The notes under the pieces are model-generated. The model saw nothing but the letters and a program-made list of their open reading frames with translations, was not told the DNA's origin and ran no database searches. Shown here in pieces: positions 1 to 64,000 of a DNA stretch of 64,000 bases. This stretch comes from Amoebophrya sp. A120 (taxonomy: Eukaryota; Protista; Dinoflagellata). The position numbers and the translations under genes were made by a program. How positions within the stretch are numbered: the first letter of the stretch is position 1; each line of letters begins with the position of its first letter. The stretch covers positions 14,095,265-14,159,264 of the forward strand of contig CAJINV010000001.1 in the NCBI GenBank assembly GCA_905178155.1. Direction: 5' to 3'.

Positions 1-287
1 GCAGCGGCCGGGGCCCCGACGAACTTCCCTTTTACCTGGGGTAGCACAAGTATTCAACTACTTCAGTTTCACTACTTTCCAATCAAGAACAAAGTGGCGC
101 TTTGAGAATCAACAAGTTAACGGACGTCGGAAAAGCAGCACTGTATTGCGATGAAAGAAAGTGAAAGCAACGTAATTGTAGAGACGACATTTCTACTTAC
201 CCATTCATACGCCGCGATCTCTGGAGCGAAGAGTTTATACGTCCCCCAATGAACGGCGTCGTAGAGATTCTGTGCGAGACCAACCAT
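1..287 (-). CDS. 5' part of an unknown gene running off the left edge (exon 287-201 MVGLAQNLYDAVHWGTYKLFAPEIAAYEW; intron 200-36; exon 35-1 VKGKFVGAPAA...)
   Basis: AAAATGG start context, GTAAGT donor at 200, CCCAG acceptor at 36; the frame stays open after splicing. Not in the ORF track because the exons are short. Confidence 0.55.
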
Positions 288-1308
288 TTTTACTGAAGAT
301 AATTTGGATCTGGAGTGTCGTCGAGGTCGACGTCTGCGCCTTTTTTCCTCCTTCTACTCGAAGCAGCAATGCCTAACTGATTCTAAGACTAAAGTCTTCG
401 TCATCTGACATCGCACGCGTCCAGGTGGTTTTGTTAATTTCAGTCGGTTTTTGCTCTCGCTCTCGGTAGTTCTTCCTCTTCCAAGATGTTAACACTGCAT
501 ATGTAAAATTTGGCGCTTTGCTTCTCCACGACTTCCGCTCACATCTCCGATCGGGTTTGGCATTCACAGCTTTGGAGGCCTTCTCTTTTGGCAGAAAAAA
601 GGCAGAGAACGCGACTCGCTCGACCGAAGTGCGCGCAAATAAATTGGAAGAGAATTAACTCTAGACCGCTCGGAGTGTAATCGTGATTCAAACGGAATTC
701 AAACTGAATTCAAAAAGTTGGCATTTTCAAAAAAACGCCCCTCCGAGGGGGCGAATCGGGCGAAACAAATGCGGCGCGCGACAGCCATAGAAAACGGCCT
801 GTAGCCGCTTTCACACGAACGCTGCGCCCTGTGCTTGGTCCAGCGGACCAGGCGCGAAACGGCAACTGGATCCAACCATGCGAAGGAGCTTCCGGGAAAT
901 GGGGCGAACGCGCTTTGGTTCGACCGGCGGCCGAAGTTTGTTATCATGCCTTAACTTGCGAGACTTGAAACCCGGCTCGGCGCCAGGGGGGTGCTGCCGG
1001 TGTAATAAGAGAAGACCCTGCCCAACCACGGAAAAATGCCGGAAACCGTCGGGGGCCGGCGCATGCGGTTAGGAGCATGGCTGGCCTCGGTGTCGGGGTC
1101 GCGGCTTGGCCCGGCGAGCGCTCAAGCAAGTCAGCCTGTGCATATTGCATGTGACGCTAGTGGACAAAATGCCGCCAGGGGCGAGGCCATCCCCGGCCGC
1201 GATTCCCAATGCGGTCAGCCACCCAAGATCGCCCAGGCTGGTCTCGGTAGGTGAAGTCGACTGGAGGCACAACTCTGGTGGCCCGGACCACAAAATCCCA
1301 TCCCCCAC

Positions 1309-1417
1309 CAATTCAAAATCCATCCGAATTCTGTCAGAATCCGTCCGAATCAAGAAGCCAAGTAGGGGACAAAATTCGGACGGAATTCGGACAGAATTCG
1401 GATGAGTTTTGAATTTG
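1309..1417. repeat. Imperfect inverted repeat (~42-bp arms, ~23-bp spacer)
   Basis: CAATTCAAAATCCATCCGAATTCTGTCAGAATCCGTCCGAAT (1309-1350) is nearly the reverse complement of ATTCGGACGGAATTCGGACAGAATTCGGATGAGTTTTGAATTTG (1374-1417). Confidence 0.8.
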
Positions 1418-1600
1418 CCCCGATGGCCCCGATGGAGTTTGAATTGGGGCCGATCGTCCGGATGGGTTTTGAATTGGGGCCGGTCGTCCGGATGGAGTTT
1501 GAATTGGGGCCGGTCGTCCGGATGGAGTTTGAATTGGGGCCGGTCGATCGGATGGACTTTGAAATTGAGATCCACTCCCCGATGAACTTTAGAATTGTTG
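1401..1600. repeat. 30-bp minisatellite, ~6.5 copies (GATGGAGTTTGAATTGGGGCCGGTCGTCCG)
   Basis: Units start at 1401, 1431, 1461, 1491, 1521, 1551 and 1581. Central copies are near-identical and outer copies degenerate. Confidence 0.95.
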
Positions 1601-2331
1601 CGCCGATCCCAAATTAGCGCCGCAAACAAGCGCAGCCCCCTTCTGCGCCCGTGCGGGCCTGTTGTAGTGTTCCTGCCCGGAGTGCCAAAGCCAATAATAG
1701 CGCCGGCCGCGGGAATGACTAAACCGCCACCAGTGTCAGACAGGCGCTACACAAAAGTGGCGCGAAATAGTAAGCCACGACAGAGCGCCGTCGCCCTTCG
1801 CAGGCGATGCGGGCGTATGCCGGAAAGTGAACCAGAGCGCATCGCTCTGGCCCTCGGTCATCATTCAGCAACACTCCTAGTACGGTGCGGAGCAGCCCTT
1901 CGGGTTGAGCCCGTCCCCCGAGCCAATGAGCCAGCAGGAGCCAACGTCGGACGAGCGAGCCAATGACTCGCTCGTCCGAAGTGCGCGCAAATAAATTGGA
2001 AGAGAATCCACTCCGAGACAACATCACGACTCTGCATTTTTTGCGAAGAAACTTCCGCTCATGTTCGACACAATGAATCAAACGAGCAAGTAAGAACAAG
2101 CTACTGCTGCACAAGCACCGCAGAATGGGGAGAAGAGAACTCTCCAAAGGAAGTGTGTAGATCATCTCTCACTTTATTTATTTGGTACCGCCATGCCCTT
2201 GCTCCCGTAGGCTGGTTTCTCAGATAAGCACCATCTAGCTGAGGAATGTTCGCATTTCTTTCTCACGAACTCGAAACAGTAAGCCGTTCAAAAATCTTAC
2301 ATGGCAAAAAATTTTTTTTCATCTCACTGCT

Positions 2332-5300
2332 TTACCTTCCTCTCCGCCGACTATTGACGCACGCGAACGCAACCGCCTGGGCGGCCCACAATGCCACCAC
2401 GACCCCCACCGCGGCTGACACCACGAGGAAAATTTGAGAAAAGTCATGGAACGTGAGCTGATTCTCATCCCCAATGTCAGCGGTCGCGCAGGCGTCGTCC
2501 CTACCTGCTTCGCTTGACGCACCAGCCGCGAAACCTGGAAACCATTTCTTAGACAGCTCGTGGTCGATGTCCGGGTGTTTTCTCGAGCGCAGATACGTGA
2601 CGGCCTCCGACACTGCGTCACGAAGCGGCGAGTTTTTCGGAAATGCGTAGGCGTACTCCTGTGGACCGAACAAATCCCCCGTGACCTCCAACGGCAGGTC
2701 GCTACAGGAACGTCTCGCTTCGTCTTTCGCGGCCAGCCATTGCAATACTGGTTCGTCGTAGACACCCGCCTGTGCCTGGCCGTCCTTCACCTTATCCGCC
2801 ACGTCCACGAAGCCGTTGGCCTGGATCACGTCAACGGTTGGGAAATTGGATTCGATAAACTGCCTCGGGACATTGGTGCCGCCGGTCGGGTACTGAACCG
2901 CGATGCGTTTTTTCCCGCCCCCCGCCTGCAAATCCTCAACGGAGAAAAGCGACGGGTTTGTGTGCCGGTTCGTCAGCATCGCAGCCAAGCCTGCGACGTA
3001 GATCGACAGCCACACGGTGCCGAATACCAGCGCAATGTTTGAAAGCGTCTTTCCCGCCGGCGTCTTGATGTCGTCGATCGCGCTGTCTCTGCCGCAAACG
3101 AAAGAAAACGCGTCGTACTGCGATTTGAGTAGTTGCTGTGCGGCTTTCAAACGTTGGATGCGCTGCAAAACGCGTTGCAGATTCTTCTGCGTTGTTTCCG
3201 AAACGGTTGTCCCCGCGTCCGAACCGGTGGGGCTCTGCGGGTCTATCGCTTTTTGTTCTGCGTGGTCCTGATTCGTCGGCGAATTAGAAACTGCATCCGC
3301 AAATAGAACAACTTGTCGATGCTTCTCACTATGATCTTGCTCGTCGTTTTGCCGCTCTGAAGTTCTCGATCTCGGTGTACAACTCCATTGAGTTCGTCAC
3401 TTACTTCGGCGACAACAAGCGCTGTGGACGATGGTTTCATCTGCTCCCGCAACTGCGCAGCGTCGGTCCTACTCCTCACGATCGTGCCGCTGCTGCTCAC
3501 GGGAACGCAAACATCCAAACCCATCATCGTGCTGGTTCGCTCCAGCATTGGTGTTGGCGCGCTCGCGTGTTCCATCCGCGTCCTTTCCACCGCCTTCATC
3601 AAGAGCCGTTTCTCTTCCTTGGAAATCAGCAACTCGTTGTCGATCATGACTTCCGCCGACTCTGCGTCGAACCTACGCAATTGCTTGGCGCACTGCTCCT
3701 CCCCCTCCAGCAGCTTCACGTCTTCGGTCAAGATTTCCTCTAGCTTTTCCACCCGTTTCCGCTGGGCCAACCCCTCCACGGCCCCGATCAGCGTCCCAAC
3801 GATCACGACGAAAAGCAACAACGCAAGCCACACGTCCGTGCTGAAGGGCCGCATGAAGAAGTCGGTTGGCAGAGCTTTCAAGGAGGGCGGCTGCGACGCG
3901 ATCAAAAACTTGTACCCGGTCGAGTAGTACGGCGTCGAGAAATCGACCCGCCAAATGCGGTTTTTGAAGACCGTGATCGCGGCGACAGACACGTCTGCCT
4001 TGTTCTCGGCAGCGTACTCGATCAGTTTTCCGGTCGACTCCGCGCATCGCAGGATGATGTCGGTTTTGTCGTACCCCAGAAGTCCAAACACCTCATACAG
4101 GTGGTCGATGGTGTAACCGACCAGGTCCTGACGCCCCGCCGGGTGAAAATTTGCTGGGTCGTCGTTGGTACAGGACGGGTAATTGTTAATGCTGCCGGGC
4201 GTTATCGCCGAATCCACAAAGATCGGAAACATCTTGGTCCAGACGACAATTTTCGCCGGGAAGCTCGGGTCCTTTGTGCGTCGCTTGAACGACGCCGCCT
4301 CAGTCACCGCCCGGCAGCTCGGCGCGGACTTAATCGGGCTCCGCTCGCACATGAACTTGTCGGCCGCAAACTGCGACGCGAGTCTGCGTTTCACGTCGGA
4401 TTCAGGGAGGTTCACGGACGCACGAGACCGGTAGTAACCAAACAGGGTTGTCACGTTTTCCGGGAACAACTGCCAACGCGTTTCCAAAACTTCTGCAAGA
4501 AGGGAAGTGGGCAGTGAACTATTTCCAGTAGGCGTGCTGGTTGCGCCCTGTGCGAACAAGGAATTGATCCTTGTCGAGTTGTACACCATTTTCAGATTTA
4601 CCGGCGCTTTTCCAAAGGTGGTGACTCGCCGCACGCCATCCTCCTCGGTCAAGGCCGAAGGCTTCCAACCATAGAACAAAATCGGCTTTCTAAGTTTGAC
4701 CCCTTCCTGTATTAACGCCAGATGCTCCGCGCCAGATTGCGGGAAGACAAACCGAGATAGCAAATGCGACGGCATGTAAGTGCTACACTGTTGCGTTTGG
4801 AGGTCGCTGCTGTCAACGTACGTTTTGTTCGCATTCGCCCCGGTGACGAAATCCGGCATGAAGCACTCGCCTGTTCCGCGTACCTCCCAGCCGACGGGCA
4901 CGCCGATAATCCGCAGATCTGCGGGAATGTTGGAGAGCAAGTTTGTGCTCCCGATGTAACCGGACGGGAAACTCGCCAAACCCGGGTTTTCGTCCAAGAG
5001 CCAGCTTGGTGCGTACAATGCGTTTTCGCCCCGCACACCGACATCCACCGTCGTTCCGCCGAGGGAGTCACAGCGCTGGTCTTCGTAGTCCCAGCATTCC
5101 GGCACTACCTCACACTCATCGCGCTGCAGGGCTTGCAGTGCCGTGAAGGAGCTCGTCAGCTCTGGCTGCGCAATCGGGTCGACAGAGACCGCGTCGCCGT
5201 TGGAAGTGCGCAGCACATTCGGGAACTCGTTTTGCAAAAACGTCGACACGGTATACGCGTGTAGGTCGGAGGAAATCCAGTTCACGTTGCAGAACCGCAA

Positions 5301-5399
5301 AGCTGCAAGGGCTCCTGTCGCCATCCTTTCACGTGCCAGCGCGACGAATTTGATTGAAAGCAAGATGTATATGATGGAGAACCTCCCGAGAATCCCCAC
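2332..5399 (-). CDS. Ionotropic glutamate receptor-like ligand-gated channel with N-terminal OpuAC/ProX-like glycine-betaine-binding domain
   Basis: S1 (GYTIDHL, ADVSVAAITVFKNRIWRVDFSTPYY), M1 (FMRPFSTDVWLALL), M3 (IYVAGLAAMLT, cf. SYTANLAAFLT), S2 (YDEPVLQW, YAYAFPKNSPLRDAVS) and M4 (LTFHDFSQIFLVV). Two ORFs in different frames, both open over 3243-3396; candidate GTAAGT...AG intron 3404-3355. Start codon unresolved (GTG at 5399; first ATG falls after the signal-like segment). Confidence 0.85.
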
Positions 5400-5908
5400 C
5401 TCCCTCCTTTATGGCTCTTTTACATATCCAATGTGAACCATCAACTCCCTCTTATGACACCCCTTTTGCATTTCTCTTTATTAAGAATATCTTTGACACG
5501 GGCCGAAACCGAATGTTTTCGTTTTCTTCTTCGAAAGATGCGAGTACGCACAAACTCTAGAGTATTTAGCTGTGCTGTAATAGCAAAAGCGGCTCACGCT
5601 CGAATTCCAATTCGCCCGCTCTCATGAGTATTTCACATTGTCAGAAATCGCGCTCCTAGGAGAGTCAAAGAATATCAGAAGCCCCGAAATAAATCCCTAG
5701 TCATCCTGCACTGACTTTTGGTGAAACACACTGGTGCATGCAGAGAAATTGGGATAATTCGTGGCATTTTCATTGAGCTTACACACCGACATCTCAAAGC
5801 TTGAGCGTTTGTTCAGTACCGTTTTTCAATTTACTCTTCTACCTCGAAGCGAAGACACAACTTGGGCGCTTGGTCCTGATATACGAGAACACTATCATTT
5901 TTACGTAA

Positions 5909-6036
5909 TGCTGATTGACAAATAAAGAAACTTCGCTGCTGATTCAGATTCTATCTAACACAAAAAATACATGCTGATGCTGATCTAAAGAATTTAAAAA
6001 GGCGCTGGTGTTTGCTGATTGACAAATAAAGAAACT
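5909..6036. repeat. 24-bp perfect direct repeat plus a TGCTGAT cluster upstream of the iGluR-like gene
   Basis: TGCTGATTGACAAATAAAGAAACT at 5909-5932 and 6013-6036; more TGCTGAT copies near 5937 and 5972-5984. Confidence 0.85.
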
Positions 6037-6281
6037 AAGGACTCATTGATTCTCTTAAAAATAAACCGTGACACAGGCGGCAGAAGTCGGTTGCTATCTA
6101 CTCCTCGGTAGCTGCAATAAATCGAAATAATCCACATCAAATGGTTTTACTTTTCGAGTAGGATAATTCATTTTTTCCGCGCGACTACATTGTGAAGGTT
6201 GTGCATTGTACAATTTGAATTTCTTTTGTTACAGTTACTGAATCGCGGCGGTGTGTCGGTGAAACTCGAATCTGACCTGCA

Positions 6282-8218
6282 TCACTGCTTGTCGGTGGTT
6301 TCCTTCTTGGCCGGTGCTTTCGTCTCGACCTTCTTGGCCGGGGCTTTGGCTTCTTCCACAGCCTTCTTCGCCGGGGCTTCCGGCTCTTCACTAGCTTTTT
6401 TGGCGGCTTTGGGTTCGTCGTTGGTCTTCTTGGCACCCTTCAACACCAAGGACGGCGGGGTCAGGGCCGCGGCCTTGCCAGCGGCAGCACTTTCCGGATC
6501 CGGGTTGGTCGTGATCTGCACGGGCTCGTTGCCGCCGGTGACCGGAGCCGCACCAGGTTCCGGGATAACTGTATTGTGATGTTTTTGGGATTTAGGATAT
6601 GGATATTAAATAAAGTTCGAAAACGAAAGTGTACGAGGCCGTCTAAAGCAGAGGTGGAAAGAAACAAACTAAATTAAAATTTCTGTGTCGGCATGAAAAT
6701 AATCCTGCAGGATCTCGCTTGACTTTCTAAAAACGCAACCGTCGCGGAAACATAAACTCAAATCAAATCGAGTACCAGCTGGGTCCATCGGTGGTCCGGC
6801 TGGGGCCTTCGGGGGCGGTGGTCCGGATCCCGCGGGCGCGGCAGGCGTTGGCGTTGGTGGCGGCGGGGCGGAGCCCACGGGCTTCGGGGAGGGCGCGACC
6901 GCGTCCGTGGTGGGGTCGATCGGGGGGTTCCCGTTGGGGCAGGCGCCGGTCTTGTGTGCCACCTCGACCAGCATCTCGTGGTGCAGGTCATTCGCACGCT
7001 CGGCCGCGACTGCAAAGTTGGCGAACTTACCGCCTTCGAACTCGTCCACCTTCATACAGGGGTTCAAATCTGCGGGGACCGTGGGCGGGACCTTTCCGAC
7101 GATACCATCACCGCAGTCGACTTCCGCTCCCGGCTTGACCGACGCTGGCGGCAAGCAGGCCTCGGAACCCGGCACGATGATCGACAGCGCACCGTTGTAC
7201 AACGGATCAGAGGTAGCGTCCGGGGCACAGTCGGGCACGCGGGCACCGGCAAGGTCTTTCGCGCACCACTTGTCAGCTTCGGCCTGGTCTATGACTGGGA
7301 GAATGTTCTAAAGACGTATTCCTGGGCTTTTGTTTCATGCCAAGAGGGTAGCGCTGACGTCAGCAACAGCTGCAGTTGGTGGAGACAGATTTTTTAAAAA
7401 ATCTAAAAAACGTTTTTTCTCGCCGTCGTTCAGCACTACAAGCAAAATGGCGCGAGTACAAGGCGTATTGTGAAGTTCACAGTTTCACTTCTTTAGAATC
7501 TCTCCTGCTTAACCTCGTGGAACAACATTCGCGGGCAGCACTTCTGGCAGCTGTAGCCCGTGTTTCCGCCAGTTCCCTCCTCGAACGCGGCCTCGGTCGC
7601 CGGGGCCTCGACCGGCTCGGACACGCCCGGCAAGCAGCTGTAGTGCTGAAAGACGCCGGTTTCCGGATCGGGCATGTTGGCGCAGGCGACGCCGTAAAAC
7701 GCGGGTGGGAAAAAGCCGCACCCTCCGTCGCCCGGCATCAACTTGTCGACGCAATGCGGACCGGACGGAGCCTCGGCGGTCGCGGTCATGCTACCCGGGA
7801 TTGGCGGTGGGGCGGATCCTGGCATGTGCGGCGCCGGATTGTCGTAGCAGAACGCGTGCTTGCCGTAGAAAATGTCGTGGACCTCGTCGGGGGCCTGCTT
7901 GCTGAGGAGCCTCATCGGGTCGAACGCCTCGCAGCCGAACCCGAAGGTCCCGCGGCAGTCAATCTCCACGACATCCCAGCCTCCCTGCTTAGCGACGGTT
8001 TTTCGCTGCCTCTATTCCCTGAAAATTAACCATCCCCATCCACTTTTTGCATGACAAACACAGAATTTGCTACGTGTTTTGCATGACAAATTGGATGGGG
8101 ATGGTTAATTTTCAGGGGATAGCCTCTTTTGCTGGAAGACACTGGTCAGCCGGCCATTGGACTTCACGTGAAGTCCCGCCGCACCGGAGACTGACCCAAG
8201 AAGGGCAACACTCCGCAT
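6282..8218 (-). CDS. Putative secreted Cys/Pro-rich protein with K/E/A-rich tail (~461 aa, 4 exons: 8218-8124, 8009-7514, 7283-6776, 6568-6282)
   Basis: Splicing joins three ORF-track ORFs and a signal-like N-terminus (MRSVALLGSVSGAAGLHVK) into one frame (1386 nt). Many Cys, Pro-rich linkers, GC-rich third codon positions. Confidence 0.75.
8010..8123 (-). mobile_element. Introner-like 114-nt GC-AG intron with 31-bp terminal inverted repeats and a 6-bp flanking direct repeat
   Basis: IR 8012-8042 / 8092-8122 (1 mismatch); DR GCCTCT at 8008-8013 and 8122-8127. Removal restores the frame ...VFQQK-RQRKTVAK... Confidence 0.85.
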
Positions 8219-8678
8219 CCTCTGTGTCACCCTACAAGTCTCTTCTACGGATCAGTTTTTTGTTTGTGTCGTTTAAATTTAGATCTGGAAAAAACTTCGA
8301 TCGTCACGACACGGCTTGTAACAGAGCCACAGCACTTGCTTCACCATCTTCGAAAAGAACACAAATTCTTTTCAGTGCAATCACACAACCAAAGAAAAGG
8401 AACGACGAAAAAAAAACTGCTTCATCTGACTGCCCTTTGAAATTCAAGATCTTTAATTTGTGTAGCTCCACCGCCATGCTGATCCTGTTCGTGCAGTCGG
8501 AAACAACGACAGGAAAACAGAAAAGGCAAAAAGAGTTACTGATCTACTCGCCAGTTTAGAAGGGTGTACTTGGCACTTATTTCACCACCACCATGAGCAC
8601 GCAACCGGCGCTGTCAATCTTTATTTCTGAAGGCATTGCAATACTGCTGCCTGCTGCACTCTCCCCGAGGACCTAAAA

Positions 8679-10438
8679 TCACGTCCACAGACCAGAGGCG
8701 TCCCCACCCAGCTCTAGTGCCAGTTCCTGCATGCGGCGGTACAGTGCGGTCGCCGTCTTGTGTGATAAGCAGGGAACCCGCAAAACCTCAAGGGCCTGCT
8801 GCACATATTGCGACTTTCTCATGCCATTCAGAACCACACCGTTATTGGAAGAAGACGCGGCAACCAGCAGCGCTTGCTGCTGTAATTTGAGCGCCTGGAC
8901 GGTTTTATTTTCACCAGTGAGCTGCTCTCGAAAAATCTGTGCGAAGAGCCTCTGCATCGGCATCTGCTTCTCGACAAACTCAGCCGAGGAATCTGCGTGG
9001 GCCCAATCGTGGGCGCGAATTGTCATCCCAGGTGGCGCAATTGCGGACAGTGGCCGGTTGACAAGGCAGCACAGGTTATTCCGCTCGATAACGGCGAGAT
9101 CGGGCTCCCCGTCGAAACCTGGAACGACGTTCGGGCGGCCCAGTCTGATCCCGGGCTCCAGGGGGTTCAGCGGGGCCTGGATACCGACGAAGCCAGTGCC
9201 TTGAAATAACCTTTGGTCCTCCGCGTTCATTTCCGCAGCTGCACTATGACCAGCTGATGTATCAGCGCCACCGGCAGCGGACCGCGCATCCCCTCTCCGT
9301 GCGAGCGCGTCGATGGCGCAACCTAGCACGGATTGCAAGCTCAGGGCCTCGAATGCATTTTTTCTTCCCGTGACGGAATGGTAGCAGCTGAGAAAGTTTC
9401 CAGACACACCGTAACCGGTGATTCGCTTGCTTTTTCGCAGTGCTTCCAACGTCGCAAACGCGACCTCGAGTCGTTTGTACAGCTCCGCCCAGGCAGCCTG
9501 CAACGGCTCGCCCCGGTTCAGCGCGTCGGAGAGGTAAAATTCGGGGTTGTGAAGAAAAACAAAATCCGGGGTAGTTTGCAGCCGCGAACAGGATGCGTCA
9601 AACTCCTCGAGGAGAAAGTCCGGCTCGAGGCAGTGCCACGTCCTTTCCAAGGGTTTCACGTCGTTCGCGCGTCGCTTTTCCATACCGGTCAAATCGCCGC
9701 TGGAGCCGTTTTTCTCTTCGGGAGTCGAACCACCAGATGTGGTGGAAGGTAGTGGCTCTGAACTCGTTTCAGTTGCGGGTTTCAGTTGATTTTGTGTGCG
9801 GCTTGTATCGTCCACTGCCGATTTTCGCTGCCCTGCACCGCCCGCGGATTTCTGGCGTACGACGTTTTTGTAACGGAGGGATTTCTCGTATTCGTCCGCC
9901 GCTATCCCGTAGTTTTCCACAACTTCAGCTGGCACAGTGATATGGCCAACTTTTGTCACGACGACGCACTCCTTGCGTTTCGCCTCCCCCCGGGCCCTCA
10001 GGCAAGCGCCAATCATCTCTTCCGATTCCCCGGGATACCTGTAATGTAGAAGGGATCGTCTTCGATCGTCCTCTTCCTGCAACGTCACTTCGTTTCTTCA
10101 GGAACCTTTTTGCTAACACCAGGAGCAGTCGGGGCCACGGTTCCAAGCAATCCTTTCTCAGTGTCGCATCACGACTACACCAAATAAGAAATACTGTATC
10201 TTTTAACAAGGCAAAAATACTTTTGACCATAGTGGGTGCTCGTTTCCAACAGATTGACCGCACCGGAGTCTACTGCCGCTTCCAACGCTTCGAAGCACCG
10301 CGACGACCCGATTCTGTACGCCCCGAAACCTATGCTGCTGCAAGTGAAGCGACCGACCCGCCGCACGTGCGTTGGATGCACCTTGCCCGCAGCCACAGCC
10401 TGGCGCAGCAGCTCGCGAGTTGCTTGTGCAGACGCCAT
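8679..10438 (-). CDS. Aldo/keto reductase family protein (exons 10438-10221, 10038-8679)
   Basis: SIGFGAYRIG, NLLETSTHYG..GESEEMIG, VVVTKVG, DFVFLHNPE, ITGYGVS, IQAPLNPLE, VVLNGMR; GT-AG intron 10220-10039. Confidence 0.85.
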
Positions 10439-10874
10439 GTTCCTGTTGCTCTTGCTGTACTTTCAACGAGGCGAGGATTGTCGACTTTATTGCTGTCTTT
10501 TGTGCAGCTGAGGTTGCTTGAGCTTGTTAGTTCTGTTGTGCGTCGCTGTCTCTCACTGAATGGCTCCGAAAATGAAAGGCCACATAATTCTCGCAAAAAA
10601 AACCGTTTACCAACAACGCAGATACTGACACGTGCCTTCGTCGTCTGGCAGTTGCTCTGCAAAGTCGTAGAGGAACAGAAAAGCCCTAGCTCACTTTTAA
10701 TCCCGCGGAGCCGCTGTCCTCTGTAACCATTCTCGCAATCATGGCCCGGCGCTCGACGCCAAACATTGCGTGTTGATTCATTTGCGTGATGTTTCTTCGT
10801 CATAAGTGCGTTACGTCGTACTAGCCACTGTAGGTCAACAATGCGCAAGAGGAGCCATGTGATCGCTCTTTTCA

Positions 10875-12590
10875 TCAGAGCATGATCCTTTGTAGGCCGG
10901 GGCCCCATTTCTGTTCGTCGGCAAAAGTCTTCCCTAAAAACAACACCCACACCCCTGAAGTCAGGCCGAACGACAACACTAGCCCGAGAAGTTCGGTCCG
11001 CACGGACTGCATCGGGTGCGCAAGCGTCAGACACAGCAGTGGCACCAAAAAGTATCGAAATTCCAGGAGAGGTAGCGCTGCTAAAGACAACACCGTGCAA
11101 AATCCGAAGACGAAAAGCTGTGATCTGTAAGGCCCGAGCGCTAACTCCCGTGCGGTAAGAAGAGCTGTTTTTACAGCAGCTTGTTGATCTCCTTTTTTGC
11201 CGCTTGCGTCATCCTCTGACTTTGTCGTCTTTTTCTCTTTTTCATCATTACCCCCGGTGTCTCCGGCTCTACCGCCGAGGTACAACAACGTGGCTGCAGT
11301 TGCAGCCAGAGGGCACGCGACGATGCGCAGTGGTGGTTTGGAGAATACCCGGCGCCACGCGTAGAACGAAAGGTGTCGGTTGTCGGCAAGTAGGAATGGG
11401 TGTGCGAGTACCAACGTGCTGCAAAGGGAAAAGAAGACCCAAATCTTAAGTGTGAGGGCCGCCGTTTCCGCCGTTAAGAAGTCTTCTTTGAGTAACTCGA
11501 AGGTCTTCGTTATGCTTCCTGTCCGGTAGTAGTCTTCAACATTTCTTGGAAAGAAGAAGCCGAGCGTTGGGAGTAAGACACCCAGATACAGCAGCATCGC
11601 CAGGTGCGGGCTAATTTGGTGGAACTCCTGGTGTCCCAGCGCTAGTTGCCCATTGTTCCACTTCACGAACGTGAGGAAACCGACGCCAGCGGCGATGTGG
11701 AGTGGCAGTCTTCTTATCGCGATGCTGCTGCATTTTCCAATCAGCAACCGCATACCCGCGAAGGACCGCACGTGCGCAGTAACGTCGGCCATACTGGTCA
11801 GCCGGGCCTCTGTCAACAGGTCGGCGAGGGCCGCTGCGAATACCCAAACGATGTTCAGTTGTCGGGCGAACAGGCTCGCACATCCAAACACGCCTGCTGC
11901 TCTGGTGTGCCGCTCGAGGTGACATTTCAGCATGAGCAACAAAAGCAGGGTGGACAGCGTCTCGGTGTAGAAGATAAAGTGGTAGAAAAACGACACAAAT
12001 AGCAAATGCCCGCGGAGCGCACGTAGTATTACCGCTGGGATCAGCACTTCGCCTGCAGATGCAGTCGTTTTTTCGGCGGCTTTACTACCTGCTTCCGTAG
12101 TTGTGATCTCGGATCTTCCTGATCCATCTTTCCAGCTGCCACAGTAGCTGCTTCCATGATGCAGCGTCGTGAGGATGCTGACGAGTACCACAAAACATAG
12201 CGGGCCGAAGGCTAGCGCGTTGATGCCTCGCAGGAAGCCGACACTACACACAGTCGTCAGCTCAACGTCCCCCACCAGGCCGAACAGCTTACTACCCCCT
12301 GCCAACGCGGAGGACGCCGTAGCTGCAGCGAGATATATTCCCGGCGGCGTAGTTATCTTTGGATCCCACTGGACGTCTTCGAGTCTTGTAGCGTTGCAGA
12401 ATCGTTGCGCCTGCGGGACGTGAAATAATTCGTCCATGTAAGGCTCAGGAACGTGGCGCTGCATCAAGGCGTAGAGCACGCCGTGCAGGAGGATGACGAT
12501 ACCCAGGGCCTCGACAAAGGTTCCGCTCCTCATCAAGGTCTTGGGAGAAATTGCACTATCAACTTCGTGCAGACTCATGGTTTTGCGCAA
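10875..12590 (-). CDS. ALG10: Dol-P-Glc:Glc2Man9GlcNAc2-PP-Dol alpha-1,2-glucosyltransferase (ALG10/DIE2)
   Basis: VPEPYMDELFHVPQAQRFC, WDPKITTPPGIY, RQLNIVW, HPFLLADNRH, LLEFRYFLVP, C-terminal QRIML; multiple TM segments. Confidence 0.95.
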   Translation of the reverse strand: MRKTMSLHEVDSAISPKTLMRSGTFVEALGIVILLHGVLYALMQRHVPEPYMDELFHVPQAQRFCNATRLEDVQWDPKITTPPGIYLAAATASSALAGGSKLFGLVGDVELTTVCSVGFLRGINALAFGPLCFVVLVSILTTLHHGSSYCGSWKDGSGRSEITTTEAGSKAAEKTTASAGEVLIPAVILRALRGHLLFVSFFYHFIFYTETLSTLLLLLMLKCHLERHTRAAGVFGCASLFARQLNIVWVFAAALADLLTEARLTSMADVTAHVRSFAGMRLLIGKCSSIAIRRLPLHIAAGVGFLTFVKWNNGQLALGHQEFHQISPHLAMLLYLGVLLPTLGFFFPRNVEDYYRTGSITKTFELLKEDFLTAETAALTLKIWVFFSLCSTLVLAHPFLLADNRHLSFYAWRRVFSKPPLRIVACPLAATAATLLYLGGRAGDTGGNDEKEKKTTKSEDDASGKKGDQQAAVKTALLTARELALGPYRSQLFVFGFCTVLSLAALPLLEFRYFLVPLLCLTLAHPMQSVRTELLGLVLSFGLTSGVWVLFLGKTFADEQKWGPGLQRIML

Positions 12591-13735
12591 ACTTTATTTG
12601 TGGCCGCTTTCTTTTCTGGCTGCCGCTGCTCCGCCACTGGGACGCTGGCGGTAGCAACAACTTTACCCCGAAGAAACTACTCTTTACACGATCCTGAGAC
12701 TTTTATTTTCATGGTCATGCACCAGCTTGGCCGATTCATTTTTCTGCCGCCTTGGCCTTAGGCGCGTCTAACTCCGAAAAAGCGCGATCTGAAAATCAAC
12801 TTCTGTGGTAGTTGCTATTGATTCTGATCTTTCAGCAACGGTATCGGGGGTACGAGCAATGTACAATAGACTCGACTGCACCTTGATCTTCGTACATATT
12901 TGGCGCAACTAAAAAGCGGTGCCCAGATCCATGTAAGAAACGGAGTGAACGAGAACCGGCGCTCCACAAATGAGATCAACACGTCTCTCATTATCATCAA
13001 TGGCGGAACGCAGTATCTGCGATCACGTCGAATGGAATGGAACCAACCTATACTATCACGAAAATGAACACCATCAATATGCGCTGCCTGCTCTTCATGT
13101 TGCTTTGCTGGTGGTCTTAAAGTTAGTGACTGTTGCATGCGTTTGTGTGCGTTAGTGATACTGCACCATTCGTTGTACCTTCTTGATGTTGCTCTTGATG
13201 TACCAACAGCAGCATACTTGGTCGTTCATTTTTTGAAAATTTCTTGTTCTCGACCCTTTCACACGCAAGCAGGGTCGGGCTCGGCTAGCTAACTGAGAGT
13301 AAGAACCACTCTGAGGAAGTCGAACGTGCAGCCTTTTTTTCAAAATTTCATTTATCAACGTACCCAAGTCCACCAGAAAAGAACTAGAGCACCGCAACAC
13401 AGCTACTGACGAGGTATCTCTGCGTTCCAGCGTCAGCAGTCTTGACAAAATGCTCAATAGTCGAACTTTGTCTCGTTGACATGCCTCATCAACATGTAAA
13501 CAAATTATAGTAAACAAAAGTAAAAGTAAAACTAACAGTTCGGTCTCCCCCCGACCGAGAAACATAGATAAGTACTCTGACCTCTCGTAGTTCTATGGTT
13601 CTGAAAAACAAAATGCACTCGAACGAAGTCTCGCAGTTGCGAAAAGGTGCAGCAGTGCGCTCTTGGCAGCACCGTGGCGGTGATGTGAGTCGTGTGATAC
13701 GGTACCACATGAAACAAATATCTGTAATATCCTTA

Positions 13736-14719
13736 TCACAGTCCGTGTCGTTCCCGTAAGCTTTCCCACTCGGCTTTGGTTTTTTCCGTCTCCGCGGGCC
13801 GCGAAATTACAAAGAGACTAGTTTCGACAAGAATGTACCCGCCCGGATGCTGGTCGTCGTCATCGCCGGGCGAAGAGGTGGCTGCTGCCATCACGTCAAA
13901 CATGGAATTAGTGCTACTGTACGCGGTGGACGCCGCCGATGATTCTCGACGAAAGGCCCCGGGGAAAGGGAATGCTGCCTGACTATAGCCTCCACACCAA
14001 GAACTGCCGCCTCCGCAGGACCGTGGTGCGCCGACTGATACTAGAGCTCCTGACGATGTTGGTGTTGACGTAGTGCAAGCCGTGGAATTTCGTTTACGCG
14101 GTGAGTTACGAGCTGTTGTACCAGACCCAGGAATTCTGGCACCCTCCAACACCGGGGACGAGAGCGATGCGACGGGCCCGGGGAGCGCAAACGGTTCTAT
14201 GTCTTCTTCCCCAAAAGTTTGCCCACACTGGAGCGCGCGTACCGGAAAAGGGGAAGATAATATCATCTCCTCATCCGAGTGGTAGCGCTCAACATCGAAC
14301 GCAGCATGGGAAACAACAGGGGATGAGAGCCCGAGGCTGGAGGCGCTATCGGAACTTGGCCGCCGCTGGCGCCGCCGGGACGAGGACCACATTGGAGGTG
14401 GAGATGTGAACGGTGAGAGCGCCGGCGAGGAGCCCGGAGATACCATTGCCGTCGGGTTTAGAAATCCACCGGTTGCGGTTTTTTTCGGCCACGAGTTCCG
14501 CTGGACCCATGATTCTTGCGCCCGACCCCGAAGCAGGGAAGCCGCGCTGCGGGTCTTGCGTTCGTGCACCTCCACTTTCAGCAGACCCCGCTTTTCAAGT
14601 TCCGCGAGCGCGCCACTGATTTGCTCGTGAAAGAGCTTGTCTGCGCCTTGCGTGTCCATAACTTGACCGGGGTCGTGCGGGTTGCGGTAGACCTTGGTGC
14701 CAGACGTGAACACTGCCAT
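13736..14719 (-). CDS. Hypothetical Ser/Pro-rich protein (327 aa)
   Basis: Long ATG-started ORF on the gene-bearing strand; low complexity; no recognised domain. Confidence 0.6.
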   Translation of the reverse strand: MAVFTSGTKVYRNPHDPGQVMDTQGADKLFHEQISGALAELEKRGLLKVEVHERKTRSAASLLRGRAQESWVQRNSWPKKTATGGFLNPTAMVSPGSSPALSPFTSPPPMWSSSRRRQRRPSSDSASSLGLSSPVVSHAAFDVERYHSDEEMILSSPFPVRALQCGQTFGEEDIEPFALPGPVASLSSPVLEGARIPGSGTTARNSPRKRNSTACTTSTPTSSGALVSVGAPRSCGGGSSWCGGYSQAAFPFPGAFRRESSAASTAYSSTNSMFDVMAAATSSPGDDDDQHPGGYILVETSLFVISRPAETEKTKAEWESLRERHGL

Positions 14720-14903
14720 GCCATTTCCGGGCGCAAGTAAAAGCAGAACCTGTAGTAGTAGTTAATGATGCAACTCCTTTTTGTAGTAGTAGTAGCACCG
14801 TTGGAGCACCAGCAACTCCTTTTAGTACTCTCGCAAACAGCACAAAAATCTTTCTCGAACACTATTTCATTGGAAAAAATAAAAAAACATCTATCGTCAA
14901 AGA

Positions 14904-16445
14904 TCAATAATCATGAGATCGCACCTCTTCAAAAAAGTGCTGCGTCGCTTCCAGGCAGGCGGCCTGCCTCTGCTTGTCGTGCTTATGGCGACAAAACGGA
15001 ATTCCCCCGCAGCTCTGAGCGTCACCGTCGACAACTTTGCAGATGCAGAGCCCGTCGTTCATGTATACCAGATTGATCTCGTCACGCAAGTTCGGCAACA
15101 GATTTTCCCTTTTTAGACTGGAGATAATTTCGCGATTGTCAACGACGGCAGACTCCATGAGCTGCACCTCCCGCGAAAATTCCGGGTGAGAGAGCACGCC
15201 TTTGATGCGCGGCGGGGCACTACTGTCATACAACGAGGTCGCCGCGGTTGCGCGGGACGAACCCTGTGGGATCATTTCCAGAGTCTCGCCCGCGTTCTGC
15301 ACCACCAGGGTATCTTCGTGGATCGGCTCCACCGGGGGTGGGCTTGCCCGCGGTGTTGACGAGGTAGTGCGTGAAGTGCGTGGAAGCCCGCCTCCGACAC
15401 CACCAGCTGCGGTCGAGCCCGGGCGCAGAGAGGCTGGGCTGCTCGGCGACGCCCATGGAGATATACGAGATTCGGCCGGACCGGTCGCCCGCCACAGCTT
15501 GCATGTCATCGCTGGTGCTGGGTGGTCAGAAAGGTCATGATCATCGCCATCGGACACATCTTCATCTTCTTCGTCTCTTGCATAGATTTGAATTTCCATG
15601 GGGTCTGCTTCTGACTGTGGACGATTAGGTCCCCGCAGAATATCAGATAGCTCGCCCTCACTGATTAGCCGAGTCCGACGTGTTGGGACGACATCCTGCT
15701 CGTCGTCTTCGTCATCGGGAGCTTCTGCGATGCAATGGGGGGGCGAGGAGCAGGTTTCTTTGCTGATCACGGAGCAGAAGGAATGGCCGAGCCTGGAAGA
15801 TGACGCCCCACCCTGGCGAGCGCAACAGGAACAGGGCCCATCGCAGTCGTGCCTGTAAACTGTCTCACTCGGCACTCGTTTTTCCCAGTCAAAACCGAAA
15901 AGCGCGGTGTCCACGCGGGATAGATCGCCGGGAGTCATGAGGGCGAGCCTCTGCATCGGTTTCTCATCTGCTCTCCGGCAGCTAAGCTCCAGGAGCTTGA
16001 TTTCGTCTTTCTTCTCGCAACACGAGGTCGACCATACTTCTTTCTCAACTTGCACTTGGTCATGATTCTGAACTTTTGTCCCGTCAACGCCTGGCGACCC
16101 TGCGGCGGATTTTTGCTGTTCTTTCGTGCACCTGCACGGAGCCTTGGTGAAGGTCTGCTCCAAAAAGCGCACCACAGCAAGCGGATCCAATGGCAAACCG
16201 TGCTGCCAAACGTGCTTCAATTGAGCGAAATCTAGAGATTTTTCCTCAGTGTCGGGCTGGTGTGCAGGGAAATGGATGGGAGCCGATGCTCTCGTTGCGG
16301 CAGAGCTCGCATCAACATACTCTGTTCCTTGGTTCGAGGGCCGACCTCGATGAATCCCAGATCCAAAAAGGAGAGCGTCTGCCACTAGCGGAAGAAAACT
16401 ACTTCCGGCAAAGACGGCGATGCCGATGCGCTCATACGGGCCCAT
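14904..16445 (-). CDS. Hypothetical protein (513 aa) with N-terminal hydrophobic segment and Cys clusters
   Basis: Long ORF, co-oriented with neighbours; no recognised domain. Confidence 0.65.
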   Translation of the reverse strand: MGPYERIGIAVFAGSSFLPLVADALLFGSGIHRGRPSNQGTEYVDASSAATRASAPIHFPAHQPDTEEKSLDFAQLKHVWQHGLPLDPLAVVRFLEQTFTKAPCRCTKEQQKSAAGSPGVDGTKVQNHDQVQVEKEVWSTSCCEKKDEIKLLELSCRRADEKPMQRLALMTPGDLSRVDTALFGFDWEKRVPSETVYRHDCDGPCSCCARQGGASSSRLGHSFCSVISKETCSSPPHCIAEAPDDEDDEQDVVPTRRTRLISEGELSDILRGPNRPQSEADPMEIQIYARDEEDEDVSDGDDHDLSDHPAPAMTCKLWRATGPAESRISPWASPSSPASLRPGSTAAGGVGGGLPRTSRTTSSTPRASPPPVEPIHEDTLVVQNAGETLEMIPQGSSRATAATSLYDSSAPPRIKGVLSHPEFSREVQLMESAVVDNREIISSLKRENLLPNLRDEINLVYMNDGLCICKVVDGDAQSCGGIPFCRHKHDKQRQAACLEATQHFFEEVRSHDY

Positions 16446-17373
16446 TGTGACAATGATTCCGAAATGGCGTTATTGCGAATGCGATGGATATAGTATAGGT
16501 AAAGTGAGGCCAAGGGTTATACATACTTATAGGTGAAAATGGTACAAATTATATAAATTATTTTGCCCAAGGAAGCACGTATCGGCATTCTCTTCGTGGT
16601 TGCATGTAGTTGGTCGTTGCGACAGCCGAAAATGATAAAAGCGGATATACCACAAAAACAGAGTCAGAGCGAAGTAGTTATTGTCAACATTTTTAGCAAG
16701 AGGTGGCAAGATAATTGAAGATTATTAATGTCTGAAACTGAATCAAGGCATCGATTGCCAGCAATATAGTGTTGTGATTGTCGGTTTTCACAGATATCGT
16801 ACATGGAAAAACGGCGTTTAAAGTACTTGACAGATGAAGCGATGCGGTTTGTTATTTTGCTTTTAGAGCATTTGCTAGGCTTCAGGCAGTACGCGGTGCC
16901 GGCAACGAAAATTGGGAGGTATCATAATGTTGTAGCTAACTACCTTATTCTCTAGTGTCTTTCCAAAGTTAGCGCTGGGCTGTGACAAAGTAATGAAGTC
17001 AGTAGCGAAGTGGTCGGCCGAAGTTCTACCACGACAAAATCAAAGAAGGCTCCTCGTCGCATTGGCAGCACACCCCCGAAGAACTACTTACGTATTGTTT
17101 AAAATTAAGTGCAAATAATTAATAATGTCCAAAAGTGTTAGCGACAGTCTATCTCCTCTCTGTTTCTAGCTCTACGACTATCGCTTACGTTTACCGTTCG
17201 CGCCTAGGGCTATCGATGTGGTGTAATCCCGCAATACCTACTCGCCCTGATCATGGTAGTTGTGGATGGTGATATCGTTGACGCGGGAAAAGTGAGCACG
17301 GGTAGCCTTCGTCTTGTGTAAACCAGCTACGGTATGAAGATCTTTATCTACCTACGGTTTATGATTTATTGAG

Positions 17374-20260
17374 TAGGCCAGACCCGGCAGGCCCTTTTCG
17401 GTAGGTCGGTAGGTAGTTAAGTAGGGCGATGCTGTGAACTAGATAGCATTGGCGTTAGCTACCTCGTATGACGAGCGGAGTCGGATATAGAAAGCAAGCT
17501 AATTCCCGGGACAGTTTTCTTCGTAAAGATGCGTTGTGGAGGTGTTCAGCCGACTCCGTTGGTTTTGTGCATGTTGACGCGCATGAGACAAGTACGCTTC
17601 ATGACAACTACACACCTCTTCTTGTTTTGCCACGAAAATAGGGGGGCCTCCCGCACTTCTACCGTGGTTCGAAATACACACGCGGGTATCTTGTCCGGAG
17701 ATAACTGCTCCGAGGACGGAGCGCGTGTGGGCCGCTGTGCGCAGCACATGCGTTCGGGCCTGGGGAGTCACACTCTGGCGGGCTTCCATTACCATTTCCA
17801 ATGCGTGTGCCGCGTGAATGACTGACAAAACGAAAACCGCAGGCAAGTATGTGTCGCAAAGACAGAGGCTGTAGCGCGTGCCCCGCGCGTGAGATGCTTG
17901 CTCCACTTGTCACACAAAAATAAACGCACTAGACAAGACCACGCGCCATGCTGGGGCGCGGCTCAACGCGTTGCGAGCAGGCGCGCGAGGAAAGCCACGC
18001 CAAGGCGTGGCCCTTCCGAAACCTGAAATAGCTGCAGCCAGCGCATAGACACGCGGCGGAGAGCCACGCTGCTTCGACGATGCCGGGGCTGGTAGGTCGG
18101 TAGGCCGGCCCCGGCAACGATGATTGACGCTCCGCCAGGCCTTGGTCTGCTGCGAGATCTGGGGCGCAGCTGTCTACCTACCTACTGAGAAACCGAAAAA
18201 GTGCCGCCCACACATTTGCAACCGACGCAGAAGGCCATGCCCAGTCGTGTCCGCCGCTTCTTTCTGCTGCGCGCGCCAGGGGCGGGGGCCGAAGGCCGGC
18301 CCTCGGCCGCGGAAGCCCCGCCAATCACCTATTTTGCAGAAGCTTGGGCCCCCGCCGGCCAGATAGAAAGCCCACAGCCACGGTGGCTAGCTTGGGCGCC
18401 TGTGCAAAAGCTGGGGCGCAAACCCCCGGACGCGTTCTGTCTACATTCATACCTCGGCGCCGGAGGTGCGGACGTTTTTCGAAGCATCGAACCCGGGGGC
18501 CCCAGCCTTTGCGAGCTTTCTACGCACTTTGGTAGGGAGCTGGCTCGGTAGAAGCCTTGGGCAGTGCGGGTCGCCTAGAGCCCTCCTGCAAAACTTGGAC
18601 GCCCCGGCCTTTGCGAGATTTCTGTTGCCGCTGCATGCTCTCGGCAGCGGGGAATGAAGCTGGCCCGCAAAAGCTGGGGGCCCCAAAGTCCGCGCGCTTT
18701 CGATTTCGGCAAGTTTTGGTCTGCCTCATATGAGCTAGCTGCTAGGCCGGGGGGGCGGCCTGGTTTTAAGTTGAGCCACCTGCGCTCGGCTCGATGGCTG
18801 TGCGTGGGCCCTCTGTGCCGGCGATTGGGGTAGGTGAGTTGGGCCTGTATTCTAGAGCGCTGGCCCACGCCCCCCGCCGGCTAGTGCGGTAGCTCGGGCA
18901 GAGGGAGAGGGCGCACCCGCGCCAGACCCAGGCCCATTGCGCCGCGCCGGCAGGCGCAGCAGTAGGTAGGCCGGGCAGGTGATGCTAATGCAACACCTGC
19001 CCTGTTCGCCGGGCAGGTGTAACACTTGCCCGGACCGGAAGGATCAGGGCAGTGTGGTGGCGCGGATCAGCCGCGCCACCACACAACCGACAGCAATAGG
19101 TGGACCGGGGGGCCCGCCTAGCCCTGATTTGCGCAGGCGGCCGGCACACCTTAGAAGGCAGGCCGGGCAACCCAACAATGACTCCCGCCGGCCCACCGCC
19201 ATCTTGGTAGGTAGGTCGGGCACTTGGCCTAGCTGGCACCGGTCGGGGCCAGCTACGGGCCGTCGGAGCCAGGCCCGGAAGGCCGGGCTTTTCTGATCGC
19301 CGCCAGCGACGCACAACCCAGACCCGCCGTCTGGTAGGTAGATCGGGTAGGGCGCGGCCGCGGAACTCGGAGCGCCGCCAGCTACACCAGCCAGAGGGCG
19401 GGGGTAGGTAGGTCGGGCGCGTTGCAGTTCCCCGGCCCAAGCCACTTGCAGTCTGCGGCACATGGTAGGTAGGTCGGGTAGATGGGTCGGGGACAGAGGT
19501 CAAAAGGCAACCGGGTGGAGTAGGTAGGTAGGGGAGGTAGGAAATTTCTGGCCGGCGCGCTTCTGTTGGGCGCCTCTAGCTGGCATCAGCCCGCCCTACC
19601 TACTGCACGGCGTTGCCTGCATGTAGTTGGCGCAAGTCGGAAGCGAAGCCTCGACCCTGCCGGCCTACATGCACATAAGTAGGTAGGTCGAGTAGATCCG
19701 GGAATGTTGCCTAGCGGCAGCTACGGGCCGCGCTCCATAGTAGGTAGGTCGGGCGGGTCGGGGATCTCTTATCTGCGCGGCCCGCATACACAACGACTAC
19801 TAGTCGCTGGTAGTAGGTAGGTAGGGCAGACCGGAGATCATCTCTGACCCACCCGCGCGAGCTAGCGGCGCCGGGCGGACGTAGGTAGGTAGGGCACGTC
19901 GGGAATTGTTGAAAGGCGCCTGCTAAGAGATAGGGCGAGTCGTAGGTAGGTAGATTGGCGCCCTGTGATCCGCACCAGCTACGGAGGCTAGTCACTAGTA
20001 GGTAGGTAGGGCGGCCCGAGACCTATGCTCTGTGGCAGCTCGGCCGATAGTAGTAGGTAGGTCGGGTACCTCGCCCCGCGCTGGGACGTGCATGACTGTG
20101 GCCAACCCGATAAAGGTAGGTAGGTAGGAGGGTAAAACCACGGGAGGAAAGACACTACGACCGCGCTCGAGGTAGCTAACGCCAATGCTATCTAGTTCAC
20201 AGCATCGCCCTACTTAACTACCTACCGACCTACCGAAAAGGGCCTGCCGGGTCTGGCCTA
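17374..20260. mobile_element. Non-autonomous DNA transposon-like element, ~2.9 kb, perfect 93-bp TIRs (the outer TA is the probable target-site duplication)
   Basis: 17374-17466 is the exact reverse complement of 20168-20260 (TAGGCCAGACCCGG...GTTAGCTACCTCG). GC-rich interior; no transposase ORF seen. Confidence 0.92.
19207..20128 (+). repeat. Regularly interspaced GTAGGTAGG(T[C/A]GGG) motif array inside the TIR element
   Basis: Copies at ~19207, 19334, 19404, 19465, 19520, 19595 (inverted), 19679, 19740, 19813, 19881, 19942, 19998, 20053 and 20116, separated by non-identical spacers. Confidence 0.9.
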
Positions 20261-20927
20261 TTGGATTTATTCGCATAATCAACTCACGGCCTACTTCTTT
20301 CTCAGAGTGTAATCATAGGGTTAATGTGTTAATGATCTCCTCGGTGGCGACGATCGGAGAACTTCGTTTCTTCGATCTTACAAGATCTGGTCCCACTGCA
20401 GGATGGGGCTGGGGACTTTGTCGTGCATCCTCCACGCACCCTGCGAAGATCTCCACGATTCAACGAAATCTGAGCTAATGAAGATCAGGAGCAGTGTTGT
20501 GTATGCAATAAATCTATGATCCGTACAGCGTCGACTCTACAGCTGACATGTTGGACGCACGATGGACCTCCCTCGGACGATGTTGCTGTATACACGATTT
20601 GGACTTGTTTTGACGACGATGAGGAGGATCGAAGTGAAAACGTAAAACGACATAGCCGGAGCAACGATTCATTCCAAGGCAAGTGAGCTTTGACCCTGAA
20701 GCGAAGTTTATTTTGGTACGGGCGAGGGGTGACGTTAACATTAACTTCTCCTTCTCCACCCCGACGTAACGTTACATCACCTTCAGTGCAAACTGCATCT
20801 GTAGAAGAACATCACAACTAAGACGCAGATAAGACATTTCGTCCAATTAGGACGATGCCACTCTCTGAAAAAATGTTCGTTGATGTTGTCGTCGTTCGCT
20901 GTGTCGCTGCAAGAAATTCATTCAAAT

Positions 20928-22724
20928 TCATGGTCCTATGTGTGTTTCTCCTTCTCGAATACAAGAATCGTCGCTAGTATCGTTGTAGTGGATCTTGTAC
21001 AAAACGGCATTTTTGCCGGAGAAGTCTAGAGTTGTTTTCTTTATGCCAGGATCTTTGTGCATCAAGTATTCCAACAGATCTGGATAGCTCTTGACGAGCT
21101 TTCCGGTCCGTGGATGCTTTCGGTTTGGAAACATTTTTGAACAGGTACAGCAGGGCACGATGGCGAAGGGCTTCTTGTGCGCGAGCGCGAAGTCGACCAC
21201 GCTCTCGGCTGCGCCGTCAAGGTGCATGCCGAGAAAAAGATCCGTTTTGTGTATCAGCAACTCGCGGACGAAAATGTCATCGCTCGTCACTTCCATGGCC
21301 GAAACTAAATCCTGGGACTCTTCCACTACCAATGTCGAGAGCCGTCCTTCGCCAGTAGCTGGCAGCGGAGACGCGTCTTCTTCGTCGCGTTCGTCCTCTG
21401 CCTTCACCAGTCGGCCACCACGAAGTTTCTTGTACTTCTGGAACTTTGTCGATTCGCCGATGAGAACTTCGTCCGCGACCCGCTGCCGGGCTCTAGCAAG
21501 AAAGTCGCGCCAAAGTTGTGCCGGAGCCTGCCCATCATGGTTGTGTTCGGCCACATTTCGTGTGAGTTCATGGTCGAAAAAAAGCCGCACGTGTCGAATG
21601 AGGCCAGGAGACGGTGTATTATGTTGCTCCAAGAATGCCCCCGGCTTCTCGTCTCCGCCATCATCATGCTTTTCAGACAATTTTTTGTATCCCCGTGTTG
21701 CCGATGCCGTCGAGCTCTTGTTCGCCAGCGCCTTTTCCAGTGGCACGTCGACATACGGTAAAAGCCGCGGGTTGCAGTGATAGCCCTTCTTTTCCAGCTT
21801 GTCGCTGAAAGGTTTGAAATCTGAGCGACGTGGGTCCCAGAGCACAGTATCGTGGCCATTCAGGTATGACAGTTCGAAGCTCAGTTCACCCTTGCCACCT
21901 GCGACGTCCATGATGGTCAAGCGCCGCTTTCTGCGCTGCTCTTTGCTACTAGCATCGATTTCTTGATCATGGCGCTGCAACTGAGGAAAAATCTCATCGA
22001 TAAGCCATCGGCGAAACACACCAACGCGGCCAGACTTCCCAAACATAGGTAAAATTTTCGGCGGCTTTTGCTTAGCTAACACTTGGGCTGCTGGGCTCGC
22101 GTCCTCTTGTGCTGGAAGGCCACATGAACCTTGGACCGGCTCACAAAATAAAACCTCCAGGCGAGCGCGGGACGTATTCGCAGCTGCATCACTCTCTCTG
22201 TGTTCGTGTTGTGATGAGTTGCTCTGAGCCACCAGGTCCTCCGCGTCACTAGATCCTGCCGAGGTGCTCGGCGTCGGTGCAAAGCCGGAAGATGAGAGAA
22301 GTTTCAGTTTCTCTGTCGTCGTGTGAGGGTGTTCTTCTCTTTTTCCACCAGCAACTTGCTCGTCGTGCAGGAAGAAACAGTCCTCGCCGAGAAAGCATCT
22401 GCCTCGTCTTTGAAAGTGAGGACAAATAGGAGGCCGCATGCTATCGGCAGATGGACACATGCCGAGCGCCCTCACCACGACATCCTCTGCACAGGCCAGG
22501 TGGACCCATTGAAATCGTCCCGTGCGCTTTACCAAGGGTTCTTTAACCGGCGAAGTTGTGGATGTAGCCTGCTTGTTCTCAAAATACTCCACTAACTGGG
22601 CCTCTGAAAGCGGCCAGATTTCGCCGTCCACGGGAATCTCAGCAGCACACACGAGACAAGTCGTGGCCTTGTTGGCGCGCTTTGCAGGCGGCCGCAAGGG
22701 TGCCATTTTGCTATTTACTTGCAT
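20928..22724 (-). CDS. CCCH zinc finger plus SAM-dependent methyltransferase-like protein
   Basis: CPHFQRRGRCFLGEDCFFLH (CCCH); IMDVAGGKGELSFEL (motif I); LGMHLDGAAESVVDFALAHKKPFAIVPCC; additional N-terminal CxxC...HxxC. Confidence 0.8.
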   Translation of the reverse strand: MQVNSKMAPLRPPAKRANKATTCLVCAAEIPVDGEIWPLSEAQLVEYFENKQATSTTSPVKEPLVKRTGRFQWVHLACAEDVVVRALGMCPSADSMRPPICPHFQRRGRCFLGEDCFFLHDEQVAGGKREEHPHTTTEKLKLLSSSGFAPTPSTSAGSSDAEDLVAQSNSSQHEHRESDAAANTSRARLEVLFCEPVQGSCGLPAQEDASPAAQVLAKQKPPKILPMFGKSGRVGVFRRWLIDEIFPQLQRHDQEIDASSKEQRRKRRLTIMDVAGGKGELSFELSYLNGHDTVLWDPRRSDFKPFSDKLEKKGYHCNPRLLPYVDVPLEKALANKSSTASATRGYKKLSEKHDDGGDEKPGAFLEQHNTPSPGLIRHVRLFFDHELTRNVAEHNHDGQAPAQLWRDFLARARQRVADEVLIGESTKFQKYKKLRGGRLVKAEDERDEEDASPLPATGEGRLSTLVVEESQDLVSAMEVTSDDIFVRELLIHKTDLFLGMHLDGAAESVVDFALAHKKPFAIVPCCTCSKMFPNRKHPRTGKLVKSYPDLLEYLMHKDPGIKKTTLDFSGKNAVLYKIHYNDTSDDSCIREGETHIGP

Positions 22725-23318
22725 AAGTCAAATCTTGTTGCGTAGTTGGCCTTGGCATGGTTCTATTTCATTTGATTATCACTAGTCCTATTTCACGTCT
22801 CTATTGATGACCGCCTTCTCCTCGACTAACTACCACATGCCTTCGCAGCCTGCGCTCCCCTTCATGAATTATGACGCTCTCTAGATTTGTGACATGTTGA
22901 ACTCCACCAAACTAAAAGTTGGCACTGTGACATTGATCACAACATGGGCAAGCGAGTTTATGTTGCGTTTGAACTCGATAAACTCGGAGTAGGACAACTG
23001 GATCTATTCTGTTCACAACTTTTTGTTACTTGTAGAACAAGATCATTCTCATTTTGGATGACGTTCAAGGCACTGCGGTGACCTCAGAACCAGGCGGAGT
23101 TCCCTCTGTACCGCCTTCATTTGTCCGCGTCGTTAACGACAGAGCAATGTATCTATTTCATCTTTACACGTGGTTCTTTTTTGTGCTGTTGTTCAATCAG
23201 GGATCTTATGGAATGTCTATTCTCATCGGGAATGGAGATCAAGCGATTCTTTTCGCCAATTAGTCAGATGATAGGCACACTTCCACCGACTGTCGGGAAG
23301 ATGTTCAAAGTCCGGAAT

Positions 23319-24557
23319 TCATATGTCTTGAAGCAAGCCGAGTGGAATGGGGAGCGGACGCAGTCCGCAGTATTCCCGAGCGTAGGGCTTTGCCTCGTAC
23401 TGCTGGTGCTTTCTCTCCGCGAGGTAGAAGACGTTTTGGTCTCCGTCCACAATCTCCGTTCGCACGATGGAATCCTCGTCCATCGATGCCGGATATTTTT
23501 CTGGGAACTGTTTTCTCACCGCTTTCGCAAACGCAGCCTTCGTCTCTTCGGCAATCTGTTTTTGGTTCTCGTTGTAGTACACAATTATCGAGCGGTACTG
23601 GCTACCACTATCGTTCCCCTGCTGGCAGTACTTGGTCGGGTCATGCGCGATCCAGAAGTGGCGCAGGATCTCGCGGTAGGAAATCTTAGACGGTTGAAAC
23701 TGAACCCGGACCACTTCTGCGTGATTCGTCACACCCCGGCAGACTTCGGAATAGGTCGGGAACGCCGTTGGCCCTCCGCAGTACCCCGCCTGGGTACTAA
23801 CGACCCCGGGCAAGTGCCAGAATCTGCTCTCGGCACACCAGAAGCAGCCGAAGCCAAACACTGCGGACTCGACAGTTTTCGCGGCAAAGGAGCCCGGTTT
23901 TGGGTTATTTGTGGGACCGGTCAATTTGCGTGGCATGGAAAGGGTAGTTACAGCTGCGGGATACGAGGCTTGGAAACTCGCTTCGTCTGCAGTTCTATTA
24001 TCGGCAACAACCAAAGGCCCATCAAACACGTAATGCCTTTCGTCGGAATTGGGAAAGTCCATCGGCACCGCGTAGGTTGTGCGATCCGATTTCAAGCATC
24101 GGTCGATGGGCAGCAACGTTGTTTCTTTCTTTCCTCCGTAAGATGAACTCCCACCATCGTCGCCTGCGAGATTCGTCGTGTCGCCCATGACCAGCGACTT
24201 CTCGATGTTGATCGTCGCCAACTCGAGCTCTGTGTTGGCGAGCTGCTTTTGCAGATCGTTGATTGCCTCAGCATCCTCCCCTTCAAGCTCAATCCCTTCT
24301 TCTGGCAAGGGATCGTCTGCATTCTCATTATTTTGCTTGCTCTTCTCCTCCGCCGCTGTTATCGCAGAAGCGACTTTTTGTCCCAAGTCAATTTGTTTCA
24401 GCAGCACGTCGCGCGCCCGGTGTGCAAACTGGATTTCCTGTTGCAAACTCTCAATCTTCTCGCTGTTCTTGCGCATCTCCTCAGTCAGCATGCGCATGCG
24501 CTGTACGAGTGACATGTTTTCCCTGTCTGGGATCGGCGCAGGCACCGCGGTCGCCAT
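23319..24557 (-). CDS. msrA: Peptide methionine sulfoxide reductase A with N-terminal coiled-coil extension
   Basis: FGFGCFWCAE, GVVSTQAGYCGG, PTYSEVCRGVTNHAEVV, HDPT..QGNDSGSQYRS, FYLAERKHQQY, YCG. Confidence 0.93.
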   Translation of the reverse strand: MATAVPAPIPDRENMSLVQRMRMLTEEMRKNSEKIESLQQEIQFAHRARDVLLKQIDLGQKVASAITAAEEKSKQNNENADDPLPEEGIELEGEDAEAINDLQKQLANTELELATINIEKSLVMGDTTNLAGDDGGSSSYGGKKETTLLPIDRCLKSDRTTYAVPMDFPNSDERHYVFDGPLVVADNRTADEASFQASYPAAVTTLSMPRKLTGPTNNPKPGSFAAKTVESAVFGFGCFWCAESRFWHLPGVVSTQAGYCGGPTAFPTYSEVCRGVTNHAEVVRVQFQPSKISYREILRHFWIAHDPTKYCQQGNDSGSQYRSIIVYYNENQKQIAEETKAAFAKAVRKQFPEKYPASMDEDSIVRTEIVDGDQNVFYLAERKHQQYEAKPYAREYCGLRPLPIPLGLLQDI

Positions 24558-25157
24558 TTTGCTTAACTTGCCGAAAGAGAGTTCGTTTACCTGGAATTGT
24601 TCAAGTTGTTGTTGAAAATGAAGCGCTTACTTTGAAGAAATGGCGCAAGCACTGATATACGTACACCTTTGCGTGTCAGCGTCACCGGCAATAGATTCAT
24701 GGGTGGTGTCACGGGACTTGAGGATCTACTTAGCGTGAGACTACGAGGTAGCGAATTGACTTATCGAGCACCGCGAGGTGTACGGTTGAGACACTGTCAG
24801 ATCACTTGGTTTTCCACGACCGAATGATTAGTATTCATCAATGTCGAAAATCTGCATCGGCACCAGTAGATGATCTCGAAGCTTGACTTGCTGCTAAATA
24901 TTAGTAAATAGTACCGAAGATACACTCGATCAATAGCACTTGTTTCGAACTTCAAAAAAGCAAACCGACAGCGCGCTCTCGGCACGAAGGGTCAATGATG
25001 ATACATTGTCATGCGTTTGACAGCGTTTTGCTTTTGGCTTGTTTCTTCTCAGTGCGGTTTGGGAACACACAGACCACGCGACTGCGCAGAATTATGCTAT
25101 TTGCTTGAGCTTGTGCTTTACTCGTACTTCATACATTTCTTTTCATGGGTGCTGGAG

Positions 25158-25836
25158 CTAGTTTGATACAAGCATCACAAGCGAAACAGCCAGTAGCCCA
25201 ATTGCGGGAGCCAGCCCAAGGCCCAGGAAGCTGAGTTCGGTCCTAATGTCTGCAAACAGTAGGCAGCTGCCTATGTTGAGGGATAGTTCTATGATGAGAA
25301 ACGCGTAGCCAAACAGGTTTACCCACGCGTCAAGATTTAGGACGTATATGGAGCTACTGTAGAAGTATGCAGGTAAAAGTGTCTGCGTGGCGGTCAGAAC
25401 AGAGCTCGAAAGTGAGTACTTCAAATTTTCGGTCTTGTTACCCACGCGCGTACACCAATATCTCAATCCTTGCAGCACCGGACTGATGAGAAGAAGAATC
25501 TGTTGTATCAATCGTGAGAGCAGGGGTGCTGTGGTTGTGACACAGTGTATGCAAGGACGAATTAGTACAAAAGCGATATCGCAAAAACACATGCAATGAC
25601 TGTACTAAATCCAAAACGTCGTTGAGGACAATTGCAAGAACCACAAGGAACAAATGGAAAAAAGCAAATACCGTTTCTTCTACAACGCGTGACCTCGTTA
25701 CGGGTCCGTACATGTTCGTTTTGCAGATCAACGTGATGGCGTTCAGGAGGAGCCATACGCGAAAGTAGTAGGCGGATGCCTCTGCGATGATTGCCCACAG
25801 CAGGCTGCTTTGCGTACTGTTGAGGCCCGGAGGCAT
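25158..25836 (-). CDS. TMEM17/TMEM216-like ciliary transition-zone membrane protein (exons 25836-25672, 25499-25158; 168 aa)
   Basis: Several TM segments; LRYW..RVGNKTE and IYVLNLDAWVN resemble the Transmemb_17 family; GT-AG intron 25671-25500 joins two ORFs. Confidence 0.65.
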
Positions 25837-26286
25837 CCTGAAGAGACTTTGGCGCCGCGGCGCTGCGGTCGCGAGCTTAGCACGGAAGAGCCGACTGCTA
25901 ACGACGAAGGCGTACCATCATGAAGTCGTGTAGAAGTCCTTCGACCTTGCAGTCTCTCGGAGAAGTAGACGAGTTTCAGTTTTTGTTTTGGTGTAGAAGT
26001 AGATCATTCTGTGATTATAGGCTTTTTCTGAAAAGCTAAAGGAAGACGCAGAAGTGTTGATCGGGTTCTGTCCACCGGTAGAAAATTCTCCCTCCCACAC
26101 TCACTGGTTTTTTCTGCACTAGTACGACCACGTCGGGAACACTGCATATGTAAAGTACTTGCTTTCTCTGCAGCAAGTCGACGTCATCTTGTGCGTTGGG
26201 CTACTCGCATTCGCAGATGCGAGTACTGGTTTCATTTGCGTTTTCTGTTGCAAGGGCAAACGCTCCTCCTCGCTTCTCCGGAGCAT

Positions 26287-27788
26287 TCAAAGCTCGTTCA
26301 TGGAAGGTGTCCACCACTTACTCATGTCGATGAGAATCTCTTGCCTTTCCGCCTCCTTTGCAAGTTTCGCTGACCAACAAAACAGCACCAGGCAGATGCG
26401 GCAAGCGCCTTCAGTGTGCGGCCGGAAGACGAACCGGTGCGCCAGATTGTTGTTGGCCGTGACACCGTGAATACTCAAATTCGCCGTCGGCGGAATACTG
26501 CGAACGTGGCTAGGTAGTAGCTGAGGGCCTGTAGTGGTTGTAGCCGTAGTATCACGCTCGATCGGGCACCACTCTTGCAGACACGTATTCCTCATTCCGT
26601 CAGGACGTCGGCGGCGCTCAAGCGAGCCTGTGTCAGTTTCTTCGTCGGTCGTTACACGACGCAGCGGCACGTTGAAGAGCGGATTTTCTTCACAACTTCT
26701 AGTGGTCCCTTCATACTGCTTTTCCGTTGCAGCTGTCAGAGTGTCGTTGACGAGATCCAAAACTACGGTGCACAGATGCCGGCGTCTGTCGAAAGAGTCT
26801 TGGTGCCACCCGAGGAGACAAGGCTGCTCATACAGCAACAAATCGGCATGGACCACGTCGAGGTTGAGAATCCTCTGTAGCTTCTTAATCTCGTCCACAA
26901 ACACTGACACGCACGGTTCGTGAGTCGCTGCTGATGGTTTGTTCGCTGCATTCGGTGTCTTTATTACGGATACGGCTGTCGTACCACAACGAGCGGAATT
27001 TTCCAATGAGGTGTTATCATAGCCAAGAAACGAATCCAGGTTGATGCGAGTGGGGCGGTCAGGGCGGCTCCAAGCGAGATGCGGGAACAGGCGGGATAGC
27101 TTCGCTGCGGATTGGCGATAGAGCTGGCCATCTGTTTGCTTGGCAACGCGGCCAGTAGTTGAATTATTGCTTCCAGCCGCCGTCCTCCTCTTATGTGGTG
27201 CAGGCGAGGCGAGTGGAAGGCTCGACCCAGGAGAATAACGGAAGGCGAGCGGCTCCGGATGACTTGCGATGTCTGCCGCCGACGGCGGAAATTTGATTTT
27301 TGGCGTACTGTTGCAATCTCCCTTCTGTCCACTTTCATCCTGCTCATTCACGAAGGACAGCCGATGGCTTTTCATTGCTGGGTCGCCTCTGCTGTGTCGG
27401 AGGTTATGTGTGAATTCAGTGAGGCCCGTAGACCTGATTCCCACCGCACGACGGACTTTTCTAGGCCGGTCGAGTCCAAGACCCACAGGAAGCCGTGCCA
27501 GAGGAGCAGAAAAATGAAAACGGTCAAGATTCCGCGAATCACCTGCGCACGAAAATCCGTGTCGGCAATGATTTCAAAGTCATCTTCGCACGAAGCTGGG
27601 TCTGATCTTCTCCGGAATCTGGTCTGTTCTGATTTCAGCAAAGTTTTTGTTGGCAAATCATCGCGCTGCTTGACAGAACCAGCGTCTCGGTCTACTTCAT
27701 CAATCAAACCGTCGCACCCACCGGTAGCTCTCTTGCGATTGCGAATGGTCGCTATCTTCTCGGACTCAACATCTGGCACACCGACCAT
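26287..27788 (-). CDS. 2OG-Fe(II) oxygenase-like protein, possibly with upstream TM-containing exon (ORFs 27372-27788 and 26287-27486)
   Basis: LLLYEQPCLLGWHQDS (HxD), later SIHGV and RICLVL (distal His and 2OG-binding Arg). Junction unresolved; candidate 56-nt intron 27433-27378. Confidence 0.55.
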
Positions 27789-28203
27789 GTTTTTTTCTTT
27801 TTCGCTTTCTTGATAAGTACAAGTAAGTTATCGACGGCTCCAGAGTCTGAATCTAGTAAGTGGAACTGAATCGAAGCATGAAAAAAGCATACAGATAGAG
27901 GACCCTAGAGACAGTAGATAACCTTAACCATCCCATCAATGTCACCGCGGTTGAGTTGTTGGACAGTGCAACGAGAAAAACCCAAAGAAATCGGTATTGA
28001 GACTGCTATATGGAGCTTGAGGGGAACACGGACTCATCTTCACTAAAAGTGTAATAAGCTACAGCGAGGTGCTGCGAGCGGCGTGTAGCTGCTCTCCATC
28101 TTGTTCCTGGAGCTCTGGCTGCACACAAACAAAGGAAAATTCAGGATGCCTAGTCTCGTCCTCACCATCACAATTTTACAAGTTCTTCCCCGTCTCCGTA
28201 CTT

Positions 28204-29686
28204 TCACGGCTTGTAGTACTTCGTGGGGACAAAGGGCATCTTCACCACGGTCGCGTCGGCCTTCTTGCTTCGGATCTGCACTTTCACCTTCGTGCCTACT
28301 TTGTTAAACGGCTTGTCCAGGTAGCCCATCGCGATCTTTTGGTTCAGAATCGGGCTCTCCCGCCCGCTTGTGACGGTCCCGATTTTTTCCCCTGCGTCCG
28401 TCACCAAGGCCATGCCCTCCCGTGCGGGCACCGGTCCTTCGACGAGCAAGCCGATTCTTCTTTTTTTATCGGTCTTGTTGTTCAGTTGGTCAAGAATCAC
28501 GTCGCTCCCGAGAAAGTTTGCGCGGTCCCCGATTCTGCGGCTTTTCGCTATAGTCCACGCGAGACTAGCCTCGATCGGGGTGGTAGACTCATCCAGATCG
28601 TGGCCGTACAAGCACAAGCCTGCCTCCAGCCGGAGGGCGTCGCGGACCCCGAGACCGGCGAGGCGCACATCTTCAGCTTCGACCAGCTGGTCCCAAACGT
28701 TGGCCGCGACGGTTTTTCCCGGTGCAAAAATCTCGAACCCATCCTCGCCCGTGTACCTGAAATTTTTGTTGGAAAGGGCTTCTGGTACTTTGATGCAGTG
28801 TCCGTGATAGAGGTCCAGTAAAAGTACTTAGTCATATGTAGTTTCATAAAGTCACTCTTTACCCGGCTCTGGTGACGAAGCACTTTTCTCCGCAGAGCGG
28901 GAGCCACACTGCTGCTCCGAAGGGCAAGCTCTGCAGGGATTGGCCCGACAATTTTTCAAGAGTTGCGGCAGCCGCTGGTCCTTGCAGGGCAAATAGGCCT
29001 CGGTCGTCCCAGTGTACTTCCATCGCGCAGTCCGCAGATTCCTTTTTCACAAAGGCTGCGAGCTGCATCTCCAGATGCGCCAAATCTTTCGTCGCGCACC
29101 CAGCATTGACTACTTGGTAGATATAGTTGGGACTACTACTCTCTGCGCTCTCATCTACCCTGGTCAACATGGTATCGTCTAGAATGCCGCCCGACGGCAG
29201 CGTCAGGAGACTCAGGCCGCCCTTCATGTTCGGCATGGCCTGCACATCCGCCACGGTTACGGTCTCCAAAAACTTGGCCGCGTCTTTTCCAAACCACTTG
29301 ATCGAGCACATGTGGCTTACGTCAAACAGACTGCATTTCGTCCTCGTCCACTTCACACTGTCAACGATGGAAAGCGCTTGCTTGTTGCCCTCCCCGGCGT
29401 ATTGCACAGGCAAAGCGTAGCCGGCAAAGTCGACCATCTTGCCTCCATGTCGTTCGTGCGACTCCCGAACCACCGTGCCCTTCAGGGGCATGGCAGCCGC
29501 GGTTGCGAAAGATCGGTGGACGAGTAGACCACGCGGTGACGGTGTTGCACTGCATCGTGAAAGCGCTTCTGCTGCGCATGACTGAGCTGAGCGGGCTTGC
29601 GATCCTTGGCGAACCAGAAACCTTCCTCGTGTGGTCGCCGCCCCGGACGAGGGCAGTCTGGCCTTGACAAACGACGACACTGTCAT
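28204..29686 (-). CDS. gcvT: Glycine cleavage system T protein (aminomethyltransferase), mitochondrial precursor (exons 29686-28863, 28756-28204)
   Basis: GKMVDFAGYALPVQY, LFDVSHM, GGILDD, VVNAGC, ALQGP, TRAG|YTGEDGFEI, GLGVRDALRLEAGLCLYG; Arg/Ser-rich transit peptide; GT-AG intron 28862-28757. Confidence 0.96.
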
Positions 29687-30272
29687 GGTTTACTGGGAGA
29701 GCCAAGTTGAAAAGCAAACCTCTGTACGTAGTGCTGGGTTCTGTACTACTGTCCTTGATATACTAAAGTAGTCATTAGGAAGATGATCGCACCCTCACTT
29801 CTCGCTGGTCAGAGATCTACTGCTGATCGCTTTCAGCTTCACTCGACTTGCTCTCTTTCTGAACTTAACAGAGACAAGAAGTACTGAAGTAGACTGTGCT
29901 GATGAAGCGACATGAACACTCACCGGGTAACGTCGATGTAGATGTAGTCAGAGGGTTTCGCTCTCCGCTGCTCCTTCTTCTCCGCAGGTTCGTTTGCTTC
30001 GTCACACAACGAAATGGTATGACAACTTACGGCTTATCCTTATATATCTCTCCACGTGTGCGGAGCAAAGCAAATTTGGCTGAACGGGCACGAAAAGCAC
30101 AAGCCTCGCATCTGTTTTGATCTCTGGTTTTGAACTTTGAAAGTGCCTGCTTCTTCGAAGATTTGGTCCAGTGATACAACAAGGCCTCGCAGTACATGTT
30201 TTCGCAGTAGTACAGCTGCAGCGTGATTCGCGTGAAAATCTTCCGGTACTGGCCTGCTTCCTTCGTAAATCT

Positions 30273-31142
30273 TCATCGACTTTTCCTACTTGAGCCTCGA
30301 CTTGTCCCTCTTGCGGCGCCGCCGGCCACGGCTTTTGTGGCTTTGTGGTTAAAGTCCCATTCGTTTAGTGCCTCGGTGGCGTAGTACAACTGCAGAAAGT
30401 TCATGCCCTGCTTGAATACGTGCAGAGGGACGGCAACCATCACTGCGATGGAGGTAATTTGAAAAATTATGGCGTTTGTTGGCCCACCGTCTGACGTGAA
30501 ATACCTGTTGTGCATGTGGAATAATGGGTGTGAGTCAAGATCATGCACCGAGAAAAGCAGAAGAGCATTAGTTTTATTTTCGATTGATGCGTACTAGTTC
30601 GCGAAAACAAAAAAAAACGAATTCAAGTAGTACATGACGTAGAGCCCCGCGTAGACTAACTGCTCCGCTGCACAGACGGTGAAGAGCACTATTCTGGATT
30701 TGTAGTACAAGCGGATGAAGAAGTTTGCGTTGCTCATGTCCTTGTGCGACCCGGAGCCGGTCAACAGTGACGCGTACATGTGTGCCCAATGGGAGACGAG
30801 GTCGAGCACCATGAGTGCGAAGCATACTTGCGCGTAATCCAGGTACAGATGCGCTAGAATTGCGAGCAATATGTTACTCCCAAACCGGTCCGTGACCATA
30901 TCCAGGACGGCGCCGAGTTGTGAGCTCTGGTTGAAGTGCCTCGCCGCCATCCCGTCGAAGGCGTCGAGTATTGCCGAGAGGAAGTAGAAGCCCATAAACA
31001 GCGTCCAATCCGTGTACGCGTAGTGAAACGCGACAAAGGCGAAGATAACCCGGCCATACCCAATCAAGTTGGGAATGAAAAAGTAGGGACTGAGATGCGG
31101 TGATGCACTCGCATCTTGAGTTTTTCCCGAGGCGCCGGCCAT
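30273..31142 (-). CDS. PIS1: Phosphatidylinositol synthase (CDP-alcohol phosphatidyltransferase; exons 31142-30634, 30504-30273)
   Basis: FIPNLIGYGR, LDAFDGMAARHFNQSSQLGAVLDMVTDR, LDLVSHW, SHKD, KQGMNFLQL; GT-AG intron 30633-30505. Confidence 0.93.
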
Positions 31143-31796
31143 CGGGGCCGAATCAATAAGTTTCTGTACACAAAAAGTAGAAGACAAGGCTCAGAAGTTA
31201 ATATCGGGTGAAACAGACAGGAGAGCAATTGAGAGAGCGTTAGACTTAGTAGACATAAACCGGATTCGGGGCTGCAGACTTGATATCAAATTTGTGAAGT
31301 AGGGTAGTTATGGCCTTCATCATCATAAAAGACTCGGAGACAGGAGGGGTCTGATGTTGTTTTTAGGAGCCTGCCTTGCATACGTGCTGCAGCAGAATTG
31401 GAATGTTCTATTCGGAGTACTTACTTTACTACGTTTGATGGTACAGCTTGGACATACAGTAAACATGATACTCGACTATATTGTTTATTCTTATTACGTG
31501 CGGATAATTGACATTATACCTAGTCGCTTGTCCACCTCATCTGCCCGTCTTGTTCTTACGAATTGTGAAGAGGCAGAGTCGTCAACCGAAGCGGGAGCAC
31601 CTGATTGCATAACAAAAAACAGACAAAAAATTGGCGGCTTCAAAAAATGGCATTCTTGGCAGAGAGAGCAAATTAACTTTAACCTTGCCGGTTGAACAGA
31701 AGGCAAATAATGTGGATCAGAAGATCGATTCCGATGGGCTTATTTTTTCTGTACGGACCACCACCGGGTCGAGCTCGACTAGGATTGTCACTAAAT

Positions 31797-33413
31797 TCAA
31801 TTTTTGATACTGCCTTGCACAGACTTGTCAACTTGTTTTCTTCGTCGTTCGAGTGCGCGGCAACCGGCAGAGAAAGCGCCCATCATGTGAAAGTCCGGGT
31901 CTACACAAAGCGACAGCTTTGTCTTTTTTGAAAAGTAAGGTACGTGATCTCGTGATAGCCTGCGGCGCCACGAGCCGTATATGTGATCTATGGAATACTT
32001 CCAGCTGTGAATCCAGAGTTTTTCGTAAAAAGAAGCCAACTCGGCCTTGCTGTATTCATCAAGAACAGGTACAGGATCAGCAAGATCATTGTGTTCTTCC
32101 ATCGCCAGGAGCATCACACACGTTCCGAGAGTTTCCGACTGGACCCAGAAAATCTTGTCGTAGTTGCAGATACTGCCATCTAAGTTCAAGCTGTACGCCA
32201 AGCCGCCCTTTTCCACATCCCAGGCGTACTTGACCGCGAGGTGGAAGAGGTTCCGCGCTTTCGGCAGCAACCACTCCTGTTCGCAACCTTCGACACCTTT
32301 TCCGATTTCGTGCAGCTCCAGCAGGAACCGCGCCCACTCGACTTGGTGCCCGGGTTGAAAGCCCCACGGCCGGAAAATTTCCAATTCTTTGGAGGTGTTC
32401 GTGAAGTCCAAAACGGGTTCCCATTTTTCATCGTAGTGCTCCCAAATCAGCGGTAGACAAGTCCGGGACAAGCGACCGGACATTGTCTCAACTTCCGCAG
32501 TACTGCTCTCTGTCGTGCACGTGGTTCCTCCCTCACGAGCCGCATATTTGTCCTCAAGAACTAGATTTTTAGACGCTTTCCTCGGCGCTCCGCTATCCGT
32601 TCCAGCAACCGCTTTCTGTAGTCGGGTCACCGTGACCTGTCGACGACAAATGTTATCGGCGATAAGTAGTGCGCGGCGGAAGAACTTCAAATCTTTCGTC
32701 GCCGCGTAGGTTTCTAAGAGCGCTTCCGTCATGTGTAGATTCCCGGACTCGCTGCGGTAACTGGTCCAGTTCCAGTTGTCATCTGCCTCCTCCGCGTACA
32801 ACCCATTTTCGGCGTCCCACATCTTTGCTTCCAGCGTGTCCCAAGTTTCGTCGACCATTTTCCTTGCCTCCTTCACACCGAGCTTCAGTGCCGCACTGTA
32901 GGCGAGCAGACACTGCGCCAAGCCGTAGGTGTAAATCCGGCTGTCCAGCGGCTCCGGGGGGACCTTTTTCATCGTTAGGTCAAGTGGTTCCATCGGGTCT
33001 GTGGTTGGTCCCTCCCTGATCGACCAAAAATACGCACCGTTCTCCGGGTTTCGGAGCGGGCCGTGAAACAAGTAATTAATCCCACGCATCACGGCTTTCA
33101 AGTAAGATTCCATCGGGGCGGCAGCTCTTGTTTTGGATAATTGCTCGTGGGCCTTGGCGTAACTAAACACGAAGCGGGCTTGCGTAACCAAAAGCTTCGT
33201 CCGTGTGTCGAACACCTCGCCGTCTTCGGCGTAAAAGTGGTAAAACCCACCATTTACGTCGTCCGTGCATCGGGGAACGGAGAAGAAATTCATGCAATGG
33301 GTCATCTGTTCGCTTAGAAAATCGACGGTCAAAAGTTGCTCCGCTGGCGGCAACGGCGGTAAGTCCGACGCCGAAAACCGGCTAGTGGCCGCCGGTGCTG
33401 CCATCGGCATCAA
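31797..33413 (-). CDS. AGE/N-acylglucosamine 2-epimerase family sugar isomerase (D-mannose isomerase/YihS-like), bacterial type
   Basis: GGFYHFYAEDG, QARFVFSYA, NLHMTEALL, WEHYD, FRPWGFQPGHQVEW, AWD..GGL, KIFWVQSE, DFHMMGA; single ORF. Confidence 0.9.
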   Translation of the reverse strand: MMPMAAPAATSRFSASDLPPLPPAEQLLTVDFLSEQMTHCMNFFSVPRCTDDVNGGFYHFYAEDGEVFDTRTKLLVTQARFVFSYAKAHEQLSKTRAAAPMESYLKAVMRGINYLFHGPLRNPENGAYFWSIREGPTTDPMEPLDLTMKKVPPEPLDSRIYTYGLAQCLLAYSAALKLGVKEARKMVDETWDTLEAKMWDAENGLYAEEADDNWNWTSYRSESGNLHMTEALLETYAATKDLKFFRRALLIADNICRRQVTVTRLQKAVAGTDSGAPRKASKNLVLEDKYAAREGGTTCTTESSTAEVETMSGRLSRTCLPLIWEHYDEKWEPVLDFTNTSKELEIFRPWGFQPGHQVEWARFLLELHEIGKGVEGCEQEWLLPKARNLFHLAVKYAWDVEKGGLAYSLNLDGSICNYDKIFWVQSETLGTCVMLLAMEEHNDLADPVPVLDEYSKAELASFYEKLWIHSWKYSIDHIYGSWRRRLSRDHVPYFSKKTKLSLCVDPDFHMMGAFSAGCRALERRRKQVDKSVQGSIKN

Positions 33414-34362
33414 ATTTTGTGATCTTCTATACGCTACCCCCGGAATCCGAATCCCAATGATGTTGTTCTGCGTTATTTTCGTTAGCGATGTTTTCGTAGA
33501 GCGATGTGGTACTGATCATTTTTGCACATCGACGTCTCATTTCCGCGGAAAAAAAGGTGCGTCGGCTGCAATTGCCAAAAAAAGCCACCTGGGGGGTTGC
33601 CGTAGTTTGGTTTCTTTTGTACTTCGATATCGTCCTCAACAAAGATTTCCTTCGCACGGTTAGATTGAAACAGGAACACACACTTAATTTTTCAGAAATT
33701 CAGCTGATCGCTCAGCATCTTTATTCGTGTCACCATACTGTCCGCGGGCTTGTTTCCACGTATATCTATCAAAAAAAGTTCCTCGACGTTCCCATCGCGT
33801 CATTGAAAGTAAACCAGCACATAGCGATCTTCGTTTCAATTGTTTGCAAAGAAGTAGGTAGGCTTGTTTCACAAAAAAGTAGCTTGAGTGTCATTCTCAA
33901 CGATAAACGACGACTGGTTGTCGGCGTGCAAGCATCGCGATCGCTCTGCGTGCCGTAAACGTAACTCATCCTGTAGGCAACTCAACAAAAAAAACCACAA
34001 CTTCAAAGAAGATAAAGACCAAGCAGTCGATTTCAAGAGGTCACTTGTCAACGCACACACCAACCGAAAAAAGTAGCACTTGAGTAGCAAAGTTCAACGA
34101 ATTGAAATTGAAATTGATGTAAAGATGATCGAAATTAGTCTAAGTCTTAGATAATTACTCGTGGCTTCATAGGACCGTGTCACGCGGCCCCATGAGATAG
34201 TGTTCGGAAAATGTTTTTTGCTGTATCAACATTAAGCAAAGTTGTAGACACCGATGAGTAAACAAAGAAAGTGGTAGATCAAGAACTGTGAAAACAAAAG
34301 GAAAAAGACACTCCTCAAACAACATCTTTTCGCGAGAATACTTCCCTGCATCCTCGAGCTCC

Positions 34363-37300
34363 TCAGAAGATTTCAGCGAATTCCTGGTAGCTCAAAAGAT
34401 CGTCTCCGTCCCGGTCACAGGCCTGCCAGAGCGCATCCAAGTGCTGGTCCGAGAGGTCGGGGTTGTGCTCGGAAACGAGCGACTGGAACCGCAGCTGATC
34501 AATGCCACCACCCTTCGTTCTGCACAAATCGTGAAAGAGTGCAAGCTTCGAAACCGCGTCCAGTGGCTGTTGTGTGGAATGTGAGTTTTTTGTTTTCATC
34601 GATAAAACCGGCTTCTACAGCACGGGGAACAACTTTGATGATCCGTCGAAGGGGCAACTGTTTCGAAGATCCCTAGCATATAGAAATAGAACAAGGATGG
34701 TGTTCAACATCAAGGGAGAATCATCACGAAAACCTATTTATTTTACCGTTTCCCCACTGCCAAGAACACCTCCGGATCCCCCCGACCCGGAGGAGCTCAA
34801 GCTCGTGCGCGCCTGGTGCGAGGTCAGCAACTTCCTTCTGGTCACCGTCAGGGCCTGCTGCATCCACACTGGCAGGTCGCGCTCCTTCTTAGATTTCGGC
34901 GGTGTGCGGTTCGTGATCGCGTTGATATTGACGTTAATAGAAGGAGGCGTTAGCGGTGCAGTCGTGGCTGCACGGAGATCGAAGGACGACGATGTGGACG
35001 TCACGATCGGCTGAAAAGACGGAGCCGTGAAGTTGAAGGACTGGTTACTTTGTTGCTGCAGGACTGCTGGTGTTGTATTAGCTGCGCCGGCGGCGGAACT
35101 TGTCCACAGAGGCGGCCTGCTCGTCAGGGTGCCGCCTCCTGCTGGAGTCAAGGACGTGTAATTCCGTCTTCTCGCCTCTGGCGTGTCGTCGACGATTCCG
35201 GCCAGCAAAGGACTGCGCAGGTTCATGGAGGACGCGACTTCTGGGTTGGTGGCTGGCATTGGCAATGACGTTGCATCGGGAAGAAACTCCTCTTCTGGTG
35301 GCGCCGAGGGTCGGCCATCGAGGAACAAATCTTCCGCCGCATCCGTAAACCCGGCTTCACTCGGCGACCGCAGTTGCGGGTAGCTTGTTGGCGGCGGGCC
35401 GATGTGCGCCCGATGTCGCTGGGCACTACCTGGAGGTCGCATAGCCGGCGGAGACGGAGAGCTCAGCTGACTCTGGATCTGGAACATCGAGGGGGTCGGC
35501 GATCCGACAATCACGGGGGCGATGTAATGAGAAGACGCGGCTTTATTGTTGTAATTCGCACCACTTGGAGGGGGCAAAACTGCTGAGGGCAGAGCTACTT
35601 GACTCTGTAATTCCATCGGCGCGACAACGCTGGTCGGCTGACCCCCTGTGTAGTGGTAGCTGGTTTGCAGCACTTCGCTGTTCGCCGTTGTATTTTCGTC
35701 TATTCTGGCCATGGCAGAAGCTGTAGACGGCATCTGGACAGTGGCAGCCGGATTTGCGAGGTTGTAGTTATTGCTCGAGGCCGACATAGAGGGTGCGCTG
35801 TACAAGCCCGGAAGCCTGGCCGGCGAACGAACCAGCAGGTTCGCCTTCGCTGGATACGCAACCGGCTTGCCACCAAAGGCTGTCGCGTTTTCGCCGCTAG
35901 TGCTGACGCCTCGCAGCGCGTCCCCGTAAATCCTTGCCGACGGACTTCCAGGAGGCGATTTCGCGTAGGTCGAGCTCGATGCTGGCGCAGGACCGGGCTT
36001 GTTTGTGATGTTGAACGTAGTTGAAGTCAGAGATGCTGGAGGTGCTCCGACAGCGAAATCGGCAGCCAGATTGCTGCTGCCCGTGCGCGCCCGGGGGCGG
36101 GATGCGGCGGACGGAATGTCTGCGGATAAAACCAGGGGCTGCCTTGGTATCATTCCGGAAACAGCGTCCGCGATCACTCCCTGCCCGCGGTTCGTTGCCA
36201 AGTCGACGCCGCCGCTGCTGCGCAACGCTGCCCGCGTCGGGGACCGGGACTGGTTTCCGCCCACGCGGACCTGACTCAAGTACTCCCCGTCTCGTTCTGC
36301 TGCAGGACCTTCAGCGGAGAAGCGAACGCTCTTATTGGAGGCACCACCGGAATACAGGTTCTGCTCCAGCACACCACGCCCTCCCGCACCGACCGCCGAC
36401 GCGGGCGCCGGTTGCTCCATCAGCGACAAGGTGCGCACTTTGGACCGACCGAGCAGGCCCTGGAGCGGAAATTCGCTGAAAACGACGGAGTAAACTAGAG
36501 ATTGGAACTCGGGCCAAGTCATCCAAAAGGTGGTCGGGTCCGAGACCTGTTCGAGAAACGCACCGATCTCGTCTTCGCCGATGAATTGCGGGCCAAGCTT
36601 GCACTGCCGGGTCACCTCGCGACCAAGCTTCACCCATTCCTCGTCGCGTGACAGGGACCCACTGTACGCGTCGAACATGTAGTACGGGTTCCGGATCTGT
36701 GTTTTACGCGTTTGGATTTCAACATTAAAACTCAGTCAAAATAAAAGTTCGACAAGCAGGAGCAGTCACAGTCCTGCAATTCTTTGAGTTCTCTGTTCCA
36801 TGCGAATACACCGACCACGTGGGGCAGATTCATTAAAATTGTACTTTCATCTCAGTTCACTAGTACCTTCAACAAGCGATGGCGATCCTGCCCCCCGGCG
36901 GGGATGATGTCTTTGCACTCGACGACGCTGTAGTACTGGTAGGCCAGCAGCCCAAATGCCGACAGGTTCGACCCCTCCTGCAGCGCGATGAAATTGCAGC
37001 CGACGAGATGACCTTCCTGCGTCAAGGATTTGAGCGATTCCCAAATCGCGGCGGGGGACAGCGCGTTCTCGGTGACGTCCCAAAACGTACACTCCGTGAA
37101 ATGGGAGTCGGCGCCCAAGTGACCCTCGCCCCAGACGTCCACGAGAGTCTCCTGTTTGCGCGACCAGGGGAAGTAGACCTGGTAGCCGCTGCCGCCGGTC
37201 AGCACCGACCAGATGAGACAGGGCGAGATGCCATTCAACATGGCGTAGGATCCGAAAAGTTTGGCGAGTGCTTTCTCGAGCAGGTAAGGCCACAGAGCAC

Positions 37301-40300
37301 CACCGTAGCGACCTGCATGATTTTCGATTAGGTGCCGTTCTGTGCCATTATTTCCCGGCGTAATACTGATAGGTTGCATTTGTGCGCAGTTATTTGAGTG
37401 GATCCATTCACAAGCGAAATAGTAGCATCGTTTGGATTTGCAACCGCAAAGCAACAAAAGTTTCCATGATAAATTACCGAAGCATGGTCGCCAATTTTGC
37501 CAATCGCCCGCTTCTGTTTGGGCGGTGGCGCAGCAGGGTATGCGATCATTGACCGCTACTTCGCCGGGTAGGAAATCCGCGGACGGGAGGTAGAGCCGCA
37601 GAAAGTAAAAGTGCTCCCCCTCCGTGCTATCGCGGCAATTGGCGAAGACGCGGTGCACCAGCTCCGGGAAGTCAGCTAGCACCACCAACGCCGCGAGCAG
37701 ACAGGCGTTAGACCCCGAGGTCGAGTACAACCCCAAGTGCGCCAGCTGGTGGGAAAATGTGGACAAATTCTCCGGCACCAGCGGCCAGGGCGCCGCGCGC
37801 TCGTCTGGATGCGCTTTCAGTTCCTTCAGGCGTGGGGCGGAGAGCCAACGGAGCGGGGACCGGAAGTCCACCGCGTCCGCCCCAAGGGACATGGCGCGGT
37901 GAGTGAAGTAGTCTTCGCGGCCGAACCGGCTTGGGTTCAGGACGTTGGGGTTCGGCACGTGTCGCTGTTCCCAGGTTTGCGACAATTGCTCCTGCACTGG
38001 GTGCAGGTCCTGCTGCTGCTGCTCCGCTTTGTCTTCACGAAGTGTTAGCGTTTCCGTGTAGAGCGTATTGCCCTCGACGGTCGCCGCCAGGACAGTTCTT
38101 GCGGCGCTGACATACACCGGAATGCGGTAGGAATTTAGGACGCCGCTCAAGTAGGAAGAAACAGGCTCCACCTCGTAGAATAGAGGTTTCGAGGGGAGTT
38201 TCTCTGGCTCCAGGTCGTTCAAATTCACTTGCTCATCTGCCGGTGCTGAAGAGGCCGCTATCTCGTTTTCTTTCATCTTCGAAGCAGCGTCAACGACAGC
38301 TCCGACTTCTGGCGGATCTTGTGCCAGGAAAACAGGCGGGTCGAGGATGGGTTGTGTGCTTTGTAGCGCCGCCTCTAGTTGAATCTGTTGTTCACCAGGC
38401 TGCTCGACTGCCGGTGCCGCAGGTCTCATCAGATTATCCAGCTTTTCGGAGATCAGCGCGAGTTTTTCCACGATCAACAGGTCGGCGGCGCTCGGTGTCG
38501 TGCCAATGGTCGTGTTTTTATTCGCATTTGCGAGCACAGCTGATGGTTGAGTGTCTGTTTTTTCCATTTTGCTCCTTTCGGTAAAGGGATTTTCCTTCGA
38601 GTCCCGCAAGAGCTTCGGAGTCTCGTCCCCCGCCACCACGTCAGTTCCAGTGATCTGGTCCTCGTCCTTCTTCTTGATTTTCACGACATCTATGGCACTA
38701 GGCTCCTTGGGCGAATCACCGGCGATCGCGGGTGCTGCTGCAGTTGAGGCTGCGCCGTTGTCTTGGTTTACTCCGGGAGTTGTCGTTGCAGCGAAAATTG
38801 GGATGAAGTAGCTGTTTCCATGTTTGATTTTGGAACTGGAAGCTACATCAAAGTCACGTCATCATCATAGAGAAGAAAAAGGACGACTGGTGATGAAAAA
38901 TGCTCTGAAAACTATGGATACCGCCATGTAGGATAGGCACAACATATTGCAGAAAAGAATACGAAAAGCATACGACAAGCAAAAAGACAGAAGGTATCTT
39001 ACTACGACTACAACCTCTGACAGAAAGTGTATTACTTTGGATCCGTGGCGGCTGCTGCTGGACCGGAAACCATGCGCACGCGGGGTAACTTCTCGTCTTC
39101 CGGATCGGGTGGGGGGATGACGGTACCATGTGCGATGTCCCCCTCCGCAGCGGGATCTATCTCAGATACGCTGCGACTCCCGTTCTCGACCTTTGGCGGA
39201 GTGAGAACGAGCTTCATACCCAATCCGAGTATGTACTCTTCGTCCTCCTTCAGCGGCCCAGAGTGACTGCAATACGCCACGGTAATCGCCTCGCCTTCTG
39301 CGACAACGGGCCGCCCGCTGCTAGAGGAACCCGCTGCAGCTGTTGCACTTGTTTCCTGGGGCGGATAGACGACGTCGTCAGCAGGAACAGGACCCGAAGC
39401 TCCACTCACGGGTCCTGTGCTCGCAGGAGCACGACCGTCGTCTGCGGGTGGCAGTGGAGTTTTCCTGCGTGTGGTCGTCGTGGCTGCAGGAGCGAGTGTT
39501 ACGCTTTCCGCAACAGCTGGTGCTACGCTCTGGCTTGTTGTTACCGGACTTGCAGTTCCTGTGGCAGCACTGCTAGATGAATTGGGCAGCGGTGCAGCAG
39601 TTGGAGTGACTGTGGACGGAGCTGCAGGCTCATTTGCTACTGTTGCTTGTGGCGCGACGACCGCTTGCGCTGTCATTGCTGACGGCTCCGGGCGCTCATC
39701 CGGAACAATTGCCGGAGTCGAGTTTGCAGAGCCCACCGCTACTTCGGGAACTTGTGTGACTTCCGGCGCATCCATGTCCCCGGCTGCGTTGTCTTCGCCG
39801 CCCGTTTCTTCCACTACGACCGGACTACCAACTGACTCGACAGCGTCAGCAGGAGCGCCCGGTGACAACTGTGGAATGATCGTGGTCCCCGGTACAGCTG
39901 CTCCCGCTGGGATTGAGGCCGCGCCGGTTTCTGTCACTGCGGCTGGCTGATCGACTGAAGTGCCCTCCGGGGCTGGGTCCCGGTTCGAAGACGCGACTTC
40001 TGGCGGTGTGGAAGCACCAGCAGGAGTCTGCGAGGGCACTACAATGTTGACATTGTTTGGCGTTGTTTCCACCGACCCACTACTACCGGTTTCGCCTGCG
40101 AAGTTTCGGCAGAGCGACCCCGCGAGAGGTCGTGCGGTAGCGGAAGCCGAAGCAGAACTGTCGCCACGTTCCTCTTCGCCAACCTGCACAACAACTTCTT
40201 GCACGTTCAGCAGGGACTTGCTCACGAGGTCGCCCACCGCTTGACGACTGGCGGCACTGGCAATCCCGATGGCCTCAGGTGTTGAGGATTTCGCTTGGCC

Positions 40301-42043
40301 AGTCGCCTGCAGCAGCTCGGAGAGACCGTCCAGGTTGTTGTCGTCGGCGTCCTCCAAGACCGGCAAACCGACGACGACGTTCGGGGATGCGGGAAGGGAT
40401 TCTCCAGCCTTTCTGCTGGTCAGCACAACCGGCTCGTCGAGTTTTTGTTCGGTTGCCTCTGCGACGGCTGCGACAACGTCTGCCGGCGTGGGTTTAGTAT
40501 TCTGCTCACTGGCCGCTTCTGGAACTATGTGCTCTGCGACGGCAGCAGTGATGCCAGCCACAACGGGTTGATCCACCGCAGTGAAAACAGGAGCAGCTGC
40601 GGGTTCCGGCACTGGAGAGCCATTGCCAAAAATATGCAAACCGGACTGCTTCTCCATTAGCCGCTTCTTTCCGTATTTGCGCAGCCACGCGACGTAGGGA
40701 ATCTCTTTCGCCTCCCTCGTTGCCTCGCGTAGCATCGCCATGCAATTGCGGTCGCTCCCCAGACCTAAGTCAACCAACATGGCGAGGGCCTGCGAAACCG
40801 TCAAACTCCCGACCAAATCTACATCTCGCTGCAAAAACGCAGCGCCCACATCCTGCCGCTCCAGTCGTTCACTTCCATCCGCAAAGGCGTTGAAAAGGAA
40901 CTCCTCAGCCGCCTCCTGTTCCTTGTTTTTTGTTTTAATACCCGCGGCCGAACTTTTTTCCATCATCTTCCTTCGCGATTTACTCGGTACCGGCGACGAC
41001 GCGGAGCGATTCGACTTCGGCGACATTGAGGGACTTCTTGACTTTTTGTTCGCGGTGCCGGGCGATGAGGTTGACGACATTCCGGTTTTGGAGTCGAACA
41101 AAACCTCGTTGTCTGCGTTGAAGGAGACGCACGACTGGTTAATATTTCCTCCAGCATCGCTGGCTAAAGGCGCGCCCTCGGGAGAAGACGCTATGGAAAG
41201 CGGCTCCGTGAAGCGTGGCGTCGTCGCGGGCCGGTAAAAGCGCGTGTTCTGCTCTGGCGCAGTGTTTGCTGCTTCTTCAGGCGGTTGCTCGAGCGTCGCG
41301 AGGCTGTTCAATGTTTCTTCCATGTTGAGAATCGGTGGTACAACCGCTAGAGACGTGTCGGCTTCACCCGATTTTGCAGATGTTGACCCGCCCTGCTTAT
41401 CCAGCACACCGGACAAAGGTCGGCGCTCCACAGCGGATAGTTTTGATCTGCCGCTCTGCAGCTCTCCACTTACCGGAACCGGCCGTGCCGCTGGCTTCGC
41501 CTGGCGCCCAACGCGCTCTTCTGGCGGATCTTTGCTGTGCCTTTTGCTGTTCACCGTGCTGGGAGCTGTTCGGTTCCCAGCGAGTGGTCCTGGTCCTCCT
41601 GCTCCTGATTTAATGATTTCCTTATTGCCCCCACCACGCGCTTTGCCCATGGCGCCCGTGATGCTGCCACCGGAACTGGAAAACGTTATCTTCGAACTCA
41701 TGGTTTCCTTCGAAGACGACCCAGCGCCGCTGCTTGTTCCGGTGGTCGTCTGGGCGGCCTTGTTCAGTGCGCCCGTGATCTTGCCCTTTGATTGTATGAC
41801 ACCGTTCTTGCGCAGCCATTGCGTTACATTCACACTGCTTGCGTTTCCCTCCGGGGGAAGTTTTGCCACGACCTTGCCGAACAGCACGGGGTGGAAACTC
41901 GGCACGCCCTCGGTCTCGAGCAGCGAACGAAACTTCTCCGCGTCGATTCCTTTGTTGGTCGCGCGCAACTCATGCTCCACGGGCAGCCGCCGCACCAGAC
42001 CAAACAGGTCGCGCTCCAACTTGCTGACCAGCCGCTCCTCCAT
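34363..42043 (-). CDS. Large calpain-like protein (~2330 aa) with degenerate CysPc domain and EF-hands (exons 42043-39036, 38811-37478, 37312-36867, 36696-34747, 34614-34363)
   Basis: VNDRIPC, LWPYLLEKALAKLFGSY..LNG, LTGG, LLK|IRNP, FWMTWPEF; C-terminal DRDGDDLLSYQEF EF-hand. GT-AG introns join the ORFs in frame (6990 nt). The join to the first exon is less certain. Confidence 0.75.
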
Positions 42044-42985
42044 CTTGTTGGCGGAAAAAAGTCGGCAGATCTACAAGGTGCTCCTCGAATGACACACCTA
42101 AAGCTCGTCCCTCTGGTGTGTGTCGCGTGTGACACCAAGCACTGCCTATCCCTATGAAGCAAGCCGACAAATTATGAGCTGCGTGTATTCTGCTCACTAT
42201 GCATGCACATCGACGATTTCGAATGTAGGAAAATTTTCTACAACCTTCCTCTGTAAACGCAGTCCGTTCTTGTTTTCGTTTTTGGTTGTTTTTCTGTAGT
42301 CGTGCGCTCTTTTCATCTCTCATCCTCATGTGCGTCCAGTCGTCTCACTCGATCGGTTTTCATATGCTCATGCTGGTTTTGCACTCGGTTGGCCTTTTGC
42401 TAGGCTAAGTACTGTGCATTCATCTAAATCAATGCAGCTGCAAGACATGTGCATTTGTTGCTGTTTTGGTACGACGATGCGAGACAATTGTAGTTCTTAC
42501 TTCACCACGACGCCGTCCATTCCGATAGAACTCCCCACAATCAGAGCTCAGACGGAAAGTCAATGTAGTTTTTGATGATTTTGAAGAACGGGAAATAGTT
42601 CTGCTTTTCCTTTTTCGATGGGACCGTCGATGATACATTCTTCAGTCGTGGGCTTCGAGTTCGAGCAGGTTCGTTTAGGTGTATTCAAATCTTACAAAGT
42701 TGAAATGAGACGTTCGTACATATTTGGAGATACACGTCGTAAAATGTAAATGACAAACAAAGGTTCTTCTAAGCTCAAACTGGGAAGATGGTGGTGGTGC
42801 AAGCATCATTTACTATTTACAGAATTTTTGCAAGTGGAGAAAAGTCAGGCTCAGGAAAGTAGAAAAGGCCCGCCCGCTCTCAAAATTTTCAACTATGCTA
42901 TCTGAATATCATTGCAGAAGATTAGCATGCATGATCCAGAAACGTGGTAGTATCAGTGGTGTACGACGTCGATGACATTTTTCTC

Positions 42986-45066
42986 TCAATTCCGTGGTTC
43001 TCGCCGCAACATGCGCGGTCGCTTTCCGGTGGAGGCGGCTTCGGACGACGTCTCTGCCGATGATGATGAGCTCCACGACGAGGGCCAGGACCACCATGAC
43101 GCTCCTTCTTGTTCCGCTTCCGGTTCGGTCTTTTGGGGGTGGACGATTTCGCTCCGCTGTTCGTCCAGATTCTGCTTCGCACTGTTCCGTTCCTCGCTGT
43201 GATTTGTGTCGTCGACTTCTCCGGTTTGGAGGAAGAAAGCCATTGTAGACTGCTCTTTCACGGCCTGAAGCAGATCGCGCATGATGTCCTGCCCGTCTTC
43301 CTGCGCAGCGCGCTGCATGTTGCTCTTGATCGTCAGGGCAGCGTCTTTCCTGTTGTTGAAAGTACAATTTTATAATACTTGAAACGCAAAGTAGTCAGAT
43401 TCAAAACTTGAAATATTCGCTTCAACCGGAACTGCAGATGAATAGAAAGCAGCACCACGTAAAACACAATTCTATTGTACAGGTTGTCGTATTTGTCCTT
43501 TGCCAGGTTGCTCTGTTCTCGCGCTTTTTCCCAGGATTCGGTGATCTGCGTTAAGAGTTCCAGCAGTTTCTTTCCGTGCTCCCACGTCATCTCTTCCCGG
43601 TGTTCGAAGCGCTGGCCAAATCGCGTCGCCACCCGCGTCCGCAGTTCTGTGAACTTTTTCAGCAGCTCGCCCATTTTGTCCTTCAACTGCCCGAACTTCT
43701 TTTTCTCCACGGTCGCCTCGTTGTTCACGCTCGCTTCCAGCTGCTTCACGCCATAGTTCAGAGCCATCTCCATGCTTTCTAGTTCGTTCCCCAGTTCCCG
43801 CATCCGCGTCTCCTGCTCCATCATGCGGCTGGGGTCGAGATTTGAGCTCTTGAACTCGTCCTCCAGCTCCAAAAATTTCCCCCGCTTGACCTTGTACAGC
43901 TCGATCAACTTGTCCAGTTTCGCGTTCTGCTGCTTTTCCGCAAGCTCCACCATGGCCGACGGTTGCTGCTCGTCGGCTTCTTCATCGCTTGCGGTTGGCG
44001 GTGCTGGTGCTTCTGCCCCCGCATCTACCGGGGATTCAAAACTAGGTGGCGCAGTAGTGGTTGGAGTAGTTATTTGGGACTCTACGGCACCGTCGGAGAG
44101 ACGTTTGTCATCGTTTTCGTGTGTGTCTTGTAAGTTCGGATCCTCCTCCAGTTGGAGTTGACTCGCGGGACTTTCATGAAACTCAGTGCTCTGCTGCTCC
44201 TCTACTTGGCCCAGAGTACTGTCATCCGCATCTAGGTCGACGACTGTCTTACTGTTGTAGTGCGGCAGCGAGCTAATTTGGATGAAGTTCGCTTCTGGAG
44301 GAGCTGCTACAGCGGGAAGAGAATCTTCAGTAAGGGGTCCCGTAGGAGGACTAGCGGCTTGCAATTGCTTCCCTCCATCAGGGGGAGAGTTTACAATTAG
44401 TGCAGCATGACCAGCATCCCGTTGCTGCTCATCGTGCGAAGGAGAGGACGGTGCTTCTTTCTCCCCCGTTGGATACGTAATTTTCGGCTCCCCCGTTTCG
44501 AGAAAGAAACTTTGCTCCGCCGACTCCGTGGCTGCGTCCTCGATAGTTTTCTCGAGATTCGGGACCGTGGATTGACTCTGAGCACTCGGCTTCTTCTGAT
44601 CGGCCATGGCGTCCAGCGCGTCGGCCGCTTCGTTGTTGGCCGCGACCGCGTCTGTGAACTCCGGGGCCATCTTGCCCAAGCGGTACAGAATGTCCTTCGT
44701 GCGTGCGGCGACCACATCCTCTTGGTCCACCAGTTTTTCATCAGTGAGATGAAGCGTACTGCTCGGATGCTTTGCCTGTTTCGCGGCCGAAGTTGCCTGT
44801 GCAGACGATTTTTGTGTTCGAGCTGGCTCAACAGGATTAGGCGGTAGCTCCGCTGAAGCCACTACCTCATGGTCTTCCTTCAAAGAAGGTATTTCGCTCG
44901 GCGAAACGGTGGTTGACGGTGACGGTGGCGTCAAAGCGGAAACCGATCCTAGTTGGTGGAAGGGTACAACGAAGGCGACAAAGAGGAACACAAATTGCAC
45001 AAATCTTGATGAGAATGCTTCGCTCCACCGCACGCGGAATTTGACGGTCTCCGTGTGATTGACCAT
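42986..45066 (-). CDS. Putative secreted coiled-coil protein with FLQ/FLE-type motifs (exons 45066-43481, 43349-42986)
   Basis: Hydrophobic signal segment (FVQFVFLFVAFVV), SFFLET/NFIQI/AFFLQT motifs, long coiled coil; GT-AG intron 43480-43350. An upstream in-frame ATG exists at 45210. Confidence 0.7.
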
Positions 45067-45825
45067 GTTGAGCGATTCTATATTATCTTGGCCTTGGCGT
45101 AAGCAACTACAGAAGACTTGGCTCTGCTCTCGCCGTTGCTTACTTCTACTGGGCGAGCTTTTCCGAAAAGGAAAACATGGAGTTAAGAATCTAAATCTTG
45201 CCTTCGCCATCAAGTTGAAGTTCCTTCATTGATTCGCGGTGGAAAAAGTTTCAAACGAAACAGACGACCACTGCTCCATGCGAGTAGCTCCGGCCACATG
45301 AAGAAATGACAACACGACCAGCACGAGCGCAATTACTTCTCGTTCTCTCTCTCTGACACTGACTGGTGTCTCCATATCGACGATACCAAACAAATCAAAA
45401 TTGAACACTGCTCTTCGTAGGAAGATGGATTTTTGAGCGCTTACGTGTAGATGATTGATGCGTATCATCGTTTAGTCCTTTCAACACGAAACGTGATTTG
45501 GATTTCGTCTCGTCTGTACTGTTGTCGCCTGGCGAAACTGCTTCACCAACATCAAAAAGTCGCTACGCATTCATTGGATTCTGGATTATACCAGAACATC
45601 AACATTGTACATGGTTGGGTTGCTATCTATCGTAATACCACCCAAATTAAACTTCTCACTTGAAGATGAAGATGGTGCTCGAGGAGATAATTGTACACTT
45701 CTTGTTCTTCTCAAACTTACATGATCGAAGCGGGTAATGCCCAAAATCTAAATCTTCCACAGAATCAAAATTTACTCATTTTTCGAACTTTCACGAGTCG
45801 GAGGTACTGGCCACTGAGTAACTTG

Positions 45826-46437
45826 TTAAGCGCTACAAGCGTGGTCCTCTGGGTGGCGGTGCTTCAAACAGTACCATTTGCCGCATTTGTGGCAACACAG
45901 ACGCGTTGCGGGGGTGGTTTTGGTTCTGCACTGGGCGCACTTCTGCTGCGGTTGCGCTGCCTGTGGCACGACGCCGTTCTTCGCTCTTGTGTTCGGATTC
46001 AGTTGGTTGAATGCGGCTTTCTGCTGCAGTTCCGACCGTGTCTCCTTACCCAAAAATGGACTCACCGGACGAGGATTCGAATCTAATGATACCTTCGGAT
46101 TGCGCGGCTGCTGCTGGAGGTCCAGCCCCGACCTGTTTAAGTTCTTCGCTTTCTGCTCTGGTCCTAGCTCTCGCTCTCCTTCCGAATTCCATGGACTTTC
46201 GGGCGGCGTCGCCGTGGAGGCGAGCGTCGAGGGACTGCTGGACTCGTCATTCTTCCCGTGCAGAACCCGGGGCGGCCTTGTGCTCTTCGGTCGCGTTTTC
46301 GAAGAGTCACCGAAACGGAACCCACTATTGTTTCTGCAGGACGGGTGTATGTGGATGGGGGTCGTGCTATAGGTTTTTGGGCTTCTGTCCCAGCGCTTTT
46401 TATCACTGCGCGGCGAGGAGGAGGCACAATTCCCCAT
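45826..46437 (-). CDS. AN1-type zinc finger protein with N-terminal acylation motif
   Basis: C-terminal CAQC...CHKCGKWYCLKHRHPEDHAC; N-terminus MGNCAS. Confidence 0.88.
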   Translation of the reverse strand: MGNCASSSPRSDKKRWDRSPKTYSTTPIHIHPSCRNNSGFRFGDSSKTRPKSTRPPRVLHGKNDESSSPSTLASTATPPESPWNSEGERELGPEQKAKNLNRSGLDLQQQPRNPKVSLDSNPRPVSPFLGKETRSELQQKAAFNQLNPNTRAKNGVVPQAAQPQQKCAQCRTKTTPATRLCCHKCGKWYCLKHRHPEDHACSA

Positions 46438-47208
46438 AATAGGCTCTATGAGATGCTGGAGTAGCGGTAGACAAAACAGAAAAAGTCGAGAGGAACTAAA
46501 AAGTAACGCCTACAAGAACTTCGAAATCAACATGATCTGCGAAGTCGAACGCTTCCAAAAGAAGATGAAGACCACTTCATCTGGTTCTGACTGTACTAGT
46601 TTTCCTACAACCTCCAAAACCATACCAACTAAGGTGTTTGCCTGGGTGTATCAAATCAGGGCATCAACTTTGGATACTTTCGAGACGGCAGTGACATAAA
46701 TTTAAATGTCGGCCAAAAAACGATCAAAATAGCATCGCGATCTGGTCTTTGTTGATCATTTTGATGAGCTGGACTTTCTGAGCATGCACCAATTTCTGTC
46801 GTCGTGATCTGGTGCGGAGAGGAGTGCTCGAGTGACGAGAGTGTCAGGTCTACTTCCAGATATTTCCGCGGCTACTTCTGCATGTGATTAGAAGATCATG
46901 ATCTCATGTTTATTGCATATTTTCGGATATAGTTGTGCCGTTCTTCATTCTGAAGTGAAGCGAGGCCGCGGCCTTGTAGACGAACATAGACCTCACGTGT
47001 TCCTGTGTTTCTGGTTGTTGCAGCTTCTTGGAGGCCGCTGCTAAGCTGGTCGGGTGGTTCTTTGAGTCATTTCTTTGCCCACGATGTGCAGAGTAGAGTT
47101 GTTCACCCGCACAGCTTGTTTTCTCGTCGTGCACAGGGGCAGGTACGGGGAAGAGGGCGCAGAGCGGCGCACGGGAAAAAAAGTAGAAATACCTAAAAAA
47201 GGCTTCTT

Positions 47209-50200
47209 CTAGCAACGAAACCCGATAGCCGGCGCTTGAGGAACGGCAATGTAATCGGGTGGCATCCAACGGCTTGTCTGGTATTCTTCCGGATACGGCA
47301 TTTCCTGTGGTACCATCGTTCTCTGCTGTATTTCTATCGCACTTCGGCGGCCAGCAGAGGGTCCGCGCGATGACCCGGCGCTCTGTTATTTATTGGTTGA
47401 GTTGTTGTAGCGACTTTAGTGACAGACAACTACAGCGAGACATCAATAGAAATGCCCAAACACTGAACAGTGGTTTTCAGTCTCGTCATCCCGCTTACAC
47501 TTACCGCAGAAGAAGAAGTTTCACTGATCTCACAATACCTGCGCTTCCACTGCGACGGTCCCGAGCCGCATATCGGGTCGCACGGTCTTGTCCGAAACTC
47601 GGCGAGCGGAGTGCGAACCGGATATACCGCGATTGCCGGCTACTTGGCCGCACAGTGACGAAGCTCCAGAGGAACCCCGGCGGGACTTGCCTCGCGAAGA
47701 GGTGCCTGTATTCCCTCCGTCTCCGCTTGTGCGCGGAGAGTGCTGCTCCGCAGCCCTGGGGTGCGGGGAGCGCACCCGGTTCAGCGACGTGGCTGTGGGG
47801 AGGGTGTAGTTGGCCGGTAATGTGCTCCGCATTGCCGCACGACCAGTGGGGTCTGCGCTCTTTTGCCTGGCATAGTGGGAAGTGTGCGCTGACGTCGCTG
47901 GATGAAGAAGGTGCGGCTGCTGGTCGTGGACCGCAGTTGTAAACCCGAAGCTGCTTGATGGCCCCGGCTGCTGGCGCCAAGCATTGAGGTACATCGGGCC
48001 AGGACAGAAGCCGGCAACCGAATACGTTCTGGTGCTCGTAGACGAGGAGCCCGTTGGGCCGAGAGACGTGCCGTCGAGACCGATGCCTCCAATTTGACCA
48101 AGCTGCAAGGCAGATCCTGAGATCTGCGGCGGGCCCGAGACTGGAATAGTGTTGCTATGGCCACCCGCATTTGCAGTAGATGTAGAACATGCAGGAAAAT
48201 AATTGTACGACCTGCTGTTCCCCCGGGAACGAAATCCAGAGCTTGCGGATGAAGCTGCATATCGCACCGGAGTGGCGTAGCCGCAGGAGAGCGCTGATCT
48301 CACGACCCCACTCAAACTGGTGGTCGAACTCATCGTGACACTGAGCGGTTGAACAACAGGGCCGCGCGCTGCAGTACTAGGGCCTCCGAAGCAGGCCGCA
48401 TAGGTTACGGAGGTAGGCTTGGCAGCAGAAGCAACTATTTGGTCTTGCGCTGGGCGTGCTGCGGTCGTCTGGGGCGCAAAGAAATCCGGGTTGGTTGGCG
48501 GCTCCGGTACATCAACTTCGACTGTGGTTTGTTCTATCGTGGGCGACTTCTGGCCGTCGCGGAAGGTGAAATTCGGCTGCGTCGCTCTTCTTGCAGGCGC
48601 GTTGTAATAGGGAATCGGTGCGGGAAGGGCACTAGGGCGAGGCGGCGAAACTGCGCCAGATCCGAGATCGCTCCAGCTCGGGATATGGCCAGACGGATCC
48701 GGGCTGCCGGAACGCGTTGCGTGCAACGCAAGGTCCTGCGGGGCAGCTGCGCCGAAGGTTGGCGACAAGTTTTGCACCATGTGCTGCGCGGACGCCAAGG
48801 CGGCGCTACTCTTGCTGGAAGATCTGCTGAAGGAGGGAACTTGCGTTACGGCGGGCGGACAGGCAAGGTGGTTCGGGGTCTGTGGGTTAAAATAGGGTCG
48901 CCTTGTTTGCAGTGGCGATCCTCACTTAAATGAGATTGAAAATCACGCTCCTGAGTCGTAAAAACGTTTAGAACAACTCGAACTCGCGAGTCAAACATAA
49001 GGACAAACCAACATGGTGAGCCTCTACTAGACGAGACAAAGAAGACCAGCGGATGCACCTAGCGTAGGCACACGAAGCGATACATATACGTACCCGCGTT
49101 CCCGTCCCTGTAGGCGCTGCACAGTAGTTGACAAGTGCAAGTTTCTCGACGCTGTGCGACGTTCGTTTTCCCTTCCTGGATTGGTCAGCTCCTATCTCAT
49201 ACGTCGATTCCGGGGCGGTGATCTGGGAGGGAGCAGTGAACTGCGGAGTGGTCGCAATTGGGATGCTCTTTTGCCTCATGCCACTGGAGGTTGAGGGGTA
49301 GCGCGAGCCAATAAACGGCAGAGGACCTGTGTTTGTGTATTGGCAACGGATCCTCATCTCGCTCGAAGGAGCGGATTTTTCTTCTTCTAGTTTCATCTCT
49401 AGTCTTTCTCCAAGCTTCAACTTCAATAGAATTACTTACCTGGCGCGTCGCCGGCCAACGGCGCAGCTTCAGGGGGCACCAGTTCCCATGAGTTTCGCGT
49501 GGGGCTAGTGCGCACAATCTCCACGCCTGGAGAGCAGCCCGGGTTTCCACCGAAGCTGAAAGGCGAGGAGTCGATGGAGCGTTCTGCAGATCCTGGCAAC
49601 ATTGGAAAGCCGACCTTGAGTGGCTGCGGCGGTGGACTGCTAACAGTTGGGCTCGTCGCCGCGCCGAACGGGCCGACCAGCATTGGTGTCGCAGATGACG
49701 AAAGAGGCGGCGGCGGTACCAGCTTTACCTGCCGATCGAAGGTCAAGCCCGGCTGTGAGCCATTCGATCCGGAAAGTAGAGGAGCCTCAGCAGAAGCATA
49801 CGGATGTTGATATGATCCTTCGCCGGCTGAGACCGAATTCGACTGCTCGGTGTACGAGTATGTGTCCAGGGGGCTTGCCGTGTCCACGGTATCCCCGCCG
49901 GGAGATAATTGACTAGCTCGGCCTGGGTACTGCGCTAGCTGCATTTGCGCCGCACTGGTCTTTTTGCCCCCGAACCCGAGATGAGAAGCTATGCCTGGAG
50001 GAGGCGCAGCTGTAACACTCCCCAGCGGACTGCGTAATCTCGTGGCGTATTGTTTCCGTTTGTTTTCGAGCGGCGACAGGGATTTTTCCTGGACCTTGGC
50101 GCTCGAGTAGCCGCCTTGCGGTGCACCCTGACTATATGCGAGATGCGCCCGCGCGGAAAGCTGTTCCTGCGTGAAATTCATATCGGTACTTTCGCGCAGG

Positions 50201-53200
50201 AAGGATTGACAACTTGTTCGGAGCAGCGTCGACGCTGGAATCGGACCTCGGAAATTGTACTTCGTGTCGTGGCGGCCGCTGAAGGCACAACTTGGAGTCG
50301 TGTCGTACTCGAACGACGGCGCTACGGAACTTGGATCGTCGGTGTCTTTTCGAAGCTCTTCCGAGTCAAGAAATCTTCCGTCTGTTCCACTGCTGAAAGA
50401 TCCGAAATTCTGCTGTTGTCCGTATGGCATGTTCGAGGTTGATGAAACTGAGCCCGAAGAAGCGGAGCTGCCGTTGTATGTTGAGCTACCCATAATTTTG
50501 TTAGCACAACTCCGCTTGTTGAGAAACGAGTTCGCCATCGCTGGCGTTCCGCTTTTCGCCCCTCCTCTTTGCTTCTCGACGCTGCAAAAGCCACCGCCCG
50601 GCGCGTACCTACCGGTGCGCGGCACGACGCGATTCTCGGCTTCGGTTCCTGACTGCGCGACTTTCGCGCGCGGCTGTGCGAGCTTCTCCAAGCGTCGTTT
50701 GTCGACGCCGCGCCTTTCCATGGGGGCAGCGCCACTTTTGTTCGTGGTAGAGGACAACACTCCTCCTCCCGGTGTCGCGACACTTCGCACTGTGCTGCCT
50801 TTCTGCATCTTTCCCGCTGCAGCACGGGCCCCACCAGCAGCAGCTATGCCACCACTTCTGGTCGTGCACGTCGACGCAGAGCTGTTTGACAGCGGAGACT
50901 TGATCCTTCCGCCCACCTGATTATACAATCGGCGCGCTCTGCTAGTCGCCGTTTCCCGCACACGAACGTTGAAGCTGTTGCTGGCGGCCACGGTGCTACG
51001 GCTAAGGGACGCGCCAGATTGCATGTGGTGCTGCTGGTTCTGTCCGATACCCTGGCTGCGCGAAGGAGCGCGAAATGCGTAGGACGGAATTATCGTGTTG
51101 GTCGAGGACGATGAGCTGTTTTTGGAGGACGCCCCCGTCGATGAGCCTGAATTCGTGCCATCAACACCTGAGCTCACGTGCTCAGGGTCGTGTACATTTT
51201 GATCGTGCGCTCCTGTTGATGTGGTAAACGATTCACCGCTTCCTCCTCCGGTGGCCATTTTCTTGATGCTCCGCTGCGTCGCACTCAGAAGGTCGGCGGT
51301 CGAGTTGTGTTGCGAGTGCCGCGAGAGTTGCGACGAGCGGCTCGTACTCGATGGCAGCAGGCCCGAACTTCGCATTCTTTCAAAATCCTCCAGCACTGTC
51401 GACGCTAGTGTTTCAGCACGGGTCACGCGACGCACCAGCTCTCTATCGACGGTTGGAGCGTGCTTCTGCTGGTTCACGTTATTTCCCTCACCTGCTACGA
51501 CTGTTGAGGAGCGGCTGGCAGCGAGCGGCAGCGCGGTGAGGTTCGTGCCTGTTCGCGAGGCGGCTCTTGAACGCGGCAACGGATCGTAACCACGCCGCAG
51601 TTGTAATTCGCCACTTACAACTGCTATCCTTGTCGTACTAGACCGCTCATCAGCATTGCTCGGTAGCGTCATGTCTGGCGGATGCGCGCGGGGAATCTCG
51701 TCTTCTGCGAACTCCCCCAGCCCGCTATCCTCGTTGTTTTTCTCGTCTACTGATGTTGCCCGTGGCAAAAATGCCGTCGCCTCCATTTCGGCCCCGGTGG
51801 TGGACGTGGAAGGCTCATTCGCTGCAGCGATGTCCTGCTCCGCATCGGCAACCTGAACGAGCTCGCTTACAGAAAGCGACGTAGCGCTGAGCATTTGCCG
51901 CATTTCCAGCATGGTTTCCTCCACGCAAGGCTCAGGGTCCTCTTCGACCACATGCTGGATCTCTGCTTCATTTGGTAGAGGAGGGGGTCCAAGCTCGCTC
52001 AGCTGTTCGCTGCACTGGGAAACGCCATCCTCTCCTGGAGCAGCCAACTCGACTTTTTGTTTTTCGGGTGCACTGAGGTGGACAAGAGATGTTTCAACAT
52101 AATGCTCAGATATCTCTACCGTCTCCAGGATCTTTCTCTCCGCTTTTGGCGGTGTTGTTGACCGAGACTGCACTACAACTGCATCTCCAATAATGTCGTG
52201 GTCCCGTGAGGAGCCGACGAGCACGGTATCTGCTTCCTCCTCCCGCCCGATCACAATGGAACTATTCACAACAAGAGTCGACGGCTCTCGCGACGTCGAA
52301 GTGCCAGCCGGAGTTGGAGATGCTGCCACAACGAAAGTAGTAATCGCCTCGTCGTCGCCGGCAGGGGCGGGAAAGCGTGACATCGAGGACCGCGAGGAGC
52401 TTCCGCTACTCGACGACGAAGTCTGCACTACGGTCTCCGAGCTCGACGCAGAGCGATGCTCAAACGGTGACGGCATGCTTTGATCCAGCATTTGCGCTTG
52501 CTTTTGTGCTAGTTGTCGTGGCGTCGAGTCCGCTGAAAGCGCAAAGGTCGTCGAGCCGTTCATCAGATGGGAGGCCTCGTCCACGACCTGTGGCGCGCCA
52601 GCGCTGTCAGTGGCGCCTGTGCCTGTCGCATTAGTCGTCATGATATTTTTCTGGCTCGCCCCGACCACCGCGTGCTCCGACGGTTCTTCCTGTTCTGCAT
52701 GTCCTGCGGGGCCTCCCTGACAGATGGCGTCGTCAATCGCTGGCACTGCGCTTTCGCCCGTTTGTGGGGAATGGAAGGTGCTGCTGCACATGGCGGGGGT
52801 ATTCCACATTGTTGCAGAAGTTACTTCTGCAGAAGGCGCTCCTGCACCGCCGACGGGTCTCACCAAGTGCGGTGGTATTTGCGCCTTTCCACTTGACCTT
52901 GGCCCGGGAATTTTTTTCTTCCTGCCATCGCGAAAACTAGTTTCGCTGCGACCATTGCCCCTCGATATGGTGATGTTCTTGCTGATCTCTACGCGCGCCA
53001 CGTCCGGACTGCTGCTACTACTGGCCACGCTGTTCTGACTCCTCCGAATGCGGTCCTCCCACTGTTGCAACCGGTCGCACACGGGCACGCTTTCTTGTGC
53101 CTGCTGCGTTGTACTGGAGCCAGTGGTGGACGATGTTACCTCCGCGATTTCGCCTTCCTTTGGTTCGTCCGGAGTGACGTCTTCAGTTGTGGCAGCTTCA

Positions 53201-54195
53201 TGCGTCGACACCAAATTTCGCACCGATGCGGTGAGCACATCTTCGTGCTCAGAAACCGTATCTGCGAAGTCTGCCTGCACCCCCTGCTCCTTCGCAGCAT
53301 CAGCGGAAGGAGCTTTGTAGTTTTCATCGTCCTGCAAAAATGAACTAACTATGCGCCCCACCTCAGCCAGGAGCTCTTGCGTGAAGGCAGTCGCCGCGAC
53401 TTCGTCCGGGGACTCTGCTGAGATGCCGTCGGAAGACTGCCTCACATCTTCTAGATTTTCATCTGCTACAACGTCGTTGAGCGTTACCTCGACGTTTGGA
53501 AGCTCGATATGGAGTGACGGAGTGCTTGCGGGAGGTTTTTCTCCACCGACGTTCCCCCTCGCGCTCGCCCCCTGCTCAAGCAAAAGTGCCGCTTTCTTTT
53601 CTCGTTCGCGCGCTTTCCGCGCTTGTCGTCTGCGCTTCTTTGCGTTTGCCCGGACCGTAGCGAGATCTGCATTCACGGGCGTCGTGTCGCCTGCGTCGAC
53701 GTAATTTGTGGGCGTTGTATCCGGACGAGAAATTGGTGTCTCGTCGGCTTCTGGTGTGACCTGGTAGGGTGTTGTTTCTCTCATGGATCAAGCGGAATCT
53801 GAGTCGGCTGATGTCTGTTGCTACAGTTACGTCACCTCTAGAAAGAAGCATTGATACACATGCACATGCTGATGCTCCGGCCACAAGAGTAAATTCAACA
53901 ATTTGTTTTCTCATCAAAGTAGGAGTTTGATTTTCAAGCGTGATACCAGGAGCGTCCCGCTGACTTCCTCATTGTCCGAGAAATCCAGGCGTTGCACAAC
54001 AGAAGACGTCGGCGCCGCACAAGCCACTGTACCTTGGAGATTTTCTTCAAACGCCGATAGTTCTTCGCTGCAGAGAACCTCCGCTGCTGTGAGCAGTTGG
54101 GACTGGCCCTTCGAGGACGATAGCCGTCGCGGCTCCTCGTCCTCTGTTGCTTCGGGTACTTGTTCCCTTGGGAAAGATGACCCGCCTGCCGTCAT
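47209..54195 (-). CDS. Very large low-complexity S/T/P-rich protein (~2100 aa; exons 54195-53947, 53760-49440, 49326-49094, 48879-47539, 47382-47209)
   Basis: 1450-aa and 422-aa ORFs plus smaller ones join in frame through GT-AG introns (6318 nt). No folded domain recognised; exon joins are inferred. Confidence 0.6.
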
Positions 54196-55008
54196 AGTTC
54201 GCCGGAATCGTTGTCGACGACCAACCTTATTCTATGCTCGACGTTTTTTTGATACTACCACAAGAACTGCTACGTCAGGGCCAAATGAGCGCGAATAAAT
54301 ACGAAATTGTCAGTTCGTGAAGATGACTTGATGATCATCATCATAGAAGTAGTCTGTAGTCACAGAGGACTTCGTTGTTGCTACACAGACGAATATGGCC
54401 ATAGATACGCCGATTTTTCGCCTTACTTTTCCATTCAGGCTTTAACTTTATATATTGGATGATCAACATTCTCGACGGGCAGGATAAGCCCTCTGATCTT
54501 GCTTCCGGTTGTTGTCGTTTCCTTTCCGCTCTTGTGGTGGGGCTTGTTCTATCTCCACCTGCAGGAAGGCACTTCTATTTCGCTTCTTCAGTTCTTCTTC
54601 TTGTTCAGAATCAGAACTTACTCTCGACAACGAGAACCGTGAATGAACTGACGAAAACTCAGTAAGCTAAACGATTGATACTGGAACAACAAGTGCAAAT
54701 CCAACATATCGTTTCTCTGGCTAACAGAAGAACACTGCACAGATCACGACGATCTCCGAAGATAGATTGAAGTAGGTGCAGAAGTAGTTATGCTCGAAAT
54801 CCGGAAGCAACATCGCGCTCGAGAAGTTTCAGATTGTCAAACAGAGTCCAAGTAGGCTGGGGGGGGGGATTTTTGCTAGTGCAATTCTTTCCCGAACAAA
54901 GCAAGTAGAGTTCGTCGAGACAGAAGGGTTCACGCTGCACTACGAGTGGCGTGCTCGTCCACCAATCCAAAGGAAGAGCGCATCAAAATTATGTAGTATT
55001 TGCATTGG

Positions 55009-55383
55009 TCACGCTCCCGCAACCGCGTATCTCCCGATTGGTGCGGGTGGCTGCTTGTAGTCGAACACGGAATTTCTCGTGTGCCGCTGCAGGAACCAAT
55101 TTTTCGCCTCCGCTGGCCTCTGCTCGAGAGGTAGGCGGGCAATCCGGCGGCACGTGGAAATGTCCTCGAGTGCCTTGAAGTACGCTGCGCTGGTGTAGGA
55201 TTTTGAGTCGGAATACTGCCAATGCATGTAGTAACGGCAATCGACGAGCTGGCGAAGCTTGAACCAGTAATCAGTGCATGGAAAGTCCGCCTGTTCCCGC
55301 AAATGCTCGAACTGCGGCACTTTTCCATACCAAGCGTGGAAATGCGCAAAGTCGTCCGGGATCGCGTTGGTGCGCAACGTCAT
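55009..55383 (-). CDS. Small protein (124 aa), weakly DUF3128/UPF0545-like
   Basis: Compact ORF with C..YW...C.YY...C..SVFDYK.PP pattern; family assignment tentative. Confidence 0.55.
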   Translation of the reverse strand: MTLRTNAIPDDFAHFHAWYGKVPQFEHLREQADFPCTDYWFKLRQLVDCRYYMHWQYSDSKSYTSAAYFKALEDISTCRRIARLPLEQRPAEAKNWFLQRHTRNSVFDYKQPPAPIGRYAVAGA

Positions 55384-55712
55384 GGCTCCTTTGGAATCTT
55401 TTCATCAATTGACTCACATCTGCGGTCGCGACCCTTGCGCGTTCGTTTGTGCCTGGATTTCTTAAGCCACGCTAGGTATTCAGAAAGACAGATCGCGCTC
55501 CAGTTCAAACTTCACTCGCCAATGTCACAAAAGTAGTGTACGTAGAATCATAATCAGATTGAGAAGATAGGAAGAAGCAACAAATGCATGACTGTGCCGC
55601 AAATGATGCAAAGAAATGAAAAGTGACGACCGGAAGAAATTCTGAAGTTGTTGATCTCAGAATCGCAATGGAGCGGGAACGGGAACGACCAGTTAGATGT
55701 AAAACTTCCACT

Positions 55713-55760
55713 AAGCGTGGAAGTTCGCAAACTCGTCCGAAAATGTGTTGGCGCACAACG
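55713..55760 (-). pseudogene. Degenerate copy of the 5' end of the 124-aa gene
   Basis: 38/48 nt identity to 55332-55379; reads LPLCANTFSDEFANFHA* versus MTLRTNAIPDDFAHFHAW. Confidence 0.65.
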
Positions 55761-56024
55761 GCAAACGCAATGTCCTGATCTTTGTGCGGCCCATGCAGGT
55801 GAGCAATCACTGACTTGTTGTTCTACTTTGCATTTATACAAATGGAGCCAGTCGGAGGAGAAAAAAAACAAAAAATAAACATCACACCTCATCGATTAGT
55901 CGATTTCCTGTGTTCGGCCCTTTTAGCATTAATTTTCCGGAATCAGTGCTATTCGTCGTTCTTCATCTTCTGGATTGTTTACTGCTGCAGTTCAATTTCA
56001 AAGTAGAAGTATTTGGCTTCAGTA

Positions 56025-57425
56025 TCACCAGCGAACCGTGAAAGCAAAGCGGAACTCCATATTATGTTCGAAAGTGAAGCCTTTGTCTTCGAAATACTTG
56101 CGGACTCCCAACATAGTGGCGTCATTTCTTGACGCGCGATTACGTTTGGTGTTCCTAACGAAGTGCATTGCATTTGCGATTTCCTTCTTTCGCTGCGTTT
56201 CCCATTCGTCACTGCTGCAAATGATGTCTTCGATCTTGCTCCCCCACATATCTGGAGCCTCGAAGGTCAGAGATTGCTTGCCGAGCCTGACAAAAAACGC
56301 GACGTTCCCCGTTTTCCAAAGTTTTTGTTTGTCTTCCGTCCACCCAATTATCCCATTCAGCTGGGATTTGCGTGTGGTTGCCTTAGCTACATCGAAGCAC
56401 TGCCCCAACAACGGACCGAGCATTTCATGTAAGTCCCGGACGCGTTTTGTTGTAGCAAGATGGGCCAGATATCGAGGGTTCAGAATAACGCTTGCAATCG
56501 GTCGCAGAAATTTGTGGATGTGCAAAAACAGTTCCGTTGGCAGATGTTTCTGCAGACGACCACCTGACTGACGCCGCACGACAGCCATCCAAGACCGGAG
56601 CTGCTCTTGCACGATTGCGGACCTCGTTCCGTCTGTGGCACGGTACGACACAAATCTGGCTTGCATGGCGCTGGTTGTGCCCACGGTCGGAGGAAAATGG
56701 GCGGCATCGTCGATGTCACCGACGACTTCCCATCCCTCGAGAAACTGTCCAGGTTTGTGCAGGGGCGGAGTTTCAAGTTGCGGTGGCTCCTGTTCTGGGG
56801 GTTGCGCTCCGTCGTTGACAGCTCTGTCGTTTGCAACCGGAGGAGGTGGCGCTGCTCTACCCGCGGCCCCAGGGAGGTTCTTTAGCTTTTTATTTTCTTC
56901 TACCGGAAACCAGGTAAAGTGTGTTGCTTTGCTCTTCCAAGTAGCCGCGTCAACCTCCCACACAAAGTAGCCTCGTTTCGCAGCCGCAGCACAAGCAGTA
57001 TGCAATCCCATACACCTCTCCAACTGCCTGATCTCGTCCGCGAGCTCTCGACCTTTCGCTAGAACCTCCGCCGCTTTTGACGGATCCTTTTCTATGGTTC
57101 GTCGGTCTTCTTCCGCCTCGACGGCTGCTCGTTCTTGTAGTCGTGCAAGGCAACGACGAACATTATGCTCAACCCAGGCTCCATACGTCGGTGAAAGCTC
57201 CGCGTGCAACCCAGAATGCCACTTTTCTGCTTCTTTGCGCCGTGTGGGCAGTCCCGCTCCTTCTCCTCCTGCGTCTACCATGCTCTGTATTACGATAAAT
57301 GCGCGACCCTCGGCATGATCCAGGAAAGTTGCGAAAAATTCGAAAAAGTTTTCCAGATATTGACCTCCTCGCAGACCACACAAGTCTGATCGAACAAAGA
57401 AGAACCGGCGCTGGTAGTGAATCAC
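56025..57425 (-). CDS. Hypothetical protein with internal F-box-like motif
   Basis: 466-aa ORF (probable start MVDAGG); LQKHLPTELFLHIHKFL resembles the F-box core LPxELxxxIxxxL. Confidence 0.6.
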   Translation of the reverse strand: MIHYQRRFFFVRSDLCGLRGGQYLENFFEFFATFLDHAEGRAFIVIQSMVDAGGEGAGLPTRRKEAEKWHSGLHAELSPTYGAWVEHNVRRCLARLQERAAVEAEEDRRTIEKDPSKAAEVLAKGRELADEIRQLERCMGLHTACAAAAKRGYFVWEVDAATWKSKATHFTWFPVEENKKLKNLPGAAGRAAPPPPVANDRAVNDGAQPPEQEPPQLETPPLHKPGQFLEGWEVVGDIDDAAHFPPTVGTTSAMQARFVSYRATDGTRSAIVQEQLRSWMAVVRRQSGGRLQKHLPTELFLHIHKFLRPIASVILNPRYLAHLATTKRVRDLHEMLGPLLGQCFDVAKATTRKSQLNGIIGWTEDKQKLWKTGNVAFFVRLGKQSLTFEAPDMWGSKIEDIICSSDEWETQRKKEIANAMHFVRNTKRNRASRNDATMLGVRKYFEDKGFTFEHNMEFRFAFTVRW

Positions 57426-58410
57426 TTATCTATCGCTGCAATCAATAGTCAAGCATGAAGGCGCATAGAAAACCTCGTAGACTAAAGTGAATAGCACCCA
57501 TGTATTAAGTTCACCTAGAGCTTTCGTACTAGATGCTTTGCTTTTACACTATTGCAGGTCTAGTGCGAATCTATCACTATCTTCAGATCCTCGGCACTTC
57601 TACAACCGCCGCTTGGTGAGTACATCTCTTCTGATGTTGATGATCGCGAGCACGTCGACCACAAACATTGACCAAGACCAAAAGCGTATCTTAAGCTGCT
57701 TTTTCTTCTCTGCGAAGCAAAACAAAACATCCAATCTCGGACGACTTGGACCAGGAGCTTCCTTCCTAATCGTCATTGTCTTTTCTTTTCATTTCCTCAC
57801 AAGGAGTTATACACGTAAAGTGAGAGATGAAGTGTAGAAGTTAGTGTTGGAACACATTGGTGGAGCGGGTGGAATTGTTTCCCTACCTGCTTGTGGAAAG
57901 CCAAAGCCCAGACACTTGCATCACTTTACTATGTCGCTCTCGTTTATTTTGTTCACTAGCATGATGATTCAAGTGGTTTGTGTTGTGCCGTCAATCATAT
58001 TTAAAACTATGTCGATCATGGTGATGCGCTGTTTCAAAGGAAACACATCGTGCGTCACTGTGGAAACTACTCGAAGAAAGAGACAGAATGACAACTTCTG
58101 CACTGAAGAGTCGAATGCATTTGGAAATTCTAAACTGCAGGCTGCGCCGCCTCGCAGTGTCGTGGCTTTCTACTTTTGTGCCTACATGATATCTCGAGTT
58201 TTTCCTCGAAGCGCTGAGCGGCGCGTTATCGAACAGAAAAGTGCTTCCCGCCTTCACTATGATGACTGACATGTGCGCAGTGCAGCCTCTGCATAGTGCC
58301 GTTGCATTTCCAGGGGAACTAGGTCGCAATAGTGTAGTTCAATAACACTTTATCCCTTAGTTAACGCGAATCTTCATGCTGTTGTCACAACTGGCAGCCA
58401 CTTTTTGCCT

Positions 58411-60215
58411 TTACCCAAGCATCGAATGAATCTTCGTCTGGGTTTGGATCCACTGGAGCAATACGTGCGCATCGTCTTCGTCAATCGAGTAGATGGCGGC
58501 CAAGGAGGCGGCAGAGAGCTTGCCTCCGGATCCCTGCTGCTGGATGTAGTCAGCCAGCTCTTCGGCGAGTTTTTCGTTGCGTTTCAAACCCGTTCGCTCG
58601 ACGACTTCTTCAAACCTGAAAGAGTTATAAGTTTTTGCAATGCACTTGCACATGCAGATGCAATTACGAGGAGTATTTATCTAAGCTTTTTCCACCGAAA
58701 CAACTCGGGAAGTAGTTTCAATGTTATGATCATTCCTGTCTGCATTCTTATGTCACAAAAAGATGCCTAAGCAGAAGTACTGTTCCTTGAGCTCCTTGAG
58801 GCCGGCGAACTGTGCGTTCTCCACTCGTTCCTCGAAAGTGCTGTCGTGTGCCTGCTTTTTTCGAAGCAAGTAGCTTGCCCATACGCGAAGCATACTCGTA
58901 TTTTCCTCATCCGCTTGCTGTTCCTGGCCCTCCGCCACTTTCGCGGCCCTCTTCGTTCGAAGACACGTCGCAACGCGGGTTCGCTCCTCCTGCGTCAATT
59001 GCTGCAAGGATTTGTAGAATTCTCGCCGCTCCTTTTCTTCCTCTGCTTCCTTTTTCTTCTTTTCGTCTGCTGCTGCCGCAGTGGCGCTCGCAGCTGTTCC
59101 GGTCCTACCGTTGCTGGCCTGCTGTTGATCCTGCTGTTCATCAGAAACCGCCTTGTCACCCGTCGAGGCCGCAGCGTCCGTTGTCGAGGCCGCAGCTTGT
59201 TCGGGTTCATCCGTCGGCGAGGGAGGCTCGGACGTGTCGGTGAGCCTCTCCGTCATTTCTGCTTTGGGGCAGAGTTCGGAGGCGAAAAACTCGCATAACG
59301 CAGCACGATTTCGGTGGATCATCTCTGGCCTGAGAATCCACTGCAGGTTCTCCAGCGCTTTGGTGAAGTCCTTGACTTTTTGGTGGACCAGAGCACGCCA
59401 AACGAAGGCTGTGCCGTTGTTCGGGTCCACCTTCGCAGCTTCGTCGCAATGCGGGAGTGCGCGTCGATACCTGATAATGAAATGGCAGCAGGACGCGGTC
59501 GTGGAAAGGGAAACATAAAATCTTGCTGGAGCAGCTCGCCGCGGGAGCGCGCTTCAGAAGAGCCCTACTTCTACTCGTACTCGTCATCAAAGGACATAGT
59601 CTACGCATGCTGATTTTTCACACTTGGTCACACAGGACCACCACTACGGCGCCGAACTTGTTTATCCGAGGTCATTTGAAGTAAAAAAATCTGTACAGCT
59701 CTTGCTTCATGTAGATTTCTGCTTTGAAGGACAACAGCAAGGATTTCGCCATGACCACACGTGGAACGTCGTCGGTCGCCATGGGGAGCCCCTCGCACTG
59801 GGAAATCGCATCCAGTCCCTGATTGTACACTTGTTCCGCGGTCTTGTAATCCGCAGCGGTATACTGTGGTGAGGTTTGTTAAGAAAGCGGTCACGTTTTC
59901 ATGGCATATCATTCATGTTGCTGGGTAGTGAGGGTGACGGTGATGAATGTGTCCCCAAAGACATCAGCCAGAATCAAAAGAAGATAAAAACATCACCAGG
60001 GAGCAGCAGAAGTACTTGTAGTTTTTAGTTGGTTTTCAGCCGCGAAAAAACATCAAGGGGTAAATGAGTACCAATTGACGTCCGCCTTCGAGCATTTCAT
60101 TGACGTATTCCATTAAGGAGTCAACATTGACGACCTGCTCCCCCTGCTCCAGGTCCACTTCTGTGCTGTCCGTACTAGGAGATTGCTCATCCACCTCTTG
60201 CTGCGGATCAGCCAT
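58411..60215 (-). CDS. TPR-repeat protein (401 aa; exons 60215-60072, 59863-59697, 59470-58781, 58615-58411)
   Basis: GRQL|YTAADYKTAEQVYNQGL, KAEIYMKQEL|YRRALPHCDEAAKVDPNNGTAFVWRALVH match three TPR motifs; three GT-AG introns give one frame (1206 nt). Confidence 0.85.
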
Positions 60216-61195
60216 TTTCAATTCTTGATTAGGCTTGCACATCTACGACGGGGTGGGGTGCTAGGAGATAGCAAAGTGGTTAGAGGCAACGGAAAAGTGG
60301 AAATAGGGAAAATGGAAAAAATATGTCGCAAATAAAGGAACAAACGGCTCGTCAGTGGAACTAGAAAAAGTTGACGAAAGGTACTTACGACTGATGCTGA
60401 ACCTACGACGACTTTGAGACCGCTGTCATTGCATTTGATTTTGCAGAGTGAGTACACCAATAAAATGAGGAAAAACCACACAAATGCCTTATGGCTGCGC
60501 AATTCGAAACAGCAAATCTACCAACATCGGACTTCTTCTACGAACATTCTTTCGTTCTTCATTTGGAACTTTCATTCAGGGAACGATGATCGCAAGGCAC
60601 CTTTTGACGTGCGAGATAGAGTTTCCAGCCATCCAGGATCTATTTTTTGTGCATCACGATGATCATTTATTTTTTTTTTCTAGATACTATTTCTGCACTA
60701 CACCGACGGCGATGAACCGCAAAAAAATCGTTGATCTTGAACCATTGTGATTTTCGCGGCAGCACTCTTTGTTTCGCTTGTTCACAAAAAAAAAGCCAAG
60801 GATCCAGTCGACGAGAACGGTACTGTCTCGTTGCTGCAATAGCCGATATCACGACCAAAATGGGCAAAAGCTAGCAGGAGAAGACGCGGCACGGCAATCG
60901 GAGGCGAACAACATTCTGGAAGCGTTTGCGTTCCGCAGACCTGCAACTGCAAATAAAGACTTTCTAGCCCCTTCACGCTGTAGCTCGATCATGTGTGTGG
61001 ATGAAATATGTTCAGTCGTGTAACAAGTGGACAATGCGAGCAAGTTCTTGCTGTCGTCGTTTTTTCTTTTCAAACGTGCTCGCCAGTTACTAGGTAGTGT
61101 CGCCTGCCGTACAGTGAGTTAGGGAGAGGGGGCCCGCCGCAACTGCTTGATTATTCTATCCGTTTCCGTTCCATCGACAACACTTCTCCTCTGCC

Positions 61196-63621
61196 TCATC
61201 CTTTCGGCGCCAGTTTTTCTTCCATCACCCACTCAGCGATCTGCTTTCGGTAGCTGGAGTCTTTGTTCGGGTCGATCGCGAAAGTAAACAGATCGAGTCC
61301 CGTCGCCCCGCGGCGGTAGTTGCTCAAAACTTGCTCGACATAAAGCAAACAGAACACCCCGCACTCGAATTATGAAGGCGAAGAACTCTTTCAGCTAATG
61401 GGAATACTTGCTTCGTCAGAGCATGGCTGCAACACCAACAGTCCTTGTTGCGGAATGTGAAAATTAGCCCCCGAAAGGAGCAGGAGGAGGGGCGCACATT
61501 GATGATGACCAGACTGCAGTCCTCTGCTCGGAACATAGCCAAGAGATGCAAGAAGTTATATTCGAATTATGTTGAGCTTGAGGTTGAGAATGAAAGGTTG
61601 ACAATTTTTGGGCAAGGATCTCCCATCGGCAGATGAAGTCTTCAACTTCATACATGCGTCATTCGCTGTTGTGGCAACCCGGCTCCTCCTGGACACGGAA
61701 GATCGATAGATGCGTAGATCTTCCATTGCGACACATCTTGGCCCTCCCATTCATCCCCCTTGTGCTCCTTCGCCCACTCCTTGCACAAGTAGTCGTGTAC
61801 GAGCATACATTTTGCCGTCGTCGGATCTAAGTGCATCGAGTCCAGCACTGCCATTATTTTCGATCGGAAGTCTACCACCACAACGGTAAAGTGTTGTCCG
61901 TCGAGCACGGGCACGAAAAACAAATCTAATTCGAAGATCCGGATCGGTTTCGCCTTTCCATTTTCCACTTTCCGCCGCTCTAACCGTTTTCCCCAATTTC
62001 TAACTGTGTCAAAGCCACCTCTGCGCAAAGAACCGACGAAGTTGCACTTGTAGCAGAAAACTTTCGCTTCTTGATCCGCAGGCAGGAGTCGCTGATGATG
62101 GCGGAACCGAACCGGTAGAAGAAAGTCCACCAGTGTGTCATGCAGCCACTTGTCCATCAACAACGCTTCTACGTGTCGCACCCGGATCATCTCTTTGGTC
62201 CAGTGTTCGTCCTTGCCAGCAACCAGCAGCAGCGTATCCTCTCCCAGTTTTTGTAGATGCTCCTCCCACCAGGACTCGACTTTCTTTTCTGTTTCAGCAC
62301 TCACGGCCCACTCCTTTTCCAACTCACCAAGTAGACGCTCCTGTTCTGGCGTCAACGAGGGCAGCAGCATCACGTCGTCCTCACTTTCCTGGTCGGAAAA
62401 ATCCTGTTCCTGTTTGGCCGAGTCTTGCTCCGCTTCGTCCAACATCTGTTCGTCGTTTTCCGCCAGTAAGTTGTTTTCCACAGCAGGAGCTTTCGACAAG
62501 CTGGCAGTCCTGCTTTTGTTCTGCTGAAGATCATGACCGGCGCCGAGAAACAAACCACTCTGCTCCTCGCGCATGGTGACGTCAAAGTTCTGGCTTTCCT
62601 CCCCAAAAATTCTGCTACCCGGCTGCTCGTCATACAGCAGCGACGAACCGTAAAGGCTGCTCGAGGAGTGCGAGTGGGCGGGGGGTGCCTGTGGGGGCTC
62701 CTCGTATGCAGCTCCGTAGGTGTTTGCGGCGGGGGACGATGAAGGAAGGAAATGCTGGGTGTTCAGCACACGATCTAGGTACTCCAACTCAGTGTCGTCA
62801 CCGTTTTCGTGGTCTTCTTGTTGCACATTGGAATCCGGAAGAGGGTCAAGCGCCACGGGCTCCTTCGTGTCTGCGGGTTCGAGGAGAAGAACGTTATTTC
62901 TAGAACTCGAGCTTGTTAGTGAAGAGACGGCTACATTTTTGCTTTCACCTTTCCCAACTCGTTCTCGTGGTAACAGTCGGGGGTGTCGTTGCACCGGTGC
63001 CGGTTGTGGGTCTGGAGGCCCTGTACGCCGAGCAGCACCGGGGCGCGCGAAATGCGTCGTATCGCCGTCGACGCCAGGGAGCGTAAATGTGAACAAATTA
63101 CTAGAATTGTTAGCTCCGTTGCCGTGGAGCTGCAGTGGTGTCTCGTCAATGTCGTTTTCCGCTCGTTGACGCGTTTCCTCCTGGTTCATCTTCGTGATTA
63201 TCGTTGGAGTGTAGTCTCTCTCGATCTGTCGGATGAGGTGGTTTTGGCAGTCGTTTCTGAATTGAGTCCGCTGCTCCGGGTCCATTTCTGCAAGCTGCTT
63301 CTCGCCGAACAGCCGTAACATGTTGTCGTCAACCTCTGCTTCGATGTGTTCGAGCACGATCCTGTCCTCTTCCTGCCTCAGCATCATCGTCGTTGGGTCG
63401 CGGGACCGGTGCTTATCTGCATACGCGCTCAAATCCTGCGAGTTCTGCATTGTTCCTGTTCGCCTGTTGCCGCTTAGAATGTCAAAAAAAGTGGCAGCAC
63501 ACTCGTCCCCGAAGTCGCGTCGATAAATTTGTTCGGCAAGAACCCAGGCCTTCGGCTCTTCCAGATCCAGCGTTCGGTTGCGCAAGTAGCTGGGTGCTCC
63601 TGCTCGGTCCCGTGTTGCCAT
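61196..63621 (-). CDS. Ulp1/SENP-family SUMO-type protease (exon 63621-61654 plus exon ~61366-61196)
   Basis: WLHDTLVDF, FFVPVLDGQHFTVVVVD, VLDSM, PQQ, then ECGVFCLLYVEQVL in a separate frame; H-D-C triad complete after splicing. Confidence 0.88.
61367..61653 (-). other. Intron with decayed ~32-bp terminal inverted repeats and probable non-canonical 3' site
   Basis: TATGAAGGCGAAGAACTCTTTCAGCTAATGGGA (61371-61403) versus TCCCATCGGCAGATGAAGTCTTCAACTTCATA (61621-61652). Confidence 0.6.
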
Positions 63622-64000
63622 GCTGCAGTATCAGGAGAGATTGCACTGAGAATTATGTCGCTGCCCCGGGGTCCTCAAGGGCTGTGCGCCAAAAGATTTT
63701 GCCGACTCTGTTGTTGTCCGTCCTGATGACAAAGGCCGGAATTTTTGCGAGGCTCGATAGCGGAAACGTAAAGCGAATGAGCAGGAAGATGTTGTAGGTT
63801 AGAGCCGTCGCGGTGATGAATCCTCACTTGCTCTGGTGCCCAGGAGAAGCGGGCTCGGTGATTTGTGCTTAATGCGCTACCTCCGTCATCATGAAGGAAA
63901 ATCAAACTATCAGTCGTGGTGCTTTAGTTGCTCTATTGTCAGAGGGTGAAAAGGAAAAACATAAGGTCTCACGTTCCATCTTAGTCGTACTCACATGTTG

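Follow-up and report, generated by a model that had tools for sequence, protein, structure and literature searches.

Does this minus-strand locus of Amoebophrya sp. A120 encode a glutamate-receptor-type channel (iGluR) whose front domain comes from a class II substrate-binding protein, and is that channel still intact? The amino-terminal domain (ATD) of animal and plant iGluRs is of the class I/LIVBP type. A sequence-only reading of the window, the 64,000-nucleotide stretch analyzed here, had proposed an N-terminal OpuAC/ProX-like domain of ~280 amino acids followed by a complete S1-M1-M3-S2-M4 iGluR. All five motifs quoted in support of the front domain were found, on the minus strand, in one open reading frame (ORF1; Table 1). 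The channel parts are likewise present, S1 and M1 in ORF1 and the pore helix, M3, S2, and M4 in ORF2. The receptor is, however, not continuous: ORF2 lies in the −1 frame relative to ORF1, and the split, which that reading had overlooked, falls in the loop between M1 and the pore, where the two frames overlap by 154 nt (3396–3243). The public annotation of the locus gives two proteins, of 693 and 215 amino acids. The former, the ORF1 product, has an entry of its own (sources NCBI, nr, and EukProt); the latter starts at the earliest Met of ORF2 (position 2979), which lies within M3, none occurring further upstream in that frame. No paralogues of the channel gene were found within the window, to which this search was confined.

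Table 1. Features of the locus, in window coordinates
Feature	Position	Strand	Remarks
Transcribed unit	2164..5445	−	One unspliced contig per run over both ORFs; 4/4 likely-RNA contig runs
In-frame ATG, TAA after 10 codons	5409..5441	−	Short upstream ORF, or broken/intron-like start region
ORF1	5408..3243	−	Holds all five quoted motifs
Signal-peptide-like stretch, ORF1 frame, starts at GTG	5337..5399	−	No in-frame ATG behind the stop
ORF1 from first usable ATG, 693 aa	3243..5324	−	Binding domain, S1, M1, first part of loop
Class II substrate-binding domain, OpuAC/ProX/DmpX/TmoX group, ATD position	4341..5306	−	Profile and fold searches
Cage codon starts	W44 5279, W106 5093, W174 4889, Y246 4673, W248 4667	−	
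S1 half of ligand-binding domain	3873..4256 (boundaries approximate)	−	With Thr479 and Arg484
M1 transmembrane helix	3771..3833	−	Hydropathy 2.79; aligned to M1 of P0005
Frame break (−1), long M1-pore loop	3243..3404	−	Lowest-GC stretch of the gene; unspliced in every contig compared
ORF2, 354 codons stop to stop	2332..3396	−	Pore helix, M3, S2, M4
Likely pore helix/re-entrant loop	3085..3123	−	Without TVGYG filter; precedes M3; match to P0005
M3, degenerate SYTANLAA motif (IYVAGLAA)	2971..3048	−	
S2 half of ligand-binding domain	2473..2955 (boundaries approximate)	−	Asp at AMPA-receptor Glu position
M4 transmembrane helix	2365..2442	−	Hydropathy 2.29 (ORF2 321–339); aligns with M4 via P0005

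The Pfam domains expected from the sequence-only reading were recovered in part: SBP_bac_3 and Lig_chan scored above their cut-offs, whereas the front domain alone remained below that of OpuAC (PF04069; E 0.32, with 11 bits where the cut-off is 21.2). On the same scale, the related proteins P0004 and P0008 reached 18.7 and 70.9 bits, and a sequence search linked the front domain to P0008 at E 6.9e-5. Profile A1 searched against the PDB returned 7YLE as the best match (E 0.0026), followed by ChoX and OpuAC; a single-sequence phmmer search of the front domain against the PDB and an NCBIfam search gave no useful match. A six-sequence structural model containing no bacterial rows (pLDDT 56) already ranked OpuAC, DmpX, and TmoX at the top, and a 26-sequence model of the front domain reached a pLDDT of 79.5 and a pTM of 0.79. 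Compared by VIA, the latter model matched RnDmpX at Z 19.0 (rmsd 3.0, 253 aligned), followed by OpuAC (Z 18.6), ChoX (18.4), and ProX (18.4), the top four being tied within 1 Z. The best 13 matches all belong to the onium-solute group, and the 14th falls to Z 10.5; identity among the top structural matches is 12–16%. No class I (LIVBP/ANF) chain occurred among the matches listed by Foldseek and VIA, and Pfam searches at E ≤ 1 gave no match to PF01094 in the channel gene, P0005, or P0008. The front domain is predicted to adopt a class II two-lobed fold nearest to the onium-solute binding proteins. Structure prediction and Foldseek thus agree with the class II assignment made earlier, and the domain is larger than had been estimated, at ~320 residues.

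The binding pocket of RnDmpX contains W35, W84, W152, Y200, and W202, of which the Tyr is essential to DMSP binding, according to a portion of PMC10030565. In our alignment, these residues correspond to W44, W106, W174, Y246, and W248, so that all five aromatic positions are kept. Extending the comparison to the eight DmpX pocket residues (W35, T64, W84, E113, W152, A153, Y200, and W202), five are identical; T64 is replaced by Ser, at a point where the alignment is uncertain, E113 by Asn, and A153 by Glu. Among 20 aligned bacterial relatives, 19 have W35 and 12 have W152, while W84, Y200, and W202, for which the search pattern itself selected, occur in all 20. Because the cage is common to these relatives, it does not single out DMSP. 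The likely ligand is some methylated onium compound, with DMSP, glycine betaine, choline, TMAO, or a similar solute as candidates. Within the family, the cage varies in P0004, P0005, and P0006: the W152 position is Tyr in P0005 and Phe in P0004, and the Y200 position is Leu in P0006. Such variation would suit a front domain that is a fold without a ligand role, engaged in assembly or trafficking only, on top of a plain amino-acid-gated iGluR, as would the part that the ATDs of known iGluRs play in assembly (described in a section of PMC3483616). We regard this as very unlikely; the residues at the W35 and W84 positions are unchanged in all six family sequences, and all five aromatics are present both here and in P0008, at 25–26% identity to the front domain.

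Turning to the channel core, ORF1 matched SBP_bac_3 at E 4e-7 and, below the cut-off, Lig_chan-Glu_bd at E 4.9e-5, and ORF2 matched Lig_chan at E 2.9e-8. The ligand-binding domain is split into S1 and S2, interrupted by M1, the pore loop, and M3, in an arrangement colinear with P0005. Thr479, Arg484, and the Asp of a YDE motif align through P0005 with AMPA-receptor motifs; we take Thr/Arg in S1 and Glu/Asp in S2 to be the amino-acid anchors. The M3 motif is homologous to SYTANLAA and reads IYVAGLAA here, VYIASLAA in P0005, and LYTANLAS in P0008, but Thr and Asn are altered in this copy. The TXVGYG filter of K+-selective receptors of the GluR0/AvGluR1 type is absent from ORF2, P0005, and P0008.

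Two unnamed homologues, P0005 (1095 amino acids) and P0008 (812 amino acids), carry the same fusion in a single frame, which supports the proposal of a class II domain in the ATD place joined to an iGluR core. P0005 is 30% identical to ORF1 and 40% identical to ORF2; P0008 matches both OpuAC (E 1.7e-19) and Lig_chan (E 7e-10) above the Pfam cut-offs. The best PDB sequence matches of both proteins are AMPA, NMDA, delta, and kainate receptors. The sequences of P0004, P0006, and P0007 cover the front domain only, and these proteins may or may not be fused to a channel.

The frame break was compared with contigs from four likely-RNA runs (two samples of one study). X1 (2178–5445), X2 (2167–5397), X3 (2197–5397), and X4 (2164–5371) all cross it with no gaps and no other letters, and a DNA-like contig, X6 (1978–8041), is identical across the break, again with no gaps. 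X3 and X4 skip introns of neighboring genes and therefore behave as RNA; X1 and X2 contain no such intron joint, and their RNA status is the tool's guess only. The agreement of X6 with the four likely-RNA contigs rules out an assembly error, and a constitutive intron is ruled out for the samples seen, all four contigs being unspliced. Restart at ORF2's own Met is also ruled out, as this residue lies within M3 and the pore would be lost. Reassignment of a stop codon is unneeded, since neighboring genes are long and open under the standard code, and the frame shift would remain in any case. The earlier reading was to fall if transcripts showed the two parts to be separate genes, and the outcome lies halfway: a single transcript contig holds both, but in different frames and with no sign of splicing, so that this copy probably gives no channel from most of its RNA.

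The start of the gene is also irregular. The signal-peptide-like leader has a 13-residue hydropathy peak of 2.5, against 2.06 and 2.08 for the leaders of P0004 and P0005, and none of 144 control upstream segments was both open and as hydrophobic. Translation from the ATG at 5324 would leave the protein without a leader peptide. Positions 5409–5445 are covered by X1 only. A 21-nt inverted match (488–508/5418–5438, E 0.81) reaches into this region and is probably due to chance.

Most likely, this copy was recently broken and is still transcribed, with a presumed loss of function. The break is the same in X6 and in all four likely-RNA contigs, the public annotation has two proteins, and the leader without an ATG is a second anomaly. 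The main rival is a living gene with a short intron starting at 3404, mostly retained and spliced in a minority of transcripts or at another stage to give a channel of ~1000 residues, with retention as a switch; its best candidate is 50 nt long (3404–3355), others being 137 or 170 nt, and translation would start at GTG 5399 or at ATG 5441 joined across a 39-nt GT-AG stretch. The gene's sole GTAAGT, at 3404, edges the low-GC, low-coding stretch, and the same motif occurs three times in 28,530 coding nucleotides elsewhere. Frame-restoring acceptors are present, removal of 50 nt leaves a loop of 132 residues compared with 131 in P0005, and by score the 50-nt intron is ahead of a plain shift (17.1 versus 13.0 bits). 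The GC content of the break region is 0.46 compared with 0.57–0.60 in its flanks, a value as low as in 2% of 1324 coding windows. A long hairpin at 3420–3340 (z −1.86, 9 of 200 shuffles) points the same way, in one of five windows and chosen post hoc. There is no sign of decay: a relative-rate test, of low power at 30–40% identity, gave 95 versus 87 lineage-specific changes (p 0.55), and neither the cage nor the ligand site has lost its residues. In two Amoebophrya strains, non-canonical introns make up more than 60% of the total, as stated in part of PMC7789003, so that odd boundaries are possible. The joint is nevertheless found in none of the four likely-RNA contigs, though X3 and X4 skip neighboring introns. 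On the other side, assembled contigs lose rare splice forms, and the RNA came from two samples of one study only. As many as 506 GT/GC-AG pairs could restore the frame, and one such pair therefore means little; the three spliced GT-AG introns in 1800–21000 are 175–207 nt long, end in TACAG, and lack a GTAAGT start, unlike the candidate. In the same two strains, U1 snRNA was not detected according to that portion of PMC7789003, and GTAAGT may therefore carry no special weight. On balance, we consider an occasionally spliced, living gene somewhat less likely than a broken copy.

The unspliced message could itself be functional, encoding a protein with one membrane pass on which the onium-binding domain is presented as a sensor, a decoy, or a regulatory partner of another channel subunit. 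ORF1 is open for 693 codons, is found on transcript contigs, and keeps the cage. ORF2 is, however, conserved like ORF1, and a dispensable half would not last long; with S2 missing, S1 amounts to half a domain, and the ATG at 5324 provides no leader peptide. We regard such a protein as very unlikely. About as unlikely is a programmed −1 frameshift of the ribosome at C AAA AAG (3255–3249), one codon before the ORF1 stop, as the means of joining the halves. This is the sole slippery-like heptamer in ORF1's frame within the overlap, and a hairpin begins 7 nt downstream; yet the heptamer departs from the X XXY YYZ pattern, the hairpin gains no stability over its shuffles (z 0.06 and −0.46), and P0005 needs no frameshift. 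Our preferred overall interpretation, for which we would claim slightly less than an even chance, is that the gene belongs to a family of glutamate-receptor-type channels, small and likely eukaryotic, with a front domain predicted to be of the betaine/DMSP-binding type, and that this copy, split in two frames, was likely recently broken and is likely still transcribed. The OpuAC score below cut-off and the Asn at the position of DmpX Glu113 count against the family assignment.

In the intact members P0005 and P0008, homology suggests that an amino acid is the likely ligand of the S1-S2 clamshell, whose closure would pull on M3 and so open the pore of a tetramer, probably a non-selective one for cations. 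The front domain would likely close on a methylated onium solute in the four-Trp/one-Tyr cage and may tune opening allosterically, like the ATDs of NMDA receptors, rather than gate the channel alone. The two-input gating by osmolyte and amino acid envisaged in the sequence-only reading is hypothetical. Here, the bulk of the transcripts would yield no more than a single-pass fragment, made up of binding domain, S1, and M1 and unable to form a pore. Because the front domain is predicted to resemble betaine- and DMSP-binding proteins, intact relatives may sense algal osmolytes; a role in host sensing is speculative. In the dinoflagellate parasitoid Parvilucifera, zoospores are activated by DMS, yet are not attracted by DMS or DMSP, as reported in an excerpt of PMC4878280.

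Eukaryotic iGluRs and GLRs (AMPA, kainate, NMDA, delta, and plant GLR) share the S1-M1-pore loop-M3-S2-M4 order, Thr/Arg in S1, an acidic residue in S2, a recognizable M3 motif, and an extra front binding-protein domain. They differ in that the front domain here is class II and OpuAC/DmpX-like rather than PF01094, and in the M1-pore loop, which is 108–232 residues long; this copy is also frame-broken. A passage of PMC2924276 states that all iGluRs contain PF01094. No similarity was found to P0009, a plant GLR match. RnDmpX (PDB entry 7YLE, the DMSP-binding protein of the DmpXWV transporter), TmoX, ChoX, OpuAC, and ProX resemble the front domain over its whole length (Z 17–19). RnDmpX shares with it the four-Trp cage and the Tyr needed for DMSP binding, where TmoX has Phe, but serves an ABC transporter, whereas the front domain is fused to a channel and has a candidate ligand only. 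Bacterial GluR0-type channels have the ligand-binding and pore core in common (three complete GTDB examples); in contrast, these (L039–L041) are 355–396 residues long, carry the TVGYG filter, stop after S2, and lack any front domain, and the fusion occurred in none of four GluR0-type loci from GTDB, one being a fragment. The archaeal CosB/CosT pair, in which an OpuAC-family binding protein stimulates a chemoreceptor, offers a parallel for sensing rather than transport (part of PMC8050422), but consists of separate prokaryotic proteins with a chemoreceptor output and no ion channel.

Descriptions of known eukaryotic iGluRs include a single kind of ATD; a class II onium-type front domain would represent a second, independent fusion producing a two-layer receptor, with the layer above the ligand-binding domain swappable. 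The DmpX-like pocket, together with two intact homologues, makes the way in which eukaryotic plankton detect DMSP or betaine directly testable. A true onium-solute receptor would be a candidate for the step at which eukaryotic plankton and their parasites convert DMSP or betaine into an electrical signal or a calcium signal, and the front domain could find use as a module for chemogenetics or biosensing. That this copy is broken lowers its value for the parasite's own biology, not for the family. It is unlikely, in our estimate, that marine protists hold such a receptor with a front domain independently acquired from bacterial DMSP/betaine transporters and that this parasite releases the full channel only on splicing of a short retained intron.

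Among the papers listed by literature searches, none pointed to an architecture that joins an OpuAC-type front domain to an iGluR. Word-index protein searches (1 of 5497, 1 of 5764, and 2 of 7999 candidates) were insensitive and are uninformative on rarity; the first and third missed P0005, though it was in the collection and in range. Viral contigs yielded none of 60 candidate stretches. Metagenome contigs yielded 38 of 247, and their ORFs resemble stand-alone bacterial binding proteins, some being longer only through upstream read-through and a few being cut by contig ends.

The five motifs quoted in the sequence-only reading all lie in ORF1, on the minus strand, followed there by S1, M1, and ~175 loop residues. 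That reading had the complete channel in one stretch; the gene instead occupies two frames, with ORF2 in the −1 frame relative to ORF1, overlapping it by 154 nt and having no Met ahead of M3. Pfam searches matched ORF1 to SBP_bac_3 (E = 4e-7) and, below the cut-off, to Lig_chan-Glu_bd (E = 4.9e-5), and ORF2 to Lig_chan (E = 2.9e-8). A public protein collection holds ORF1 (693 aa) and an ORF2 tail (215 aa) as separate entries. Third-position GC in window 2335–5324 was 0.73 and 0.69 in the two halves, compared with 0.56–0.63 in six other long ORFs.

Features of the channel gene and its surroundings (window positions)
Feature	Position	Strand	Remarks
ORF1	5408..3243	-	721 codons between stops; 693 aa when read from ATG 5324
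ORF2	3396..2332	-	354 codons; remaining loop, pore helix, M3, S2, M4
Pro/Cys-rich neighbour gene	5697-8244	-	no clear Pfam match
Intron of Pro/Cys-rich gene	6569-6775	-	GT-AG; spliced out in X3/X4
Intron of Pro/Cys-rich gene	7286-7512	-	non-canonical ends; spliced out in X3/X4
Introner-like hairpin element	8008-8121	-	third intron of Pro/Cys-rich gene; spliced in X3/X4
Aldo/keto reductase	8679-10097		Pfam
ALG10	10875-12593		Pfam
MsrA	23322-24626		Pfam
GlcNAc 2-epimerase	31800-33515		Pfam
Calpain	36855-38858		Pfam
Ulp1-like protease, weak	61651-63630		Pfam, below cut-off

A HMMER search of 1.84 billion representatives with the front domain returned six matches, namely the domain itself and the homologues P0004–P0008. 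Two of these five homologues carry the whole architecture, and the other three span the front domain only. The alignment of P0005 (1095 aa) with ORF1 covered residues 37–631 at 30% identity and that with ORF2 covered 65–344 at 40%; both parts lie in a single frame, with a leader peptide present. P0008 (812 aa) scored above the Pfam cut-offs for OpuAC and Lig_chan. The proposed chimera of a binding-protein domain and an iGluR thus recurs in one frame in P0005 and P0008, and we regard the architecture as almost certainly real. Relatives of the channel core in GTDB (4 of 38 candidate stretches) comprised one fragment and three GluR0-type channels, which share the core but lack the front domain; none were found in viral contigs. 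The simplest reading is that the fusion was made in eukaryotes, with a front domain from a bacterial binding protein.

The front domain alone matched Pfam OpuAC weakly (E = 0.32) and nothing useful in the PDB. With a profile of the six sequences, RnDmpX was the best PDB match (E = 0.0026), followed by ChoX and two OpuAC entries (E = 0.11–0.39). An AlphaFold model from the six sequences (pLDDT 56) matched OpuAC, DmpX, and TmoX in Foldseek (E = 5e-8 to 1.5e-7) and DmpX in VIA (Z 16.6, rmsd 3.7, 258 aligned). A second model, which depends on the addition of 20 of 38 bacterial relatives hand-picked to remove duplicates and fragments, reached pLDDT 79.5 and pTM 0.79, with VIA Z scores of 19.0 for DmpX, 18.6 for OpuAC, 18.4 for ChoX and ProX, and 17.2 for TmoX. 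Its 13 top rows all belonged to this group, the following row had Z 10.5, and Foldseek was concordant. Of the checks suggested earlier, AlphaFold/Foldseek supports the assignment: both models, the six-sequence one independently of the bacterial rows, predict an OpuAC/DmpX-type fold.

The available text of PMC10030565 gives the RnDmpX DMSP site as W35, T64, W84, E113, W152, A153, Y200, and W202, with binding abolished in Y200A/F. Profile alignments and columns of the alignment with homologues and bacterial relatives place the counterparts here at W44, S87 (uncertain), W106, N129, W174, E175, Y246, and W248, so that by alignment all five pocket aromatics are retained. P0008 retains the five aromatics and the Glu, P0004/P0005 have Phe/Tyr in place of W152, and TmoX has Phe at the pocket Tyr. 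In 20 bacterial relatives the cage was conserved at W35 (19/20), W84 (20/20), W152 (12/20), and Y200 and W202 (both 20/20), counts that partly reflect how those relatives were found. A methylated onium ligand is likely, with no one compound singled out by the sequence, and the front domain of intact family members probably binds an onium solute. The same cage in bacterial relatives and the replacement of W152 in P0004/P0005 count against a DMSP-specific reading; DMSP is less likely than not to be the main ligand. The bacterial relatives (L001–L038, from metagenome contigs) form a binding-protein subfamily close to DmpX/TmoX, most members of which have Ile where DmpX has Glu113 and an acidic residue where it has Thr64.

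In the channel core, Thr and Arg in S1 and an acidic residue in S2, which we take to be amino-acid anchors, aligned with AMPA-receptor motifs via P0005. The M3 motif reads IYVAGLAA, compared with SYTANLAA, and the core has no TVGYG filter. We infer an amino-acid-gated cation channel that is probably non-selective. Because ATDs drive assembly and those of NMDA receptors are binding sites for modulators (PMC3483616, available portion), a front domain that binds a ligand would more likely act in modulation. Parvilucifera zoospores are woken by DMS, yet not attracted by DMS/DMSP, according to the accessible part of PMC4878280; host sensing by the channel is speculation.

The literature search yielded no paper pairing OpuAC with an ionotropic glutamate receptor and none on Amoebophrya with a glutamate receptor. 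Nor did any of the matches listed place an OpuAC-type front domain on an iGluR, in a survey made largely of openly available papers. In the accessible text of PMC2924276, all iGluRs contain PF01094 and none were found in the unicellular eukaryotes examined, whereas the channel here has a swapped front domain. Diatoms have GLRs, with betaine unmentioned in the available sections of PMC11085791; PMC8050422, likewise available in part, served as the comparison source for an archaeal OpuAC-family binding protein in CosB/CosT chemosensing. An iGluR whose usual front domain is exchanged for one that seems able to bind a ligand thus appears undescribed within the literature searched.

ORF1 and ORF2 are spanned by one contig per run in X1–X4 (likely-RNA runs from two samples of one study, whose contigs drop rare forms), with 0 gaps and 0 other letters; the X1 contig covers 2178–5445. 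A contig of the DNA-like run X6 also crosses the break gap-free and with no other letter. X3 and X4 skip introns of neighbouring genes and therefore behave as RNA; for X1 and X2, bounded cover suggests the same, without a spliced neighbour as proof. The 5′ end is also odd: in ORF1's frame, a TAA (5411–5409) and ATG 5324 enclose a leader-like stretch of hydropathy 2.5, which none of 144 control upstream segments resembled. Only a GTG (5399) precedes this stretch. The X2 and X3 contigs, from two samples, both end at 5397, inside this GTG, and have no overhang, which hints weakly that a transcript starts or branches there.

The two anomalies, frame break and odd start, together with the lack of an observed splice, favour recent loss, and the copy in the window may well be broken. 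The relative rate showed no excess (95 versus 87 changes, p = 0.55), so any loss would be recent on the scale of the homologues described above. An intron at the break, spliced rarely or at a certain stage, is a tentative alternative. GC is lower in the stretch from 3404 than anywhere else in the gene; this stretch opens with the gene's only GTAAGT, and its first 50 nt score as non-coding; excising them scores 4 bits above a plain frame shift and leaves a 132-aa loop, compared with 131 in P0005. However, frame-restoring pairs number 506, three GT-AG introns seen spliced nearby differ in look from this candidate, contigs X1–X4 contain no splice at the break, and U1 snRNA was undetected in two Amoebophrya strains (PMC7789003, accessible text). 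That the ORF1 fragment is functional as made, or that ribosomal frameshifting joins the ORFs, seems very improbable; the signals for frameshifting amount to a single relaxed heptamer and an unremarkable hairpin. The channel type is best studied via the intact homologues P0005 and P0008, this copy being interrupted.

The Pro/Cys-rich neighbour is covered in sample S2 and hardly or not at all in sample S1. In its hairpin element, the inverted arms of 35 nt are 94% complementary and the ends carry a short direct repeat; summed depth over the element is very high in the DNA-like run, which points to a likely many-copy family. Together with the non-canonical intron, it fits the Amoebophrya introns described in the available part of PMC7789003, which makes a syndinian like Amoebophrya the likely source. 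The neighbours that Pfam does name are of housekeeping type. No Pfam family at E ≤ 0.001 was found for 10 of the 14 long ORFs scanned in the window. Genes are strongly co-oriented across the window, where the minus strand carries 16 of the 17 remaining long ORFs (≥330 codons). The stretch 18400–20300 is rich in repeats, and DNA-like and RNA-like contigs alike show numerous variant copies and joints there. On the downstream side of the channel gene, the copies of a 49-nt direct repeat (94%; 613–661 and 1965–2013) enclose 1.35 kb, and a 30-nt tandem repeat lies at 1308–1578 with inverted arms upstream; these are possibly a transposon remnant.

What the first reader, a model, noticed from the sequence alone, without database searches (positions are those of the whole stretch)
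8008..8127. Young introner: a miniature transposon-like insert that is precisely spliceable
Seen: a 114-nt insert with 31-bp TIRs (1 mismatch), a 6-bp direct repeat (AGAGGC on the sense strand), two internal copies of quasi-palindromic TTTTGCATGACAAA, and in-frame stops. Both splice sites come from the duplicated target (AG|GC...AG|GC), giving a GC-AG intron whose removal restores the ORF exactly. Established: IR/DR-bearing introner elements are described in Amoebophrya, as I recall with shorter IRs and DRs than these. Inference: a recently mobilised family that makes introns by duplicating an AGGC site.
Basis: partly seen in the sequence, partly recalled or inferred. Interest (0 to 1): 0.75.

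Follow-up and report, generated by a model that had tools for sequence, protein, structure and literature searches.

The report
Known Amoebophrya introner, GC-AG by chance
A 109-base hairpin-ended mobile element sits inside a gene of the marine parasite Amoebophrya A120 and is missing, to the base, from transcript assemblies of one likely-RNA sample; it is one copy of an already published intron class, and its ordinary-looking GC-AG ends are likely a coincidence, because sister copies lack them.

Summary
Real, spliced, already published. The host ORF is 100% identical to a protein NCBI names Amoebophrya sp. A120. Contigs of 2 likely-RNA runs (one sample) skip exactly 114 nt; the DNA-like run keeps the insert and holds hundreds of related records. 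The boundaries need correcting: the element is TAT…ATA, 109 bp (8013-8121), with a 5-bp target duplication (GAGGC). The sixth repeated base is chance. Four sister copies have four other duplications, and none offers GT/GC-AG ends on either strand. So 'makes introns by duplicating AGGC' is not supported. The junction can slide over 7 positions, so GC-AG is not shown. A second intron of the same gene is cut TT…CC, ignoring an in-frame GT-AG pair, one base before a TA and four after a TA. That register would make this intron CT…GG (one weak data point). TAT ends, 5-bp repeats and ~30-bp inverted repeats are in print for A120 (PMC7789003; PMC12130899 supplement). This scan noted the same class and the same -1/+4 cut on many other windows of this genome (unreviewed notes).

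The parts
8013..8121 (-). Element proper, 109 bp, TAT...ATA ends, no coding capacity; two in-frame stops in the host frame
   Evidence: Ends shared by 5 of 5 aligned copies while flanks differ; loose ends of DNA-run contigs pile at 8012/8013 and 8121/8122; stops
8013..8042 (.). Left TIR, 30 bp, one mismatch to the right TIR
8092..8121 (.). Right TIR, 30 bp
8008..8012 (.). 5-bp target-site duplication, downstream copy on the sense strand (sense GAGGC)
8122..8126 (.). 5-bp target-site duplication, upstream copy on the sense strand (sense GAGGC)
8045..8058 (+). Sub-terminal quasi-palindromic motif, copy 1 (core GCATGAC); function untested
   Evidence: core seen 25 times in 2,345 nt of elements vs 17 in 73,389 nt outside
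8077..8090 (+). Sub-terminal motif, copy 2, same orientation; predicted to pair with copy 1 and lengthen the RNA stem
8009..8122 (-). Intron 1 as predicted by the -1/+4 register (CT...GG, 114 nt); the GC-AG alternative is 8123-8010; both give the same mRNA
   Evidence: 114-nt skip shown with 6 nt of slide; register inferred
8123..8218 (-). Host gene exon 1 from the ATG; N-terminus looks like a signal peptide (by eye, not tested)
   Evidence: X3 and X4 contigs cover it
7513..8008 (-). Host gene exon 2, cysteine-rich, no Pfam match
7286..7512 (-). Intron 2: 227 nt, non-canonical TT...CC, junction cannot slide; likely a decayed TA...TA hairpin element (core 7511-7290) with diverged 5-nt flanks
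   Evidence: both = 0; X3 and X4; weak hairpin, z = -1.24
6776..7285 (-). Host gene exon 3
6569..6775 (-). Intron 3: canonical GT-AG, 207 nt
   Evidence: skipped in X3, X4 and X9 contigs
6282..6568 (-). Host gene exon 4 to the stop; Pro/Lys/Ala-rich tail

Best explanation
This is one copy of the published Amoebophrya A120 introner class: a 109-bp TAT...ATA element with a 5-bp target duplication, likely a non-autonomous DNA transposon, that is missing together with one duplication from likely-RNA contigs and is likely cut out at positions set by its own ends rather than by GC-AG. Shown: anatomy, many related sequences, varied 5-bp duplications, exact 114-nt skip. Inferred, mobility: a transposase or integrase supplied in trans binds the TIRs and makes a 5-bp staggered cut at nearly any sequence. 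Inferred, splicing: the TIRs fold into a long stem that brings the two ends together, and a relaxed spliceosome cuts one base before the opening TA and four bases after the closing TA. That removes element plus 5 nt whatever the target sequence. Here the intron would be CT...GG (8122-8009), and the GC-AG reading one base away would be a chance match.
For: Host protein 100% identical over 97% of the query to an NCBI A120 protein; that gene model has the same junction. X3 and X4 contigs skip 8008-8121 exactly, with 255 and 123 nt on the shorter side; X1 contigs run into the element from both flanks with 0 differences and show no such joint. The TIR start fits the published A120 motif TAT + 7 nt + AAA. 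Family copies picked by TIR sequence alone: 4 of 5 have an exact 5-bp duplication, 1 of 5 has 4/5, all different. 0 of 4 sister copies offer GT/GC-AG. Removing element + 5 nt lengthens the longest frame from 362 to 563 aa (L001), 280 to 515 (L003) and 402 to 759 (L004). Intron 2 of the same transcript is TT...CC, fits only the 4+1 split of its diverged flanks (1 of 6 splits), and passes over an in-frame GT...AG pair (7513-7284, read by hand); the A25 orthologue aligns there without a gap. Farhat et al. found 83 of 89 spliceosomal proteins and U2, U4, U5, U6 but no U1 snRNA in A120; GC-AG is 1% of A120 introns.
Against: The junction evidence is one sample (X3 = X4), its RNA status is the tool's guess, and it may be the data behind the gene model, so the two are not independent. 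The register at this site cannot be read from mRNA (7 equivalent positions). The -1/+4 register rests here on one intron whose identity as a decayed element is weak (hairpin z = -1.24; its TIR score of 22 lies in a range where shuffled windows give 236-250 hits at 18 or more). No sister copy lacking GC-AG was shown spliced in its own strain: at L004 the strain sequenced in X2/X3 appears not to carry the insert. In L002 precise removal gained little (166 to 193 aa). Published donor counts (T second in 6,681 of 9,716 introns of fam2) fit the register, but are mirrored by A at -2 in 6,598 of 9,716 and are confounded by aligner placement. No transposase was found, and Farhat et al. reported none in A120. 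Nothing here tests which machine cuts.
Confidence: 0.65

Rival explanations
1. One reading: an ordinary spliceosome uses GC-AG, both sites taken from a duplicated AGGC target, and the family makes introns by choosing such sites.
For: A GC-AG register exists and gives the right mRNA. Introners that take both sites from the insertion site are described in other species (Florenciella, PMC9860276 passage). GC-AG introns make up 1% of A120 introns.
Against: 5 of 5 duplications differ and 0 of 4 sister copies offer GT/GC-AG. 2 of 13 TAT...ATA elements offer one, against 5.7% per site by chance. The acceptor would be GAG directly behind an unused TAG. The neighbouring intron ignores an in-frame GT-AG pair. 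As a family rule it fails; for this single copy it remains possible.
Confidence: 0.1
2. Same element and same precise removal, but by a non-spliceosomal route: an endonuclease and ligase, or a domesticated transposase-like protein, that reads the base of the RNA hairpin.
For: No dinucleotide rule among sister copies; very stable stem; U1 snRNA not detected, and the authors suggest a distinct mechanism; Euglena non-conventional introns are cut at fixed spacers from paired motifs by unknown factors.
Against: Intron 2 is removed exactly although its stem is weak. One element (L002:87-351) reads GT-AG in the same -1/+4 register, as expected if the register derives from spliceosomal geometry. The spliceosome is nearly complete and handles GT-AG intron 3 of the same gene.
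Confidence: 0.2
3. The skip is not splicing: the contigs come from an allele or DNA molecule lacking the element.
For: X3 and X4 are only guessed to be RNA; insertions of this family differ between strains.
Against: One X3 contig lacks all three introns, the GT-AG one included, with 0 differences in the exons; the DNA-like run X1 shows no joint across the element.
Confidence: 0.04

Closest known systems
Introner elements (IEs) of Amoebophrya sp. A120 (Farhat et al. 2021, PMC7789003; seen: abstract, passages, sections 10, 11, 12, 16, supplement passages and part 3 of 5; figures not seen)
   Same: Same organism by protein identity; IR starting TAT + 7 nt + AAA; direct repeat at the boundaries (3-5 nt in the text, 5 bp in the legend of Fig. 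S19); hairpin; repeated family; no transposase; precise removal.
   Different: The TIR here is 30 bp against the 8-20-nt IR motifs in their text. They call splice sites variable relative to the hairpin; I infer a fixed -1/+4 register. The GCATGAC motif was not in the parts I read. I could not assign this copy to one of their 1,954 families (no sequences seen).
A120 TIR-DNA introner families of Gozashti et al. 2025 (PMC12130899; seen: passages, all 58 A120 rows of supplementary file 8)
   Same: TIRs of about 25-100 bp are common; fam38 is annotated '5-bp TSD, TA/TA Termini'; fam14 and fam56 include elements of about 105-108 bp; splice dinucleotides vary within each large family.
   Different: The table holds no sequences, and the TIR 15-mers were not found in the 12 of 14 files searched, so the family number is unknown. 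fam38 is about 810 bp with Copia/Gypsy-like ORFs; this copy has none.
MITE-type introners that co-opt splice sites from the TSD (Symbiodinium microadriaticum, Florenciella; PMC9860276, passages)
   Same: TIR plus TSD; removal of element plus one TSD restores the mRNA.
   Different: Those families keep GY-AG sites, carried or co-opted; this family's copies mostly have none.
Euglena non-conventional introns (PMC12501133, passages)
   Same: Paired ends, direct repeats that make junctions slidable, proposed MITE origin, cuts at fixed distances from paired terminal motifs.
   Different: Unrelated lineage; CAG/CTG motif with 3-nt and 5-6-nt spacers, tested genetically; here TA...TA with an inferred 1 and 4. 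It works like them in logic; it is not a member.

Membership tests
Amoebophrya A120 introner elements (Farhat 2021) | Lies in the A120 genome | tested here: met
   Exon 2 product 100% identical to an NCBI protein named Amoebophrya sp. A120
Amoebophrya A120 introner elements (Farhat 2021) | Inverted repeat joining the intron ends, starting TAT + 7 nt + at least 3 A | tested here: met
   Both ends fit; 29 of 30 positions pair
Amoebophrya A120 introner elements (Farhat 2021) | 3-5-nt direct repeat overlapping the exon/intron boundaries | tested here: met
   5-bp duplication in 4 of 5 copies, 4/5 in the fifth
Amoebophrya A120 introner elements (Farhat 2021) | Repeated in the genome | tested here: met
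   707 records of run X1 laid on the stretch at 80% or more; 45 and 51 loose ends with differing flanks at the two termini (table cut); 4 copies in another assembly
Amoebophrya A120 introner elements (Farhat 2021) | Removed from RNA | tested here: met
   114-nt skip in contigs of 2 of 2 likely-RNA runs covering the site, one sample; X9 does not cover it
Amoebophrya A120 introner elements (Farhat 2021) | Splice sites other than GT-AG | tested here: met
   None of the 7 registers is GT-AG; which one is used is open
GC-AG introner co-opting both sites from its TSD | Family copies share AG|GY in the duplicated target | tested here: not met
   1 of 5 copies
GC-AG introner co-opting both sites from its TSD | GC-AG is the register used at this copy | not testable with these tools
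   Junction slides over 6 nt; needs lariat or intron-end reads
MITE (non-autonomous TIR DNA transposon) | TIRs, fixed-length TSD of varied sequence, short, non-coding, many copies | tested here: met
MITE (non-autonomous TIR DNA transposon) | Empty orthologous site with one copy of the target | tested here: inconclusive
For the window's own site only the divergent A25 protein was seen.
MITE (non-autonomous TIR DNA transposon) | Autonomous partner with the same ends and a transposase | not testable with these tools
   No genome held; none among the 5 copies seen or in viral contigs
Ginger / integrase-type DNA transposon | Integrase-like ORF and Ginger termini | tested here: inconclusive
   No ORF in 109 bp; shares only the 5-bp TSD and TA/TA ends with fam38, which its authors file as Ginger in the table but say lacks Ginger termini in the text

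The most novel reading that the evidence does not exclude
A120 introners follow a hidden positional splice code: the cut falls one base before the opening TA and four bases after the closing TA, whatever the boundary letters, even where GT-AG or GC-AG lies one to three bases away. That lets a 5-bp-TSD transposon land anywhere in coding DNA without harm. This gene is a good test locus: intron 2 skips an in-frame GT-AG pair, and intron 1 offers GC-AG one base from the predicted CT-GG cut. The GCATGAC motif shared by families with different TIRs would be the binding site of the common transposase or of a splicing helper.
Probability: 0.65. Interest if true: 0.6.

Novelty: already known. Interest (0 to 1): 0.2.

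Why it matters
As an element it is ordinary for this genome: one of about 29,850 published A120 introners. What remains open in print is how they are spliced without U1 snRNA and without fixed end dinucleotides. If the fixed -1/+4 register holds, it supplies the missing rule and explains tolerance of insertion anywhere in genes. This copy adds a locus where the ordinary reading (GC-AG) and the positional rule (CT-GG) predict different intron ends. It also warns that slidable junctions make such introns look canonical by chance about 1 time in 18.

Tried and rejected
Genome-wide copy count and search for an autonomous partner: no genome held. TIR 19-mer in viral contigs: 0 matches. Other boundary parses allowed by the window alone (111 bp with 3-bp TSD; 105 or 103 bp with 2-bp TSD; 108 bp with 6-bp repeat) were rejected because all 5 copies share TAT/ATA ends with a 5-bp repeat and DNA loose ends pile at 8012/8013 and 8121/8122. 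Scans for further elements in the window found no other TAT...ATA copy; the looser scan for decayed ones did not rise above shuffles. An orthologue for the L003 exon, meant to tell which copy of a mismatched duplication stays in the exon: no hit among 1,175 candidates, so untested. L004 as a test of splicing without GC-AG failed because the runs come from a strain that differs by about 4% in exons and appears to lack that insert. X11 (raw RNA reads, same species label) covers none of the L004 exons and X5 did not cover them either; neither was laid on the window, so no raw-read support for the junction. X9 and X10 hold under 10% of the words; X9 shows only the GT-AG junction. Published donor-dinucleotide counts were not accepted as proof of the register (aligner bias). 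The 13-element set was selected for a 5-bp repeat with at most one mismatch, so it cannot test TSD length; only the 5 TIR-selected copies do. No Pfam family for host exons 2 and 3. Look-up of earlier findings by sequence gave nothing.

Full report
Observation. The features are there. Arms 8012-8042 and 8092-8122 pair at 30 of 31 positions, a 6-nt repeat flanks the insert, the 14-mer occurs at 8045-8058 and 8077-8090, and the insert carries two in-frame stops. The sense strand folds at -63.8 kcal/mol, z = -10.3, with 0 of 200 shuffles as stable. It is the strongest inverted repeat listed in the 64 kb and the only copy of its TIR there.

Organism and gene. All long ORFs of the window lie on the minus strand. 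The exon after the insert (7493-8011) is 100% identical over 97% of its length to a 462-aa protein that NCBI names Amoebophrya sp. A120, and 60% identical to an A25 protein; these were the only 2 hits among 423 candidates. The A120 model reads straight through the site as the 114-nt removal predicts. Pfam has no match for exons 2 and 3.

Is it spliced? Four runs were laid on 6400-8900. Contigs of X3 and X4 join 8007 to 8122, a 114-nt skip with 6 nt of slide, with 255 and 123 nt on the shorter side, so they include the upstream exon and its ATG. One X3 contig also lacks the two other introns and has 0 differences in the exons. X3 and X4 are one sample, and their RNA status is the tool's guess; they may also underlie the gene model. 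X1 behaves as DNA: contigs enter the element from both flanks with 0 differences and no joint crosses it. X9, on record as RNA, does not cover the site. No raw reads were laid on this junction.

Is it a family? In X1, 707 records were laid at 80% likeness or more. Summed depth is 31,306 and 25,621 in the two element bins against 40-43 in the flanks; the tool warns that this is no copy number. Loose ends with unrelated flanks pile at 8012/8013 (17 + 28) and 8121/8122 (34 + 17); the table was cut. A 22-nt TIR pattern found 4 loci in another public assembly, judged a related strain because L004 exons differ by about 4% from X2/X3. One copy (L001) differs from the window's at 1 of 109 positions, so mobility is recent (inference).

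True anatomy. All 5 copies begin TAT and end ATA, and their flanks share nothing. 4 of 5 have an exact 5-bp duplication and 1 has 4/5: sense GAGGC, GAGCA, CTCGA, AACAG/TACAG, GACGA. The element is thus 8013-8121 with a 5-bp TSD; the sixth repeated base is its own terminal base matching the exon. A scan that required a 5-bp repeat found 13 TAT...ATA elements in the window and L001-L004, 10 with an exact repeat, from several families with different TIRs; 12 of 13 carry GCATGAC, at 25 per 2,345 nt inside against 17 per 73,389 nt outside (some of the outside hits lie in elements the scan missed).

The GC-AG claim. The window's junction has 7 equivalent registers, one of them GC-AG and none GT-AG. 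0 of 4 sister copies offer GT/GC-AG on either strand. Over all 13 elements 2 do, on the inferred sense strand; 5.7% of window positions would by chance. Yet removing element + 5 nt lengthens the longest open frame in L001 (362 to 563 aa), L003 (280 to 515) and L004 (402 to 759); L002 gained little (166 to 193). These genes carry 2-4 such inserts each, so they are most likely spliced (inference; not shown in their own strain). At L004 the family copy appears absent from the X2/X3 strain: an X3 contig joins 1411 to 1527, and an X2 contig seems to do so too (inferred from tables 3 and 8). That points to an empty site, but it does not show splicing.

Register. Intron 2 of the host gene (7286-7512) is skipped with no slide and has TT...CC ends. 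Its ends align as a decayed inverted repeat around TA...TA (7511-7290), with flanks GAGGT and GACCA. Of 6 ways to split the flanks only 4 + 1 gives the observed junction. A GT...AG pair at 7513-7284 would also be in frame but is not what the contigs show (read by hand), and the A25 protein aligns there without a gap. Applied to intron 1 this register gives CT...GG (8122-8009), one base from GC-AG. Against this: it is one intron, its hairpin is weak (z = -1.24, 27 of 200 shuffles as stable) and its TIR score is within the noise of the scan. Published donor counts fit (fam2: T second in 6,681 of 9,716, GC in 560; all 9 predominant A120 pairs in Table S4 have T second), but A at -2 is equally common (6,598 of 9,716), so strand and aligner effects may explain them. 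I wrote this idea down before opening earlier findings. Several unreviewed notes on other windows of this genome report the same -1/+4 cut; I count them as leads, not support.

Mechanism. Mobility, inferred: a non-autonomous TIR element moved in trans by a DDE transposase or integrase making a 5-bp stagger. No partner was found; Farhat et al. report no transposase in A120, while Gozashti et al. list an A120 family with 5-bp TSD, TA/TA ends and integrase-like ORFs. Splicing, inferred: the stem joins the ends and a relaxed spliceosome cuts at fixed distances from them. A120 has 83 of 89 spliceosomal proteins and U2, U4, U5 and U6, but U1 snRNA was not detected. An endonuclease-ligase route is the main rival (0.2); GC-AG use at this copy is 0.1.

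What is known. PMC7789003 (abstract, passages, sections 10, 11, 12, 16, supplement passages and part 3 of 5) describes A120 introners with IRs starting TAT + 7 nt + AAA, 3-5-nt direct repeats, 29,850 copies in 1,954 families, and calls the splice position variable. PMC12130899 (passages; 12 of 14 supplementary files searched; all 58 A120 rows of file 8) lists TIRs near 30 bp in many families. PMC9860276 (passages), PMC12501133 (passages) and PMC12005148 (passages: other Amoebophrya strains splice GT-AG) give context. Four library searches listed no paper on the A120 cut position by title or abstract start; I did not read the other listed papers, the figures, or Roy et al. 2023 (seen only as a reference), so I cannot say the register or the motif is unpublished.

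Verdict. Observation confirmed; interpretation partly supported. It is a member of a published class in a published genome, so: already known, interest 0.2. The positional splice code is the reading worth pursuing (probability 0.65, interest 0.6 if true), and this gene offers a locus that tells it apart from GC-AG.

Noticed in passing
window 7286-7512 (-): Non-canonical TT...CC intron of the same gene, RNA-supported and non-slidable; an in-frame GT...AG pair 1 and 2 nt further out is not used.
   Followed up: yes
window 8030 and 8104 (loose ends): 37 and 32 DNA-run contigs share the inner part of the TIR region but continue with a different outer end that also closes in ...GGATA: a sister family with swapped outer TIRs, suggesting modular elements.
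   Followed up: no
L001-L004, all TAT...ATA elements; window 8045-8090: GCATGAC motif in 12 of 13 elements across families with different TIRs; strongly enriched over flanks.
   Followed up: partly
L002:87-351: TAT...ATA element whose duplication GCAGG gives a canonical GT-AG intron exactly in the -1/+4 register, the T coming from the element.
   Followed up: partly
L003:1497-1639: Family copy with a 28-nt tandem duplication of most of its right TIR and one mismatch in the duplication; it lies with three other elements upstream of a CobW-like GTPase region (motif recognised from memory).
   Followed up: partly
window 1308-1563: 5.5 copies of a 30-nt unit facing one inverted copy at about 1308-1340, a hairpin-like repeat array; not a TAT...ATA element.
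   Followed up: no
window about 17400-20250: Low-complexity region rich in GTAG/CTAC runs with many short inverted repeats and no long ORF.
   Followed up: no
window 8244-8246: An X4 contig ends at 8244, right after a sense-strand TAG 26 nt before the ATG, a possible spliced-leader acceptor; an X3 contig instead runs on into the upstream gene. Contigs cannot show starts, so this is only a hint.
   Followed up: no
whole window: Only one young TAT...ATA element in 64 kb, against 2-4 per 3 kb in L001-L004 (which were selected for holding one); the window is unusually poor in introners. Genes are co-oriented on the minus strand (iGluR-like, aldo-keto reductase, ALG10, MsrA, GcvT, GlcNAc 2-epimerase, calpain).
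   Followed up: no
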